NCBI GenBank assembly: GCA_965140585.1 | Contig: OZ223272.1 | Coordinates: forward strand, 64,001-128,000 | Origin: Spirochaetia bacterium | GTDB taxonomy: Bacteria > Spirochaetota > Spirochaetia > UBA9216 | DNA length: 64,000 nt | Direction of reading: 5' to 3' | Shown here: positions 1 to 64,000 of the stretch, in pieces | How the letters are laid out: each line of letters begins with the position of its first letter | Position numbering within the stretch: position 1 is the stretch's first letter | Program-made: the position numbers and the translations under genes | The notes under the pieces: model-generated | The model's database searches: none | What the model saw: only the letters and a program-made list of their open reading frames with translations | What the model was told of the DNA's origin: nothing

Positions 1-481
1 ATCCAGGAGTATGTCCCGGCGCAGATAATACTTCAATTTTGTGTTCTCCAAAAGTAAAGACATCACCATCATCAACGAACTTTGTGATATGAGGCATCCT
101 CTGCTCTTCCTGTTCACGGTTATCAACTGCCCAGACCATAAACGAAGCATCTTCTTTACTTAGAGCTACTTCACAACCGGTTCTAATGCGGACTTTATCG
201 GCCCCCATATAATGATCAAAATGGCCATGTGTTATAAACAGTGTTAATATTTTCTCATTTTCAAATCCAAGTTTTTTTAATCCCGGAATCAGAAATTCAT
301 CATCTGCACCGTATTTATCCATGGCTTCAAACAAGATAAGGCCTTCGTTGGTTTTTAAAATATAAAAACCGACCAACTTGTTCCCTACAAAGAAAAAATC
401 ATCAAAAAGTTTAACTGGTTCGATCGGTTGGAATAAGGATGGATCGAAATCATGTTTTACATTGTTGTCAGAGGCTGCCAT
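1..481 (-). CDS. MBL-fold metallo-hydrolase, B3-like (3' end outside window)
   Basis: Not in ORF track; my translation from ATG 481 after AAGGAG: MAASDNNVKHDFDPSLFQPIEPVKLFDDFFFVG...THGHFDH...APGHTPG. Confidence 0.85.
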   Translation of the reverse strand, partial: MAASDNNVKHDFDPSLFQPIEPVKLFDDFFFVGNKLVGFYILKTNEGLILFEAMDKYGADDEFLIPGLKKLGFENEKILTLFITHGHFDHYMGADKVRIRTGCEVALSKEDASFMVWAVDNREQEEQRMPHITKFVDDGDVFTFGEHKIEVLSAPGHTPG

Positions 482-522
482 TATGCAATTTTCTCCTTAT
501 TATAAATAGTCTGAAAATAAGA

Positions 523-553
523 TGACCCTCCCCGGATTATCCGGGTCGGGTCA
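523..553 (-). terminator. Intergenic stem-loop (terminator or mRNA stabiliser)
   Basis: TGACCC-TC-CCCGGA tta TCCGGG-TC-GGGTCA between permease and MBL genes. Confidence 0.5.
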
Positions 554-599
554 AAGATAGATTTGATTGTATGGTTCTTCAATCAAAATATTGATTTGG

Positions 600-1892
600 T
601 TAGTGTATGCTGAAATAAAACGGAATCCATATAATCGAAACTATAGCAGACAATGCAATTACCGGAGCACTGAATTTTATCATTTCTTTCATACTATATC
701 CCCCAAGCTGGTATGCTACCAGAGAACTTGGCGAAGAAAGCGGAGTCCCGAAACTTGCAAGAGCGGAACCGTCAATTGCACATACAAGAGGTGCCGCATT
801 TATTCCATGCTGCATACCTGCAACTATGGCAATTGGGGTAAAAATGTTAATCAAACCCATGTTATCCAAAAATTGAGTCAATATGACAAGGATGACAAAT
901 AGTCCGGCAATTACTACAATTAAGCTGCCGCTGCTGAAGATACCTGACATGGCGATCGCAAGCATCTCACCCGCACCGCTTTTTCCTATAGCCGTTACCA
1001 ACGCAAGCATAAGTCCCATAAAAAAGATCAATGGCCAATGAACACTTTTAAATGCTTCGCGCTCAGTCTGTACGCCAATTAGAACACTGATAATTGCTGC
1101 AACTGTAGAAATTAGAGCGATATCCACACCAATCTGCCTGCTGATGCCCATTAAAACCATAGTTGCGAGAAAAAGCACATATATCACTTTTTCCTTCCAG
1201 GGCGGCAGTTCAGATTTTTTTAAAACCGTGTTTTCATGATCAAAAGAATCAGTTTTGGCTAAATGTCTTTTGGGTAACAACTTATAACCAATAAATATTA
1301 CATACAAAAGGACAATGATAGTTCCGGGCAATCTGGATAAACTTAGATCCCAGAAACCCAATTCACCTACGCCTCCAACATTTGCAATTATTTGGTTTTT
1401 CATCAGGAACATACTTGCAGCTGAGCCAATCGGAAGAGCCATTAAGCCGGCCTGTGCCCCTACTGAAGCCGGCAGAACGAGTATAGTCGGTGATATATCT
1501 ACTTCATCAGCAAGAGCAATAAGGAGCGGCAATACTGTAATCATTGAAGTAACTCCACCGATAAACTGACATAAGATGAAGGGAATTACAGTAGCAGCCA
1601 CTAACAGGATTCTCACACTGCCGCCTTTAAAATTCCGAATCAACCCGGCAATATTAACAAGTATATTTGTTTTTAAAAGAGCTCCTACGAGAATCATCAT
1701 GCCTACCATAACTATGATATTTCGACTGACAAAATTTTCAAATACTTCTGTTGTATTTAAAACCCCCGTCACCCATAAAAACGCAACACTGATAGCAGTT
1801 GCTACTGAAGCCGGGAGCTTCCCAGTCAACAACATTACTGCAACAAATACAAAAGCTGCCAATGTAAAAATCAAATCTAAATTACCTTCCAT
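600..1892 (-). CDS. SLC13/CitMHS-family anion permease
   Basis: 430 aa, highly hydrophobic; LTQFLDN, SFGTPLSSPS and GGYSMKEMIKF motifs. Confidence 0.8.
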   Translation of the reverse strand: MEGNLDLIFTLAAFVFVAVMLLTGKLPASVATAISVAFLWVTGVLNTTEVFENFVSRNIIVMVGMMILVGALLKTNILVNIAGLIRNFKGGSVRILLVAATVIPFILCQFIGGVTSMITVLPLLIALADEVDISPTILVLPASVGAQAGLMALPIGSAASMFLMKNQIIANVGGVGELGFWDLSLSRLPGTIIVLLYVIFIGYKLLPKRHLAKTDSFDHENTVLKKSELPPWKEKVIYVLFLATMVLMGISRQIGVDIALISTVAAIISVLIGVQTEREAFKSVHWPLIFFMGLMLALVTAIGKSGAGEMLAIAMSGIFSSGSLIVVIAGLFVILVILTQFLDNMGLINIFTPIAIVAGMQHGINAAPLVCAIDGSALASFGTPLSSPSSLVAYQLGGYSMKEMIKFSAPVIALSAIVSIIWIPFYFSIH

Positions 1893-2037
1893 TTTACCTC
1901 CAAATTTTCAGGATTATTATTAATCCTGCCTTATCCTAATTGTGTGAAATGATAAATAATGATTTGCTTAGTCGACCAGCATCTTTATTCGAATCTTACA
2001 TTCACAATATTCAGGTGTCAATTCTGAAAAATATATA

Positions 2038-3258
2038 CTAGTATGACATTTCAGAATGGAATCTTTCAAAATAATTGAAGATTTCAGCAAGAGCGTTTGT
2101 CCATCCGGTTTGATGTGCGCCGCCTCCAACAACCTGATATTCAACAGGTACACCCTTTTTAAGAAGATATGGATATCCCTCTCTGAATGTATATTGTGCA
2201 TCAAATTCATCCTCACTGGATATCAAAAGTAAAAATGCCGTTTTTTTAGACTTTAGATTATCTGTGTCTAAAAAGGTTGCTGTAGTCATACCTCCAGAGC
2301 ACACTGCAGCACGAAAAAAAGGACTTTCAATACACGAAACTTGCTGAAAAATCCCCATGCTTCCGCCGGAATTTCCAAGTGCATACATATTTTTGGAATC
2401 AATATTGTACCTGTTCATTGCATCCTGTATTTGGAGTAATACGGATTTTTCTGCGATATCACACCATTGCTTCTCATTGTCTGTTAAACCGCATGGATTG
2501 GGCGTTGATGGAGAAATCGAACAATATCCCGGAGGTAATTTTGAAGCACCGAAAAAAGTAAATTTACGATAGCTGCAGAGTGATAATAAAATATACCCGT
2601 ATCTTTCCGCATATCGCGAGATTTCATGGCTTGTATGATTGAACATATAGTTTTGATTAGAATCTCCACCATGAAAGCACACTAAGGTCTTATTAGGAGT
2701 GTCAGGGTTGTACGAAAAAGGTATATACATCCGATAGGGGATAATTCTCCGAGCCTCTTCATTCCACAAAGAATAATCCTGGTAACCATAAAATTTAATA
2801 TGCAAACGATCTTCTAGTGCTTTAAGTTTAAATCTGGAAGGAAACGTTTCTGTAACGGGGGCGTCTGAATCGATCGCAATTATTGCAATATTTTCATCTT
2901 GTTCACCTTCCCTATTCATAGAACCGCACATAGCAGAGAAGACATCAATGTATGTTATTCCATTTTCTATAATCACATCTTCTATAGCTAAACTGATCTC
3001 TTTGGTATTTTTCAGCGGATGAGCGTATTTAATACTCACTTGTTTGTCATCTTTTTTAAAATCTAAATATGGTGCATATATGCGGCGTACGTCTTCAGCA
3101 GCCAGATATATCGCTTTCCCTTTTATAAACGGGCTGTAAACCGGCTGATACAGGTATGTATCTAAAAATATCGTTATATTTTTATTTTCTTTAATAAAAA
3201 TTGCATACTGAAAATCATATGCGTATTCTTTCCCCTTCGGTGCTGCAGGTATACTCAT
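2038..3258 (-). CDS. Alpha/beta-hydrolase (esterase-like) with unassigned N-terminal domain
   Basis: YRMYIP, FHGG oxyanion motif, GNSGG nucleophile elbow, C-terminal GGAH. Confidence 0.7.
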   Translation of the reverse strand: MSIPAAPKGKEYAYDFQYAIFIKENKNITIFLDTYLYQPVYSPFIKGKAIYLAAEDVRRIYAPYLDFKKDDKQVSIKYAHPLKNTKEISLAIEDVIIENGITYIDVFSAMCGSMNREGEQDENIAIIAIDSDAPVTETFPSRFKLKALEDRLHIKFYGYQDYSLWNEEARRIIPYRMYIPFSYNPDTPNKTLVCFHGGDSNQNYMFNHTSHEISRYAERYGYILLSLCSYRKFTFFGASKLPPGYCSISPSTPNPCGLTDNEKQWCDIAEKSVLLQIQDAMNRYNIDSKNMYALGNSGGSMGIFQQVSCIESPFFRAAVCSGGMTTATFLDTDNLKSKKTAFLLLISSEDEFDAQYTFREGYPYLLKKGVPVEYQVVGGGAHQTGWTNALAEIFNYFERFHSEMSY

Positions 3259-3284
3259 ACATCCTCCTTTTATATGTGAAATTA

Positions 3285-4673
3285 TTATTCAAGTATTCGT
3301 TTAATTCCTTTTTCAAAATTTTCGTTTCCCGTCAAAGAAATCATTTTCCTTTCTTCCCTACCTATCTCAAATACATTCATTAAGTCTTTATCATACGGCT
3401 CCCATAAATTTTTGTTTGTATAATTAGGATCTCCGGTTTTCATGAAATTCGCCCAGTAATCCGCCAACTCATTTGACAACTCCCAGTCCCGCCCTGTATA
3501 AGGCCGGAAAGAACGGTTCAAAGTCTGAAAAACATAGTGATGTTCAACTGAATGGTGTGCATCGGCAGCTCCGGGAGGGACGTTTGAGAAGTAATACAGG
3601 TAACAGGGTTTTCTGTTGAGACGGTTATTGTTTTCCGCGAAAGCCAGATTATTTATTGTAATTTCAGGGAATTCATCACAGGTTGAGCCTAACATGTAAT
3701 CAATTTCGGGATATTCGCCATTCTTAAAAAGTTCAGTAACAGGTTCGGGGAATAAAGTTCCGTCATCAATCGGAGAGAACCTCATATACCCCCCCATCAG
3801 AGAGGGTGTATCGTTCTCATTAATTCTAACACTGTTGAAACGCGAGCAGGCTTCAAGAATATCACCGGAAGATAACTTTCTGGCTTCTGATATTGATGAA
3901 ACACTCAGCATCTTAAAAAAGTGTGCCCCGACCTCTTCTGCCCGCTCTAAAGAAGAAGACCAATATGAATAAACTTTTCGTATACCTCCACCGCTCTGCA
4001 TTATCGCACGATGAAATAAGCCTTTGCTTGCTGGAGCAACACAGAGGTTTGCAACACTGGATGCCCCTCCGCTTTGCCCAAACAGAGTAATGCATTCGGG
4101 GTCACCACCAAAGGCTATAATATTCTCTTTAACCCAGTTCAAAGCTGCAATCTGATCTTTAACACCATAATTACCTGAAACACCGTTTTGCTCGGCACTT
4201 AACTCAGGATGCGCTAAATAACCGAAAACATTCAATCGATAAGCGATTGTAACCATAATTACACCCCGCTTGCAAAACCCCTCTCCATCATAACAATTCA
4301 GGTAACTATAACCGCTCTGATGCCCCCCGCCGTGGATATAAACAGCTACCGGCAGTTTTTCTTCAGGGGCTTTCGCCGGAGTCCAGATATTCAAGTAAAG
4401 GCAATCTTCACTTTTGTCATAGTTGCCGACATAAAATTCTGTAGAAACTATGCCGCCGCCTTCTGAAGCCTTTTCTTCCTGCATTGCCTTTGGACCAAAC
4501 TTGTAACATTGGCGAACTCCCTCCCAGGGCTTAACCGGCTGAGGGTCTTTCCATCGGAAATCCCCCACTGGAGGCTCTGCAAACGGTACACCGCGGAAGA
4601 CAGAAAACATTTGATTGGATGCAGGCAAACCTTCTACCAACCCTGCAGTTGTTTTCGCTTTAATTAATGCCAT
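3285..4673 (-). CDS. Type-B carboxylesterase
   Basis: FRGVPFAEPPVG, SEDCLYLNIW, IHGGG, FGQSGG, WANFMKTGDPN. Confidence 0.93.
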   Translation of the reverse strand: MALIKAKTTAGLVEGLPASNQMFSVFRGVPFAEPPVGDFRWKDPQPVKPWEGVRQCYKFGPKAMQEEKASEGGGIVSTEFYVGNYDKSEDCLYLNIWTPAKAPEEKLPVAVYIHGGGHQSGYSYLNCYDGEGFCKRGVIMVTIAYRLNVFGYLAHPELSAEQNGVSGNYGVKDQIAALNWVKENIIAFGGDPECITLFGQSGGASSVANLCVAPASKGLFHRAIMQSGGGIRKVYSYWSSSLERAEEVGAHFFKMLSVSSISEARKLSSGDILEACSRFNSVRINENDTPSLMGGYMRFSPIDDGTLFPEPVTELFKNGEYPEIDYMLGSTCDEFPEITINNLAFAENNNRLNRKPCYLYYFSNVPPGAADAHHSVEHHYVFQTLNRSFRPYTGRDWELSNELADYWANFMKTGDPNYTNKNLWEPYDKDLMNVFEIGREERKMISLTGNENFEKGIKRILE

Positions 4674-4779
4674 GCGTCCTCCTTATCTTTAAACTATTAA
4701 TTTATATCATCATATGATCACGCTGGCTATCATCCAATTTTCATGGTAGTATAACTAAATCTTCATCTGATAAGGTGGT

Positions 4780-5691
4780 TTGATTTTGGATACTCGGCTT
4801 CTTGAATATTTTCTGACCCTTTGCGAACAAGAACACATTTCAAGTACAGCAGCAGTTTTAGGAATCTCTCAGCCTGCATTAAGCAAAAGTATTTCAAAAT
4901 TAGAAGAAGAAATTGGCATTAAACTATTTGATCGTCATAAAAATCATATCAGGATTAATGATTATGGAAGAATATTTGCCGAACGTGCAAGAAACATTCT
5001 CGCGGAACTACGAAACGGAATTGATGAAATACACCAATCAAAATATGATTACTGCGGAGAGATCAGAATCATCTGCCGAGCATTTGTTGACAGTATCAAC
5101 GACTGCATTTTAGCCTATTGCAAATTGAATCCAAGGATAAAAATTAATATTACTCAATCCGGTGATTCTGAGAACAACTTCGGTAAACAACCTGACTTTA
5201 TTTTAACAACTCAATATGATTCGATTCTAAGCACCAAAGGAGATCTTGTATGGCTCCCTCACCCACTATTATCTGAGTCATATCGAATTCTGATTTCCCC
5301 TAGATATCGCAAATATTCGGGGGATGTGACATCACTCTCTATAAAAGAACTGGAAGATGATTTATTTGTTATCTTACCTGAAGTCACAGTTTTTTATACC
5401 GACATAACTTACAAGCTAAGCAAAGCTGCCGGGTTTTCTCCGAAAATCATCTGCAAAACTGAAGACTTTATAACCAAAATGCGGTTCGTAGATTCTGGAT
5501 TAGGCATCTGTATACTGCCTGAATGCTGCTTAAGAATTGCTGAGCAAATTTCTCCTGACATCCAAATTTTCAATATAAAAGATTTTAATACACAGAGGAC
5601 TTTATTTCTGTTAAGTCAGAATGAATCCATGATGTCCGAATGCTCTGCTGATTTCTTGGATTATGTGAAGGAATATTATTGCACACTGTAG
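4780..5691 (+). CDS. LysR-family regulator, divergent from esterase operon
   Basis: ISQPALSKSISKLEEEIGIKLFDR HTH; 303 aa. Confidence 0.93.
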   Translation: MILDTRLLEYFLTLCEQEHISSTAAVLGISQPALSKSISKLEEEIGIKLFDRHKNHIRINDYGRIFAERARNILAELRNGIDEIHQSKYDYCGEIRIICRAFVDSINDCILAYCKLNPRIKINITQSGDSENNFGKQPDFILTTQYDSILSTKGDLVWLPHPLLSESYRILISPRYRKYSGDVTSLSIKELEDDLFVILPEVTVFYTDITYKLSKAAGFSPKIICKTEDFITKMRFVDSGLGICILPECCLRIAEQISPDIQIFNIKDFNTQRTLFLLSQNESMMSECSADFLDYVKEYYCTL

Positions 5692-5926
5692 ATTCTATTC
5701 TGGATAGCCACTTGTCAATAGTAACACTACGCAAGTCATATGAAGTCTACCCTGTAGGCTATAGTAGTTTTATTGCTTAACAATTTTTGGCATGTAACGG
5801 ATTATATTGCTTTCCGAATCCCAGCATAAAGCCGCTTTCACTAAGGAACAATAAAATATTTATTTAAATAGCAAACTTCACACCAAACCAAATCCTTATC
5901 AAACTTATAATATTTATCCTTTTTCC

Positions 5927-5955
5927 TTGACCCCTCAATGCTCAGTAATTAAATT
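5927..5955 (+). promoter_or_regulatory. Sigma-70-type promoter of lon
   Basis: TTGACC-N17-TAAATT; the ORF-track TTG start coincides with this -35. Confidence 0.5.
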
Positions 5956-5992
5956 CAATATAGATTTAACTATAAAGAGGGGTAAATATATA

Positions 5993-8371
5993 ATGAATAT
6001 GTTAACCGAAAACAGACTACCTGTTCTTCCCCTCAAAGGCACCGTGCTGATGCATGGGGGACAGACTGAACTAATTATTACAGGTACGGCATCGGCATTA
6101 TTTGACCGAATGACTCGTTCAGGACAGCATAACGCCATTGCTGTCACAATTAAAGATTATGATGAAAACAAAAATTTAAAAGAAGAGGACTTCCACAGGA
6201 CAGGAGTCTTTGTAAACATAACCGCAGCAATAAAGGGTGATGATCACATCAAACTCAAAATGGATCTAATTGAAAGGGCATATATCAAAGAGTTTTTCTT
6301 TGAAGATTCCGATGTCTATGCCGGTTATGAGCTGCAGCCCGACACACCCGATCTTTCTGATGTTGAGCAGCTCGAAATGCTCGATTATATGAAGAAACTT
6401 GCACATGAAATTGCTGAAAACTTCCGCGGTTCTGTTTCGATGCTGAAAATTCTTGACCGCATTGATACTGTTACTAAAATGATCGGGTTTTCGGTACAGT
6501 ATCTGAGTATGACAATCGCTGAAAAGCAGGAATTACTTGAAGAACGCTCGCTGCATAAACGGGGTATCAAGTTTATTGATGATCTGCTGAAACAGAAGGA
6601 ATCAGTTAAACTGCAGATCGAGATGGCCCAGAAATTCAATGAGAACACAAACAACCAGTATCGAAAGGCCATGCTGCGTGAACAGCTGAAAGAGATACAG
6701 AAGGAGCTCAACGAAGACAGTCCGTCAAAGAAAAAGAAAGACTACCGTCAGATGATAAACGAGGCGGAACTTCCCGAGGATATCCGAACCTCTGCACTTG
6801 AGGAAGTGGACAAGCTTGAAGCTCAGGGTCCGAACGGTCATGAAGAGGGAATGATCAGAACATATCTTGATCTTATTCTTTCCCTCCCCTGGTTTAAGGG
6901 ACCTGAAAAAGCAATTGACCTTGAAAAGGCCAGAAAGATCCTGGATGAACAGCATTACGGCCTTGATAAAGTGAAGGAAAGAATAATCCAGCATCTTGCT
7001 GTTCTCAAACTTACTGATAAAAAACGCGGAACAATACTTCTTCTTGAAGGACCTCCCGGAACAGGAAAAACCAGCCTTGGAAGAAGCATAGCGGAAGCCC
7101 TCGGTAGAAAGTACGTGAGAATAAGTCTGGGCGGAGTAAAAGATGAAGCTGAAATACGGGGACACAGACGTACCTATATCGGAGCTCTGCCGGGCAGGGT
7201 TATAAGCGGAATGAAGAAGGCAGGAGAGAAAGACCCTGTATTTGTACTTGATGAAATAGACAAGCTGATGGCCGCATACAACGGTGATCCTGCAAGCGCA
7301 CTGCTTGAAGTGCTGGATCCGGAGCAGAACAACAGTTTTACAGATCATTACCTCGATCTACCCTACGATCTTTCAGACGTTTTCTTTATCGCAACGGCAA
7401 ATTCCGTAAGCTCCATTCCGGGACCGCTTCTGGACAGGATGGAAGTTATATCAATCTCAAGCTATACAAATCTTGAGAAATATCACATCGCGGTTGACCA
7501 TTTAATTCCTGAAGTTCTTGAAGAACACGGAATAACCGCAGATCAGCTTCAGTTTGAAGAATCTGCAGTAAATGCGGTAATCTCAGATTACACCAGGGAA
7601 GCCGGAGTACGAGGACTAAAAAAGAAGCTTGCAGCGGTGGCAAGAAAGGCCACTGAAAAAATTGCAGCGGAGGGGCCTGAAACAAAGATTTCAGTAAAGG
7701 CAGAAGACCTTGAGGAAATTCTGGGACACAAGACTGTAAGACTGGAAGATGCCCTTAAGCACATAACTCCGGGTATTGTTACCGGTCTGGCATGGACACC
7801 AGTTGGCGGAGATATTCTGTTTATAGAGAGTACCTTCATGCCCGGCAGCGGGGAACTGATACTGACCGGTCAGCTTGGCGATGTCATGAAGGAATCTGCA
7901 AGGATTTCAGTAAGCCTTATACGCTCAAGAATGGCGAATCAGATTCATCACTTTAAATTTAATGAGAATGATCTGCATATTCATGTACCCTCAGGAAGCA
8001 CCCCGAAGGACGGTCCGTCAGCAGGTATAACTCTATTCACATCGCTGGCTTCGCTTCTTACAGGAAAAACTGTGGATCCTGAAACAGCGATGACCGGAGA
8101 GATAACCCTTCGCGGTTCTGTTCTGCCTGTTGGCGGAATAAAAGAAAAAGTCCTTGCGGCGCACAGGGCTGGAATAAAGAAGATAATAATGTCTGCCGAA
8201 AACAGGCAGGACCTGAAGGATATTCCCGAAGAGGTCCGCGAGAGCCTTGAGTTTGTTTTTATAGAGACCATTGAGGATCTTATAAAGGAAGCACTGGATA
8301 TTGAACTACCCGGACCCCAGATTCTCTACATGCACAGTGATAGCACAAAAAACGTAAATTTTTCCAATTAA
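5993..8371 (+). CDS. lon: ATP-dependent Lon protease
   Basis: GPPGTGKTS, LDEIDK, PKDGPSAG catalytic Ser, GGIKEK; ATG 5993 follows AGAGGGG. Confidence 0.96.
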   Translation: MNMLTENRLPVLPLKGTVLMHGGQTELIITGTASALFDRMTRSGQHNAIAVTIKDYDENKNLKEEDFHRTGVFVNITAAIKGDDHIKLKMDLIERAYIKEFFFEDSDVYAGYELQPDTPDLSDVEQLEMLDYMKKLAHEIAENFRGSVSMLKILDRIDTVTKMIGFSVQYLSMTIAEKQELLEERSLHKRGIKFIDDLLKQKESVKLQIEMAQKFNENTNNQYRKAMLREQLKEIQKELNEDSPSKKKKDYRQMINEAELPEDIRTSALEEVDKLEAQGPNGHEEGMIRTYLDLILSLPWFKGPEKAIDLEKARKILDEQHYGLDKVKERIIQHLAVLKLTDKKRGTILLLEGPPGTGKTSLGRSIAEALGRKYVRISLGGVKDEAEIRGHRRTYIGALPGRVISGMKKAGEKDPVFVLDEIDKLMAAYNGDPASALLEVLDPEQNNSFTDHYLDLPYDLSDVFFIATANSVSSIPGPLLDRMEVISISSYTNLEKYHIAVDHLIPEVLEEHGITADQLQFEESAVNAVISDYTREAGVRGLKKKLAAVARKATEKIAAEGPETKISVKAEDLEEILGHKTVRLEDALKHITPGIVTGLAWTPVGGDILFIESTFMPGSGELILTGQLGDVMKESARISVSLIRSRMANQIHHFKFNENDLHIHVPSGSTPKDGPSAGITLFTSLASLLTGKTVDPETAMTGEITLRGSVLPVGGIKEKVLAAHRAGIKKIIMSAENRQDLKDIPEEVRESLEFVFIETIEDLIKEALDIELPGPQILYMHSDSTKNVNFSN

Positions 8372-8379
8372 CTTATCCC

Positions 8380-8406
8380 CTCCGGTATGCTATGATCATA
8401 CCGGAG
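8380..8406 (+). other. Intergenic hairpin overlapping the GH3 gene RBS
   Basis: CTCCGGTATG-ctatgat-CATACCGGAG, 10-bp perfect stem. Confidence 0.55.
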
Positions 8407-8417
8407 ATTTATTACCG

Positions 8418-10850
8418 ATGAAAACAATTAATAAAATAGAAGAAACTCTTGCAAGACTGACACTTGAAGAGAAAGCTCTGCTTTGTTCCGGTTCAGGCTC
8501 ATGGCACCTACGGGGTATAGAACACGCCGGAATTCCGGAAATCCAGATCTGCGACGGCCCTCATGGTTTACGCAGACAGAATGAAACCGGAGGCGGAGCG
8601 GTGCTGGCCAAAAGCGATCCGGCAACATGCTTTCCTACCGCGGCGGCTCTTGCTGCAAGCTGGAACCGTGAGCTCCTGCGCATTGTCGGGTCTGCGATTG
8701 CTGAAGAATGTATTGCTTCAGATGTTTCGGTAATTCTAGGTCCCGGTGCCAATATAAAGCGAAGTCCTCTCTGCGGCAGGAACTTTGAGTACTACTCTGA
8801 AGACCCCTTTCTGAGCGGAGAACTTGCTGCAGCACAGATCATTGGAACTCAGGAAAAGGGAATCGGTACATCCTTGAAGCACTATGCTGCAAATAATCAG
8901 GAATATCTCCGAATGACTATCGATGCTCTGGTTGATGAAAGGGCTCTGCACGAAATATATCTTTCAGGTTTTGAAAGAGCAGTCAAGCAGGCTGAACCAT
9001 GGACTGTGATGTGTGCATACAACAGCCTCAATGGAGACTTTGCAAGCGAGAACCATCGTCTGCTCACTGAAGTCCTTCGGAAAGACTGGGGTTTTAAAGG
9101 CAGCCTGGTAACGGACTGGGGAGCCTGCAATGACAGGGTAAAAGGCCTGGAAGCAGGCCAGGATATTGAGATGCCCTGGTCTGGTGATGACAATACAAAT
9201 GAGATAGTACGGGCGGTGAATGAGGGCCGGTTAGAGGAAGAACTGCTGGACCAGGCGGTAGGGAGAGTCCTTGAGCTTATATTCCGGTCTGATGAACAGA
9301 AAAAAAACTTCACAGTAAAAACAAATATCCTTGAGATCAATCATAAAATTGCAGCAGAGGCGGCGTCTGAGTGCATCATCCTTTTGAAGAATACAGGTTC
9401 TGTCCTCCCCCTCTCGCCCGATGATAAAATACTTGTATGCGGAGCTTTTGCCCGGGAGCCAAGATATCAGGGAGCCGGGAGTTCAAGAATAAATCCTTCA
9501 AAATTAACTCTCTTTATAGAAGAAATCAGAAAATCCTACCCCGAAGCTGTTTTTTCGGAGGGATACAGCGACAACAGCCTGAACGTCGATGATATGCTGA
9601 TAAGTGAAGCTGTCATCAAGGCAGGTGATGCAGATAAGATAATAGTAACAGCAGGTCTTCCGGATGAATTTGAATCGGAAGGATTTGACCGTGGTCATTT
9701 AAACCTGCCGGAAAGTCACAACAGGCTGATTTCCGAACTGGTGAAAACAGGCAAACCGGTAATTGTATGCCTCAGCAACGGCGGGCCGGTTGAAATGCCC
9801 TGGAACGGTGATGTGCAGGCGGTTGTTGAATGCTACCTGGCAGGTCAGGCCGGAGCCGAGGCACTTGTGAATATACTGACGGGCAAAGTTAATCCTTCCG
9901 GCAAGCTTGCAGAAACCTTCCCTGTAAAACTTTCGGACAGTCCATGTTATGAATATTTTCCCGGAGGACCTCGTCAGGTTGAGTACAGGGAATCGATTTA
10001 TGTCGGCTACCGTTATTACACAACAGCAGGAGTCGCTCCGCTTTATCCATTCGGGCACGGACTCTCTTATACCGGCTTCAGCTATGAAAAACTGTCGGTT
10101 ACTGCACTGGACACCGGGAAGCATGAATATCAGGTAAAAGTCAGAGTTAAAAACACAGGTTCATGTTATGGCAGGGAAACAGTTCAACTGTATGTCAAAC
10201 CGCCGAAATCTTTTATAGACCGTCCTGAAATTGAACTTAAAGGTTTTGAAAAGACAGGACTGGCTCCAGGTGAAGAGGCTGAACTTGTAATGAGCCTTGA
10301 TGAGCGGAGCTTTGCATATTTTTCAGCGATGAAAGGCCGCTGGATCACAATTACCGGCACCTATGAAATCCATATCGGGGCCTCATCGGAAGATATCCGG
10401 CTTAAGACTCAGATTGAAATAGACGGTGAGTCTCAGGAAGCTTCCACGGCGGATTCTGACAGATACAGGCGGATAAAAGACAATCCGAAAGATATTCACG
10501 GTATCAGCACTTCAGATTTCGAAAAGCGATACGGGAAACAGCTTCCTGAAAACCGCCTGCCGCCTCTGATAAACAGGAATACTACCCTGACAGATTTCAC
10601 AAGAACCTTGACCGGAAAACTCTTCATGATTGTAGTAAATAAGATGAACGGTTCTGTTGATGATATCGATGAAAACTCGGCCGGAATGTATGATGCCATG
10701 ACTAAAGAAATGCCGCTGCGCGGACTGGCATTTCTTGGAGGCGATATTCTGAACCTTGAGATGGTGGATGCCCTGATAGAAATGGGAAATGGAAAGTTTT
10801 TCAAGGGACTTTTCAGACTTATAAAAGCGTTTCTAAAAAACCGCAGATAG
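8418..10850 (+). CDS. GH3 beta-glucosidase with Fn3-like domain, cytoplasmic
   Basis: DGPHGLR, GRNFEYYSEDP, KHYAANNQE, VTDWG nucleophile, PFGHGLSYT. Confidence 0.94.
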   Translation: MKTINKIEETLARLTLEEKALLCSGSGSWHLRGIEHAGIPEIQICDGPHGLRRQNETGGGAVLAKSDPATCFPTAAALAASWNRELLRIVGSAIAEECIASDVSVILGPGANIKRSPLCGRNFEYYSEDPFLSGELAAAQIIGTQEKGIGTSLKHYAANNQEYLRMTIDALVDERALHEIYLSGFERAVKQAEPWTVMCAYNSLNGDFASENHRLLTEVLRKDWGFKGSLVTDWGACNDRVKGLEAGQDIEMPWSGDDNTNEIVRAVNEGRLEEELLDQAVGRVLELIFRSDEQKKNFTVKTNILEINHKIAAEAASECIILLKNTGSVLPLSPDDKILVCGAFAREPRYQGAGSSRINPSKLTLFIEEIRKSYPEAVFSEGYSDNSLNVDDMLISEAVIKAGDADKIIVTAGLPDEFESEGFDRGHLNLPESHNRLISELVKTGKPVIVCLSNGGPVEMPWNGDVQAVVECYLAGQAGAEALVNILTGKVNPSGKLAETFPVKLSDSPCYEYFPGGPRQVEYRESIYVGYRYYTTAGVAPLYPFGHGLSYTGFSYEKLSVTALDTGKHEYQVKVRVKNTGSCYGRETVQLYVKPPKSFIDRPEIELKGFEKTGLAPGEEAELVMSLDERSFAYFSAMKGRWITITGTYEIHIGASSEDIRLKTQIEIDGESQEASTADSDRYRRIKDNPKDIHGISTSDFEKRYGKQLPENRLPPLINRNTTLTDFTRTLTGKLFMIVVNKMNGSVDDIDENSAGMYDAMTKEMPLRGLAFLGGDILNLEMVDALIEMGNGKFFKGLFRLIKAFLKNRR

Positions 10851-10882
10851 ACCCATCAGGTCAATCCTGATATTATTTAATT

Positions 10883-11527
10883 GTGAAGAAGGCAATTATA
10901 ATTATATTTTTAATAATACTCATACCAGCAACTGTTTTTGCACATCCGCATATGTTTATCGACATGAAACTAAAACCGGTTATAAGAGAAAGCTGTTTTG
11001 AAGGCGTTTATATATACTGGGTTTTTGATATGGTTTTTACCGGAAATGTACTGATGGACAACGGGATAGGATGGAAGGAAGAACTGACTCCAGGAGATAT
11101 AGAGATCATCAGAGACACTTCTTTCGTTAACCTAAAAAACTTCAACTATTTCACGTTCTTCAATATAGATGGAAAAATAAGTCCGGCTGAGAACTTTTCA
11201 GATTTCACGGCATTCATGACAGAGAACCGGCTCGGATATGAGTTTTTCCTTCCGGTAAACAATACCGAACCTGTCAAGCTCAGGGATGACGGTATGATTC
11301 GTGTCGCAGTTTATGATGAGAGTTTTTTCTGTGATATCGCATATATTAAAGAAGAGCCTGTTGTTGTTGATTCTGACGGCAGTTTTGATATTTCCTGGGA
11401 ACTATCCGAAAATAAGGATGCTCCGATCTTCTATGATAATTCAACCCAGATGGTCTCAAGAGAGGGTGCAGTCTATTCCGGCCAGACCTTTCCGACAGAG
11501 CTGATAATTGAGACAGCCGGCAGATAA
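10883..11527 (+). CDS. DUF1007-family exported protein
   Basis: Signal peptide then HPHMFID; upstream of a Ni/Co transporter as usual for the family. Confidence 0.8.
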   Translation: MKKAIIIIFLIILIPATVFAHPHMFIDMKLKPVIRESCFEGVYIYWVFDMVFTGNVLMDNGIGWKEELTPGDIEIIRDTSFVNLKNFNYFTFFNIDGKISPAENFSDFTAFMTENRLGYEFFLPVNNTEPVKLRDDGMIRVAVYDESFFCDIAYIKEEPVVVDSDGSFDISWELSENKDAPIFYDNSTQMVSREGAVYSGQTFPTELIIETAGR

Positions 11528-11532
11528 TCATA

Positions 11533-12465
11533 ATGCCTGAAAAATCAGCAATATTCATCAGCATCATACTGATAGCCTTCTGCGCTGTTTTTTCAGCCGC
11601 CGCACAGCAGAACCCCTTCCTGTCCTCCACCTCAGAAAACGATCAGCTAGAGCCTGCAGAGACAAATAATTCATCCTCTGCATCCGGACAGATAAAAACG
11701 CCTGGATTCACGCTGCAGAATACAGAGCTGATGCAGAAAATAAAAACAGTCCAGAAAAAACTGCAGGCATCGATCTCCGGATTCATCGCTGATTATAAAT
11801 CAGGAAAAAACGAATCAGGACTCTGGTTGATTCTTCTATTATCGTTTGCCTACGGGTTTCTTCACGCTCTGGGGCCCGGACATCGCAAGGTGGTACTCTT
11901 TTCGTATTTTCTGACTTCCCCGTCAAAATGGAAAAAAGGAATGGCGGCAGGATTTCTGACAGCTGTACTGCATGCCTTTTCCGCAATCGTAATCATAGGC
12001 GGCCTCTACTTCATTACTGCAAAGGCTCTGTCCAGACGCTTTAATGACATCGCTCCGATGATAGAAAAGGCAAGCTATATCCTGGTACTTATTCTTGGCC
12101 TCTTCCTGCTTGTTACGTCCCTCGCGGAATATATCAAAAAGCGTCATAAAGCTGAAACCGATAACCGGAACATCATCTTCCTGATAATCATCTCGGGACT
12201 CGTCCCCTGCCCCGGCGCCGCCGCAATAATGATATTTTCATTCGGTTTCGGAGTTCCGCTGCTTGGAATACTCTCTGCATCTGCAATGTCTGCCGGAATG
12301 GGCGCCCTGCTCGCAATTATTCCTCCCGCAGCTGTAATTCTGCGGAACCGGGTATCGGCTATAGGAAAAGGGGACTTCGGCCTCAACCCGGAGCTTGCCC
12401 ATTTATTACTTACATCCGCCGGGGCCTTTATACTGATACTAAGCGGACTGTTTTTTCTAATTTAG
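11533..12465 (+). CDS. Nickel/cobalt transporter (RcnA/NicO family)
   Basis: YGFLHALGPGH and GLVPCPGA motifs; multiple TM segments. Confidence 0.85.
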   Translation: MPEKSAIFISIILIAFCAVFSAAAQQNPFLSSTSENDQLEPAETNNSSSASGQIKTPGFTLQNTELMQKIKTVQKKLQASISGFIADYKSGKNESGLWLILLLSFAYGFLHALGPGHRKVVLFSYFLTSPSKWKKGMAAGFLTAVLHAFSAIVIIGGLYFITAKALSRRFNDIAPMIEKASYILVLILGLFLLVTSLAEYIKKRHKAETDNRNIIFLIIISGLVPCPGAAAIMIFSFGFGVPLLGILSASAMSAGMGALLAIIPPAAVILRNRVSAIGKGDFGLNPELAHLLLTSAGAFILILSGLFFLI

Positions 12466-12656
12466 AAAAGACCTGTTCAGCGGCATCAATTCCGGACTTG
12501 TATATGAAGCAGAAAAAGAGGCCGCTCTCAAATTCGCATCGCTGAATCAAAGCAGATAAGATTTTTCTAAATCGCCCGTCTTGAAACTTCACGCCTTATA
12601 TTGATAAGATTGCATAAAGAATTAGCATTTCATACAAAAACAAGAAGGCGAGTTTA

Positions 12657-14126
12657 ATGGATAAATACTTTCTTGGAATTGATAATGGCGGTACGGTATG
12701 CAAAGCTGGTGTATATCGTATTGACGGTACCGTAATGTCAATTGCCGGCAGAAAGGTTGAATTTTTTTACCCGGAACACGGCCATACCGAAAAAGATATG
12801 AGTGCATTCCGCGAATCAAACATAGCCGTAATGAGAGAAGCCCTAGAGACTAGCGGAGTTGCAGCAGATGATATAGCAGGTATTTCACAGACAGGATACG
12901 GTAACGGAATATATCTTGCAGGAGATGATGGCGAGCTTGTATATAATGGAATAATGTCTACGGATTCAAGGGCTGAATCATATATTGAGAAATGGCATAA
13001 AGATGGAACCTTCAATAAAATAAATGATAAAACCCTTCAATCGCTCTGGGCCGGCCAGCCTGTTGCTCTACTAAGGTGGTTCAAAGAACATAAACCCGAA
13101 ATAATTGAAAAAACCAAATGGGTTTTCATGTGCAAGGACTATGTCCGCTTTCTTCTCACAGGCGAAGCATATTCAGAAATAACAGATTATTCCGGAACCT
13201 GTCTTCTTAATCAAAAAACGGGTCAATTTGATTTAGAACTGCTGGAAGAATTCGGCCTTTCCGATATTTGTGAAAAACTTCCCCCGCTAAGAAGATCTAC
13301 AGATAACTGCGGATTTCTAATAACCGATGTTGCAAAGGAAACAGGCTTAAAAGAGGGAACACCGGTAGCTGCAGGTTTGTTTGATATCCATGCATGCGCC
13401 ATTGCCACAGGACTAACATCGGAGAAGGCTCTCACCGTAATTGCCGGAACATGGAGTATTAATGAATATATCAGCAGAGAACCTGTCGGAACCCATGAAA
13501 TATTCATGAACAGTACCTACTGCCTCCCGGGATACTGGCTGGTAACAGAGGCAAGCCCTACATCCGCATCAAATCTTGAGTGGTTTATGAAAAACCTTTT
13601 AGAAAGTGATGACTATGAATATGCCAGCCGTTTAGTTGATTCAGTTCGGCCTGAAGATTCTGAGCTTATTTTTTTTCCTTTTATATTTAAAAGCAATATT
13701 GCGACTGAAATGACATCCAGTTTTATAGGGCTTAAGGGCTGGCATGCAAGACCGCATCTGCTGAGAGCTGTGTTTGAGGGAGTTGTATTCGGACACAAAC
13801 TGCATATTGACAAGTTACTCAAATACAGGGACAAACCTGAGATAATTAAGATTTCGGGAGGAGCATCAAAGTCCGATGTCTGGGTACAAATGTTTGCAGA
13901 TATTTTAGATATACCGGTGCAGATTACCAGTGCAGAAGAACTGGGTACACTGGGTGCTGCAATGACAGCTGCTGTAGGTTCAGGATTTTATGCATCACTT
14001 TATGAAGCCGCAGAATCAATGGTTAAGATTTCAAAAACATTTTATCCTGACAGTTCACATACCAGGATATACAATCACAAATTTATATTATTCATGAAGT
14101 ACCTTGAAGCTGTGGGTTCTGTTTGA
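12657..14126 (+). CDS. FGGY carbohydrate kinase, L-xylulokinase-like (copy 1)
   Basis: LGIDNGGT, CKDYVRF, AGTWSINE, SPTSASNLEWF. Confidence 0.88.
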   Translation: MDKYFLGIDNGGTVCKAGVYRIDGTVMSIAGRKVEFFYPEHGHTEKDMSAFRESNIAVMREALETSGVAADDIAGISQTGYGNGIYLAGDDGELVYNGIMSTDSRAESYIEKWHKDGTFNKINDKTLQSLWAGQPVALLRWFKEHKPEIIEKTKWVFMCKDYVRFLLTGEAYSEITDYSGTCLLNQKTGQFDLELLEEFGLSDICEKLPPLRRSTDNCGFLITDVAKETGLKEGTPVAAGLFDIHACAIATGLTSEKALTVIAGTWSINEYISREPVGTHEIFMNSTYCLPGYWLVTEASPTSASNLEWFMKNLLESDDYEYASRLVDSVRPEDSELIFFPFIFKSNIATEMTSSFIGLKGWHARPHLLRAVFEGVVFGHKLHIDKLLKYRDKPEIIKISGGASKSDVWVQMFADILDIPVQITSAEELGTLGAAMTAAVGSGFYASLYEAAESMVKISKTFYPDSSHTRIYNHKFILFMKYLEAVGSV

Positions 14127-14141
14127 TTATATATATGAAAA

Positions 14142-14159
14142 GTGCTGCAGCTGCAGCAC
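14142..14159. terminator. Palindrome between convergent genes, likely bidirectional terminator
   Basis: Perfect 18-bp palindrome GTGCTGCAGCTGCAGCAC; TTTT follows on - strand. Confidence 0.6.
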
Positions 14160-14171
14160 ATAAACTTCAAA

Positions 14172-15234
14172 TTAATCTTCAGGATATAAAATAATTTTAA
14201 GTGCTTTTCTTTGTCTAACCAGGTCAAAGGCTTCCCTGAATTCAGATATGCCCATTTTATGAGAAATCATAGACTTAAGATCTATAATTCCTGCCTCCAG
14301 CAGGTTAATAGAATTTTTCCATGACAGCCAGTCATAACCAAAATGGCCCTTTATACTAACGCCTTTATCAATCACAGGATCAAGCGAGTAGGAAAAAGGA
14401 TTTGAATCATAGCCAATTTTAACAATTTCACCGCCGGCTCTTGTAATATCAACTGCCTTTCTAAGTACGGCATTTATCCCTGCCCCGTCAATGGTTAATG
14501 CAACACCTTCTCCATCTGTCAGTATATTTATCTTATCATCAACATCTTCTTTATCTGAAATGATTATATCTGTTGCTCCAAGTTTCTTTGCAATCTCAAA
14601 TCTCCCCGTATCAGAGGACAGACCGATAGCAATTATCCTGGAAGCACCTGCTACCTTCATAGCCTGAATACTGTTTAATCCTAAAGGACCGACACCAAAA
14701 ACCGCACCAACCTCTCCGGGAAGCATATTTGCTTCCTGACATACTGCTTTATATCCGTTACAGCATGGATCCAGGATAGCAGCCTCTTCAAAAGAGACAT
14801 TATCGGGTATACGAATCAGGCTCTGAGGAAAGACTTTAAGTGTATCTCCATAAATTTTAACGTATTTGGCAAAGCCTCCATCCATACCATAACCAAGCCC
14901 TAGACGATCCGGGCATACAAGATAATTCGCTGTTCCGCAGGCATAACACTTGCCGCAGACATAACCTGTATTATCGGATACTACCCTGTCACCGACTTTC
15001 CAGTCCCTGACATTTTTTCCTATCTCTGCTATAACTCCCGAAAACTCATGCCCAAGGATTACCGGCGGTCTAAGAAGATTTTCATGGCCGCCGTCATCAA
15101 AAGCAATATCAGTTCCGCAGGACACCTGCAGCCTTAACTTCGAGAAGTATATCGTCATCACCTATCGCCGGAATATTCCGCTCCCGAATTTCGGTTTCAC
15201 CCTTTCCATATCCATATTTTACAACTGCTTTCAT
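14172..15234 (-). pseudogene. Zn-dependent polyol dehydrogenase with a +1 frameshift (or sequence error)
   Basis: MKAVVKYGYGKGETE...LEVKAAGV from ATG 15234 joins CGTD...GHEFSG only if one G at 15120-15121 is removed; span 1063 nt = 3n+1. Confidence 0.85.
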
Positions 15235-15259
15235 TTCTTCTTCCTGATTTAAAATAAAT

Positions 15260-15285
15260 GGAGCTTCGGCCTGAACCGAAGCCCC
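15260..15285 (-). terminator. Hairpin after binding-protein gene
   Basis: GGGGCTTCGG-ttcagg-CCGAAGCTCC then ATTTATTTT on - strand. Confidence 0.55.
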
Positions 15286-15291
15286 TGAATA

Positions 15292-16248
15292 CTATTTTCC
15301 GAATGCTGCAAGATACTCCGCTACATTGGCCTGAGTAAGACCAATCATGTTGATGTAGTTTTCCTTAATCTCAGGTTTTCCGCCTCTGATAAGAGTTAAA
15401 GCTGCATCAAAAGCAAGACTTCCTTCAAGTTTTGCATCCTGAAATACTGTATATTCCATCTTGCCTTCATCAATTGCTTTACAGGCATCATAGATTGCAT
15501 CAATTCCAGTCACAATAACGTCATCAAGCATGCCTTCTGCCTCGAGAGCCTGAATAGCGCCCAGAGCCATCTCATCGTTATGAGCTATTACAGCATCAAT
15601 TTTTCCGCCGAAGTCCTGAATATAATTTTCCATCAGCTCCAATGCGCCTTCTCTTGTCCAGTTTGCAGTCTTGATATCAAGAGCTGTCACGCCTGGATGC
15701 GCATCGAGCATATTCTTCACGCCTTCTCTTCGGTCAACTGTTGCTGAATAACCTTCTGCTCCCTCGAGAACTATACAATTGAAATTTTCACCTAGCTGGC
15801 TGATTACATATTCAACCATCATCTCACCAGCTCTTACATCATCGGGACCTGCATAAGCATCAATCTTGTCCGTAGGAATTCTCATATTGACACCGACAAA
15901 GGGGATTCCCGCTTCATTTGCAGCTTCCACACCCTGAACCATTGAATAAACATCAGCAGCTCCGATAATGATCGCATCTACATCCTGAGCAATGAAGTTA
16001 TCAACATGTGATAACTGTGTTACAGCATCCCATTTTGCATCAAGTACTATAAGCTCAACACCTTCTTTATCCGCTTTCTCCTGCATTGCTTCTGTCATTA
16101 AAGTTGCGAACTCCGAAAGCCAGTAGATTGAATATCCGATTACTATTTTATCATCGCCGGCTGATTCCTGATCTCCTCCTGCAAATACTGATGCTGAACT
16201 GCACAGAAGTATTGCAACCATAAATAAAACGAACATTCCTTTTTTCAT
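15292..16248 (-). CDS. Sugar/polyol ABC substrate-binding protein (RbsB-like)
   Basis: Signal ...VFAGGDQE; ANWTRE, AHNDEMALGA, TGIDA, TVFQDA. Confidence 0.92.
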   Translation of the reverse strand: MKKGMFVLFMVAILLCSSASVFAGGDQESAGDDKIVIGYSIYWLSEFATLMTEAMQEKADKEGVELIVLDAKWDAVTQLSHVDNFIAQDVDAIIIGAADVYSMVQGVEAANEAGIPFVGVNMRIPTDKIDAYAGPDDVRAGEMMVEYVISQLGENFNCIVLEGAEGYSATVDRREGVKNMLDAHPGVTALDIKTANWTREGALELMENYIQDFGGKIDAVIAHNDEMALGAIQALEAEGMLDDVIVTGIDAIYDACKAIDEGKMEYTVFQDAKLEGSLAFDAALTLIRGGKPEIKENYINMIGLTQANVAEYLAAFGK

Positions 16249-16352
16249 CCTAATACACTCCTTAACAAAATTTGTTTCTGTTCGATCAGTGATTAAAAAT
16301 CCTATGATTTATAAAATCACCCGTTTAATATTTTCAGATACCTCCTTTATTT

Positions 16353-17384
16353 TTATTCTTCACATCCCTCACGTCCAAAGAGGTCTTTGAAAGTATTGGA
16401 GATGTGTTTAAATAAATCCCTTTCATTCCTGACTGAATCTATCAGAACGGCAAATACAATAACACAGCCCTGAACAATCTGCTGAGTGTATGACTGTATA
16501 TTCATTAAATCCATTCCATTGGAAATTAGTCCGATAATCAGCACACCAATAACAGTTCCCCATATACTGCCCTTGCCACCGGCAAGACTTGTTCCGCCGA
16601 GTACAACGGCTGCAATAGCTTCCATTTCATATCCCTGTGCAACCTGAGGCAGTCCGGCACTAACCCTTGAAGTCAGAACCACTGAGGCAAGGCCGGTGAA
16701 AAAGCCGGCAAGGGTGTATACTCCCAGCTTCACAAGCCTTACATTTATACCCGAAATTTTTGCAGCATTTTCATTACCGCCTATTGCATATATGTACCGG
16801 CCGAATGATGTATAGGTTAGAATAATGAATGTAAATATAATCGCTACTATCAGTATCCATGTGGGCAGGGGCAGACCGAGAAATGAGCCCTTTCCTATTA
16901 CGAGAAATGATTTTATTACACCTGATACAGGCTTGCCATTTGAAAAAATAAAGGCACTTCCTCGGGCTATTGTCATCATTGCAAGTGTCATGATGAATGG
17001 AGCTATCTTTAGATAAGAGACAAAAAATCCTGACACTACACCGACAATCACCGCAAGGCCTATTGCCGCAGGAATTGCAAGCCACCAGTATGAATGTGCT
17101 TCGTTCGCAATCGTTGCTGCTACGACACTTGAAAAGGCAATAACAGAACCGACGCTTAAATCAATTCCTCCTGTCAGAATTACTAAAGTCATTCCGGTTG
17201 CAACAAGGCCGTTTATACTGACCTGCCGAAGGACATTAAGAAGATTCTTAGTCTTCAGAAAGGTATCTCCGGTAGTAATCACAAAAAAAGCAAATATAAC
17301 AGCCAGAACCAGCACCATATTATAATCAAGTAAAAGTCTTCCTATTGAAGAGTTATACCTTTTTGAACTCTCAATTTTAATCAC
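16353..17384 (-). CDS. Sugar ABC permease (RbsC-like)
   Basis: GGIDLSVGS, GGNENAAKISGI, AVVLGGTSLAGG. Confidence 0.93.
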   Translation of the reverse strand: MIKIESSKRYNSSIGRLLLDYNMVLVLAVIFAFFVITTGDTFLKTKNLLNVLRQVSINGLVATGMTLVILTGGIDLSVGSVIAFSSVVAATIANEAHSYWWLAIPAAIGLAVIVGVVSGFFVSYLKIAPFIMTLAMMTIARGSAFIFSNGKPVSGVIKSFLVIGKGSFLGLPLPTWILIVAIIFTFIILTYTSFGRYIYAIGGNENAAKISGINVRLVKLGVYTLAGFFTGLASVVLTSRVSAGLPQVAQGYEMEAIAAVVLGGTSLAGGKGSIWGTVIGVLIIGLISNGMDLMNIQSYTQQIVQGCVIVFAVLIDSVRNERDLFKHISNTFKDLFGREGCEE

Positions 17385-17402
17385 AATATCTCCTCCGAAA
17401 TT

Positions 17403-18905
17403 TCAACTTAAAGTTGCATAATGCATAATCTTTTCCTGAGTGATATCATCTGCTGATAATTCACCCATTGCTTCGCCCTCTCTCAGAACAAGAACCCTGT
17501 CGCACATTCCAATTACTTCCTCCATTTCGGAAGATATAAAAATTACAGCCTTTCCCTGCTCTGCCTGTTCAGAAATATGATGGTAGAAATCACTTTTTGC
17601 AGCTATATCAATTCCCCTTGTCGGCTCATCGAATATGATGATGTCACAGTCCCTTGACAGCCATTTGGAAAGAACGACCTTTTGTTGATTACCGCCGCTC
17701 AGGTTTTCCACATCCTGGGAAAGATTCGGCGTTTTGATTTTAAGAAGCTTTTTATATTTTTCAGATTCATCTGAAATCTTTCTCCAGTCCAGAAAAGCAA
17801 GCCTTTTTGATTTAAAGGATTTATGATTCGACAAAACAATATTATCCTTGATATTCATCCCCATTATCAGACCTTTAAGTTTTCTGTCATCAGTAATCAG
17901 ACCTATCCCGTTGCTTATTGCCTTAACCGGACTGGTTATTCTTTTTTTCTGACCTTTGATAATAAGAGAACCTTTTTCAATCTGATTAATACCGAATATT
18001 GCTTCAACAATTTCTGTTCTTCCGGCTCCCATTAATCCTGCAAGGCCAAGAATCTCTCCAGCTCTAACCTGAAAAGAAATATTCCTGAAAACACCCGGTA
18101 TTGAAATATCCTTTACTTCAAGCAGAACATCTCCGTCGCTATTCCGGTTTCGCTTCGGATACACATCAACTACATCTCTATCGACCATATGCTTAATCAG
18201 AACATTGCGTTCAACTTCTGTGTCATTAAAATGAGCAACTAGCTTTCCGTCCCGAAGAACCGTTATCTCGTCCGCAATTTCATATATCTCATCGAGTTTG
18301 TGGGATATATAAATTATGGAATGACCCTTGCTGATAATATTCCTGATCAGCTGAAATAAAACTTCTGTTTCTGTTTCTGTTATTGCTGAAGTCGGCTCAT
18401 CCATAATGAAGATTCTTGAATCATAGGATACAGCCTTGGCTATTTCACACATCTGCATTTCTGCAACTGTGAGGTCTCTCATTTTCTTTAACGGAGATAT
18501 GTTAAGACCTACTTCTGCAAGAAGTTTTTTTGTCTGTGAACTGTTTTGTTTCCTGTTAAGAAAAATATTTCCCTTACGCTTGAACTCACGGCCAAGGAAC
18601 ATATTTTCAGCTACCGTCATCTCCTGAACATTAATCATTTCCTGATGAATTATTGATATCCCGCATTCAATCGCATTCTTTCTGTTTGCAAATCTTCGCT
18701 TCTCACCATCGATAATCATTTCACCGGAATCAGCCTGGGTTTCACCCGCTAATATCTTCATCAGAGTTGATTTACCCGCACCGTTCTCCCCTAACAGTGC
18801 ATGAACAGTGCCGGGTCTTACACGGATAGAAACTTTATCCAGGGCCTGAACTCCAATATAGGATTTTGAAATATCACACATCTCCAGCAGATATTCATTC
18901 TTCAT
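17403..18905 (-). CDS. Sugar ABC ATPase with two NBDs
   Basis: GENGAGKS, MDEPT, LSGGNQQK, FDEPTRGID. Confidence 0.95.
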   Translation of the reverse strand: MKNEYLLEMCDISKSYIGVQALDKVSIRVRPGTVHALLGENGAGKSTLMKILAGETQADSGEMIIDGEKRRFANRKNAIECGISIIHQEMINVQEMTVAENMFLGREFKRKGNIFLNRKQNSSQTKKLLAEVGLNISPLKKMRDLTVAEMQMCEIAKAVSYDSRIFIMDEPTSAITETETEVLFQLIRNIISKGHSIIYISHKLDEIYEIADEITVLRDGKLVAHFNDTEVERNVLIKHMVDRDVVDVYPKRNRNSDGDVLLEVKDISIPGVFRNISFQVRAGEILGLAGLMGAGRTEIVEAIFGINQIEKGSLIIKGQKKRITSPVKAISNGIGLITDDRKLKGLIMGMNIKDNIVLSNHKSFKSKRLAFLDWRKISDESEKYKKLLKIKTPNLSQDVENLSGGNQQKVVLSKWLSRDCDIIIFDEPTRGIDIAAKSDFYHHISEQAEQGKAVIFISSEMEEVIGMCDRVLVLREGEAMGELSADDITQEKIMHYATLS

Positions 18906-18930
18906 TCAATCAAACACCTTCCCTTAAAAT

Positions 18931-19860
18931 CTACAGCAGTTCACCTGCCAGTAATTCATCGATAACAAGAATATTGAAATAGTCCTGGTCAACTGTGAGT
19001 TTAATGATTCCGCTTTTTTCTTTTCCGGCGGCTACACAAATCAGGTTGTCGGCTTTTTTCAGTATTGAAATAGGAATACCCATATACAGGTCGTGCTTAC
19101 TCCAGTTAATCTCGTTACCCTCACTATTAATAAAAACTCCTGCAATGTCTCCTACCGCATCAAGTCCGGTAAGCTCCTGATAATCTTCATCGGTAATTAC
19201 TCCGGATTTATATGTTGTTGAATCTTCACTAAAAGCGCTTACACTGATGATGTTAATATTCGATTTCTTTGCCATCTGAATAAGATTCATATTATTCTCA
19301 TCCTGCTTCAGCTCTTTTTTAGCTTCAAGACTCTGAACATAATACGGAGCATTCAGAATGCAGTGCTCGGCCCTTATCTTCTGACATATTTTAATGATTA
19401 TACCGGTTGGAGTTTTCATTTCTCCGTTTCTGGCATAAAAGCCTCCGGTAAGTTCCAGCACCGTGCAGTCCTCTCTGTTCTGGTAGCTGAGGTGATCTGC
19501 AAATTTGCTGATAGTATTGCCCCAGGAAACACCGAGTATCCCATTCTCGGGAAGAATTCCCATGACATATTTAGCCAGAAATTTAGCGACAAGATCATCT
19601 CCCGAGAAATCCTGTGAATTCTCAAGTACAACACAATCTTTCAGATTATATTTTTCTTTCAGCCTCTTACTCATATCCAGATTAATTCTGTCAGGAGTTC
19701 TTATCTGAATCTGTACTATTCCTTTATCTTCAGCCTCCTTGATCATCCTGGAAATCACCATAGCGTTAGTGTTAAACATATTGGATATTTCTTTCTGCTT
19801 GATTTTGTCTACGTAATACAGCTTGGCTACCATAGCTAAAGTGAAATCATCAATTTCCAC
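18931..19860 (-). CDS. SorC/DeoR-type sugar-binding regulator
   Basis: VAKLYY..QKEI HTH, GVSWGNT, AVGDI, VAAGKEK. Confidence 0.9.
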   Translation of the reverse strand: MEIDDFTLAMVAKLYYVDKIKQKEISNMFNTNAMVISRMIKEAEDKGIVQIQIRTPDRINLDMSKRLKEKYNLKDCVVLENSQDFSGDDLVAKFLAKYVMGILPENGILGVSWGNTISKFADHLSYQNREDCTVLELTGGFYARNGEMKTPTGIIIKICQKIRAEHCILNAPYYVQSLEAKKELKQDENNMNLIQMAKKSNINIISVSAFSEDSTTYKSGVITDEDYQELTGLDAVGDIAGVFINSEGNEINWSKHDLYMGIPISILKKADNLICVAAGKEKSGIIKLTVDQDYFNILVIDELLAGELL

Positions 19861-19876
19861 AGCACTCTCCTGAGAA

Positions 19877-19912
19877 ATAACAAATCTGTTTGTTATTTAT
19901 AACACATCTGTT
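19877..19912. promoter_or_regulatory. Two putative operator boxes, 22 bp apart
   Basis: ATAACAAATCTGTT (19877) and ATAACACATCTGTT (19899) between promoter and RBS. Confidence 0.6.
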
Positions 19913-19924
19913 ATTTTTAAATTT

Positions 19925-19953
19925 ATTATATGGGCACAGATAAAATCTGTCAA
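19925..19953 (-). promoter_or_regulatory. Consensus sigma-70 promoter of the regulator-ABC operon
   Basis: TTGACA-N17-TATAAT on - strand. Confidence 0.85.
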
Positions 19954-19975
19954 TTTTTTTATAGTCTTTTTTCTC

Positions 19976-20014
19976 AAAAAAAAAGAGGCTGAATTCCTGA
20001 GAATCAGCCTCTTT
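19976..20014 (-). terminator. Rho-independent terminator of trp operon
   Basis: AAAGAGGCTGA...TCAGCCTCTTT stem followed by a T-run on - strand. Confidence 0.85.
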
Positions 20015-20041
20015 ACCATAGATGTTATATATTCTGCAATG

Positions 20042-20782
20042 TTACTCCCCCAGCAGTTCCTTAACAACTGAGCAGACTTTAGCCTTGATATTACTGCCAG
20101 CGGCGTATTCTTCAGTCACGTTCTTAACAATATGCGAGCCTACAATTGCCGCATTGCAATAGGCTTCAAGGGTTTCCACCTGGGCTGCTGTTTTTATTCC
20201 GAAGCCGGCCATAATATTTACATTGTACTTTTTCACCTGGTCAAGAAAGCCGAGGTTGAATGAGTCGAGTTTAGTTTCCTGGCCGGTGATTCCGCTTCTG
20301 AGTGCCACGTATATCCACTCGGGCCTTTCTGTCATTATCGATTCAAGCCGTTCAGGTGAAACATCCGGTACAACAACGGGGACAACGCTTATTCCGGCTC
20401 TGCGTCCTGCCTCGTACAGCCCCTCATCCATCCCCGGAGTGAGGTCGGGAATTATGAGTCCGGTTACACCGTATTCAACCGCTTTTTTTACGAAGTTTTC
20501 GACGCCCATGTTAAAAACTATCCCTGAATAGCTCATTATATAGACCGGTACATCAGCGTAGGCCTTAATCCGTTTTACCAGTTCAAAGGCATCTGTTACC
20601 CGAAAGCCCTTTTCAAGCGATTTGCGGCAGGCAAGCTCAATTACCGGGCCGTCTGCGGAGGGGTCGCTGTAGGGTATCTGCATTTCAAGGGCATATGCCC
20701 CTCCGTCTATAAGGCCGGCAGCAGTCTGGAAAGATGATTCGATATCCGGGTAGCCGGCAATAAAGTGTGTTACAAGTTTCAT
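20042..20782 (-). CDS. trpA: Tryptophan synthase alpha chain
   Basis: AGYPD, IPYSDPSADGPVI, GITG, AGFGI. Confidence 0.95.
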   Translation of the reverse strand: MKLVTHFIAGYPDIESSFQTAAGLIDGGAYALEMQIPYSDPSADGPVIELACRKSLEKGFRVTDAFELVKRIKAYADVPVYIMSYSGIVFNMGVENFVKKAVEYGVTGLIIPDLTPGMDEGLYEAGRRAGISVVPVVVPDVSPERLESIMTERPEWIYVALRSGITGQETKLDSFNLGFLDQVKKYNVNIMAGFGIKTAAQVETLEAYCNAAIVGSHIVKNVTEEYAAGSNIKAKVCSVVKELLGE

Positions 20783-21993
20783 TTAATCCTCCCGCTTTCT
20801 TCAATCAGGTATTCTTTCCAGTTCGCTCCGTCAAGAACGGGAGCTGAAATAAAAATATCCTTGTCCCCCCTGCCCGACATGTTGACAACAATATTTTTTC
20901 CCGGCCCCAGTTCTTTTGCCAGATTCATTGCTCCGGCCCCGGCATGTGATGATTCCATCGCAAAAATGACACCCTCGTGTTTTGCAAAAAACTTGAGGGC
21001 ATCAAGAGCCTCGGTATCGGTTGCGCTTCTGAACTCAATTCTTCCGGTATTTCCAAGGTGAGCCAGCTGGGGACCGATGCCCGGATAATCAAGACCGGCG
21101 GAAATTGAATGAGTAGGCAGGACCTGGCCGTCGTCATCTACCAGGAAAAAACTCTTGTAGCCCTGAACAATGCCGGGCTTGCCGGAGTCGTCCATACGAA
21201 CGGCATTGTTTCCCCAGCCGTTTCCGCGGCCTCCGGCCTCAACACCGACAAGCCTGGGTTCATCCTTTTCAAGGAAGGGGCTGAAAAAACCGATTGCGTT
21301 TGATCCGCCGCCGACACAGGCGACCATTGCATCAATTTTAAAATCTGCCTGCTCGCTTACCTCGTTCCCGATTACCGACTGAAACTCGCGGACCATATCA
21401 GGATAGGGAGACGGACCGAGGGCGGAACCGAGCAGATAGTGGGTGTTGCCGTAGCTTGCCGTCCAGTCGCGGAAGGCCTCGTTCACAGCATCCTTCAGGG
21501 TACAGCTTCCCGAATCGACACCCCGGACTTCGGCTCCGAAGAGCTCCATCCAGTAAACATTCGGACGCTGACGGCGCATGTCCTCGGTTCCCATATAGAT
21601 GACGCATTCAAGCCCCAGGCGGGCACAGGCTGATGCCGTAGCAACACCGTGCTGCCCGGCGCCGGTTTCAGCAATAACCCGGGTCTTGCCCATCCGCTTT
21701 GCAAGCAGGGCCTGCCCGGCCGCATTGTTTATCTTATGGGCGCCGGTATTGGCAAGCCCCTCAAGTTTTATGTAGATATCCGCGCCGCCGAGTGCCTTAG
21801 TGGCATTTACCGCGTGAAGCAGCGGCGTGGGACGGCCGATAAATTCTTTCTGAAACTTCTTAAAATCAGCAATGAACTCAGGGTCGCTGATCGCTTCAAG
21901 GTATGCGGCCTCAAGTTCTTCATGAGGCTTCCGAAGGACTTCAGGAACATAACGTCCACCGAAATCTCCGAAGTAATTATTGTATTTTTCCAT
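20779..21993 (-). CDS. trpB: Tryptophan synthase beta chain
   Basis: GAHKINNA PLP lysine, AETGAGQHG, SAGLDYPG, SGRGDKD. Confidence 0.97.
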   Translation of the reverse strand: MEKYNNYFGDFGGRYVPEVLRKPHEELEAAYLEAISDPEFIADFKKFQKEFIGRPTPLLHAVNATKALGGADIYIKLEGLANTGAHKINNAAGQALLAKRMGKTRVIAETGAGQHGVATASACARLGLECVIYMGTEDMRRQRPNVYWMELFGAEVRGVDSGSCTLKDAVNEAFRDWTASYGNTHYLLGSALGPSPYPDMVREFQSVIGNEVSEQADFKIDAMVACVGGGSNAIGFFSPFLEKDEPRLVGVEAGGRGNGWGNNAVRMDDSGKPGIVQGYKSFFLVDDDGQVLPTHSISAGLDYPGIGPQLAHLGNTGRIEFRSATDTEALDALKFFAKHEGVIFAMESSHAGAGAMNLAKELGPGKNIVVNMSGRGDKDIFISAPVLDGANWKEYLIEESGRIK

Positions 21994-21994
21994 A

Positions 21995-23458
21995 TCAGCC
22001 TACTCCTTGTTCTATCTGCTGAAACAGGGCTTCCAGTTTTTGGTGATCTTTTATGCCCGGAGAGGATTCCACTCCGCTTGAAATATCTATCAGCGCCGGG
22101 CTGTATTCACGGATTAATCCGCAAACATTATCCGGGTTTATTCCGCCTGCAAGCCAAAGCGCCCGCTTTCCGGCTACTGCCGAAACGAATTCTGGTTCAA
22201 TCTGCTTTCCGGTTCCGCCGTGAGCTTCTTTACTAAATGCATCAATAAGCACTGCGGCGCCCGGAGCCTCGGCGGCAGCGGCGGCAGTATCCTTATCCTT
22301 GATACGAAAGGCCTTGTACCCCGGATACTTCAAATAGCTCTCCGGACCCTCATCACCGTGAAACTGAATGGCATCAAGAGCTCCCGATTCAAGCAGTTCC
22401 AGGTACTGCTGTGGCAGTTCTTCGTCCCGCTTAAGTACAACAACCCCGACTTTCATTATTCCTATATCACTGCAGGAGTTTATAAAATCGGCATCTACCT
22501 TACGGGGCGAATCTGCAAGAATGAAGCCGGCCATATCAGCTCCAAGCTCCTTAACCTTAATCAAATCCTCGCGCCTTGTGATTCCGCAGATTTTCACCAG
22601 AGGCCGACCAGGCCTGTACCGGTTGCAAAGTTCAGTCCAGAAGGCGAATCGACCGTTGGCACATTCAGGGATGAACTTCTCAAGCAGGGTCTTTGTAAAC
22701 TCAGGGTTTCTTACTGCCGATTCACCTACAAGCACTCCGGCAAATCCGCTGCCCGTCACAAAATCAATATCGTATTCAGTTTTTATTCCCGATTCATAAA
22801 CCACCCTGCATGGCCAGTTTATCATCGATCTAATTTTAAGCGGCTGAAGAGGGTCGATTGTAAAGTTCTTCAGGTTACGGCTGTTTATTCCGGTCAGCTC
22901 AGGTTTAAAACTTTCTGCTTTTAACACATCATCCTGATCATGAAGTTCAACAAGTGCTGTAATTCCAAGTTCACCACAACGCTGATACATTGCAGTAAAA
23001 ATATCAGTCTCAAGCAGTGAAGCAATAAGCAGACAGGCATCTGCACCCGCCCGGTAGCTGATGTCGATATCCTCTACACTGACCAGGAAATCTTTTCGCA
23101 GAACCGCTACATGCGGAAAGGCTTTCTTAACCTTAATCAGATCGGTAAGCGAACCTCTGAAGTAGTTCTGCTCAGTCAGAATACTGATATTACGGACACC
23201 CGCCTTGTAGTATTTTCTTGCGAGCTCTACCGGATCAAGTGAGGTGTCTATATTCTTTACTGACGGAGATTTACGTTTTATCTCGCAGATAACCGGGGAT
23301 ATGCCCAGGAAGGAGGTCAGGGGAACTTCACGTTCTTCGGGCAACTCAATTCCCTGTGCCGGGCCAAGCCTTTTTATGTCCTCAATCCTGCGGGCAGTTA
23401 TTTCGGCTCTGATATCCAGAGCCCCCATAGGCCTGTTATCTTTAGCCGGATTATTCAA
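21995..23458 (-). CDS. trpCF: Bifunctional IGP synthase / PRA isomerase (TrpC-TrpF fusion)
   Basis: EIKRKSPS, LRKDF, GINSRNL, YESGI, then VKICGIT, GGTG, LAGG, DISSGVE. Confidence 0.93.
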   Translation of the reverse strand: MNNPAKDNRPMGALDIRAEITARRIEDIKRLGPAQGIELPEEREVPLTSFLGISPVICEIKRKSPSVKNIDTSLDPVELARKYYKAGVRNISILTEQNYFRGSLTDLIKVKKAFPHVAVLRKDFLVSVEDIDISYRAGADACLLIASLLETDIFTAMYQRCGELGITALVELHDQDDVLKAESFKPELTGINSRNLKNFTIDPLQPLKIRSMINWPCRVVYESGIKTEYDIDFVTGSGFAGVLVGESAVRNPEFTKTLLEKFIPECANGRFAFWTELCNRYRPGRPLVKICGITRREDLIKVKELGADMAGFILADSPRKVDADFINSCSDIGIMKVGVVVLKRDEELPQQYLELLESGALDAIQFHGDEGPESYLKYPGYKAFRIKDKDTAAAAAEAPGAAVLIDAFSKEAHGGTGKQIEPEFVSAVAGKRALWLAGGINPDNVCGLIREYSPALIDISSGVESSPGIKDHQKLEALFQQIEQGVG

Positions 23459-25064
23459 CTCTTTCCTCCAGCAGGATGCTGCTTCTGATTAGTGACTCGA
23501 GCTTCTTTTTAACAGCTCCGGATTCAAGAACCTTTTTTGCCTTCTCATATCCCTCGGTGATAGATTCGGCATTGCCGGTGACAACCATGGCAGCTCCGGC
23601 ATTTAGCAGACAGGCTGCCTTTATGGCAGCTGGACCTGCGCCTTCGACTATACTTCTGCCGATAACAGCATTTTCATCAGCCAGACCGCCTTTCAGATCA
23701 TCAAGGGTAAAACCCTCAATTCCGGCTTCCTTCGGATCAAAAATAAAATCATTCTCAACACCGTCATTATCGATCATGAAAATCCTTGTCGGAGCTGCAG
23801 GCGATATTTCATCAAGCCCGTCATTGCTGTGGACCGTCATTACCCGTTTAGCACCAAGCATCTTCATAGCCCTCGCCATAACAGGGCAGAGCTCATTATT
23901 ATATACGCCGATTAGAAGATATGCAGCCTCGGCAGGATTAACCAGTGGGCCGAGCAGGTTCATTATTGTTTTAACGCCCATCTCTCTGCGTACCGGAGCC
24001 GCGTGGGCCATAGCCTTGTGAAAGAGAGGGGCAAATAGAAATGCAAACTGTTCCTTTTCAAGAAGCTCAGTCGATTTCTCAGGACTCAAGTTGTAGCGGA
24101 TTCCCATTTCCCGGTAGAAATCAGCACTTCCGCTTTTTGAACTTACCGCACGGTTGCCATGCTTTGCAACGGTAATTCCTGACGCTGCAAGAATGAGCGC
24201 GGAGAGGGAGCTTATGTTGAAAGTGTGGTGTCCGTCTCCGCCGGTACCGACTATATCAAGGACATCAGATGAGGTTTCAAGATGAACTTTTTTACGTTTT
24301 AAAACTTCTGCACATCCGGCGATTTCATCTGCAGCTATCCCCTTGCAGTTGAGTGCTGAGAGAACAGCCGCTGTATAGGCCGGGTTAAGAGAGCCTTCGG
24401 TCAGCTCATCCATGAAATCGGCAGCTTCCTTCCTGCTTAAATCCTCACCCTTCTGAACCTTGACCAGCAGGGCTGTCTTATCCAGAGGTTCAAGCTTATA
24501 CCGCAGAAAATTCTTTAAAATGATTTTACCGGCATCAATACATCCGATTGATTCAGGATGAAACTGGACACCTTCAATCACGTAATCCTTGTGCCGCAGT
24601 CCCATTATTTCACCGTCGGCGCTCTCGGCGGTAATCTCCAGGCATTCCGGCAGGGTTGAGCGTTCGGCAGCAAGTGAATGATAGCGCGTAAAATCGGCTG
24701 ATGCAGGGAGGTTTCTGAAAAGCCCTCTGCCATCCAGAGATATGCTTTCAACTTTTCCGTGAACGATATTCTTTGCACTGACTATCCGCCCGCCGAAACT
24801 TTCGGCAATGGCCTGATGTCCAAGGCAGATACCTAGGATTGGAATCTTTCCGGCAAAGTGATTGATGGCCTCGATTGAAATACCTGCATCTGCAGGGGTT
24901 CCCGGGCCCGGAGAAATAATCAGACTTTCAGGATTAAGTTTTTCAATCTCTTTGACGGTAATCCTGTTGTTTCTGAAAACCTGTACCGGGGTCTCGGTAA
25001 GTTTTGATAGTTCCTGAAAGACGTTGTATGTGAAAGAATCATAGTTATCAATTATTACAATCAT
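23451..25064 (-). CDS. trpGD: Anthranilate synthase component II / phosphoribosyltransferase (TrpG-TrpD fusion)
   Basis: IDNYDSFT, GICLGHQ, QFHPES, then GTGGDG, KHGNR, GLDE. Confidence 0.94.
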   Translation of the reverse strand: MIVIIDNYDSFTYNVFQELSKLTETPVQVFRNNRITVKEIEKLNPESLIISPGPGTPADAGISIEAINHFAGKIPILGICLGHQAIAESFGGRIVSAKNIVHGKVESISLDGRGLFRNLPASADFTRYHSLAAERSTLPECLEITAESADGEIMGLRHKDYVIEGVQFHPESIGCIDAGKIILKNFLRYKLEPLDKTALLVKVQKGEDLSRKEAADFMDELTEGSLNPAYTAAVLSALNCKGIAADEIAGCAEVLKRKKVHLETSSDVLDIVGTGGDGHHTFNISSLSALILAASGITVAKHGNRAVSSKSGSADFYREMGIRYNLSPEKSTELLEKEQFAFLFAPLFHKAMAHAAPVRREMGVKTIMNLLGPLVNPAEAAYLLIGVYNNELCPVMARAMKMLGAKRVMTVHSNDGLDEISPAAPTRIFMIDNDGVENDFIFDPKEAGIEGFTLDDLKGGLADENAVIGRSIVEGAGPAAIKAACLLNAGAAMVVTGNAESITEGYEKAKKVLESGAVKKKLESLIRSSILLEERVE

Positions 25065-25073
25065 ATTCCTGCC

Positions 25074-26474
25074 TCACACCTGTATTCCGGCGGCAAGAGC
25101 GGCCGCCCTGAGTTTTTCATTGGTTTCTTCAAGTTCACGTTCGGGGTTGGAATCAAAAACGATTCCTCCGCCGGCCTGCAGATACAGTCTGTCGTGGCGC
25201 TTGAGCCCACTGCGGATTGTTATGCAGGTATCGATATCCCCGGAGGAATCCATATAACCGACAAGGCCGGCATAAAAGCTGCGGTTGAATTTTTCAATTC
25301 TGGAGATGGTTTCTATAGCCTGGATCTTGGGTGCGCCGGAGACGGTTCCCGCCGGAAAGCTTGCCCTTACAGCATCTGTGCTGTCCTTATCATCCCGAAG
25401 CTCACCTTCAACCTGAGAGACTATATGCATCACCTTGGAGTATTTCTCTATCACCATGTATTCAGTTACTTTTACAGTTCCGGTTTTACATACCCTACCA
25501 AGGTCGTTACGGGCAAGATCTATTAGCATAAGATGTTCCGCACGTTCCTTTTCATCTGCCAGAAGTTCATCTGCCAGAGCAATATCCTCGGCTTCGTTCT
25601 TACCTCTTCGACGGGTACCCGCTATCGGACGGATAGTTACTTTGCCGTTTTTCACTTTGATATGAACCTCGGGTGAAGCTCCGTAGAGCTGGTACTCACC
25701 GAAATCCAGAAAGAAAAGATAGGGGGATGGATTTGATGAGCGAAGGTTGCGGTATGCATCAATTGCCTGCATATCGGTTTTTATCTCAAGCCTTCGGGAA
25801 GGTACACCCTGAAGAAGATTCCCCTTAATCACCTCGTCCCGGATTATCCTGACATTCTTTTTGTATTCCTCTTCTACAGCCTTCGATGAAACAATTTCAG
25901 CAGGGTCCGTCTTCGGCGGTTCAGCCATGTAGTTGAAGTTGAGATCAAATATCTTGCTTTCTACTTTCTTAAGTTCCTTCTCGAGATCGACCTCGTATCC
26001 GGGGTAGTTGATAATCAGGATGTAGATTTCATCAGTGTAGTGATCGAAGATAAGAAAATCGTTTCCGAAGAGAAAGCAGGCATCAGGAAGTCCGAGCTGA
26101 TCCGAGCGTTCAACAAAGTTTATGTCATCACAGAACCTTGCGAACTCGAATGATAAAAAGCCTATTCCGCCGGATGGAAAGGGAAAATCGTGTTCAACGC
26201 CCTTGTGAAAAAGGGCAAATTTCTTCACTGAATCAAGAATATCGCGGCCGCCGTTGACTATCTTTTTCTTCCGGCCGTCTGTCGTAACAAGTGCGCAGTC
26301 TGTTCCTTTCTGAACAATACGGAATGCTTCTTTAATAAGAAGGATGGAATATCGCTCACGTCCCTTGCTCAGCGATGATGATTCAAGTATTACAGCAGCA
26401 TTAAGCTTCTGCGCGAGGGCAAAGGGTGTAAACTTCTCGCCCGGTATTTTTTTGACCATGTGCATCTGTCGCAT
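25074..26474 (-). CDS. trpE: Anthranilate synthase component I
   Basis: NPSPY, PIAGTRRRG, AEHLMLIDLARND, GTVSGAPK; first gene of operon. Confidence 0.93.
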   Translation of the reverse strand: MRQMHMVKKIPGEKFTPFALAQKLNAAVILESSSLSKGRERYSILLIKEAFRIVQKGTDCALVTTDGRKKKIVNGGRDILDSVKKFALFHKGVEHDFPFPSGGIGFLSFEFARFCDDINFVERSDQLGLPDACFLFGNDFLIFDHYTDEIYILIINYPGYEVDLEKELKKVESKIFDLNFNYMAEPPKTDPAEIVSSKAVEEEYKKNVRIIRDEVIKGNLLQGVPSRRLEIKTDMQAIDAYRNLRSSNPSPYLFFLDFGEYQLYGASPEVHIKVKNGKVTIRPIAGTRRRGKNEAEDIALADELLADEKERAEHLMLIDLARNDLGRVCKTGTVKVTEYMVIEKYSKVMHIVSQVEGELRDDKDSTDAVRASFPAGTVSGAPKIQAIETISRIEKFNRSFYAGLVGYMDSSGDIDTCITIRSGLKRHDRLYLQAGGGIVFDSNPERELEETNEKLRAAALAAGIQV

Positions 26475-26518
26475 AAAATCTCCCGGTTTCTACCTATAGA
26501 AACGTTATTGTATATAGA

Positions 26519-26547
26519 AACATAGAGTTTTTATCCTAAACTGTCAA
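26519..26547 (-). promoter_or_regulatory. Sigma-70 promoter of trp operon
   Basis: TTGACA-N17-TATGTT on - strand, about 45 nt before the trpE start. Confidence 0.6.
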
Positions 26548-26556
26548 GAAGCAGAT

Positions 26557-26601
26557 AAAAAAAAGGACCTTCTTAATACAACAAATGTATCAAAAAGGCC
26601 C
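26557..26601 (-). terminator. Terminator of sugar ABC operon
   Basis: GGGCCTTTTTGATACA-tttgt-TGTATTAAGAAGGTCC followed by T8 on - strand. Confidence 0.7.
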
Positions 26602-26623
26602 ATGTATATATCAGCACCCGCTG

Positions 26624-27613
26624 TTATGCTTGTCGTTTTATATGCTGCAGATGGTCAATTGATACTGCAAAAAGGAGAATAATACCCTTGATAAGATCCT
26701 GCCAGTATACAGATACATCAAGAAGAATAAGTGAACTGGTTATGATTGACAGAAGGGCGATTCCGAGGATTGATCCGAATACGGTTCCCTCGCCTCCGGT
26801 AAGGCTGGCTCCGCCGATAACGGCAGCGGAAATTGCAGTCATTTCAAGACCTACTCCGAATCCGGGGGTAGAGGCACCGAATCGGGCCATATAGATGATA
26901 CCGGCCAGACCGGCAAGCAGTGAGCAGAGTGTGCTCACTCCGATCTTAACCCGGTTGATTCTTATACCTGAAAACTTTGCAGCCTTTTCATTACTTCCGG
27001 TATAGAATACTTTCCGGAGCAGGGTTGAGTTTCTAAGCATGTAATCACTGAGTATTACTATCACAAGAAAGATTATGATTACAAAGGGAAAGGGTCCGAT
27101 TGTTCCCTGTCCGAGAAACTTGAAGCTTGAAGGAAGTGTGAAAAGGGATAAAGGCGTTCCCTGTGTGATTACAAAGCATGCTCCGCGGGCAATGCCCATA
27201 AATGCCAGTGTCGTAATAAAGTGGACCAGCCCTACCCTGGTAACCAGAATGCCCATTATTGCACCTATTCCGCCGGTTATTACCAGGGCAATTATACTTG
27301 CAAGCCAGGGATCAACACCAAGAAGGAACAGCTTTCCGGCAATACACATTGCCAGACACATTACAGCACCTACGGAAAGGTCGATTCCGCCCAGAACCAG
27401 CATTACAGTCATTCCGACAACAACGATACCTTCGGTTGCAAATGAAAGGAATATAGCCTTCCAGTTGTTCCAGGTCATGAAATAAGGCGACAGAAAATTC
27501 ATCAGAATACATACACCTATGATAATCAGAATAAGGGTTCCTTCCCGAAAGCCCTTAATCTTTGTAAAAATCCGGTTTAATACAGCCAAGCGGTTGTTTG
27601 CAATTTCACTCAT
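26624..27613 (-). CDS. Sugar ABC permease
   Basis: GGIDLSVG, GSNEKAAKFSGI, AAVIGGASLTGG. Confidence 0.93.
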   Translation of the reverse strand: MSEIANNRLAVLNRIFTKIKGFREGTLILIIIGVCILMNFLSPYFMTWNNWKAIFLSFATEGIVVVGMTVMLVLGGIDLSVGAVMCLAMCIAGKLFLLGVDPWLASIIALVITGGIGAIMGILVTRVGLVHFITTLAFMGIARGACFVITQGTPLSLFTLPSSFKFLGQGTIGPFPFVIIIFLVIVILSDYMLRNSTLLRKVFYTGSNEKAAKFSGIRINRVKIGVSTLCSLLAGLAGIIYMARFGASTPGFGVGLEMTAISAAVIGGASLTGGEGTVFGSILGIALLSIITSSLILLDVSVYWQDLIKGIILLFAVSIDHLQHIKRQA

Positions 27614-27624
27614 TATCTTCTCCC

Positions 27625-29133
27625 TTATTCCATCTTTTCCAGACCGGAAGCCATATGGATTATTTTCTTTTCGTTTATATCTTCGCCGGTAATAATACCG
27701 CAGTTTGTACCCTCGTGCATAACCAGAACACGATCGCTCATTCCTATGAGTTCGGGCAATTCTGATGAAATCATTATAACCCCGATTCCCTCACAGGTGA
27801 GAGTTCTTATCAGCTTATGAATTTCAGATTTGGCTCCGACATCGATTCCCCTTGTAGGTTCATCCATGATTACAACCTTCGGATTGACCGAAAGAAGCTT
27901 GGCAATAAGAACCTTCTGCTGGTTTCCTCCCGACAGTGATGAAGCATGCTGAGACAGACTGGCATATTTAACGTTCAGTTTCCCGGCAAATTCGGCTGCC
28001 TGTTTCTTCTCCTTGGAAACATCAACCATCCCGCTCGTGGAAACCTGATCAAGATTCAACGCCGAGATATTAAGCTGGATGGACTTTTCCAGAAATACAC
28101 CCTCCACCTTGCGATCCTCGGTGAGATAAACTATGCCGTGGTTGATGGCATCCTGATAGCTGTTGATTTTTATTTCTTTACCGTTGAAAAACGTACGGCC
28201 TTCAATTTTCGGAAAGAGTCCACATACAGCCTTAACAATTTCGCTTCGGCCGGCTCCTATCAGTCCAGAAAGACCCAGGATTTCCCCCTTATGCAGGGTA
28301 AAGGAGATATCTTTAAACCTGTTTCCATCAGAGAAATTTTCAATCTTCAGCAGTTCATCCTGCTCGGTGCAAACACCATGAAACTTCGGCGGATACAAAT
28401 CGGATATTTCCCGGCCGACCATTCTGCTGACAACTTCCTTCGAGTCAGTCTCGGAAATATTGAGCTCTCCGCAATAGGTGCCGTCTCTGAGTATCGCAAC
28501 TCTGTCGCACTGTGAGAAGATTTCTGCCATTCTGTGGCTTATATATATAATACTGATCCCGTTTCTTTTAAGCTCTTTCATAATTGTGAACAAAGCATCT
28601 GTTTCAGCTTCGGTCAGTGCGGCCGTAGGCTCATCCAGAATCAGTATTTTACAGTCAAGACTTAAAGCTTTCGCAATTTCTACTATCTGCTGCTTTGAAA
28701 TTGAGAGTTCACTGACAACCTTGCGGGGATCAACATCTCCAAGCGGTTTCAGAATTTCAGCAGCTCTTTTATATAGATCCTTGTAATTAACAAATTTACT
28801 TTTAGTATTATTGAGCTCTGCCATAAAAACATTTTCAGCTACAGTGACATGCTGACAGAGCGCTATTTCCTGATGGACAAAGCCTATTCCATGTAACTGA
28901 GCATCCAGCGGATTTCTGATCTGCACTTCTTCTCCATCAATGCGGATAGAACCCTCATCAGGAAGAAGTACACCGTCTATTATGTTCATCAGGGTGGATT
29001 TCCCTGCGCCGTTCTCGCCTACCAGGGCCAGAACTTCACCTTTTTTAAGCCCCAGGCTTACATTATCAAGTGCCCGTGTACCCGGAAAATCCTTTACTAT
29101 CCCCTCTACTTCCAGTACAAAATTATCACTCAA
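27625..29133 (-). CDS. Sugar ABC ATPase with two NBDs
   Basis: GENGAGKS, LDEPTAAL, LSGGNQQK, DEPTRGIDVG. Confidence 0.95.
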   Translation of the reverse strand: MSDNFVLEVEGIVKDFPGTRALDNVSLGLKKGEVLALVGENGAGKSTLMNIIDGVLLPDEGSIRIDGEEVQIRNPLDAQLHGIGFVHQEIALCQHVTVAENVFMAELNNTKSKFVNYKDLYKRAAEILKPLGDVDPRKVVSELSISKQQIVEIAKALSLDCKILILDEPTAALTEAETDALFTIMKELKRNGISIIYISHRMAEIFSQCDRVAILRDGTYCGELNISETDSKEVVSRMVGREISDLYPPKFHGVCTEQDELLKIENFSDGNRFKDISFTLHKGEILGLSGLIGAGRSEIVKAVCGLFPKIEGRTFFNGKEIKINSYQDAINHGIVYLTEDRKVEGVFLEKSIQLNISALNLDQVSTSGMVDVSKEKKQAAEFAGKLNVKYASLSQHASSLSGGNQQKVLIAKLLSVNPKVVIMDEPTRGIDVGAKSEIHKLIRTLTCEGIGVIMISSELPELIGMSDRVLVMHEGTNCGIITGEDINEKKIIHMASGLEKME

Positions 29134-29161
29134 TTACTTCCTCCGTAGTAATGATAAGAAA

Positions 29162-29187
29162 GCCGCACCCTCAGATGAGGATACGGC
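29162..29187 (-). other. Hairpin after binding-protein gene (differential mRNA stability or partial termination)
   Basis: GCCGTATCCTCA-tc-TGAGGGTGCGGC then TTTCTT on - strand. Confidence 0.5.
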
Positions 29188-29200
29188 CTGAAAATTCTGA

Positions 29201-30277
29201 TTATTCGTTGATACCTTTGGTGCCTCTTCTCTTGAGATACTTGTCCCAGTAGAAGTTGTCAGCATTGTCTTTTGTAACAACGGCAAGGCCGTTATCAAGC
29301 AGAGGTATACCGGTAGGGTTGTAGCCTGCATCTTTGTAGTCATTCATCGGATCAACCATGTCTGAATGCTTTGCAAGATAAAGCAGAAGCATTCCGTAGT
29401 ATCCCTGAAGACCCTGGTTCGGGTTGAGAGCAGCAAACATTTCACCGGCTTTGAGCATATCAAGAACCTTTGCATTAACGTCAACACACATTACCCTGAT
29501 GCCTGTTCCAAGTTCTTTGGCAGCCTGAGCAGCACCCATTCCTGAACTGGCTTCCGGCATGAAAACACCGCCGAGGTTCGGATGAGCCTGAGCCATTGTC
29601 ATAAGAGCCTGGTATGCCTTGTTCGGATCCTGGTTTGTAGCAGCTCTGGCAACAACTTTCATGTTGGGATATGCAGTTTCAATTCTTTCGATAAATGCCT
29701 TAACACGCTTGTCGTGGTTATCCTGTCCCGGATTTTCAAGAACAGCAACTTCACCTTTTTCTCCCATATCCTTAGCGATTGTATCGGCAGCAAAACTACC
29801 TTCTCTTGTGTTGTCGGAAGTTATGTAGGAAACACGCTTTGAATTGGGTGAGTCAGCAGCAAATGTAACAACAGGAATTCCCATTTCTGCGGCTCTGTTG
29901 ATAGGTTCAATGAATGCATCCGGATTCATCGGGTGAAGAAGGATACCGGCAGGTTTTTTAGCAAGAATCTGCTCAAATACAGCAAGCTGTTTGTTAACAT
30001 CGTATTCAGGAGTACCTGTATAAACAGTATCAACTCCAAGCTGCTGTCCGGCCTGCTTCATCATTTCATAAACGGGGAACCAGTATTCTACACCTGACAC
30101 CATAACACACATATAATATGTTTCACTGGGGTCGCCGATAAAAGGTGAACTAACCTCTTCTGCATCAGCAGCTGCAGGTGCGGCTGCTGCCTCTTCTTTT
30201 GCACAGCCGCTAAACCCCAGCAGCGCAAACACTGTCAGTACTGCAAGTACAAGAGCAAGAACTTTACTAGTCTTCAT
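29201..30277 (-). CDS. Sugar ABC substrate-binding lipoprotein
   Basis: Hydrophobic leader with FSGC lipobox and Ala-rich linker; GIPVVTFAADS, YITSDN. Confidence 0.9.
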   Translation of the reverse strand: MKTSKVLALVLAVLTVFALLGFSGCAKEEAAAAPAAADAEEVSSPFIGDPSETYYMCVMVSGVEYWFPVYEMMKQAGQQLGVDTVYTGTPEYDVNKQLAVFEQILAKKPAGILLHPMNPDAFIEPINRAAEMGIPVVTFAADSPNSKRVSYITSDNTREGSFAADTIAKDMGEKGEVAVLENPGQDNHDKRVKAFIERIETAYPNMKVVARAATNQDPNKAYQALMTMAQAHPNLGGVFMPEASSGMGAAQAAKELGTGIRVMCVDVNAKVLDMLKAGEMFAALNPNQGLQGYYGMLLLYLAKHSDMVDPMNDYKDAGYNPTGIPLLDNGLAVVTKDNADNFYWDKYLKRRGTKGINE

Positions 30278-30309
30278 AATCTCTCTCCTTTTATTATTGA
30301 ATTATTTTA

Positions 30310-30321
30310 TGACATTTGTCA
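30310..30321. promoter_or_regulatory. Palindromic operator TGACATTTGTCA near the transcription start
   Basis: TGACA-TT-TGTCA; similar boxes at 33673-33696. Confidence 0.55.
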
Positions 30322-30332
30322 AAATGTATATA

Positions 30333-30348
30333 TGCAGTAAGCATGCCA
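30333..30348 (-). promoter_or_regulatory. Sigma-54 (-24/-12) promoter of the sugar ABC operon
   Basis: - strand TGGCATGCTTACTGCA = GG-N10-GC, about 55 nt before the start; adjacent sigma-54 activator gene. Confidence 0.8.
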
Positions 30349-30422
30349 AAAATCTGAAAAACAGCTAAGTCACACATTCAGAATAAGTTAACAGATTCCG
30401 GGAAAATCTGTCAAAAATAATG

Positions 30423-30473
30423 TGTTCAGAATCTGGACAGATCTGTTCGAATTACATGTTCAGAAAATGTTCA
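30423..30473. promoter_or_regulatory. Candidate upstream activator sites for the NtrC-like regulator
   Basis: TGTTCAGAATCTGGACA (30423) and TGTTCAGAAAATGTTCA (30457), 75-125 bp upstream of -24. Confidence 0.5.
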
Positions 30474-30537
30474 CTTCCCAGTTTGGTAAAGTTTTATCTT
30501 TGAAGGCTTAAAAAACCGTGTTAAAGTATTTCCACCG

Positions 30538-31845
30538 ATGAGCAGAATTTTAATACTTGATGATAATCAGAAGATTCTTGATACCCTCTCGCGTAATTTC
30601 GGTTCTGTAGGAATAGAATGCGCTACAGCTCCGGATATAAGCACCGCTTCGGGAATTCTCCAGTGCTGTCCGATTGATCTTGCAATTGTTGATATCAAGA
30701 TCGGAGAGGAAAGCGGCATTGACGCGCTGACTATGATCAAAAAAATGATACCGGATCTTCCGGTTCTGATGATAACCGGATTCGCCACAGTTGAAACAGC
30801 TGTTCAGGCAATAAAACTAGGTGCGAAGGAATACCTCAAAAAACCTGTAAGATTCCCTACCCTGCTGGAACAGGTAAAATCACTGCTCAGCGAGGAAGCC
30901 AGAGAGCTGCCTGCAATTCCCGAGATACAGACCCGTAACAGCAGAATGGTTGACGTAATAAAGAAATCACTGAAGCTGGCACAATCAAACCTGTCGGTAC
31001 TTATCCTCGGAGAAAGCGGCACCGGAAAAGAACTGCTTGCCGACCTCATACATAAATACTCTCCAAGAGAAGAAAAGAACTTCGTAAAGATAAACTGTGC
31101 CGCCTTTCCGGAATCACTGCTGGACAACGAACTCTTCGGTCACGAGAAGGGCGCCTACACCGGAGCAAATGACTGCTTCAAGGGCGTTTTTGAACAGGCC
31201 GATAACGGCTCTCTCTTCCTGGATGAACTTGGGGACATGCCCCTATCTATTCAGGCAAAGATCCTCCGGGCCATTCAGGAAAATGAAATAAGACGACTGG
31301 GCGGTAAGGAAATCATAAAGATTAACGTCCGCTTCATAGCGGCTACAAACAGGAATCTTGAAGAACTTGTTTCCGACAAGCTTTTTAGAAGCGACCTGTA
31401 CTACAGACTCAACTGCGCCTCTGTTTATATTCCGCCGCTTAGAGATCGGAAGGAGGATATCCCCCTGCTGATCGATTACTTTCTCAACCGTTATTCTGAT
31501 GAGGAAGCAAAACCACGTGTTTCAATTTCCGACCAGGCTATGGAACTGCTTCTGAATTATGACTGGCCGGGAAATGTGAGAGAGCTGAAAGCCGCCGTCA
31601 ATTACGGTGCAACAATATGTTCAAATGGAATCATGCTTCCTGAAGATCTGCCCATGTCTCATCCGGTAAAAACTATTGAGGAAACAGCCACACTCACTCC
31701 GGTTATGGCGGTTGAAAAAGAACTTATAATCAAAACTCTAATCAGAAACTCCTATAATAAAAAGAAAGCAGCAGAGGAACTCAGCATTTCAAGAACAACC
31801 CTGTACAGCAAGATGACTAAATACGGTATTACAGATGTCCTCTGA
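30538..31845 (+). CDS. Sigma-54-dependent response regulator (REC-AAA+-Fis HTH)
   Basis: ILILDD..IVD receiver, GESGTGKE, ELFGHEKGAYTGA, WPGNVRE, ISRTTLYSK. Confidence 0.95.
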   Translation: MSRILILDDNQKILDTLSRNFGSVGIECATAPDISTASGILQCCPIDLAIVDIKIGEESGIDALTMIKKMIPDLPVLMITGFATVETAVQAIKLGAKEYLKKPVRFPTLLEQVKSLLSEEARELPAIPEIQTRNSRMVDVIKKSLKLAQSNLSVLILGESGTGKELLADLIHKYSPREEKNFVKINCAAFPESLLDNELFGHEKGAYTGANDCFKGVFEQADNGSLFLDELGDMPLSIQAKILRAIQENEIRRLGGKEIIKINVRFIAATNRNLEELVSDKLFRSDLYYRLNCASVYIPPLRDRKEDIPLLIDYFLNRYSDEEAKPRVSISDQAMELLLNYDWPGNVRELKAAVNYGATICSNGIMLPEDLPMSHPVKTIEETATLTPVMAVEKELIIKTLIRNSYNKKKAAEELSISRTTLYSKMTKYGITDVL

Positions 31846-33667
31846 TACGAACATTATAGAACTAAAGAAAATCTGTTTAAATTACGGCCAGACAAGTGTA
31901 CTGCGCAAGATTGATTTCAGCGTCCGCAAGGGTGAGATTCATGCAGTCATAGGAGAGCATGGTGCGGGCAAGTCTTCACTGGCAATGATCCTTTCCGGCC
32001 ATGTAAAACCCGATTCCGGACAGCTGTTCTGGGATGCCAGTCAGACTGCATATTTTCAGCCCGGTTCTGCAAAGGAGCAGGGAATTGAGATAGTTATGCA
32101 GGAAATTGAGCAGTATGAGAGGCTCTCAATCGCGCAGAACCTTTTTGCCAACGATCCCCGCTTCTTCATGAATAGTTTTTTCACAAACAAGGAACTGAAT
32201 AAAAAGGCTGATGATTTTTTTGACTCACTCGGATTCAATTTCCGCAGCCACCGAAGACTAAGCACTCTCAAGGATACCGAGAAGGTTCTGCTGGAACTGC
32301 TCAAGCACCTTCACACAGACCCTGCGCTTCTGATACTTGATGAAACCTTTGAAAAGATGACAGCAGTCGATATAAACAGAATCATTCCCGAACTGAAAAA
32401 GAGAAAAGAGCAAGGCACAAGCATTATTTTCATAACCCATCGAATTGATGATGTCTACACCTTTGCCGACCGGGTATCGGTAATACGAAACGGAAGGATT
32501 CTTACTACCGAATCCATCAAAAATATCGACAAGATCAATCTGATAAAACTGGCCTACACTCAGGTTGTACAGGAAAGCAGTCTGGACACTACCACCCAGG
32601 AGTTCTATCAGCTTCTGAAATACAACAGGGCCATCCTAGAAAACCTGCCGATGAACCTGATTGTAGTGGATGAGTACCGGATACTCAGGCTGCTTAACAA
32701 CAATGCAAAGACTTACTTCTCAATCGGCGATAAGCCTGTTATAGGTCAGAGCATTGATGAGTTTTTCAAACTTAACGGTAACCCTGAAATCCTTGAATCG
32801 GTTTTTGAATCACTTAAAAAAAGGCAGCTTGAAACCTTCACCGTCCGGCTCAAACACAACAGCGGAAACGAGACCATCAATACAATAACCACCTACCCCA
32901 TCTACGACGGAACGATGTACATTGGCAGTATGATAATTGTCGGGGACATCACCGAGCAGGAATCACTAAGAGAGAAACTTAACTTTTCAGAAAAACTGGG
33001 GTCAGTCGGACTGCTTGCAGCAGGGGTATCCCATGAAATCAACAACCCGCTTGAGATAATAGTCAATGAAATTGACTATCTGAGGACCATGCTTCCGGAT
33101 GGCCGGCTGGACAAAGTGCTTGATAACATAGAGGAAGAGGTTGAAAGTATCGTACAGATTGTGAGCAACCTGGTATCATTCAGCGACAGTGCAAGTGAAA
33201 AGACCGAGATAATTGATCTATCCGAAGTACTTGGTCACATTATCCAGCTTATCTCCTATAATGCAAAAAAAAGAAATATTGAAATTAAATATACAGATCC
33301 TGAATCAGCATTTCTGGTTGCCTGCAACCGGACAGAGGTAAAGCAGATTATTCTCAACATCATCAAAAACAGTTTTGAAGCGGTTAACAGCGAAGGCAGA
33401 CTTGAAATATCACTTACATCAGTTTCTGAAGACGGAATCAGCTATGCAAAGATGGTATTCAGGGATACCGGCCCCGGAATAAGCGAGGATGATAAAAAGA
33501 ATATTTTCCTGCCGTTTTTCTCAAAGAAAAACGCAACAGGAAACAACCTGGGGCTCGGACTGTCAGTATCTTACGGAATAGTTAATAAAATGAACGGTAA
33601 AATCACCGTTGAAAACCATCCGGAATCGGGCTGTGTATTTACAATACTGATTCCTCATCTCACCTGA
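31835..33667 (+). CDS. Soluble sensor histidine kinase with N-terminal sugar-ABC ATPase domain (NBD-PAS-HisKA-HATPase)
   Basis: GEHGAGKS, Q-loop MQE, LLILDE, ITH; PAS-like ILENLPMNLIVVD; SHEINNPL; NIIKNS, DTGPGI, GLGL; no TM helix seen. Confidence 0.9.
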   Translation: MSSDTNIIELKKICLNYGQTSVLRKIDFSVRKGEIHAVIGEHGAGKSSLAMILSGHVKPDSGQLFWDASQTAYFQPGSAKEQGIEIVMQEIEQYERLSIAQNLFANDPRFFMNSFFTNKELNKKADDFFDSLGFNFRSHRRLSTLKDTEKVLLELLKHLHTDPALLILDETFEKMTAVDINRIIPELKKRKEQGTSIIFITHRIDDVYTFADRVSVIRNGRILTTESIKNIDKINLIKLAYTQVVQESSLDTTTQEFYQLLKYNRAILENLPMNLIVVDEYRILRLLNNNAKTYFSIGDKPVIGQSIDEFFKLNGNPEILESVFESLKKRQLETFTVRLKHNSGNETINTITTYPIYDGTMYIGSMIIVGDITEQESLREKLNFSEKLGSVGLLAAGVSHEINNPLEIIVNEIDYLRTMLPDGRLDKVLDNIEEEVESIVQIVSNLVSFSDSASEKTEIIDLSEVLGHIIQLISYNAKKRNIEIKYTDPESAFLVACNRTEVKQIILNIIKNSFEAVNSEGRLEISLTSVSEDGISYAKMVFRDTGPGISEDDKKNIFLPFFSKKNATGNNLGLGLSVSYGIVNKMNGKITVENHPESGCVFTILIPHLT

Positions 33668-33672
33668 ATTTC

Positions 33673-33731
33673 TGACATATGTTTTAACATTTGTCATTTT
33701 ATTTGACATACGACATGAACCATGTTAAATT
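33673..33731 (+). promoter_or_regulatory. Sigma-70 promoter with tandem operator boxes
   Basis: TGACATATGTTT+TAACATTTGTCA (33673-33696), then TTGACA(33703)-N17-TAAATT with extended TG. Confidence 0.65.
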
Positions 33732-33764
33732 ATCGCATCCTACTAAAAACCACAGGAGAAGATA

Positions 33765-34406
33765 ATGTACGAAAAAGAGAAAAATGAACTCATTAAAACA
33801 GGCCAGGCGCTGAAAGAATACAACCTCATTGCACTTTCAGGAGGGAATGTCAGCAGCAGAATGCCTGATAACAAAATACTTGTAACTCCTTCAGGCATGG
33901 CATACGACACCATGGTTGCAGATGATATTGTTGTTATGGATTTAGACGGAAAAATAATTGAGGGAACAAGAAGACCTTCAGTTGATTCTATAGCACTCCT
34001 ACATGTTTATAAAAACATGGAAAGAGTAAACGCAATTATCCACACTCATCAGGTATATGCAACTGCAGTCGGCATGGTATACGACAAGGTGCCCAATGCT
34101 GTAACAACACTTGCTAACGCATGTGCCGGAGAGGTTCATGTAGCCCCTTTCAGCTCGGCGGCAAGCCTTGCGATGGGTGAAGAAACCGTGGACAATATCG
34201 GAGATTCAAATGCGGTAATCCTTAAAAACCACGGTGTTATCACTGTAGGAAAAACAATAAAGGAAGCTCTTTACGCTGCAGTATATCTTGAAGATGCTGT
34301 AAAAACTCTCTTCGTCGCAAAATCGATGGGCGAGCCGGTTCTTCTCACAGATGCACAGTTTGTAGAAGCAGTTAATGTTTTTAAAGATTACGGACAGTCA
34401 AAATAA
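33765..34406 (+). CDS. Class II aldolase/epimerase; L-ribulose-5-P 4-epimerase-like by context
   Basis: SGGNVS, TPSG, PS, IIHTH, LKNHG. Confidence 0.8.
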   Translation: MYEKEKNELIKTGQALKEYNLIALSGGNVSSRMPDNKILVTPSGMAYDTMVADDIVVMDLDGKIIEGTRRPSVDSIALLHVYKNMERVNAIIHTHQVYATAVGMVYDKVPNAVTTLANACAGEVHVAPFSSAASLAMGEETVDNIGDSNAVILKNHGVITVGKTIKEALYAAVYLEDAVKTLFVAKSMGEPVLLTDAQFVEAVNVFKDYGQSK

Positions 34407-34411
34407 CAATT

Positions 34412-35245
34412 ATGAATATTGATAATTACCAGTTCGGACTTTATGAGAAAGCCGTGCCCGAAGGAATGGAATGGCCACGGCTGCTTGATTATGCCGGTGA
34501 TGCCGGATTCAGTTTTGTCGAAATATCGGTAGATGAGAGCGACTACAGACTTTCAAGGATGAACTGGTCTCTGAGTGAAAAAAAAGATTTTGTAAAGGCG
34601 GTGCTCAATTCAGGCCTGAAAGTTCCTACAATGTGTCTCAGCGGGCATCGCCGTTATCCGATCGGAAGCTGCTATGAAGATATCCGTGCCGCCGGCATGA
34701 AGCTGATGTTCGATGCGATAGACTTTGCATCCGACACAGGGATAAGGATTGTGCAGCTTGCCGGCTACGACGCGGCATATGAGGAGGAGAGTACTCAGCA
34801 ATCGCAGGATAACTACCTTTCCAATCTTGAAAAATCACTCCGCTATGCAGAGAAGCGCGGGGTAACCCTCGCTATTGAAAATATGGGCATAATTTTCATG
34901 CCCTCCATAGAACGCGTTATGACCTATGTAAAAATGTTTGACTCCCCCTATCTTCAGGCTTACCCCGATCTGGGAAACAGTTCGGCAATGGGCAATGATA
35001 TAGTTCTTGATCTGGCATCTGCCAGGGGCCATATTGCAGCCATGCATATAAAGGATACAACTCCCGGTGTGGTAAGAAGAATCCCCTTCGGCAAAGGCAC
35101 TGTGGATTTCCGGCGGGCATCGGAAGCAGTAAAGACTGCGGAATTCAAGGGGATGATAGTTATTGAGATGTGGGCTGATGAAAGCACTGACACAATGGAA
35201 GAGCTTAAAGCCGCAAAGAATTTCGTAATAGAGAATATGTTTTAA
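34412..35245 (+). CDS. ulaE: L-xylulose-5-P / L-ribulose-5-P 3-epimerase (UlaE/SgbU family)
   Basis: GLYEKA, EISVDESDYRL, MCLSGHRRYP, IVQLAGYD, YPDLGN, EMW. Confidence 0.9.
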   Translation: MNIDNYQFGLYEKAVPEGMEWPRLLDYAGDAGFSFVEISVDESDYRLSRMNWSLSEKKDFVKAVLNSGLKVPTMCLSGHRRYPIGSCYEDIRAAGMKLMFDAIDFASDTGIRIVQLAGYDAAYEEESTQQSQDNYLSNLEKSLRYAEKRGVTLAIENMGIIFMPSIERVMTYVKMFDSPYLQAYPDLGNSSAMGNDIVLDLASARGHIAAMHIKDTTPGVVRRIPFGKGTVDFRRASEAVKTAEFKGMIVIEMWADESTDTMEELKAAKNFVIENMF

Positions 35246-35256
35246 GAGGTGTGTTG

Positions 35257-36720
35257 ATGAGAAAGTTATTTATGGGAATAGACAACGGCGGAACGGTCTG
35301 CAAGGTCGGCATTTACGATTTAAAAGGCAATGAGATATCAATTGCCAGCAGAAAGGTGGAAATGCTCTATCCGGAATCGGGTCATACCGAAAAGGATCTG
35401 AAAGATTTCTGGAATGCCAATGTAGAAGCTATTAAAGAAGCTCTCTCACAGGCTGAAATATCACCTGCTGAAATTGCAGGAATTTCACAGACCGGTCATG
35501 GAAACGGAATGTTTCTGATTGATGAAAACGGTAATGATGTTATGAACGGTATAATCTCTACCGACATGCGAGCCAAATCTTATGTTGATAACTGGTACAG
35601 TGACGGGACCTTTGAAAAAATCAACAAAAAGACCCTTCAGTCAATCTGGGCGGCCCAGCCTGTCGCACTTGTAAACTGGTTTAAGGACAATAAGCCCTCT
35701 ATTATAGAAAAAACCCGCTGGATCCTGATGTGCAAGGACTATATCCGCTTTAAACTGACCGGTGAAGTATATGCAGAAATAACCGACTATTCCGGAACAA
35801 ATATGGTGAATGTACTGACCGGAAACTATGATGAAGATCTTCTTGCTGATTTCGGTATCGCGGAAATCCTTCCAAAGCTTCCGCCGCTTAAAAACTCTAC
35901 AGACATCTGCGGCTATATTTCAGAAAGTACTGCCGCGGCAACCGGGCTCAAGGCTGGAACTCCGGTAATGGGTGGGTTCTTTGACATCCATGCCGGCGCA
36001 ATAGCAACCGGACTTACCGACGATCAGGACCTTACTGTAATTGCAGGAACCTGGAGTATAAACGAGTTTATTAGCAGTTCACCGGTAGGCGCCGAAGAGC
36101 TGTTTATGACAAGCATTTACGGCATCCCCGGCTACTGGCTTGTAACCGAGGCAAGTCCAACATCTGCATCAAATCTTGAATGGTTTATGAACAGTATAAT
36201 AGAGAGTTCCGACTATGATGCGGCAAACAAACTTGTTGAATCAGTAAAACCTGATGAATCAGACCTTATATTTTTTCCTTATCTGTTCGGATCTAACCTG
36301 AAAGAAGAAATGTCTTCGAGTTTTATAGGTCTCTACGGATGGCACACTAGAGCCCATATGCTTCGGGCTATCTATGAGGGAGTAGTGTTCGGACACAGAC
36401 TTCATATCGACAAGCTGCTTAAATACCGGGACAAACCCAGAAAAATAAGAATATCCGGCGGCGCTTCGAAATCAAAGGAATGGGTTCAGATCTTTGCAGA
36501 TATTCTCGGACTTCCGGTAGAAATAACCGAGGGTGATGAACTTGGAACCCTTGGAGCATCAATGGGAGCCGCTGTTGGCGCAGGAACCTATAAAGATCTT
36601 GCAGAAGCAGCCGGAGAAATGGTAAGAGTCTCCAGGATTATAGAACCTATAAAAGAAAACACGGCTATTTATGAAAGGAAATTTCAGCTGTTTAAAAAGT
36701 ATCTTGAAGCAGTAAAATAG
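35257..36720 (+). CDS. FGGY carbohydrate kinase, L-xylulokinase-like (copy 2)
   Basis: GIDNGGT, GHGNG, AGTWSINE; follows ulaE. Confidence 0.9.
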   Translation: MRKLFMGIDNGGTVCKVGIYDLKGNEISIASRKVEMLYPESGHTEKDLKDFWNANVEAIKEALSQAEISPAEIAGISQTGHGNGMFLIDENGNDVMNGIISTDMRAKSYVDNWYSDGTFEKINKKTLQSIWAAQPVALVNWFKDNKPSIIEKTRWILMCKDYIRFKLTGEVYAEITDYSGTNMVNVLTGNYDEDLLADFGIAEILPKLPPLKNSTDICGYISESTAAATGLKAGTPVMGGFFDIHAGAIATGLTDDQDLTVIAGTWSINEFISSSPVGAEELFMTSIYGIPGYWLVTEASPTSASNLEWFMNSIIESSDYDAANKLVESVKPDESDLIFFPYLFGSNLKEEMSSSFIGLYGWHTRAHMLRAIYEGVVFGHRLHIDKLLKYRDKPRKIRISGGASKSKEWVQIFADILGLPVEITEGDELGTLGASMGAAVGAGTYKDLAEAAGEMVRVSRIIEPIKENTAIYERKFQLFKKYLEAVK

Positions 36721-36786
36721 CATAATTTGAATCAGCTTGAAGATTCTCATGCGATACTGGTATAATCAGATCTTCAGAGGTGCTCA

Positions 36787-37728
36787 GTGGATAAACAGCT
36801 GCTATACAATGTCGCCAGAATGTATTATCTGGAAGGAAAAAAACAGGAAGAAATTGCCTCAATCATAAACCGCTCAAGATCATCGATCTCGATGTTCCTC
36901 ACTCAGGCAAGGGAGGCGGGAATTGTCGAAATCAAACTGAGAAACCCGCTGGGAAACAATGAGGCTTTAGCCTCAAGACTTATTGAGAAATACGGCCTTG
37001 AACGCTGTTTTGTAGTCCCCACATCTATAAGAGATTCCAACCTGCTGCTTAAACTTGCCGCTGAAAGGGCAATTGAGATATTCAATGAAGAACTGCTGCC
37101 CGGCCTTAACATCGGTATTGCATGGGGTCGCACCTGCTATGAATTCATGACCCAGTACTACAATGATGAGAATACATATATAGACTTAAACATTGTTCCA
37201 CTCATCGGAGGAAGCAATCGTGCCCATAAGCGATTTCAGATAAATGAAATGGTCCGTGATTTTGCCGAAAAGCTGAATGGCACCCCTAACTTCATACATG
37301 CTCCGGCAATGGCTGAAAGCCTTGAAGATCTGCAGCTGTACAAAAACAGCTCTATGATGAAAAAGATTGTCCAGTACTGGGATACCCTCGATATAGCCGT
37401 CACATCGATAGGGGTACCGCCTTCAGATACTACAGATGAAATATGGAGGAAGTACCTCGATCTTGAAGATGATAAATCCCCTGTATTCAATAATGCAGTA
37501 GGAGATATCTGCGGCTGGCCCTTCGATAAGGATGGTAATTTTCTGTCGGGCGATGCAACAGAACTGCTAATGGTATGCAGCCATGAACAGCTTAAAAAAA
37601 TACCTAAGGTTATCTGCATAGTTGCCGGGCTTGAAAAAGCCAAGGCTGTTTCTGCAGGACTGAAATCAAGGATATTCAGTCATCTCATTATTGATGAACA
37701 GACAGCACTCGCCGTATTAAACAACTGA
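36787..37728 (+). CDS. SorC/DeoR-type sugar-binding regulator
   Basis: VARMYY..QEEIA HTH, GIAWGRT, AVGDIC. Confidence 0.9.
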   Translation: MDKQLLYNVARMYYLEGKKQEEIASIINRSRSSISMFLTQAREAGIVEIKLRNPLGNNEALASRLIEKYGLERCFVVPTSIRDSNLLLKLAAERAIEIFNEELLPGLNIGIAWGRTCYEFMTQYYNDENTYIDLNIVPLIGGSNRAHKRFQINEMVRDFAEKLNGTPNFIHAPAMAESLEDLQLYKNSSMMKKIVQYWDTLDIAVTSIGVPPSDTTDEIWRKYLDLEDDKSPVFNNAVGDICGWPFDKDGNFLSGDATELLMVCSHEQLKKIPKVICIVAGLEKAKAVSAGLKSRIFSHLIIDEQTALAVLNN

Positions 37729-37816
37729 ACTCCGGCCGTTGAATCTTAAATTATTTCTTGAATATTCTATTGACAGTCAGTCCTCAATATTTACACAATA
37801 AAACGAGGAGAAAATA

Positions 37817-38689
37817 ATGTTAGATATACCTGAAAAAGTCAGGCTGGAAATCCGCAGGGACCAGCGCAACGAGATAGAAGCCCATCTTATTTACAGCAGC
37901 ATTGCCGCTTCATGCAAAAACCCTGAGAATGCGAAAATTCTTAAAACTATAGCTGCTGATGAAAAAAAGCACTATGACTACCTGAAAAAATTCTCAGGGA
38001 TGGATATAAAACCAAGATTCCTGTATGTACTGATTTTCAAAATAATTGCCAGGATACTTGGACTGACATTCGCTTTCAAACTGCTTGAAAACGGTGAGCA
38101 GGAAGCTCATGAGGGATATTCTTTAATAGAAGAATATCTGCCCGAACTTAAGCAGGTCATCGAAGAAGAGGAACGGCATGAACGTGAACTCATCGATATG
38201 CTCAATGAAAAACGCCTTAACTATATAGGGTCAATAGTTCTTGGACTCAATGATGCCCTTGTCGAGCTTACAGGTGCACTTGCAGGCTACACCTTCGCAA
38301 TACAGGACAGCAGAAACATTGCCCTTCTCGGTCTGATTACCGGTATATCCGCATCACTCTCAATGGCTGCAAGTGAATATCTTTCCAAGAGAGAGGAAAA
38401 GGAGGAAGGGGGATTCAGTTCGAGTATTTATACAGGTCTGGCCTATATAATAACTGTTACCCTTCTGATACTTCCCTTCCTTATCATCCCCAATCCGTTC
38501 ATTGATCTTGGAATAACAATAGCTATAGCTGTGCTTATCATCCTGTTCTTTAATTTCTATATTTCAGTCGCCAAAGACCTTGATTTCAAGAGCAGGTTCC
38601 TTGAGATGGCCGGAATAAGTATCGGTGTTGCAATAATATCGTTTGGAATCGGCTGGGCGGTAAGAACCTTTCTGGGATTCGAGCTGTAA
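37817..38689 (+). CDS. Rubrerythrin-VIT1/CCC1 iron exporter (MbfA-like)
   Basis: DEKKH and EEERH diiron motifs, then GLNDALVE, SMAASEYLS. Confidence 0.85.
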   Translation: MLDIPEKVRLEIRRDQRNEIEAHLIYSSIAASCKNPENAKILKTIAADEKKHYDYLKKFSGMDIKPRFLYVLIFKIIARILGLTFAFKLLENGEQEAHEGYSLIEEYLPELKQVIEEEERHERELIDMLNEKRLNYIGSIVLGLNDALVELTGALAGYTFAIQDSRNIALLGLITGISASLSMAASEYLSKREEKEEGGFSSSIYTGLAYIITVTLLILPFLIIPNPFIDLGITIAIAVLIILFFNFYISVAKDLDFKSRFLEMAGISIGVAIISFGIGWAVRTFLGFEL

Positions 38690-38705
38690 ACTATCCAGTA
38701 AAACA

Positions 38706-38736
38706 AAATCCCGGGAACTCTTGCTTCCCGGGATTT
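38706..38736. terminator. Bidirectional terminator
   Basis: AAATCCCGGGAA-ctcttgc-TTCCCGGGATTT between convergent genes. Confidence 0.8.
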
Positions 38737-38767
38737 AAACGGAATCTAATAATTCAGCTACATATAA

Positions 38768-39559
38768 TCAGGCAATATGCATTCCGCCGTCAACCGAAAG
38801 CGCCTGCCCTGTGATCATTCCTGAAAAATCCGAGCAAAGCCATACAGCTGCCCTTGCAACATCGAGGGTTGTTCCAAGCTTTCCCATGGGGATCACATGC
38901 TCTTTAAGAAGGTTCTCCTCCTCGGGATTTGTTTCAAGTGTATTATTCATAAGATTGGTGCCCGCTGTAGGCCCCGGACAGACAACATTAACCCTAATTC
39001 CGTTTCTGGCATTCTCAATTGCAGCTGTTCTGGTAATTGCTATAACTGCACTCTTGCTCGGACCGTAGGCGCCGAAATTCGGTGCCATTTTTAAACCGCC
39101 GATAGAAGCTGTGTTCACAATAGCTCCGCTGCCCTGCTTCTGCATCTGCTTAAGCTCATGCTTAAGGCAGAAAAATACCCCCTTCAGGTTTGTATTCATT
39201 ATATGGTCCCAGTTTTCTTCGGATACTTCAGTAAGGGGAACATGCGGAATACGTACTCCGTCGGGACCGATCCCTGCATTATTGAATGCACAGTCCAGCT
39301 TTCCGTACTTAGCTACAGTCCCTGCAACCAGTTTTTCCACGGAAGCTTCAGAGCCTACATCGCACTGAATAAAAAAAGCCTCTCCGCCCTTTTCTTTTAT
39401 CATTGAAACGGTCTCTTCACCGCCTTTTATGTTGTTTGCAGTTGATACAACTACCTTTGCGCCGAGCTCAGCGAACTCAAGAGCTGCCGCTCTGCCCATC
39501 CCTGAAGCTCCACCTGTGATAAGAACAACTTTACCCTTTATATCAGCCGGCATTTTCAT
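38768..39559 (-). CDS. SDR-family oxidoreductase
   Basis: TGGASGMG, NNAG, YGPSK; ATG 39559 follows AAAGGAG. Confidence 0.92.
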   Translation of the reverse strand: MKMPADIKGKVVLITGGASGMGRAAALEFAELGAKVVVSTANNIKGGEETVSMIKEKGGEAFFIQCDVGSEASVEKLVAGTVAKYGKLDCAFNNAGIGPDGVRIPHVPLTEVSEENWDHIMNTNLKGVFFCLKHELKQMQKQGSGAIVNTASIGGLKMAPNFGAYGPSKSAVIAITRTAAIENARNGIRVNVVCPGPTAGTNLMNNTLETNPEEENLLKEHVIPMGKLGTTLDVARAAVWLCSDFSGMITGQALSVDGGMHIA

Positions 39560-39582
39560 ACTCCTTTCATTTTCTGAAAAAC

Positions 39583-39635
39583 AGTATATCAGTGCAATCC
39601 TTCTGTTCAAAATGTCTTTTTCATCCTATCGTTAT
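39583..39635 (-). promoter_or_regulatory. Promoter with shared LysR-type motif
   Basis: ATAAC-N6-ATGAAA-N4-CATTTTGA; TTGAAC-N16-TATACT. Confidence 0.6.
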
Positions 39636-39674
39636 GCTGTGCAGGTAATAACTTTCAGCAGCTTCAGAAAAATC

Positions 39675-40589
39675 CTATAAACCAAGAGTTTCAATCAGCC
39701 TGTCTTCACCTGCAAGCCACTCTCTGATGAAGGCAATGAACATCTCAGCTGACTTTGAAATAACATAGCCCTTGTGATAGGCCACTCCAATCATGGCCGG
39801 CGGAATATCATCCATAACCTTAAGAACACTGATATGATGATCTCCGTTTTGAGATACAAGTTTTGCAAACTGCGGGATGGGAACAAAGGCAATACCGGCA
39901 TTCCCTTCAATAAGCTGAAATATCAAATCCGAACTTTCAACCTCAAAGGCCACATCGGGTTCGAAGCCCTGTTCGATACAGATATCTCTGAGTTTTCCAA
40001 GGTTAAGTCTGGTACTGTCGCAGATAAACTTCTCATCACGAAGCCGGCTGATGTGAATCTCGCCTTCTTCCGCAAGCGGATGCGACTCATTTAAAAGAAT
40101 TACATATTCTTTGCACCCTAAAAGCTCAAAAATAATGCGTTCATCTTTAATTTCCTGACTTGTAATTGCGATATTAAGGGAACGATCCAGCAGATGTTCT
40201 ATTATAGTATTAAAAGAATGGCTTAGCTGCCTTATTCCGATTTCAGGATGCTGAAGCGAAAACTGCTTTAGAAGGTCGGGCAGAAAATCATCAATTGAAC
40301 ATGCAAGCGACAGTGTCCCCTGACTTGTTTCAAATAGACGCTGCACAGTCTGAACCCCGGTAGTCAACTCCGAAAAGGCAACCTCAACGCTGGAAAGAAA
40401 AACCCGTCCGTATTCGTTGAGTGTAATCTTGCCCTTGCGGTGATCGAATAATTGAACCCCGATTTCTTCTTCAAGCCGGGCTATGCTCTTGCTGATATTA
40501 GGCTGAGTTACAAATAGTATTTCCGAAGCCTTTGAAACATTTCCCGTCTTTGCAACAGTCTGAAAATAACGCAGCTGACTAAATTCCAT
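39675..40589 (-). CDS. LysR-family regulator
   Basis: MEFSQLRYF, VTQPNISKSIARLEEEIGVQLF. Confidence 0.93.
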   Translation of the reverse strand: MEFSQLRYFQTVAKTGNVSKASEILFVTQPNISKSIARLEEEIGVQLFDHRKGKITLNEYGRVFLSSVEVAFSELTTGVQTVQRLFETSQGTLSLACSIDDFLPDLLKQFSLQHPEIGIRQLSHSFNTIIEHLLDRSLNIAITSQEIKDERIIFELLGCKEYVILLNESHPLAEEGEIHISRLRDEKFICDSTRLNLGKLRDICIEQGFEPDVAFEVESSDLIFQLIEGNAGIAFVPIPQFAKLVSQNGDHHISVLKVMDDIPPAMIGVAYHKGYVISKSAEMFIAFIREWLAGEDRLIETLGL

Positions 40590-40630
40590 AGGAAATCTTA
40601 TCACATTTTTCTCAATATGTCGTTAAAGGA

Positions 40631-40683
40631 ATACCGATATACTGGAATTTATATTTTGAGCATTCCCAATGCGGGTTTATACT
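40631..40683 (+). promoter_or_regulatory. MFS promoter with shared LysR-type motif
   Basis: ATACC-N6-CTGGAA-N4-TATTTTGA; TTGAGC-N16-TATACT. Confidence 0.55.
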
Positions 40684-40745
40684 CATCGTACACAGAATCC
40701 GGATCTGGTAGATATCTCAAAATTAATCACTGGAGGTCTATTTTT

Positions 40746-42035
40746 ATGAGTGATCAGCTTGCTTATAAAAACAATAAGACTGCAGCAGATACCAGAAGTA
40801 ACTTCGGATCAAAGGGATGGCTTATGATCATCTATGCAGGGATTCTGTTTTACTTCTATGCCGGTACATGCACAGACGGTCTGAATATAATAGTAAGAAA
40901 TTTTGCGGCGGCGCACAATCTGGAAATGCACCGTCTGCTCGCCTTGACCACTCCTGCATGCTGGGCAGGTCTTGCCGGAGCGGTCTTATGGGCATGGTTT
41001 GTCGATAAGTTCGGAACAAGAAAAGGAGCACTTGTAACCGGAATTATCGGGGGCATCTGCTTTATGCTTTATGGGGCTGTGAGTACTGAACGTGGATTTT
41101 TCATCGTTACCGCTCTTGTAAACTTCATGGGTATGGGCTTCTGCCATACCGTTGCAAATGCGCTGATGGCAAAATGGTTCCCCATGAAAAAGGGACTCGC
41201 TTTGGGCTGGGCGACAATGGGGCAGAACCTTGCATCAGCCACATTTATCCCGCTTCTCATCCTGTTTATTACCCTTGTCTCACTCAACGGCTCATTCTAT
41301 CTGATGGGCGGAATGCTTGCGGCTGTAGGGATTATAGGATGGTTTCTGATAAGGGATACGCCCGAAGAAATGGGCTGTGCACCCGATAACGGCTCCTTTA
41401 CAAAGGAGGAGATTGAAGCAAATCTTAAAGAGATCCGGGAATACAATTCTCTCTGGACACCTAAAAAACTTGTTGCAAACAAGCAGATTTGGCTTATAGG
41501 TATCGGATTCGGAATCTATATTCTTGTTACGGTTTCTCTGATAAGCCAGATGATTCCAAGACTTATCGGTTCAGGTTTCAGTGAGCTGAAAGCTACTGGA
41601 ATGATGACAACAGCAGCAATCTGCGGACTGCTGGGCAGCTACGCAACAGGATGGCTGGATCAGAAGATAGGAACTAAGAAAGCTTCTATAATCTACGGAT
41701 TCTGGTATCTTATCGCTCTGGTTCTCTGCGCCCTGCCTGCAAAGACATTTACCCTTTACGGATCGGTAATCTTCATAGGCGTTGGCATAGGCGGAATCGG
41801 AAACCTCTTTCCGTCAATGGCCTCAACGGTATTCGGACGCTTCGACTTCGTTAGAGCCATGGGAGTTCTAAATCCCATAACATCAATAGTAAGATCCTTT
41901 GCATTTATCATAATTGCATTCGGCCTGTCAAAACTAGGAGGCTATGCCGGGGCATACGCAATAATCGCTGTTCTCGATGTGATTGCAATAATTATTATTT
42001 CAAGAATCGACAGTACCTGTATAGGAAAGCGGTAA
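40746..42035 (+). CDS. MFS transporter
   Basis: About 12 TM; DKFG motif A, WFPMKKGLALG; ATG 40746 after GGAGG. Confidence 0.9.
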   Translation: MSDQLAYKNNKTAADTRSNFGSKGWLMIIYAGILFYFYAGTCTDGLNIIVRNFAAAHNLEMHRLLALTTPACWAGLAGAVLWAWFVDKFGTRKGALVTGIIGGICFMLYGAVSTERGFFIVTALVNFMGMGFCHTVANALMAKWFPMKKGLALGWATMGQNLASATFIPLLILFITLVSLNGSFYLMGGMLAAVGIIGWFLIRDTPEEMGCAPDNGSFTKEEIEANLKEIREYNSLWTPKKLVANKQIWLIGIGFGIYILVTVSLISQMIPRLIGSGFSELKATGMMTTAAICGLLGSYATGWLDQKIGTKKASIIYGFWYLIALVLCALPAKTFTLYGSVIFIGVGIGGIGNLFPSMASTVFGRFDFVRAMGVLNPITSIVRSFAFIIIAFGLSKLGGYAGAYAIIAVLDVIAIIIISRIDSTCIGKR

Positions 42036-42049
42036 GTTCCGCATTAATT

Positions 42050-42083
42050 CAGCCTGCCGGAAGATTCCCCCTTCGGCAGGCTG
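42050..42083. terminator. Hairpin terminator after MFS gene
   Basis: CAGCCTGCCG...CGGCAGGCTG stem. Confidence 0.7.
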
Positions 42084-42089
42084 CTCTAT
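42072..42089 (+). repeat. 18-bp direct repeat, left copy
   Basis: TTCGGCAGGCTGCTCTAT, identical to 52988-53005. Confidence 0.9.
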
Positions 42090-42192
42090 ATTAAATCAAA
42101 TAGAAAATTTAATAGAATTATTTGATTATAATCAACACTATCTTATATTTTCCATGAAAATTATATATACTTGTCTTAATATTTTTAAGGGT

Positions 42193-42233
42193 TTTACAAT
42201 AAGACAATTTAATGGTATACTGCTGGTATGCCG
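42193..42233 (+). promoter_or_regulatory. gntR promoter overlapped by tandem GntR-type boxes
   Basis: TTTACA-N17-TATACT; TGGTATACTG-c-TGGTATGCCG (42213-42233). Confidence 0.7.
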
Positions 42234-42899
42234 ACTGGTGAAAAGCAGATGTTTGAAAAGAAAGAATTAAAATCAGATGTTGTGTACAATAAACTTAAAA
42301 ACCTAATTATAGATAATAAACTTCAACAAGGCAGCCCTCTTTCAGAACGAAAAATTTGTGAAATGATTGAAACCAGCAGGACTCCAGTTCGCGAAGCTCT
42401 AAAACGAATGCATAATGAAGGTTTCGTTGATTTTACTCCTGAATACGGAGCTTTTGTTTCAAAGGTAACCTACGACCAGGTTATTCAAGTATACGATATC
42501 AGAGAAATGCTTGAGGCACTAGCAGTGCGTTCATTCACAAAAACCACTAATGAAGTCGAGTTGAAGGTTCTTAACGAGATTTTCGATTCACTCGAGTCTA
42601 CAACAAAAAATCATAATTATTCAGAAAGCCTCGAGATAGATTTGAAATTCCATCACTTCATTATAGATAGATGTAGAAATGAGATGCTTCAAAGATTATT
42701 GAAATCAATCTTTGAACACACTGATAGAATAATCAAACTCACCCATTACAGTGACGAATGGGCATTAGAGTCTATTGAAGCTCACCGTAAAATACTTAAG
42801 GCGATAAACAGCAGAGATCTTGATGAGGTTGAAATTGAAATGCGCCAACACGTAAAACAAGCGCGTGAACGGCAACTACGAAGCTGGATGCAGCATTAA
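42228..42899 (+). CDS. GntR-family (FCD) regulator; start may be 42249
   Basis: LSER..SRTPVREAL HTH; FH and H residues of FCD domain. Confidence 0.92.
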   Translation: MPTGEKQMFEKKELKSDVVYNKLKNLIIDNKLQQGSPLSERKICEMIETSRTPVREALKRMHNEGFVDFTPEYGAFVSKVTYDQVIQVYDIREMLEALAVRSFTKTTNEVELKVLNEIFDSLESTTKNHNYSESLEIDLKFHHFIIDRCRNEMLQRLLKSIFEHTDRIIKLTHYSDEWALESIEAHRKILKAINSRDLDEVEIEMRQHVKQARERQLRSWMQH

Positions 42900-42921
42900 A
42901 TACTGCATCCTCTGGCTTTTC

Positions 42922-43761
42922 TTACAGACTGTCCCCGAATAAATCAAGTTTTTTTCTACACAATACAGCCGCATCATCAGGGTTCATGCTGTAAATTTGG
43001 TCATCAAAAAGTTCGAGAGAAAAATAACCCTTGTACCCATTATCTAAAGCACATTTCACCCACCCTGCGGCATCCGCAATACCGTCCCCCGGAAAAACTC
43101 TGGTTTGAGCTACATGAAGTTGTTCATTAGGAAGGTTCGGGGTGTCATCTATGTGAAATAATCCTATATCTGCATCTATACCATCGAGCTGCCTGGAGCC
43201 GAAACCGTTATAATGCAGATTATGAATATCAGGCACAATTGTAAGGTTTTTTAGCCCGTTTCCGGCAAGAACTTCATTAATCTCCTCAGGTTCTCCTATG
43301 ATGAAATCGGGATAGTTTATAGGCTCGAACATGGTTTTAATATTGAAAGAATCAAACTGTTCCTTCACCTGCATAAGTCTCTTTTGATAAAGATTTATGA
43401 TTTTAGTTTTCGGAGGCAGTTCCCCGTATTTAACATTCCATCTTCCGGAAGGGACTACAACAGCAGGACAATCAATGAGAGTACATAACTGGCCAATCAA
43501 ATCCGTCTCAGCCTCTAGCGCTTTCAGATTGCTCTCAGGAACCAGGAAAATATCCTCATAGGCGTTCAGCGACAGTATCTCCAAACCATTACATGCTTTC
43601 TTAAGCTCTGCAACAGAAACAAAGCGCAGCGAATCCTTTAACTTCGCATAACTTATTTCAACCGCTTTAAATCCCGCATCCCTGCATGCGGAAAAATATT
43701 CAATCAAATCACATTGAATAATTGTATTCTCATTTACAGCAAATTGTATATCTAAACTCAT
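42922..43761 (-). CDS. Sugar-phosphate isomerase/epimerase (IolI-like TIM barrel)
   Basis: FEPI, PDIHN, FHIDD, RVFPGDG, SLELF. Confidence 0.8.
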   Translation of the reverse strand: MSLDIQFAVNENTIIQCDLIEYFSACRDAGFKAVEISYAKLKDSLRFVSVAELKKACNGLEILSLNAYEDIFLVPESNLKALEAETDLIGQLCTLIDCPAVVVPSGRWNVKYGELPPKTKIINLYQKRLMQVKEQFDSFNIKTMFEPINYPDFIIGEPEEINEVLAGNGLKNLTIVPDIHNLHYNGFGSRQLDGIDADIGLFHIDDTPNLPNEQLHVAQTRVFPGDGIADAAGWVKCALDNGYKGYFSLELFDDQIYSMNPDDAAVLCRKKLDLFGDSL

Positions 43762-43786
43762 ATTATAATCCTGGTAGAAAAAATAA

Positions 43787-43806
43787 GCGGCAGAAAAGTC
43801 TGCCGC
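43787..43806 (-). terminator. Hairpin with U-tract inside the iol cluster
   Basis: GCGGCAGA-cttt-TCTGCCGC then TTATTTTTT on - strand. Confidence 0.6.
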
Positions 43807-43817
43807 AATAGATAGAA

Positions 43818-44876
43818 TTAGAAAGTAAGCATTACCTTTCTTGCAATATCCTTATGATGAACCGCCATATCAAAGGCATCATGGATCTTCTCAAAAGGAA
43901 AATGGTGTGTATTCAGTGCTGCAAAATCATATTTATCTTTAATTGTAGACATGAATCTGATTGTTCGGGGAAACCAAAGTTTTGTTCCACCGGAACCCCG
44001 AATGGTTAAAGTTTTCCATATAACTTTCCCTAACTCGACCGGCACTTTTCGACCTATTGAATGACCAACAACACCAATCCTTGCATTATGTGCAGAAATA
44101 TCAAATATTGATGCTATTCCGATATCATTTCCTGAACACTCAATGACTACGGAGGCTCCTTTCCCATCGGATTCCGCCTTTACCATCTCTTCGATATTTC
44201 CAGCCGCAGGATCAAGAACAACATCTGCACCATATTTTAGAGCGTTTTCCCTTCGTGCTTCTATAGGATCAATAACTATTACTTTTGCCCCGGATTCCTT
44301 GCAGACCATGGCTGCAGTAAGCCCGATAGGACCTCCACCGACAATAGCACATACATCCGAAGCATCCGGATTGCAGCCATTGCCCCAGACTCCCCAGTAT
44401 CCTACATTGAATGTTTCAACCCATGCACCAAGCTCATAATCCCAGTCCTGCGGAATAACATGGGTATATTTCTCTTCAAGGATCATATACTCACCCATTC
44501 CACCGGGAGAATTCGGCATAAACCCTGTCTCACGCATATTCAGACATGCTGAGGGCATTTTATCATCTTTACAATTTGCACAATTTCCGCATGCAAGGAC
44601 ACAGTCGCCGACTATCTTATCCCCAACCTTCACTGAGGTTACCTCGCTTCCAACAGCAGCACATTCACCGGCAAACTCATGCCCCGGGGTATAAGGAGCA
44701 ATATCGTAACGGCCTTCTGCAGAATCGCCCTCGAAGCATTCAACGTCAGATCCGCAGATTCCACATGCTTTCATTTTAAAAAGAACCTGATCGGGTTTTA
44801 GTTCCGGCAGTTCTACTTCTTCTACTCTAAGGTCCTCAGGACCATGTAAAAACGCAATTTTTGCTTTCATATCCAT
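43818..44876 (-). CDS. Zn-dependent (MDR) dehydrogenase
   Basis: CGICGSD, GHE, CGNCANC, GGGPIG. Confidence 0.9.
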   Translation of the reverse strand: MDMKAKIAFLHGPEDLRVEEVELPELKPDQVLFKMKACGICGSDVECFEGDSAEGRYDIAPYTPGHEFAGECAAVGSEVTSVKVGDKIVGDCVLACGNCANCKDDKMPSACLNMRETGFMPNSPGGMGEYMILEEKYTHVIPQDWDYELGAWVETFNVGYWGVWGNGCNPDASDVCAIVGGGPIGLTAAMVCKESGAKVIVIDPIEARRENALKYGADVVLDPAAGNIEEMVKAESDGKGASVVIECSGNDIGIASIFDISAHNARIGVVGHSIGRKVPVELGKVIWKTLTIRGSGGTKLWFPRTIRFMSTIKDKYDFAALNTHHFPFEKIHDAFDMAVHHKDIARKVMLTF

Positions 44877-44894
44877 CTCTCCTATTCTGATTTA

Positions 44895-46067
44895 TTAACG
44901 TCTGGGATAATCTGTACTGACCAGAACTTTTCCCGCAGTAATTTTCATACCATCTTCAATGTCTTCCAGGTTGTAACGACCGGTACACATCTTCCTCATA
45001 TCTATACGGCCCGAGGCCATCAGAGCAATAACATCACTATAGATACCTGAACCGGATTGTCCATTTGAACCGATGATGGCTGCCGCATTCCATTGCCAGT
45101 AAAAAGTTTCAACTGGAGTTGCACCTATAGGATGGCTTATCTGTATAGTCTTTCCTCCTATCGCAAGAGCCTTAGCCATTACAGGATATGTAAATTTAGT
45201 AGCACCGGCACACTCTACGAACATTGATATCCCCTGCCCGTTGGTAAGATCCATCAGCATATCAGCCTGCTCAAGAGCATCTTTGTAGTCCTGCGGATTA
45301 AAAACATAATCAGCACCGCAATCCCTGGCTAAAGCCTGTCTTTCAGGAATTGTTTCAAAAACAATTAACTTTGCAGCACCGGCTGTTTTCATTAAAGAGA
45401 TAGCTGATAAACCGATTGGCCCTGCTCCAAATACAACAACATGACCACCTGGACGTATTCCTCCGCCCCTTACAAACAGCCCGTTGTATGCAACTCCGGT
45501 AGGTTCTATCATTGCACCAAGTTCAAAAGCTGTCTTCTTATCACCGTAAAAATTAACGATATCATTCAGAAGGTAACAGTATTTTGCTTTAACTTTTACA
45601 TATTCAGCAAAGCCACCGTCATATGTCAGTCCCGGTTCTTCAAGATTTCTGCACTGGTTGAACATTCCTCGTCTGCAGGCATCACATTCGCCACACCAGT
45701 TCATTGATTCAACACTGACAAGATCACCTTTTCTAAGGCTGGTGACGGCACTTCCGACTTCCACAACTTCGCCTGAAAATTCATGTCCGGTTATGATAGG
45801 GTACTTGGAATGCCCGTCATAAAGAGAATATCCCTGTTCATCCCGCTTAAGCAGATGTGCATCCGTTCCGCAAATACCAGCCGCACCAACTTTTAATATT
45901 ATCTCATCCGGATTACTAATTTTCGGTTCCGGCCTGTCAGTTACGCTTGAACGGATATCCTTCCATATCTGATTACCCCGTAAGGCTCTCTGTGTATTCC
46001 TTTCTTTCTCAGAAACACGGTATCCGTCTTTAGGAACCCAATCAGCCTCTACATAAAAAGCTCTCAT
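44895..46067 (-). CDS. iolM: scyllo-Inosose 3-dehydrogenase
   Basis: MDR motifs plus the long N-terminal extension (ADWVPKDGY...GNQIW) I recall from Thermotoga IolM; next to iolN/iolO. Confidence 0.82.
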   Translation of the reverse strand: MRAFYVEADWVPKDGYRVSEKERNTQRALRGNQIWKDIRSSVTDRPEPKISNPDEIILKVGAAGICGTDAHLLKRDEQGYSLYDGHSKYPIITGHEFSGEVVEVGSAVTSLRKGDLVSVESMNWCGECDACRRGMFNQCRNLEEPGLTYDGGFAEYVKVKAKYCYLLNDIVNFYGDKKTAFELGAMIEPTGVAYNGLFVRGGGIRPGGHVVVFGAGPIGLSAISLMKTAGAAKLIVFETIPERQALARDCGADYVFNPQDYKDALEQADMLMDLTNGQGISMFVECAGATKFTYPVMAKALAIGGKTIQISHPIGATPVETFYWQWNAAAIIGSNGQSGSGIYSDVIALMASGRIDMRKMCTGRYNLEDIEDGMKITAGKVLVSTDYPRR

Positions 46068-46105
46068 TTTGAAGCCTCCACTATTTGTATGATACTAAAA
46101 ACAAT

Positions 46106-46909
46106 TTATAAATATTGCCTGATCGTACTGATAGCAGTCTTTGCACAAGCATAACTATCAGGCAGAGGCAGAACTTCTACCCCAAGATATCTAATATCAG
46201 GTAATTTTTTTGCAGTCTGGATAATTGAACTAAAATCAATATGCCCCATACCGGGAGCCAGCCGGTTACTGTCCGCACAATGCAATGCTCCAATATATTC
46301 CCGGGCGTCTTCAAGGGCTTCAGTAAATGATATCTCTTCAATGTTCATATGGAAAGTATCAGGGAGAATTCTAAGTGCTTTGGAATTAATCTTTTCAGCA
46401 ACTTTCAAAGATTCTTCGACTGTATTAAAAATATTAGCCTCATAGCGATTGATGGATTCAAGGAGCAGAATTACCCCCATCTTTTCCGCGTATTCTACCA
46501 GCTCAGTAACAGCCTCCATGCCCTTTTCATACTGCGCAAGATTTCCTGTATTATCAAGACTGCCCTTTATCCCCCCCAAAATTACATTAGCTGAACTTTT
46601 TGATGCCAGATCAATATGGGATTTTAGCCTTTCAACTGCTCCAACTCTGTGAGCCGTCGCAGAACTGAATAATGAAAGATTATCTTCTATAAAACTCTGC
46701 CCGGTAGCTACTGAGATTAATTCAAGATCATGCTTTTCAAGCATTTTAAAAAGCAGTTCAGAATCAATATCATTTGAAGTCCTCAAGCTTAATTCAATAC
46801 CATCATAACCGAGTTCTTTCAGACTCATGAAACCCTGTTCAAGATCCCCCGCAAACAGCAGGGGACCGAATTTTGTTTTATTTGGAGTTACACTCGCAGC
46901 TATCTTCAT
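46106..46909 (-). CDS. iolO: 5-keto-L-gluconate epimerase
   Basis: GYDGIEL, ATGQ, ESINRYE, DTFHMNIEE, ADSNRLAPG, EVLPLP; context. Confidence 0.78.
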   Translation of the reverse strand: MKIAASVTPNKTKFGPLLFAGDLEQGFMSLKELGYDGIELSLRTSNDIDSELLFKMLEKHDLELISVATGQSFIEDNLSLFSSATAHRVGAVERLKSHIDLASKSSANVILGGIKGSLDNTGNLAQYEKGMEAVTELVEYAEKMGVILLLESINRYEANIFNTVEESLKVAEKINSKALRILPDTFHMNIEEISFTEALEDAREYIGALHCADSNRLAPGMGHIDFSSIIQTAKKLPDIRYLGVEVLPLPDSYACAKTAISTIRQYL

Positions 46910-46917
46910 ATTAAGAC

Positions 46918-47889
46918 CTATGTAGGATACCCGAGAGTATATATATGCTTTCCGCCATTAACCGGGCCTTTAATAACATCCTCAATTTCTTCTTTGTTAC
47001 GCATGGTCATAGCCTCTATCGGCGGAAGTTTTCCAGCTGGATACATTTCCATGATATCGTTATGAAGCTTTTCCAGATAATCAAGAATAGCATAAACACC
47101 GGGTCGGGCCTTCTCTGGATCTGCAAGTGTAGCATCACCCACTACACCTTCAGGTGTTGAAACAACTTCTATAGCTGAAGCACCTACCTGACACCAGAAA
47201 TCAATTGGAGATTCTTCCTTATATACACTGCCTGATTTATTGATATGGCCCTTTGGAAAAATCGACATCGGAGTTGTTTTTTGAGCAAACTCCTGATCAA
47301 TGAGTTCCGGGAAAAGAGCCATTGAGTATGATGTTTCAACTTCATCCGCATGAATAAACGGAGTATCAAAAACACCTCCGTGAGCCTTATCTCTAAGAAA
47401 TTCAGGTATTACAAACCACCAGTTTACATTTACTAATATGGAAGGAACCTGGTATTTTTTAGCAAACTGATGAATCGCGAGAGGAATTACATAATCCTGT
47501 CCATGACCGTTTAAAAGAATAATCTTTCTGAATCCTGAATTCCAGAATCCTGCTATTACCGCCCTGATATATGCGGCTAAATCTTCTTCCGGAACAACGA
47601 TGGTACCCGGCATACCAAGATGATGAAATGGATGAGAGCCGTACCATATTGGTTCCGCAACAGTACACCCAACCTTTTGAGCTATAGCCTCTGCCAGTCT
47701 GGATACAAGAAATGTATCTTCACCTGAACAGGCATTTAAACCATGATTCTCTGTACTGCCTATAGGCAGAATTAGTAAATCATTCTTTTTTAATCTTTCT
47801 TCGATTTGATGACCGTTCATTGTCTGATAGTAAAGACCTGTGGGTCTTTCCATGTGACCGCCTTCCGGCGGTATTGTCCAATTACTCAT
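46918..47889 (-). CDS. iolN: 3-dehydro-scyllo-inosose hydrolase (creatininase family)
   Basis: GSTENHG, GEDT, YGSHPFHH, NGHGQ, PFIHADEVETS. Confidence 0.85.
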   Translation of the reverse strand: MSNWTIPPEGGHMERPTGLYYQTMNGHQIEERLKKNDLLILPIGSTENHGLNACSGEDTFLVSRLAEAIAQKVGCTVAEPIWYGSHPFHHLGMPGTIVVPEEDLAAYIRAVIAGFWNSGFRKIILLNGHGQDYVIPLAIHQFAKKYQVPSILVNVNWWFVIPEFLRDKAHGGVFDTPFIHADEVETSYSMALFPELIDQEFAQKTTPMSIFPKGHINKSGSVYKEESPIDFWCQVGASAIEVVSTPEGVVGDATLADPEKARPGVYAILDYLEKLHNDIMEMYPAGKLPPIEAMTMRNKEEIEDVIKGPVNGGKHIYTLGYPT

Positions 47890-47966
47890 AACTAACTCCT
47901 TATTATTAGGCTACAGAATCCTGTAAAATTAAGTATCTTGAATATAGTAACCTAATTTCATCTTAC

Positions 47967-47987
47967 TGGCATACCAATTGTATACCA
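47967..47987. promoter_or_regulatory. Tandem GntR-type boxes upstream of iolN
   Basis: TGGCATACCA-a-TTGTATACCA. Confidence 0.75.
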
Positions 47988-48030
47988 TAATTTCAAAAGT
48001 CAAGCCTCACAATCCAATAAATTATTTAGG

Positions 48031-49050
48031 CTAAAGTACTTCAGAGATTAAAACTGGTCGGTTTTCCTCTATTGATTTTTTTGCGGCTAAACCCATTACA
48101 ACAGGCATTATTGCATCCTGATACCCGCATGGACTATTTCCACCCTCGTTCAGGTATTTTATGAATCTTGTAACCTCTTCTGCATAGGCATCGAAATATC
48201 TTTCGAGAAAGAAATAATGCGGTTTATCCTGAACAACACCGTCTATAGTACTGGTATATACTCTTGAAGGAGCATCATTTTCAGTTTGACTGCAGCCTTT
48301 GGAACCAAAAACCTCTACACGTTGATCGTATCCGTAAACGGCTTTTCTTGAGTTATCAATTACTCCCAATGCTCCGTTTTTGAACTTAATATTCACTATA
48401 GCTGTATCAACATCACCGGCTTTACCTATCTCTTCATCTATCAGAACAGCTCCGCTTGCGAATATACTTTCAGCCTCACTATCCATGAGGAATCTGGCCA
48501 TATCAAAATCGTGAATCATCATATCCAAGAATAATCCTCCCGAAACTTTCACGTAGGCAAGAGATGGCGGAGCAGGATCTCTTGATGCAATCTTAAGAAG
48601 CTGCGGCTCACCAATTGTTCCTGCATCTATAACATCTTTTATTCTGCTGAAATTATGATCAAATCTTCTGTTAAATCCGATCTGAAATTTTACTCCTGAT
48701 TTTTTAACAATATCGAGAGTTTTCTTTATACGTTCGAGATCAAAATCAACAGGTTTTTCACAAAAAATATGTTTTCCTGCATTGGCTGCACGAATAATCA
48801 AATCTGAATGTGTATCAGTAGATGAACAGATTAGAACCGCTTCAATCTCCATATCAGTAAAAATATCATCCACATTCTTTGAAACATTAGGGACTCCAAT
48901 CTCTGCAGCAAATTCTTTCATCTCACTGTTAAGATACGGATCTGCAATCGTTTTTATAGTGGCACCAGGAATTCGCTGCATAACACTCTTCCCATGCACC
49001 CGTCCTATTTTTCCGGCACCTATCATTCCTAGTATTATTTTCTTCTTCAT
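48031..49050 (-). CDS. iolG: myo-Inositol 2-dehydrogenase
   Basis: GAGKIG, CEKP, GFNRRFD, SGGLFLDMMIHDFD, YGYDQRVEVFG, FFLERY. Confidence 0.92.
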   Translation of the reverse strand: MKKKIILGMIGAGKIGRVHGKSVMQRIPGATIKTIADPYLNSEMKEFAAEIGVPNVSKNVDDIFTDMEIEAVLICSSTDTHSDLIIRAANAGKHIFCEKPVDFDLERIKKTLDIVKKSGVKFQIGFNRRFDHNFSRIKDVIDAGTIGEPQLLKIASRDPAPPSLAYVKVSGGLFLDMMIHDFDMARFLMDSEAESIFASGAVLIDEEIGKAGDVDTAIVNIKFKNGALGVIDNSRKAVYGYDQRVEVFGSKGCSQTENDAPSRVYTSTIDGVVQDKPHYFFLERYFDAYAEEVTRFIKYLNEGGNSPCGYQDAIMPVVMGLAAKKSIEENRPVLISEVL

Positions 49051-49053
49051 AGT

Positions 49054-50205
49054 TTATTCTCCCCTAGCCTGTTTTTTACTGGAATAAATATCAAACCATA
49101 CAGCTATTACAAGAATTGCCCCCTTAACCATGTACTGCCAGTAAGCATCAAGATTCATCATGCTCATACCGTTATCAATTGACGCCATAAAGAAAGCACC
49201 TAGAATAGCTCCTGCAACCTTTCCGGAACCGCCATTCATACTTGCACCACCGATTACGGCTGCAGCAATAGCATCAAGTTCCATATTCATACCCGCAGTC
49301 GGAGTACCGGCATTTAATCTTGCAGAGAGAATAATTCCCGCAATTGCAGCCATCATTCCGTTAAGGATGTACACTATAACCAAGTTTCTCTGAACTTTTA
49401 TTCCTGAAAACAAAGTTGCTTCCAGATTTCCACCCATAGCATACACACTTCGGCCAAAAACTGTTTTTTCTGCTATTATGGTAAAAATTACAACAAGTAT
49501 AAGCATTATCAAAACCGGCACAGGCATTCCCTGATAACTATTAAGAATGTAGACAACTCCAAGAACAAGGGCACAAACTATCAGTGTTTTAATGATAAAC
49601 CTGAGCATAGACTCCAAGGCAAATCCATATTTTATTCTTGAACGCCTGTTTAAGATCTGAAGAGCTATAAAAACACCACATACAATGATGCTAAGAATCC
49701 ATCCAACCATTTTGGGCACATACGACTGCCCAAGCATTTTATAAACTTCAGCAAAAGGTGCAATTGAAATACCTTTTGTAATTGCAAGAAGAACACCTCT
49801 GAACATCAACAAACCGCCCAGAGTAACAATAAAAGCAGGTACTCCCAAATATGATATTATAAATCCCTGGATAAAACCGATTGCTATACCACTGATTAAA
49901 ACAATCAATATCGTCCAATAGGGACCTACCCCATTCCAAACATGCAGTGCTGCAGCCATGCCGCCAAGAGCACCCATGACGGATCCTACGGAAAGATCTA
50001 TATTTCCTGTAATTATTACCAAAACCATACCGGTACCAAGAATACCGACTATAGCCATCTGTCTCGTTAAATTAGATATATTTCTGGCAAGAAGAAACTT
50101 ACCATCAGTCATAAATGTAAATAAAATCCAAATAAGAAACAGAGCACCAATCATTACATAATTGCGCAGGTCAATACTCTTTGACTTTAGCTCCTTATCA
50201 GCCAT
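49054..50205 (-). CDS. XylH-like sugar ABC permease
   Basis: GNIDLSVGS, ELDAIAAAVIGG; ATG 50205 after GGAGG. Confidence 0.9.
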   Translation of the reverse strand: MADKELKSKSIDLRNYVMIGALFLIWILFTFMTDGKFLLARNISNLTRQMAIVGILGTGMVLVIITGNIDLSVGSVMGALGGMAAALHVWNGVGPYWTILIVLISGIAIGFIQGFIISYLGVPAFIVTLGGLLMFRGVLLAITKGISIAPFAEVYKMLGQSYVPKMVGWILSIIVCGVFIALQILNRRSRIKYGFALESMLRFIIKTLIVCALVLGVVYILNSYQGMPVPVLIMLILVVIFTIIAEKTVFGRSVYAMGGNLEATLFSGIKVQRNLVIVYILNGMMAAIAGIILSARLNAGTPTAGMNMELDAIAAAVIGGASMNGGSGKVAGAILGAFFMASIDNGMSMMNLDAYWQYMVKGAILVIAVWFDIYSSKKQARGE

Positions 50206-51748
50206 TATTACCTCCAATTGAAGCATTCATTATTTTTTCCTGTGTAGCTTCATGGTATTCAAATTCACCTGTCAACTGGCCTTGACTCATTACAACGATT
50301 CTATCGCTCATCCCCAGAATCTCTTCCATTTCAGATGAGATCATTATGATTACTACACCAGCATCAACCAGGTGATTCATTATTTTATATATTTCGTACT
50401 TTGCGCCTACATCGATACCCCTGGTAGGCTCATCAAGAATTAAAACTTTAGGAGAAGTCATTAAAGCTTTTTGCAGAACTACCTTCTGCTGATTTCCACC
50501 ACTCAGAGTTTTAACTTCAACCTCAACCGAACTGGTCTTAGTCTTTAAATTTTTTACATATTCATTGGTGGTATGAACTTCTTTATTGGCATCAACAAAT
50601 CCGTAGATCGAAATCTTATCCAATGATGCAAGGGTTGTATTCTCCTTAACATCCATACCGAGAACCAAGCCGTATCGTTTTCTGTCTTCAGTTACCAGAA
50701 AAATACCGTTCTTGAGGGCATCAACAGTATTTTCAATTTTGACCTTATTACCATTAATATATACATCACCTTTCTTGGCTCCGGCAAAAGCTCCAAATAT
50801 ACTTGTAAAAAATTCAGTTCTGCCAGCTCCCATTAATCCTGCAACCCCAAGTATTTCACCTTTATAAGCCTTAAGATTAACCTCTTTTATCAGTTGCTTT
50901 CCCGGAACATTAGGATCTTTGACACTGTAATTTCTGATATCAAGAACAAGATCCCCCCTGTTATGTTTTTCACGGGGGAAAAGATTGGAAAGTTCCCGTC
51001 CAACCATCATTGAGATAATATCTTTTTTGGTAATTTTATCTATTACACTGCTGCCAATAGTTTGTCCGTCTCGAATAACCGTAACATCATCAGCAATTCT
51101 CATAACTTCATCAAGTTTATGAGAGATATAAATACAAGTAATTCCCTTAGCCCGCAACCCGTCAATAATACCTAAAAGGGTATCAACCTCTTTTTCAGTC
51201 AATGCAGCCGTCGGTTCATCCAAAATTAAAATTCTGGCATTACGGGCAAGTGCTTTCGCAATTTCTACCAGTTGCTGCTGTCCGATACCCAGGTTAATAA
51301 CCTTTTCATTTGGATCAATCTCATGTCCACTCTTATCAGATTTCCGGCCAAGACCTACCTGCTCAAGAAGCGTTCTTGTTTCTGCAAATATTTTATCCCA
51401 CTGAATGAATCCGTTTTTAACCGGATAATTACCCAGAAAAATATTTTCTCCTACACTTAATTTCGGAATTAACTCCAGTTCCTGATGGATACAGACAATA
51501 CCTTTTTTTTCTGCATATGAGGTGTTCACAAAAGAACAATCTTCACCGTCTACAATTATTTTACCATCATAGGAACCCGCGGGGTGAACTCCACACATAA
51601 CCTTTATTAGCGTTGATTTTCCAGCACCATTTTCACCGCAGATGGCATGTACTGTTGCTTTTCTGACATTCACACTCACGTCATCCAAAGCCACTACTCC
51701 CGGAAAAACTTTGGTGATGTTCTCCATACTTAAGACATAATTGCTCAT
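50198..51748 (-). CDS. XylG-like sugar ABC ATPase
   Basis: CGENGAGKS, LSGGNQQK, DEPTRGIDVGAK. Confidence 0.94.
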   Translation of the reverse strand: MSNYVLSMENITKVFPGVVALDDVSVNVRKATVHAICGENGAGKSTLIKVMCGVHPAGSYDGKIIVDGEDCSFVNTSYAEKKGIVCIHQELELIPKLSVGENIFLGNYPVKNGFIQWDKIFAETRTLLEQVGLGRKSDKSGHEIDPNEKVINLGIGQQQLVEIAKALARNARILILDEPTAALTEKEVDTLLGIIDGLRAKGITCIYISHKLDEVMRIADDVTVIRDGQTIGSSVIDKITKKDIISMMVGRELSNLFPREKHNRGDLVLDIRNYSVKDPNVPGKQLIKEVNLKAYKGEILGVAGLMGAGRTEFFTSIFGAFAGAKKGDVYINGNKVKIENTVDALKNGIFLVTEDRKRYGLVLGMDVKENTTLASLDKISIYGFVDANKEVHTTNEYVKNLKTKTSSVEVEVKTLSGGNQQKVVLQKALMTSPKVLILDEPTRGIDVGAKYEIYKIMNHLVDAGVVIIMISSEMEEILGMSDRIVVMSQGQLTGEFEYHEATQEKIMNASIGGNNG

Positions 51749-51771
51749 CCCTGATAACCCCTTGATAATTT

Positions 51772-51801
51772 TGTATCAGAGGGTTGAATCCCTCTGATAC
51801 A
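51772..51801 (-). other. Hairpin after binding-protein gene
   Basis: TGTATCAGAGGG-ttgaat-CCCTCTGATACA, 12-bp perfect stem. Confidence 0.65.
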
Positions 51802-51809
51802 GTGTAAAA

Positions 51810-52892
51810 TTAAAGTTTTGGCCACTGATCTTTTGGAACGTTCTTATAAACATCCTCAAGCTTATGAAAACCGTCTTTAATTATGATATCAACCATGTTA
51901 TCTTTATCTACAGCAATAACATCTACAGAAAATGAGTCAACATCTTTGGTACCGTTATTGAGCTTTGTCCATACACCGAGAGAACTATCCATTGAACTCA
52001 TGGGGTCCTTACCCTGGGCAAGTGCAACAGCAAGTTCAATAGCAGCAAGATTTAGTTTTGCAAGCGGTTTATATACGGTTCCTGTCTGAAGACCTTCAAC
52101 GATCCTCTGGCAGGCGGCAATATCCGCATCCTGTCCGGCAATAGGAACCTTTCCAGCCAGCCCCTGAGCAGCAAGCGCCTGTACAGCACCACCAGCAGTA
52201 CCATCGTTTGAAGCTATGACGGCCTGAATATCATTATCAGCAAGTGTTAAGCCATTTTCAGCATGCTTAAGAGCTTCACTTGGAGCCCAGCCCTTACACC
52301 ACTGTTCAAGAACAATATTGATGTCACCTCTGTCAATGTATGGTTGAAGCACTTTCTTCTGTCCTTCATAAACAAGATGTGCATTAAAATCTTCCGGACC
52401 GCCTTTTAACCAGATGTAGTTACCCTTTGGAGCTTTATTGACTACAAATTCTGCCTCTTTTTCTCCAACCTTCACTGAATCAAAAGTGATATAGAAATCA
52501 AGGTCTCCGTTTCTTACAAGCCGGTCATAAGCAATAACAGGAATACCTGCTTCATGTGCAGGGCCAACAACGGTTCCAACCGCTTCAGAATCAAGGGCCT
52601 GAACTATAAGCACATCAACACCCATAACTATCAGGTTTTCACACTGAGAAACCTGTTTCTGGGCATCATCCTCAGCTGACTGGACATAGATATCAATACC
52701 ATGAGCATCACCATATGCCTTGAACATATCAATCTCTCTCTGCCAGCGCTCCTGTTTCAGCGTACCGATAGATATACCGATTTTGATTTTACCATCATCA
52801 GCTTTTTCCTGCTGACCGGTTGCGAATGTGTAACCGCCTAACACCAGAACGGAAACCAATAGAATAATTGCAATTCTGAGTCCTTTTTTCAT
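51810..52892 (-). CDS. XylF-like sugar-binding protein
   Basis: ERWQRE, IAYDRL, ASNDGTAGG, GQDAD, TVYKP. Confidence 0.92.
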   Translation of the reverse strand: MKKGLRIAIILLVSVLVLGGYTFATGQQEKADDGKIKIGISIGTLKQERWQREIDMFKAYGDAHGIDIYVQSAEDDAQKQVSQCENLIVMGVDVLIVQALDSEAVGTVVGPAHEAGIPVIAYDRLVRNGDLDFYITFDSVKVGEKEAEFVVNKAPKGNYIWLKGGPEDFNAHLVYEGQKKVLQPYIDRGDINIVLEQWCKGWAPSEALKHAENGLTLADNDIQAVIASNDGTAGGAVQALAAQGLAGKVPIAGQDADIAACQRIVEGLQTGTVYKPLAKLNLAAIELAVALAQGKDPMSSMDSSLGVWTKLNNGTKDVDSFSVDVIAVDKDNMVDIIIKDGFHKLEDVYKNVPKDQWPKL

Positions 52893-52924
52893 ATAATCCT
52901 CCTAAGATTGTTGTAATATTCCAA

Positions 52925-52954
52925 TAGCGTACCACTGGTATACCATCATGTCAA
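52925..52954 (-). promoter_or_regulatory. Transporter promoter overlapped by tandem GntR-type boxes
   Basis: TTGACA-N17-TACGCT on - strand; TAGCGTACCA-c-TGGTATACCA (52925-52945). Confidence 0.75.
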
Positions 52955-52987
52955 GGAATTATTTTACATCATTTCAGGAAATCTTAG

Positions 52988-53005
52988 TTCGGCAGGCTGC
53001 TCTAT
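52988..53005 (+). repeat. 18-bp direct repeat, right copy
   Basis: TTCGGCAGGCTGCTCTAT; contains the stop codon of the 53002 ORF. Confidence 0.9.
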
Positions 53006-53601
53006 TTATTTGCAGAAGCTCTCCGCTGACTGTACTCCTCGTCTGTTTCCAGCCGCTCACCCCAGAGGTTCAGCACTGCTGTTCCGTATTCATCATCGAC
53101 CTCAAGTTTAAGGTTGATGTAATCTGCAAACTCCTCTGAAAGTGAGCTGAAAATATTCTGTGCTTCTTCAAGACTCACACCGTTCAGCTCATAGAGAACA
53201 GGCTTCAGTCTTACGGGAATCATACGGCGCTCCCTGCTTTCAGGAGCGGAGTTTTCGTAGTCATATCCTGAAACAACTGTTCCGTCGGCAAGAGTTACAC
53301 GGTAGCCCTGATTTAGGGTGGTATTTCCTAAAACAAGATATCTGCTCATTCCAAAATCGGTATCAGGATGCTTGAATAAAAATTTTTTAAAATCCCGTCC
53401 CGGGAAAAAATGAGCCAGAGGGTTCATAGACGGAGAGGTCCCGTCATTTTCGAATATCCATCTGTGCCACTTGGCATTTCCTCCCTCGGAATCCGGAATA
53501 TAACCTATTATATTACCGGTAAATACCATTCCAAAGGCTCTTATTGAAATAGTGGTACGATCCTTAAAAACCGGATTCGCCTGCCGGGCACGTTCGTTCA
53601 T
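53002..53601 (-). CDS. Hypothetical protein, about 200 aa
   Basis: Fills the gap between terminator and repeat; ATG 53601 after GGAG; no family recognised. Confidence 0.65.
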   Translation of the reverse strand: MNERARQANPVFKDRTTISIRAFGMVFTGNIIGYIPDSEGGNAKWHRWIFENDGTSPSMNPLAHFFPGRDFKKFLFKHPDTDFGMSRYLVLGNTTLNQGYRVTLADGTVVSGYDYENSAPESRERRMIPVRLKPVLYELNGVSLEEAQNIFSSLSEEFADYINLKLEVDDEYGTAVLNLWGERLETDEEYSQRRASANK

Positions 53602-53638
53602 CTGCGTCTCCGGTTTAATTATAAAACAGAATATATAC

Positions 53639-53673
53639 AAAAAAAAAGCCTGCAGAGGGAATTCCCTGCAGGC
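53639..53673 (-). terminator. Rho-independent terminator after SDR gene
   Basis: GCCTGCAG...CTGCAGGC stem followed by T9 on - strand. Confidence 0.85.
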
Positions 53674-53707
53674 AGATACTCATTTTAAAATTGAATGACA
53701 GCGTCGA

Positions 53708-54466
53708 TTATATTGTTGTTCCGTGAGATACGTACATAACCTGAGCTGTAACGGCTTTGGAGGCATCACTTGCAAAGAAGAGAATTGCTTCTGCCTGATC
53801 CTCAGCCTGAGCCTCCGGAACAGAAAGGTCGAGGTGCTGTGCGCACTTATCGGCAAACTCCATATAGAAGTGCTTGAATGCTTCAGGAGCGTTAAGCGGT
53901 GTAGGAGTAGGTCCGGGACCAACAGCGTTACATCTGATGCCTGTCGCTGAATACTGGAGACCGATATTCTTGGTCATTGCGTTAACAGCAGATTTTGCTG
54001 CGCTGTATGAAATACCGGCAAGCCCCATGGCACCGATTGAAGAAACATTAACAATAGAACCTGTCCCAACCTTTTCCATGTGCTCAAGTGTATACTTGCT
54101 CATGTAGTAAACTGAGAACTGGTCAATCAGACATACTTCCATGTACCAGTCTTCAGTACACTTGTTAATAGGCATGTGCTTGTCTGCAATACCGGCATTG
54201 TTAACCAGTACATCTATCTTTCCGTATCTTTCAATAGTTGCGTCAACAACCTTGTGACAGTCTTCCTGCTTTGAAACATCAGCCTGAACAGCCATTATTT
54301 CGCCGCCTGCTGCTGTAATTTCTTCAACAGCTTTTTTGTTTTCCGCCTCTCTTCTACCGCAGATAACAACTTTTGCACCTTCCCTGCAGAAGAGTTTTGC
54401 TGTTGCAAGTCCGATTCCGGAGTTTCCACCAGTAACAATTGCAATTTTATCCTGTAAGCGTCCCAT
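53708..54466 (-). CDS. SDR-family oxidoreductase
   Basis: TGGNSGIG, VNNAG, YSAAK. Confidence 0.93.
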   Translation of the reverse strand: MGRLQDKIAIVTGGNSGIGLATAKLFCREGAKVVICGRREAENKKAVEEITAAGGEIMAVQADVSKQEDCHKVVDATIERYGKIDVLVNNAGIADKHMPINKCTEDWYMEVCLIDQFSVYYMSKYTLEHMEKVGTGSIVNVSSIGAMGLAGISYSAAKSAVNAMTKNIGLQYSATGIRCNAVGPGPTPTPLNAPEAFKHFYMEFADKCAQHLDLSVPEAQAEDQAEAILFFASDASKAVTAQVMYVSHGTTI

Positions 54467-54592
54467 TTATTATTCCTCCAAATATTAGGTATTTGTGTTT
54501 TTAACCATAGTAAAGATGAGTACACAAATGTTAGTTAAATTCTTCAATTCTGTCAATGAATAAAAATTGCAATCTTCATACCTTTCAAGTTA

Positions 54593-56551
54593 TTAAACCC
54601 GCATTGAAGCATGGTATGCTTCCTGGTTAGCATGGTAAAAAGTCCGACCCTTTGATACACAGTCCCCAATCAAAAAGACATCATTACCATACCGTCCAAG
54701 AAGCTCCAGCCCAAGCGCATTATCCGGCTCAACGCCCAGGGCATTGACGCAGGTATCCGCCTTATAAATTTCTTTCCTTCCCTCAGGATCGAAAACCTCC
54801 ACACCTGAATTTGAAAAGGATACTATTCTCCGCTCACCTACCAGCTTCACACCGAAGCGTTTAAGATGCTCGAAGAGATCCGCCTTGTTAAAAATAGGCA
54901 TATCAACACAGAATTCATTCACCGGTATCATATCGATCACAGTGACATCCTTTCCTTCCATTGCGAGGGTCAGTGCACATTCAAGGCCCGACAGCCCGCC
55001 TCCGCAGACAACAACCAGCTTACCTGTTTCCGTCCTGTGAGACTCAACATCAATCACGGATTTCACATTTTCACCCTCAATCCCCGGTATCGGCGGAACA
55101 AGATAGTTCGAACCTGTAGCAACAATTACTGCATCAGGACTCTCCTTAGCAACAAGCTCTGCTGATACTTCTGTATTAAATCTGATATCGGCACCGCAGG
55201 ACATGGTCGTCCTGATATTCCAGTCAAGATAGTTTCTCAGATATTCCTTGAAGGGTGCAGCCGTGGCATCTTTTAAAAGACCGCCGAGAGAATCACTTTT
55301 TTCATATAGACTTACACTGTGCCCCAGGGCGGTAAGAGTCTGCGCCGCCATCATTCCGCCGGGGCCGCCGCCAACAACCATTACTTTTTTCCGTTTTTCA
55401 GGTGCAAGAGCTTCAATACTGCCTGCAACACCCATTCGCGGATTGACTGCACAGCGCATTGAAGTACCATAGGCATTCGCATTCCCGCACTGATCACAGC
55501 GGGTACATGGTCTGATATCCTCAACCCTTCCATCTACTGATTTGTGAATCAAATCACCGTCCGCCATATAGGATTTGGCAATAGCAACAATGTCAGCCTT
55601 GCCGGACGCGATGATTTCCTCAGCTTCTGCAAGTGAAGTGATATTTCCAACGACGGCAACAGGAATCTTCAGCCTTTTTTTCGCCTCGGCAGCAAAGGCA
55701 ACATTAAGCTGTCTTCCCTTGAAATATGTAGGGATGGTATAGACCGCAGCTGTAAAGTCAAAGATGCTTCCGCGTGAAATATGTACAATATCAATATACT
55801 GCTGTGCCGCTTCCATGAAGTCGAGCGACTCATCAAGCTGAAGCCCTTCAGGGCTATCCTCTTGGGCGGAAACCCTTATCTCAATGACCATCTCTTCACC
55901 GACCGCATCCCTCACAGCCTTAAGAACCTCAAGCGGCCATCTGCGGCGGTTCTCCGGAGTACCGCCGTATTCATCGGTCCGTACATTGCTTGCAGGAGAC
56001 AGAAACTGGGCAATGAGGTTGTTATGGGCGCAATGAAGCATGATTATGCGGAACCCCGCTTTTTTACATCTTACAGCGCAGTCGACATAACGGCCCTTCA
56101 TATAATCCATATCGGCCCTGTCCATTTCTTTCAGATGGGTTTCTTCCGGGTTCAGCGGACGGGAGGCAGATACAGCAAGCACAGGCGGGCAGTCTATGTT
56201 CTGTCTTGAACCTCTTCCGGCATGTGCAAGTTCAACGGATATCTCGGCTCCGTTATATCGTGCAGCTTCTACCAGCTGGTTCATACCATGTATGTTGTCA
56301 TCGGAATTAACGTTCATTTCGCAGAGCCATGCCGAGTCATTTTCATGGGTAACAGGAGTATCGCCAACAGTCACATATGCAACCCCGGTTTTAGCCTGCC
56401 ATTCCATGAATTCAAGCATTTCTTCAGTCATATCGCCGTTCGGAGCACATTTCAATACTACAGTAGGTGCATACTGCAGCCTGTTTTTAAGTGTCACACC
56501 CTTTATAGTCAACGGTTGGAACACGTGAGCATACCGTCTAATATCTTTCAT
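54593..56551 (-). CDS. NADH:flavin oxidoreductase (OYE barrel + Fe-S + FAD; FadH/BaiCD/BaiH-like)
   Basis: LKNR, AHAG, QFLSP..NVRTDEYGG, CTRCDQC..CAVNP, GGGPGG; ATG 56551 after GGAGG. Confidence 0.9.
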   Translation of the reverse strand: MKDIRRYAHVFQPLTIKGVTLKNRLQYAPTVVLKCAPNGDMTEEMLEFMEWQAKTGVAYVTVGDTPVTHENDSAWLCEMNVNSDDNIHGMNQLVEAARYNGAEISVELAHAGRGSRQNIDCPPVLAVSASRPLNPEETHLKEMDRADMDYMKGRYVDCAVRCKKAGFRIIMLHCAHNNLIAQFLSPASNVRTDEYGGTPENRRRWPLEVLKAVRDAVGEEMVIEIRVSAQEDSPEGLQLDESLDFMEAAQQYIDIVHISRGSIFDFTAAVYTIPTYFKGRQLNVAFAAEAKKRLKIPVAVVGNITSLAEAEEIIASGKADIVAIAKSYMADGDLIHKSVDGRVEDIRPCTRCDQCGNANAYGTSMRCAVNPRMGVAGSIEALAPEKRKKVMVVGGGPGGMMAAQTLTALGHSVSLYEKSDSLGGLLKDATAAPFKEYLRNYLDWNIRTTMSCGADIRFNTEVSAELVAKESPDAVIVATGSNYLVPPIPGIEGENVKSVIDVESHRTETGKLVVVCGGGLSGLECALTLAMEGKDVTVIDMIPVNEFCVDMPIFNKADLFEHLKRFGVKLVGERRIVSFSNSGVEVFDPEGRKEIYKADTCVNALGVEPDNALGLELLGRYGNDVFLIGDCVSKGRTFYHANQEAYHASMRV

Positions 56552-56579
56552 ATTTCCTCCCTGGAAGTTTTCATGCTTC

Positions 56580-56632
56580 ATGCTAACGCAAAGAGAGGGA
56601 AAGTCAAAATGGTTATTTCATAGTAATGTTAT
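56580..56632 (-). promoter_or_regulatory. Promoter with shared LysR-type motif
   Basis: ATAAC-N6-ATGAAA-N4-CATTTTGA; TTGACT-N16-TAGCAT. Confidence 0.6.
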
Positions 56633-56648
56633 AACTGCAGCGATATAA

Positions 56649-57200
56649 TTATCGTGAAGGCGGGCAGTTTATCCAGATTGCGACCGATTCACCGTCGGAT
56701 ACATTTGTGATTCGGTGGGGTTTTGAAGAATCAATATAGATGGAATCACCTGCCCCTAAAGTGTATTCATCATCACCAGTCTCGACCCTGAACCGCCCCT
56801 TAACGACAATCCCGCATTCTTCACCGCTGTGTTTATGATGAAAACCCGAAGTTCCATCCTCTTCAAAGGTGCTTTCAAGAACTTCGAACTTATGACAGGA
56901 AACGTTTCGGGTAAGAAGCGAATAAGATACGCCGTCTCTTGTTTCAAGCTTCTGTCTTTCACTTTTCCTGACAACTGGATGAGGGTCATCGATGTCTTCA
57001 AAGAAGGCTGTTAAAGGAGTATTCAGAATTGATGCTATCTGGGCAAGTGTTTTTATGGACGGTGTAACCTTGTTGTTTTCGATCTGACTGATAAGGCTTC
57101 TGGTAAGATTCAGCCTGTCGGCAATGTCCTTTATAGTAAGCTCTTTATCTTTCCTGATTTTTTTTATTCTTTTTCCAATGTTCTGAAGAATATCGTCCAT
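56649..57200 (-). CDS. XRE HTH + cupin regulator
   Basis: IGKRIKKIR..SLISQIENNKVTPS; HSGEECG, GDSIY..PH; start set to ATG 57200. Confidence 0.9.
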   Translation of the reverse strand: MDDILQNIGKRIKKIRKDKELTIKDIADRLNLTRSLISQIENNKVTPSIKTLAQIASILNTPLTAFFEDIDDPHPVVRKSERQKLETRDGVSYSLLTRNVSCHKFEVLESTFEEDGTSGFHHKHSGEECGIVVKGRFRVETGDDEYTLGAGDSIYIDSSKPHRITNVSDGESVAIWINCPPSR

Positions 57201-57297
57201 ATCTGAATATACATCAGAAGCAATTAGTATGAAAAGGTCATCGGGATCTACACAACTACTATTAACAATGCCGCCCGCTTTCACTAAAATAGCCGGT

Positions 57298-58383
57298 ATG
57301 CAAATACGAACTAATAAAATTTTTACTCTAATATTTTTAACAGCAGTTTTATCTGCCGGCAGCCTTTTTGCTCTCGGACAGACTGAATATGAACGTGTAA
57401 ATGACAGCTTTCTTGCCATCGGAACAACCTGCAGTATCAGCATCGATGCCGATACAAAAGGCAGAGTTGCCGGTACAGATAATTTACAGGCATCAGATAT
57501 ATTTTCTGAAATCAGGACCCTGGTTGATGATATTGAGCAGCAGATGAGTGTGACAATTGCGGACAGCACTGCAAATAAAGTTAACAAGGCTGCAGGCCTT
57601 CAACCGGTTGAGATTTCCGCCGACTTCTACAAAGTACTTTCAGAGGGCCTTCAGTTCTCTGAGAAAAGCGGAGGAACCTTCGACATAACCATAGGGCCTC
57701 TTGTAAGCCTCTGGGGAATAGGAAGTGAAGATGCAAGAGTTCCCTCAAAAGCAGAAATAAATGCAGCACTTGAACTGGTTGACTATAACAGACTCAGTCT
57801 CACATCAGACAGCGGAAAATACTATGCATTCCTTGAAACTGAAAAAATGAAACTTGAACCGGGCGGAGTAGCCAAAGGGTTTTCAGCCGATAAAATAGCC
57901 GAATACCTTCATTCCGTGGGTGTTTCATCATCGCTTATAAACCTTGGAGGAAATGTACTTGCATTGGGTACAAAACTCGACGGCTCGGAATGGCGGATTG
58001 GAATCCAGAATCCGGATACATCAAGGGGTGAATACATCGGAGTCCTTTCCATCAGTAATAAAGCAGTAGTTTCCTCAGGTAAATATGAACGCTTCTTTAT
58101 AGAAGATGACAGACGTTACCACCATATCTTAAGCACTAAGGATGGATACCCGGTTGAAAACGGAATAGCCCAGGTGTCAATAATCTGCCCTGTATCAATG
58201 CAGGCTGATGCAATGTCTACCACAGTTTTCTCCCTCGGTGTAGAGGCAGGCCTGGCTCTTGTTGAAGAAATGCCGGACACAGAAGCAATTATTCTGATGG
58301 AAAATAAGGATATGTACCTCACAAGCGGGCTGGGAGACAGTTTCAGCCTCACTGATACGAGCTACAACGAGGTCGGGAGATAA
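57298..58383 (+). CDS. apbE: FAD:protein FMN transferase
   Basis: Signal peptide; FDITIGPL, GGVAKG, NLGGN, SSGKYER, YHHI, ADAMST. Confidence 0.93.
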   Translation: MQIRTNKIFTLIFLTAVLSAGSLFALGQTEYERVNDSFLAIGTTCSISIDADTKGRVAGTDNLQASDIFSEIRTLVDDIEQQMSVTIADSTANKVNKAAGLQPVEISADFYKVLSEGLQFSEKSGGTFDITIGPLVSLWGIGSEDARVPSKAEINAALELVDYNRLSLTSDSGKYYAFLETEKMKLEPGGVAKGFSADKIAEYLHSVGVSSSLINLGGNVLALGTKLDGSEWRIGIQNPDTSRGEYIGVLSISNKAVVSSGKYERFFIEDDRRYHHILSTKDGYPVENGIAQVSIICPVSMQADAMSTTVFSLGVEAGLALVEEMPDTEAIILMENKDMYLTSGLGDSFSLTDTSYNEVGR

Positions 58384-58386
58384 AAA

Positions 58387-59829
58387 ATGGCAGTAAAAGA
58401 TCTTCAGGGATTTATTAAACTTCTTGAAAAAAAGGGCGAACTCAAAAGGGTTTCCACAGAAGTCGACAGCTACCTTGAAATAACCGAGATTGCCGACCGG
58501 GTTGTAAAAGAGGGCGGACCTGCCCTTCTTTTTGAGAATGTAAAAGGCTCGGAATACCCGGTTTTCATTAATGGGTTCGGAACCTATGACAGGCTCAATC
58601 TTGCTTTCGGAATAGAGTCTATCGATGATTTTGCTGATCAGATTACAGATCTTCTTGATGTAAGCAGCTATATGGGACTCATCGACAAAATAAAATCGAT
58701 ACCCAAACTGGCCAGAATGCTGGATGTTTTCCCCAGACCGGTTGTCGGCCCCGCAGCCTGTCAGCAGGTGGTGGAGGAGCCGGACCTCGATACACTACCG
58801 GTACTGCACTGCTGGCCCCAGGACGGCGGACCTTTCATGACTCTGCCGCTTGTTTTCACAAGGGATCCGGATACCGGACAGCAGAACATAGGCATGTACC
58901 GGATGCAGGTATTTTCCAAAAATACAACGGGAATGCACTGGCACCTGCACAAAGACGGCCGTGAAATATATGAAAAATACCGTAAAGCCGGAAAGAAAAT
59001 GCCGGTATCGGTAGCCCTCGGCTGTGATCCCGCAATCATCTATTCTGCAACTGCACCTCTGCCGGCTATCATCGATGAAATAATGTTTGCAGGTTTCCTG
59101 CGCAAGGCGGCTGTTGAGCAGGTAAAATGTATAACAAACGATATCAAAGTTCCGGCAAATGCCGAGTTTATCCTCGAAGGCTGGGTGGATCCTGCCGAGC
59201 CTCATGTGCTTGAAGGCCCCTTCGGTGATCACACCGGATACTATTCACTCACAGACTACTACCCGGTTTTTCATGTTGAAAAGATCACCCGTAAGAAAAA
59301 GCCGGTTTTCCCGGCTACCATCGTCGGCAAGCCACCGATGGAGGACTGCTATCTGGCAAAACTTACCGAGAGAACCTTTCTTCCGCTTATAAAGATGATA
59401 AACCCCGAGATCGTAGACATCAACTTCCCGCTGGAGGGTGTTTTTCACAGCTGTGTAATTGTCTCTATAGATAAGAAATACCCCGGCCATGCCAAGAAAG
59501 TCATGAATGCAATCTGGGGCAGCGGTCAGATGATGTACACAAAAATGATCATCGTCGTAGATAAGAACATCAATCCCTCGGATATATCTACTGTAATGTG
59601 GAAGGTCTTCAACAATATTGATGCAAGACGCGACCTGCTTATTACCGAAGGCCCGCTGGATGCACTGGATCATGCATCGCCCCTGCCCCATTACGGAAGC
59701 AGGCTTGGAATAGATGCCACTAAAAAGTGGCCTGAAGAAGGCCACCCGCGTGAATGGCCTGATGACATCGAGATGACGGATGAAGTCAAAGCAATGGTCG
59801 ACAAAAAGTGGTCTGAATATGGCCTTTAA
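58387..59829 (+). CDS. UbiD-family decarboxylase (menaquinone-pathway type)
   Basis: GGPALLFENV, NIGMYR, MHW, EGPFGDHTGYY, GKPPMED, GIDAT. Confidence 0.9.
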   Translation: MAVKDLQGFIKLLEKKGELKRVSTEVDSYLEITEIADRVVKEGGPALLFENVKGSEYPVFINGFGTYDRLNLAFGIESIDDFADQITDLLDVSSYMGLIDKIKSIPKLARMLDVFPRPVVGPAACQQVVEEPDLDTLPVLHCWPQDGGPFMTLPLVFTRDPDTGQQNIGMYRMQVFSKNTTGMHWHLHKDGREIYEKYRKAGKKMPVSVALGCDPAIIYSATAPLPAIIDEIMFAGFLRKAAVEQVKCITNDIKVPANAEFILEGWVDPAEPHVLEGPFGDHTGYYSLTDYYPVFHVEKITRKKKPVFPATIVGKPPMEDCYLAKLTERTFLPLIKMINPEIVDINFPLEGVFHSCVIVSIDKKYPGHAKKVMNAIWGSGQMMYTKMIIVVDKNINPSDISTVMWKVFNNIDARRDLLITEGPLDALDHASPLPHYGSRLGIDATKKWPEEGHPREWPDDIEMTDEVKAMVDKKWSEYGL

Positions 59830-60685
59830 AAAACTGAAGCTGTATGCGGAAATGGTGATGTTTTCGCATACGCTTTTTTCGCTTCCCGTAACACTTGCGG
59901 CAATGCTCATGGCTGCACATGGCTTCCCCGGATGGAAAACGTTCATCTGGATAGTGCTGGCATTTACCGGCGGAAGAAACGCTGCGAATGCCATTAACCG
60001 GATAGTTGACCGCAATATCGATGCAAGAAATCCCAGAACTGCCGGGCGGCACCTTCCGTCGGGAAAACTTCACCGGCGTGATGCCCTTGCTGTCGCAGTA
60101 GCCGGAATGATACTGCTTACCCTTTCAGCGTTCATGCTCAACTGGCTCTGTGTAGTACTTCTTCCGCTGGCCGCCGGAATATTCATACTCTACTCCTATA
60201 CAAAACGTTTCACATGGCTCTGCCATATAATTCTGGGTGCGGCCTGTGCCGGCGGAGCATTTGGTGCATGGGTAGGGGTAACCGCAGGAGCTGAACTTAC
60301 AACCTTCGTTCTGGCTGCGGCCAACGCCGCCTGGGTTGCTGGATTTGATGTAATTTATGCGATTCAGGATATCAACTTTGACCGTGCTGAAGGCCTCTAC
60401 TCAATACCCTCCGTCTTCGGAGAAAAACTGGCAAGACTCGGTGCGGCCGGTATGCATGCTGCATCGGTACTGCTTATGGCAGTCACCGGCTGCCTTCAGG
60501 GGCTGGGTATTATCTATTATGCGGGAGTCGGAATCATCACAGCCCTGTTTATCTTTGAACATTTGCTGATTCTGCCTGAAAGAGTTAAAAAAGATTCAAG
60601 ACTGATTAACTTCGCCGCATACAACATCAACCAGATAATCGGTGTGACTTTCCTTCTTTTTACCGCGCTTGATCTTTTGCTTTAA
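59819..60685 (+). CDS. UbiA-family prenyltransferase (MqnP-like)
   Basis: FSHTLF, NRIVDRNIDARNPRT, YSYTKR, GFDVIYAIQD. Confidence 0.9.
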   Translation: MAFKKLKLYAEMVMFSHTLFSLPVTLAAMLMAAHGFPGWKTFIWIVLAFTGGRNAANAINRIVDRNIDARNPRTAGRHLPSGKLHRRDALAVAVAGMILLTLSAFMLNWLCVVLLPLAAGIFILYSYTKRFTWLCHIILGAACAGGAFGAWVGVTAGAELTTFVLAAANAAWVAGFDVIYAIQDINFDRAEGLYSIPSVFGEKLARLGAAGMHAASVLLMAVTGCLQGLGIIYYAGVGIITALFIFEHLLILPERVKKDSRLINFAAYNINQIIGVTFLLFTALDLLL

Positions 60686-60826
60686 CCATAAAAAGACTTC
60701 TCCCGGTACAAAACGCCCCCGTTGATGCTCCAGATATAACTGTCTGCCCCGGACTTTGCTCATATAATACGACTCGTGTGAAGACTCAAACATAAACACC
60801 CCTTTTATTATAAAAATGATCCAATG

Positions 60827-60915
60827 TTAGATTTCTTTCTAATATTAGATCTATATCTTATATTAATCTATTGATTTAGAACATTTTCGAAATTTTATAT
60901 TAGATATATTTCTAA
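60827..60915. promoter_or_regulatory. Four TTAGA-N6-TCTAA palindromic boxes
   Basis: Copies at 60827, 60845, 60876 and 60900 upstream of the ArsR-type gene. Confidence 0.7.
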
Positions 60916-60933
60916 TTAGTGATAAAATAGCGA

Positions 60934-61974
60934 ATGGAGTTTATATATAACCAGGCAATTGATTTCATTTGTGCTGTTCTGCATTATGCACTCCGGAATG
61001 AAACCGCTGAAAAGAAAACATTCCTGGGTTTGAAAGGAATAGAATCTGTGCAGGAATGGATTGATATAACAGAGAAGAATATTTCACCTTTTCTTGAGAG
61101 TGATATTGAATTACTTGTGAAAAAAATACCTCAGACAAGCTGGCTTCTTATTGAAACTGTAATATCCAATGAAGGTTGCAGCACAGCAGCCGGGTTCCTG
61201 GATATTCTGAACAGCCTCACACCAGAGTATATACAGACCAGGATAAAAAACATTTTAAATCTTCCTCAGGACAAAGTAGTTTCGTATGAGAATATTTTAG
61301 CAATTCTGCCGGAGATTTCATCTTCAGAGAACTCACCTGAGGAAACTGCCAGACTCATCTCATCATTCCTCACTACTCCCGCAGACTTTCTCAAACGTCT
61401 TAAAAATCTGTATAAAATCTTCTATTCAGATTTCTACAGTCAGACAGAGATTAACAATAATGAGCAGATTAAAAGTCTTTTCATTTGGCATAAAGAAAGA
61501 TTTGAACAGGATGAAATCTCATATCTTAACGGTGCAACAAGGGAGCTCTTCAACAATTTCTTTGAGACTAAACAGGGGTTAAACTGTATCTATTTCTCAT
61601 TCTTTCTGGATACAAGTTCGTATCTTTCGACAGATATGCCCATGGTGATAATCGGAGCGGGAACAAAGGACATATTGAATAATCAATCCGACAACAGAAA
61701 AACAGACATACTGTTTTCTGTTCTTGGAGACAGCAAAAGACTTGAAATTCTGCGACTCGTTTCAATAAGACCCTGGTTCAGCAATGAACTGGCAACTCAT
61801 TTCAGAATAACCCCGGCGACAATGTCATATCATCTAAACAAAATGGTGTCATCGAGAATATTGAGTATAAAACCGGGTAGCGGCAGGCGCTATTACTATA
61901 TTGTTAATAAGCAAGAACTTGCCCGCTATCTTCAGGCTGCGAGCAGGGAACTTCTAAACACTGTATCAGTGTAA
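60934..61974 (+). CDS. Regulator with C-terminal ArsR-type winged HTH
   Basis: LGDSKRLEIL..ELA..ITPATMSYHL. Confidence 0.8.
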   Translation: MEFIYNQAIDFICAVLHYALRNETAEKKTFLGLKGIESVQEWIDITEKNISPFLESDIELLVKKIPQTSWLLIETVISNEGCSTAAGFLDILNSLTPEYIQTRIKNILNLPQDKVVSYENILAILPEISSSENSPEETARLISSFLTTPADFLKRLKNLYKIFYSDFYSQTEINNNEQIKSLFIWHKERFEQDEISYLNGATRELFNNFFETKQGLNCIYFSFFLDTSSYLSTDMPMVIIGAGTKDILNNQSDNRKTDILFSVLGDSKRLEILRLVSIRPWFSNELATHFRITPATMSYHLNKMVSSRILSIKPGSGRRYYYIVNKQELARYLQAASRELLNTVSV

Positions 61975-61976
61975 AT

Positions 61977-63167
61977 TTACTTTATGATCATGTTGCGGCC
62001 ATTTTCTTTTGCGTAGTACAGCAGGTTATCTGCACGCTTAATCATCCGGTCAAAATCTTCACCGAAATTTTCCACTACACCGCCGCTCACGGTAACACAG
62101 AAGACATCATTGAAGTCCCAGCACATACATTCAATATTCTCTTTTATCCTGTTTGAAATAATGTAGGCATTTGCAAGATCCGTTTCCGGAAAGATCATCA
62201 GAAATTCTTCTCCCCCATACCTGCCGAAATAGTAGGACTCCCGCAGAGCCTCCTTAACTCTTTTAGAAATTTCAACAAGCACCTTATCTCCTGCTGGATG
62301 GCCGTATTTATCGTTTATATCCTTAAAAAATCTATATCAAACATTAATACTGATAATTTACTTTCGTAGCGGGTCGATCTGACAATCTCCTTTACCAAGG
62401 TATCTGAGATATATTTTCTGTTGTATATCCGGGTCAATCCGTCGATAATTGCCATCTGATGCAGAGTTAAAAGGGCTTCTTCGGCCGCATCTTCCTTAAT
62501 CTTCAAATCATCAATCATTGTATTAAGATAATTTGTTAGTTCGCCGAACCCGGTACCGTATTCAACTTCGATCTTTCCGGTTTCCCTGAAATTCCAGCTT
62601 TATATTATCTTTCCAACCGAATTGGACAGCTCAAGAATGCTGGAGCTTGTTCCATGCTCGGCAATATTCAGGACTATCTCCTTAAATGCCGGAGATACCC
62701 TCAGCGGAGAAAATCTGTTTATTATTTTCATCAGGAGGAGCGTTACCCCAGGCCCTGTGAACGAAAACCGGATATATAAATGCTGAAGTAAGAAAAGACA
62801 TCAGGTATGTGCTGAATTTCGAATACTCAGCTACCGCTCCTGAATCAATCGCAGCTGTTGTTCCGACAAAAACTGCCTGAAAAACAAAAAAGGCGGCCTT
62901 CCAGTTATCCATTTCAAAAATTCACAAAGAAGTCGCTTATACCTATGATTCCGTGAAATGATTCACCGAACATTAGCCGGAACCTATAAACCAGAAAGCC
63001 GCAACCGAAACAATAAAATCAGACATATTCTTGATTGCAACGTTAATTGACTTCATTGCCCGTGTAAGACCTGTCTCAAGAGCCATAAAGCCCGGCTGCA
63101 TCAGAAGAACAGGCCTGGCCGAGATAATAACCCAGAGAACATCACTCATGTTCTTCAACAGTATCAT
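61977..63167 (-). pseudogene. Decayed ammonium transporter-HAMP-GGDEF fusion
   Basis: MQPGFMALETG, FQAVF..SGAVAE, LRVS..LNIAEHG, HAMP-like segment, DGLT..NR, GGEEF; several frameshifts, a stop and a large deletion. Confidence 0.85.
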
Positions 63168-63297
63168 CCATAATCAGTATTTACTAATTTCTAGAAAAAT
63201 ATACCATTCCGACATTATTGTCGAACAGCTCATTTTTTAATACTATTTCGTATGATTTTTCTTGCTCACGACAGTTGTTCTGCATTATGATCTTAAT

Positions 63298-63558
63298 ATG
63301 GAAAGAGAAAAACTTCAAAAATACATTGAGGAACTCAGGGCAGAGCTAGAAAAACTGCAGGACAGCGATACCGAAGCCTCCTCACGCCTGAATACTCTAT
63401 TGAAAAATATCGAAACTTCCGTCGAAAACGATTTTCCGCATTCTGCGGAGATAGGAACATCCGTGCAGGATAACCTCAAATACTTTGAAGCGACCCACCC
63501 TGTTATCACCGAGGCACTTAACCGCATAGCGACCTTATTCAGCAATATGGGAATCTAA
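63298..63558 (+). CDS. DUF4404-family small protein
   Basis: C-terminal FEATHP...LFSNMGI. Confidence 0.75.
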   Translation: MEREKLQKYIEELRAELEKLQDSDTEASSRLNTLLKNIETSVENDFPHSAEIGTSVQDNLKYFEATHPVITEALNRIATLFSNMGI

Positions 63559-63686
63559 GTTCGTATCACTTCTTAATTTTTAATACCCCTTAAATAAAGA
63601 TAATAAAATATCTTAATACTATTGACACAATTCTGTTTAGGTATTATTTTATCGATATATTAAGACCGGTTATTGAGAGGTATAAA

Positions 63687-64000
63687 ATGACTCAGAAAAT
63701 AAACCAAGCAAAACTCATGGAATTCATGCTGACAGAAGAAGGCCTGCACTTTGAATCAAATGAAGACTGGAACGTAATAGCCGAGCACGTGAACGTTCAT
63801 CATCAGTTTCTGATTGAACAGCTGGGCGGATATGTAACTTACAGCCAGGCACTTTACTCCTGGTATGAGAACATCTACGAGGCGCTGAAACTCGGTATTG
63901 AAATCAGCAACCTCAATTTGAAGTTTAATAAAATGAGCTCAGGCGAACTTTACATTGCTGTTTCTGATCACTGGTACAACCTTAAAGTAAACAACCCAGA
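63687..64000 (+). CDS. DUF4032-like protein (runs out of window)
   Basis: My translation: MTQKINQ...IAEHVNVH...SWYENIY...ELYIAVSDHWYNLK; GAGAGG RBS; TTGACA at 63622. Confidence 0.65.
   Translation, partial: MTQKINQAKLMEFMLTEEGLHFESNEDWNVIAEHVNVHHQFLIEQLGGYVTYSQALYSWYENIYEALKLGIEISNLNLKFNKMSSGELYIAVSDHWYNLKVNNP

Follow-up and report, generated by a model that had tools for sequence, protein, structure and literature searches.

The gene at positions 31835 to 33667 of the 64,000-nucleotide stretch of spirochaete DNA analyzed here, referred to below as the window, encodes a soluble sensor kinase whose input domain is an ABC ATPase, or nucleotide-binding, domain (NBD). The NBD-kinase fusion is genuine, old and widely distributed. 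The prevailing view of two-component kinases is that they sense their stimuli by means of ligand-binding domains or through separate partner transporters; in this large and conserved family, part of a transporter itself serves as the sensor module. The best explanation, with a chance of being correct that we put slightly below even, is that the protein is a two-component kinase with an input domain derived from the first NBD of a CUT2 transporter, that it reads out a permease by docking, and that it induces a CUT2 operon. The kinase gene and its parts are as follows.

31835 to 33667, + strand: gene of the soluble sensor kinase, 610 residues, NBD-PAS-HisKA-HATPase_c (open reading frame, Pfam, NCBIfam, hydropathy and an AlphaFold2 model with a mean pLDDT of 82.7)
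31835 to 32563, + strand: ABC ATPase (NBD) input domain, residues 1-243 (Pfam, NCBIfam, tree, model pLDDT about 90)
32564 to 32593, + strand: variable linker from the NBD to the PAS N-cap helix, residues 244-253 (pLDDT below 50, unconserved alignment columns)
32594 to 32950, + strand: PAS domain, residues about 254-372 (Pfam PAS_9, PAS_4 and PAS, conservation, secondary structure)
32951 to 33658, + strand: kinase core, DHp/HisKA and HATPase_c catalytic domain (Pfam, invariant columns in alignments of 25 and 128 sequences)

The earlier note on this DNA, made from the sequence alone, described a single 610-residue frame in which about 240 residues resembling the first NBD of RbsA-type ATPases were joined to PAS, HisKA and HATPase domains, with no transmembrane segment, and each part of that description held. 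The reading frame was open throughout, with a product of 610 codons. Pfam placed ABC_tran at residues 23-172 (E = 1.7e-21; PF00005 score of 77.7 bits compared to a cut-off of 25), PAS folds at 265-376, HisKA at 392-452 and HATPase_c at 499-608. NCBIfam matched residues 3-262 to the first NBD of LsrA, YtfR, AraG, RbsA and similar proteins with E values of 1e-43 to 1e-35, all of these matches lying far under the equivalog cut-offs (the best, LsrA, at 147.7 bits against 586). The match to AtoS (NF008468) was confined to residues 254-608 and, at 200.9 bits, fell below its cut-off of 646. There is one NBD, not the tandem pair (about 500 residues) of the CUT2 transport ATPases. The highest 19-residue Kyte-Doolittle mean was only 1.04, so the kinase has no transmembrane segment. 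The DHp domain has the H box of histidine kinases, with H400 within SHEINNPL, and the catalytic domain has the N, G1 and G2 boxes (N508, N512, D544xGxG and G573LG); H400, N508, N512, D544, G546 and G573-G575 were invariant in 128 family sequences. The PAS N-cap helix (EFYQLLKYNxAIL) was strongly conserved in both the 25- and the 128-sequence alignment.

All 120 of the best listed homologues of the window kinase carry PF00005, PF00512 and PF02518. For a distant member the figure is 117 of the 120 best listed, and the three exceptions are shorter fragments. The three core domains thus occur together in 237 of the 240 best homologues listed. The family comprises at least 240 sequence clusters, from Spirochaetota, KSB3/Moduliflexus-type bacteria and Desulfobacterota. 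A chimeric assembly at the junction, which the earlier note had named as grounds for giving up its proposal, was excluded by the shared architecture of the homologues and by contigs of two independent studies that span the NBD/PAS junction with no indel. One of these, from run X2, covered the whole 3.8 kb unbroken with 230 differences and no indel, and a piece of a run X3 contig (32030-33271) crossed the same junction. The single open frame and the conservation of the junction helix and PAS N-cap likewise argue against two genes having been joined wrongly in assembly or annotation, an idea to which we give almost no credence.

Two locus scans yielded few family members. The metagenome scan, made with the family alignment, picked mostly kinase-only relatives, with L040 and L041 as the only full-length members, and the genome-contig scan, made with a single kinase protein, gave family loci in 5 of 31 cases. 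No fused NBD-kinase was found in the genomes around G301 (351 searched with a protein query and 301 with an NBD profile, with three to four candidates scored per genome); six long frames from these genomes proved to be ATPase-permease fusions, not kinases. A full-text literature search, supplementary files aside, found no description of the NBD-kinase architecture, in agreement with the earlier note, which knew of no characterized fusion of this kind.

The alignment showed that the kinase NBD is colinear with CUT2 NBD1. In a quick tree of 102 rows, the 34 kinase NBDs formed one clade (SH-aLRT 96) that grouped with 22 CUT2 NBD1 domains (96), apart from the NBD2 domains (96). Judged by the tree and the alignment, the kinase NBD, the only input domain of the protein apart from PAS, descends from NBD1 of a CUT2 transporter. 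A recent duplication of NBD1 of the adjacent transport ATPase was ruled out, because the kinase NBD is only 30-31% identical to that neighbor, less than to other paralogues in the genome (32-34%). The nearest solved NBDs in a PDB sequence search were generic ones, OpuCA, ABCB1 and CbiO.

The translation and alignments confirmed a pattern already remarked on in the earlier note, that Walker A (GEHGAGKS, residues 40-47), the Q-loop (Q89), Walker B (LLILDE, with D169 and E170) and the H-loop (ITHR, with H202) are kept and that the signature and D-loop are diverged. The A-loop Y17 and N102 are also present. In 128 family NBD sequences G40, G45, K46, Q89, N102 and D169 were invariant, and E41, H42, E170 and H202 were conserved in at least 90%. 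The signature of the window kinase reads LSTLKDTEK where CUT2 has LSxxQQQ, and the D-loop TFEKM where CUT2 has PTxAL, the family consensus at these positions being LNLSDRV and ALEKL; the window kinase thus has neither the signature (LSGGQ or the CUT2 NBD1 form) nor the D-loop of an ABC ATPase domain. A distant subclade of the family retains an LSxxxQxMVE signature. The Q-loop and the (S/T)VAENxF block following it are maintained in the kinase NBDs, and in general ABC importer structures this block lines the coupling-helix groove. The C-terminal helix of the NBD, NIDKINLIKLAYTQ, is conserved. With the A-loop, Walker A, Q-loop and Walker B aspartate in place, the domain is predicted still to bind ATP, whereas the signature and D-loop needed for a normal ATP-sandwich dimer are lost. 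The catalytic glutamate or the H-loop histidine is lost in L143, L146, L147 and L150, so ATP hydrolysis would not be required family-wide. Such losses would fit a switch role and would also fit a decay of the NBD.

The genes and sites that surround the kinase gene are these.

30538 to 31845, + strand: sigma-54-dependent response regulator, REC, AAA+ (GAYTGA) and HTH_8 (Pfam, NCBIfam, conserved position)
29201 to 30277, - strand: periplasmic sugar-binding lipoprotein-like protein (Peripla_BP_4), first gene of the operon (Pfam, NCBIfam)
27625 to 29133, - strand: CUT2 two-NBD transport ATPase, RbsA/XylG-like (Pfam, NCBIfam)
26624 to 27613, - strand: single CUT2 permease, BPD_transp_2, RbsC-like (Pfam, NCBIfam)
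26565 to 26601, - strand: terminator-like hairpin and T run just past the permease gene, at the operon end (consensus scan only)
30333 to 30348, - strand: predicted sigma-54 -24/-12 promoter TGGCATGCTTACTGCA (pattern, top score, conservation, rpoN)
30293 to 30322, - strand: sigma-70-like promoter TTGACA-18-AATAAT (11/12 consensus match only)
30392 to 30474, no strand assigned: candidate activator-binding sites, 45-125 bp upstream of the promoter (repeat search, intergenic alignment)

The regulator has Pfam matches to Response_reg, Sigma54_activat and HTH_8 and a GAYTGA loop in its translation, the REC, sigma-54 AAA+ and Fis-type HTH composition of an NtrB/NtrC-type system. Its gene is divergent from the binding protein-ATPase-permease operon, and the last 11 nt of the gene, stop codon included, overlap the start of the kinase gene. 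The earlier note had pointed to this overlap with an NtrC-type activator gene and to an ABC operon facing it with its own two-NBD ATPase, and had proposed to look for conservation of both neighbors; both were found here and recur across the family. Among 22 distinct family loci (the 98%-identical L001 included), a sigma-54 regulator gene lies directly upstream of the kinase gene in 21, with the remaining one, L005, beginning at a contig edge, and CUT2 ATPase and/or permease genes occur in the flank of 18. In G120 and G281, which have three kinase copies each, a separate ABC operon is next to every copy. The transport ATPase of the window operon has a canonical NBD1 and an NBD2 with GAGRS and LSGGNQQK and without the H-loop histidine. 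Of the 18 ABC operons, 17 have their own transport ATPase and the other is cut by a contig end; at L144 the transporter is served by a single-NBD ATPase of canonical type that carries an LSGGQ. The possibility that the kinase NBD substitutes for a missing motor was consequently ruled out, as every assessable operon has its own ATPase. Locus L041 adjoins an Opp-type system, not CUT2; at L143 no ABC gene lies within 19.8 kb, and the sigma-54 site there faces a Big_5/ice-binding-like gene.

The predicted -24/-12 promoter lies about 55 nt upstream of the start codon of the binding protein. The pattern TGGCAY-N5-YTGCW occurs here and nowhere else in the 64 kb window, against an expectation of 0.27 matches. 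The site was also the top-scoring one of its locus, and it is conserved in L002 and L003; in 15 of the 20 distinct loci scanned, the highest-scoring -24/-12-like site of the whole locus precedes the ABC operon. The genome has rpoN, with Sigma54_DBD at G000:C7:554606-555082 (191.5 bits). The candidate activator-binding sites, assigned this function from their repeats, consist of palindromic repeats at 30392-30411 and 30427-30446 and a repeat at 30454-30474, and the element TGTTCAGAATCTGGACA (about 30423-30439) was conserved in L002 and L003 when the three intergenic regions were aligned. The sigma-70-like site is placed between the predicted sigma-54 site and the binding-protein gene. A circuit running from the kinase through the sigma-54 regulator to the divergent sugar ABC operon is well supported.

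Docking of the NBDs on the permease dimer is plausible and is our leading hypothesis, not a finding; we infer both the NBD-permease contact and the direction of the signal. The kinase and the sigma-54 regulator would switch on the divergent CUT2 operon, that is, the binding protein, ATPase and permease. The permease is presumably a homodimer, and the kinase dimer would place its pair of ATPase-like domains on the cytoplasmic coupling face of the permease, where they would alternate or compete with the genuine transport ATPase. Docking of the sugar-loaded binding protein outside would rearrange the permease and shift the relative position of the two NBDs. This shift would be relayed by the conserved C-terminal helix to the linker, the PAS N-cap helix and the DHp helices, and would set kinase versus phosphatase activity, the transporter doubling as the receptor for its own induction. 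The more specific proposal, that the importer doubles as a receptor, with two ATP-loaded, signature-less NBDs of the kinase dimer in the place of the motor on the permease dimer and an ABC motor domain converted into a signal transducer, is held tentatively, its chance being somewhat less than even.

Several observations bear on this model. In its favor, besides the architecture, origin, motifs, linkage and promoter described above, there are precedents for kinases that read or act on their own transporter, in Bce modules (PMC4513084, PMC10314905) and in KdpD (PMC11018627). Complex prediction with the permease (121-row alignment) and kinase residues 1-250 gave scores of 0.23 and 0.25 against a mark of 0.32, which weigh neither way, and the permease had no solved homologue in a PDB sequence search. 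The ABC operons keep their own ATPase, with which the kinase would be in competition for the permease. Without an activator a sigma-54 promoter is normally silent, and a sensor that depends on permease and binding protein expressed from it would therefore need a basal source of both. The sole hint of such a source is the consensus sigma-70-like site at 30293 to 30322, which could provide basal expression. The loci L143 and L041, one without ABC genes in its 19.8 kb and the other beside the Opp-type system, count against docking, as does the possibility that ligand sensing is really the task of the PAS domain. The linkage of the NBD to the operon is accounted for equally well if the ABC operon is merely the regulator's target.

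This last point belongs to the view that the NBD is a nucleotide-binding regulatory or dimerization module that never touches a transporter, with the PAS domain sensing a cytoplasmic sugar or metabolite, or the NBD sensing ATP/ADP, and with the operon adjacent only as a target. We consider this less likely than docking. In its favor, the NBD is best conserved at its nucleotide-binding residues, and the motifs of the dimer interface have changed. Cytoplasmic AtoS/NtrB-type PAS kinases occur commonly, and the AtoS match covers residues 254-608. Neither L143 nor L041 has a CUT2 system next to it, and the excerpted description of KdpD (PMC11018627) supplies a precedent for a Walker A/B domain in a kinase. 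It leaves unexplained, 1) that the captured domain is specifically CUT2 NBD1, 2) that a separate CUT2 operon lies beside each paralogue, and 3) that the Q-loop glutamine is invariant and the VAENxF block maintained. In addition, an isolated NBD binds ATP at concentrations well under those in the cell and is therefore a poor gauge of energy status.

The kinase NBD might alternatively pair with the signature-bearing NBD2 of the transport ATPase (LSGGNQQK) in a mixed ATP sandwich and report motor activity. It keeps a consensus half-site (Walker A/B and H-loop) and lacks a signature, as NBD1 would towards NBD2, and this pattern matches the complementary asymmetry known in ABC proteins with one degenerate site. 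We nevertheless find such pairing improbable, given that NBD1 and NBD2 of the ATPase share one chain and are already paired, that the transporter at L144 has only a canonical single-NBD ATPase with LSGGQ, and that the D-loop, which contributes to NBD-NBD contacts, is rewritten. It is more improbable still that the NBD is an effector, which would block or modify the transporter post-translationally in the manner of KdpD as the kinase core controls transcription. The KdpD precedent, as given in excerpts of one report (PMC11018627), and the conserved Walker B aspartate and glutamate are all that speak for it; the fold of the domain is that of an ABC NBD and differs from the kinase fold of KdpD, there is no Pfam KdpD match, and the sequence gives no sign of transferase activity.

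If docking of the kinase NBDs on the permease is correct, it represents a new covalent solution to transporter-coupled sensing, explains how a soluble kinase perceives an extracellular sugar, offers a simple system in which to study how a permease transmits binding-protein docking to the cytoplasm without ATP turnover, and provides a template for sugar biosensors. If the receptor reading also holds, there would be a general route by which any ABC importer could become a transmembrane receptor without a membrane-spanning kinase. If there is no docking, the NBD is still an unstudied nucleotide-dependent input domain of kinases.

Excerpts of two reports (PMC4513084, PMC10314905) describe the flux-sensing BceRS-BceAB modules of Firmicutes, in which a kinase without its own ligand sensor relies on an ABC transporter that the regulator induces. 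The likeness is a transporter-dependent kinase and need-based induction of the same transporter, and the difference is that BceS is a membrane kinase with transmembrane helices on the BceB permease of an exporter-type system, with BceA a separate protein. Here the kinase is soluble and without the two transmembrane helices of a Bce module, the transporter is a CUT2 importer with a binding protein (Peripla_BP_4, two-NBD ATPase and BPD_transp_2), the NBD is covalently joined to the kinase, and the output depends on sigma-54.

In E. coli PhoR-PhoU-PstSCAB, a PAS kinase reads a binding-protein-dependent ABC importer from the cytoplasm, near the ATPase, with coupling provided by PhoU, a separate adaptor, and by PstB, which is a true transport ATPase. 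In contrast, the NBD here is fused to the kinase, and no PhoU occurs among the genes annotated between 20042 and 38689. MalK-MalT of E. coli resembles the present case in that an ABC importer ATPase (here an ATPase-derived domain) takes part in gene regulation, MalK reporting the activity state of the transporter to a transcription factor. However, MalK is a working motor that sequesters the activator via an extra C-terminal regulatory domain, with no kinase and no fusion.

Two-component induction of a CUT2 operon, xylFGH, with a Peripla_BP_4 protein as the perceiving element, is described for XylFII-LytS-YesN of Clostridium beijerinckii in excerpts of one review (PMC8050422). In that system the binding protein directly contacts the periplasmic domain of a membrane kinase, with no known role for permease or NBD and no known sigma-54 dependence. 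In KdpD, according to the excerpts of PMC11018627, an N-terminal Walker A/B domain acts physically on a transporter (KdpB) whose genes KdpD controls. This domain has another P-loop fold with serine-kinase activity and is part of a membrane-bound protein. The kinase studied here has no Pfam KdpD domain. The closest relative of its NBD is NBD1 of the CUT2 ATPases (RbsA, XylG, AraG, MglA, LsrA and YtfR), with which it is colinear. Compared with these ATPases, the kinase has a single NBD that falls under every equivalog cut-off, its signature and D-loop are rewritten, and PAS and kinase domains are fused to it.

The open frame of the sensor kinase encoded a single protein, to which Pfam assigned the following domains.

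31835-33667, plus strand: sensor kinase gene, open frame, 610 aa
Residues 23-172: ABC_tran (Pfam, E 1.7e-21)
Residues 265-376: PAS folds (Pfam)
Residues 392-452: HisKA (Pfam)
Residues 499-608: HATPase_c (Pfam)

In NCBIfam, residues 3-262 aligned with the first nucleotide-binding domain (NBD1) of the ATPases of CUT2 sugar importers, namely LsrA, YtfR, AraG, RbsA, AlsA, XylG and MglA (E 1e-43 to 1e-35) and residues 254-608 with AtoS, the scores of both parts being far below the equivalog cut-offs. The kinase has no membrane segment, since the maximal 19-residue hydropathy mean was only 1.04. The motifs GEHGAGKS, Q89, LLILDE and ITHR were present, and the signature region (LSTLKDTEK) and the D-loop (TFEKM) were diverged. 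An earlier note on this DNA had correctly described all of this, namely one frame joining a sugar-ABC NBD to PAS, HisKA and HATPase domains, the lack of a transmembrane segment, and which motifs were kept or diverged. The AlphaFold2 model, built from a 128-row alignment (mean pLDDT 82.7), comprised a confident NBD (pLDDT about 90), a low-confidence linker (244-253), the PAS region, a long DHp helix pair and the catalytic domain. In every respect tested the protein was a HisKA-class kinase of a sigma-54 two-component system; its NBD passed the Pfam ABC_tran model, but it lacks the signature motif and scored below all CUT2 equivalog cut-offs.

Residues A37, G40, G45, K46, Q89, N102 and D169 were invariant in 128 family members, and E41, H42, G43, A44, S48, E170, T201 and H202 were at least 90% conserved, as was Y17, at the position of the adenine-stacking aromatic, in a 25-row set. 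The CUT2 NBD1 signature LSxxQQQ was replaced by LNLSDRV in the kinase NBDs and the D-loop PTxAL by ALEKL; both motifs form part of the interface across which two NBDs sandwich ATP. A distant subclade (loci L144-L147, L150, L040 and L041) retained an NBD1-like signature, LSxxxQxMVE, and looks like an intermediate stage. The catalytic glutamate was lost in L143 and the H-loop histidine in L143, L146, L147 and L150; K46, D169 and Q89 were never lost. We read this pattern as selection for ATP binding, but not for canonical dimer closure and hydrolysis. The family also has conserved elements of its own, namely H42 of the Walker A motif, the final helix of the NBD (NIDKINLIKLAYTQ, 231-243) and the PAS N-cap EFYQLLKYNxAILxxLP; conservation that runs on in this way from the NBD into the PAS domain would be expected if the NBD acts as signal input. 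Judged by its sequence, the protein is a soluble kinase with an ATP-binding CUT2 NBD1 of altered dimer interface as its predicted input.

The kinase NBD was colinear with CUT2 NBD1 in an alignment of 121 kinase NBDs and 21 NBD1 domains. A quick, unrooted maximum-likelihood tree of 102 NBDs comprised 34 of the 128 aligned kinase NBDs, NBD1 and NBD2 of 23 of the 25 two-NBD ORFs of the genome and, from its 75 single-NBD ORFs, the 22 with the highest scores. All kinase NBDs lay on one side of one branch (SH-aLRT 96) and joined CUT2 NBD1 in a group of 58 rows (34 kinase, 22 NBD1, 2 single-NBD; support 96), separate from the NBD2 domains (support 96), with one long-branched ORF placed outside. The kinase NBD shared only 30-31% identity with NBD1 of the adjoining ATPase, and 32-34% with its best paralogue in the genome; local duplication of the neighbouring NBD1 was therefore ruled out, and the capture is old. 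The genome, with one kinase copy alongside its 25 two-NBD and 75 single-NBD ORFs, is consistent with that of a sugar specialist.

The ABC_tran, HisKA and HATPase_c domains occurred together in all 120 of the best database homologues listed (40-98% identity, 598-634 aa). A search with the distant member in L041 listed another 120 matches, 117 with all three domains and 3 shorter fragments. Among the matches listed, names were generic ("ATP-binding cassette domain-containing protein", "histidine kinase", "AtoS"), and the named organisms were Spirochaetota, KSB3/Moduliflexus/Vecturithrix and Desulfomarina. Matches at E <= 1e-60 were found in 12 of 301 sampled Spirochaetota genomes (10 of 126 genera), some with two or three copies. 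An assembly chimera, which the earlier note had regarded as fatal to its proposal, was excluded, since contigs of two other sequencing studies crossed the NBD/PAS junction without an indel. This is a genuine fusion, shared by a large family. The ESM Atlas cluster of the protein itself had 62 members; leads only, at a score of 0.83, were ABC_tran + GAF_2 + HisKA proteins (166 members of ~850 aa, mostly from Actinomycetota) and ABC_tran + HisKA + HATPase_c proteins (136 members of ~515 aa). Some copies were broken. The L148 kinase ORF (9035-10612, minus strand) began at the Q-loop (MMYQDLN...), Walker A and the rest of the first third of the NBD being absent from the frame, with a 257-nt gap to the regulator gene; either the copy is truncated or decayed, or the assembly has a frameshift. 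In L004 and L142, which lie on the same contig, the kinase ORF stopped at a position corresponding to residue 475, and the ATPase next to it was split into ORFs of 304 aa and 189 aa, either pseudogenes or sequencing frameshifts.

The regulatory elements around the kinase gene were as follows.

30538-31845: sigma-54 regulator gene, REC + sigma-54 AAA+ (GAYTGA) + HTH_8, directly upstream of the kinase gene
30427-30446 and 30392-30411: palindromic repeats upstream of the -24/-12 site
30333-30348, minus strand: -24/-12 site TGGCATGCTTACTGCA, some 55 nt before the start codon of the binding-protein gene, in a 260-bp divergent intergenic region
Between the sigma-54 site and the binding-protein gene: sigma-70-like site, consensus match
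29160-29189, minus strand: terminator-like hairpin, 13 pairs, between the binding-protein and ATPase genes, consensus scan only
3' of the permease gene: terminator-like hairpin, consensus scan only

The regulator gene overlapped the kinase start by 11 nt, which bears out the overlap with an NtrC-type activator seen earlier. The pattern TGGCAY-N5-YTGCW had a single match in the 64 kb window (0.27 expected), and rpoN was present in the genome. Both the upstream element TGTTCAGAATCTGGACA and the promoter were kept in the two closest relatives; the -12 element was TTGT in L002. We infer that the regulator activates the operon of binding protein, ATPase and permease. The hairpin at 29160-29189 might increase the amount of binding protein relative to transporter.

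The regulator, ATPase, binding protein and permease of the window were compared with all ORFs of 22 distinct family loci (the window, L001-L005, L040, L041, L136-L141 and L143-L150; L142 shares a contig with L004), of which L001, 98% identical to the window, is not independent. This neighbourhood check, called for by the earlier note, showed that in 21 loci the gene immediately upstream of the kinase encoded a sigma-54 regulator; the exception was L005, which starts at a contig edge. Within the fetched flank, 18 of the 22 loci had CUT2 ATPase and/or permease genes, mostly divergent from the regulator. The remaining loci were L005 (cut upstream), L040 (a 6-kb contig), L041, where the kinase adjoined an Opp-type ABC system, and L143, with no ABC genes in 19.8 kb. 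As the earlier note had observed for the window, the transporter has its own ATPase (17 of the 18 loci with ABC genes, the last, L146, being cut by the contig end); that of L144 was a canonical single NBD with LSGGQ. Family variants lacking a transport ATPase did not turn up with the protein and profile queries used. Each kinase copy in the three-copy genomes G120 (L137, L139, L145) and G281 (L138, L142, L148) had a separate ABC operon beside it. By an ad hoc score, the top -24/-12 site preceded the ABC operon in 15 of the 20 distinct loci that were scanned, as did the second-ranked site in L148 and L040; the L002 promoter, missed by the score, was visible in the alignment, and the top site in L143 faced a non-ABC, Big_5/ice-binding-like gene. 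The gene order evidently ties the kinase to a sigma-54 activator and, in nearly all cases, to a self-complete CUT2 operon with a sigma-54 promoter.

Directly 3' of the kinase gene (33765-37728, plus strand) were four genes. They encode a class II aldolase-fold protein resembling L-ribulose-5-P 4-epimerase, a UlaE/SgbU-type L-ribulose-5-P 3-epimerase (over NCBIfam cut-offs), an FGGY kinase similar to XylB and a regulator of the DeoR/SorC type, and no sigma-54 site was noted ahead of these genes. The set points to a pentulose route of the L-xylulose/L-ribulose type, and thereby to an ABC substrate that is pentose- or pentitol-like. In L143, too, an FGGY kinase and a class II aldolase lay downstream, along with a LacI regulator and AraA. 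Just past the permease gene was a complete tryptophan operon (20042-26474, minus strand; trpE-like, fused GATase and anthranilate phosphoribosyltransferase, fused IGPS and PRAI, trpB, trpA), which appears unrelated. ORF sizes suggested two further sugar-type ABC clusters, at 14172-18905 and 43818-51748 (both minus strand). Elsewhere, Chloroflexota-class loci L176-L180 (genomes G689, G678, G681, G662 and G728) carried single ORFs of ~835-940 aa, CUT2 NBD1-NBD2 fused to a CUT2 permease, each next to another permease and to a binding protein; here one polypeptide carries both the motor and the membrane domain.

Our tentative reading is that the kinase dimer docks on the cytoplasmic face of the permease through its two NBDs, which would report the rearrangement brought about by the sugar-loaded binding protein. 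Several observations favor docking, 1) what was captured is the very domain by which a transporter ordinarily reads its permease, 2) the Q-loop and the ensuing VAENxF block are kept, 3) every kinase paralogue is paired with its own transporter and 4) the kinase has no other plausible extracellular input. However, the linkage is equally accounted for if the operon is the regulator's target, the transporter's own ATPase would need displacing, L143 and L041 are exceptions, and a silent sigma-54 promoter poses a bootstrapping problem. The PAS domain could moreover be the sensor, and the main alternative to docking, possible but doubtful, is a cytoplasmic sensor, nucleotide- or PAS-based, that makes no contact with the transporter. 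It is improbable that the kinase NBD pairs with NBD2 of the ATPase, and a KdpD-like effector role of the NBD seems very remote.

The logic of the NBD-kinase system resembles that of PhoR-PhoU-Pst and MalK-MalT. It is also similar to that of Bce modules, where the kinase senses via its ABC transporter (PMC4513084, PMC10314905), but here there is neither a transmembrane kinase nor a Bce-type transporter. XylFII-LytS-YesN likewise induces a CUT2 operon (PMC8050422). The Walker A/B N-terminal domain of KdpD acts on KdpB (PMC11018627), a similar logic, but the present kinase has no KdpD domain. The NBD-kinase system belongs to none of these. No description of an NBD-kinase fusion was found in full-text searches of a literature set with few subscription journals, nor in passages of a 2025 sigma-54 regulon survey (PMC12316311). 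Transporter-linked two-component sensing is already known in kind; what is new here is the covalently captured input domain.
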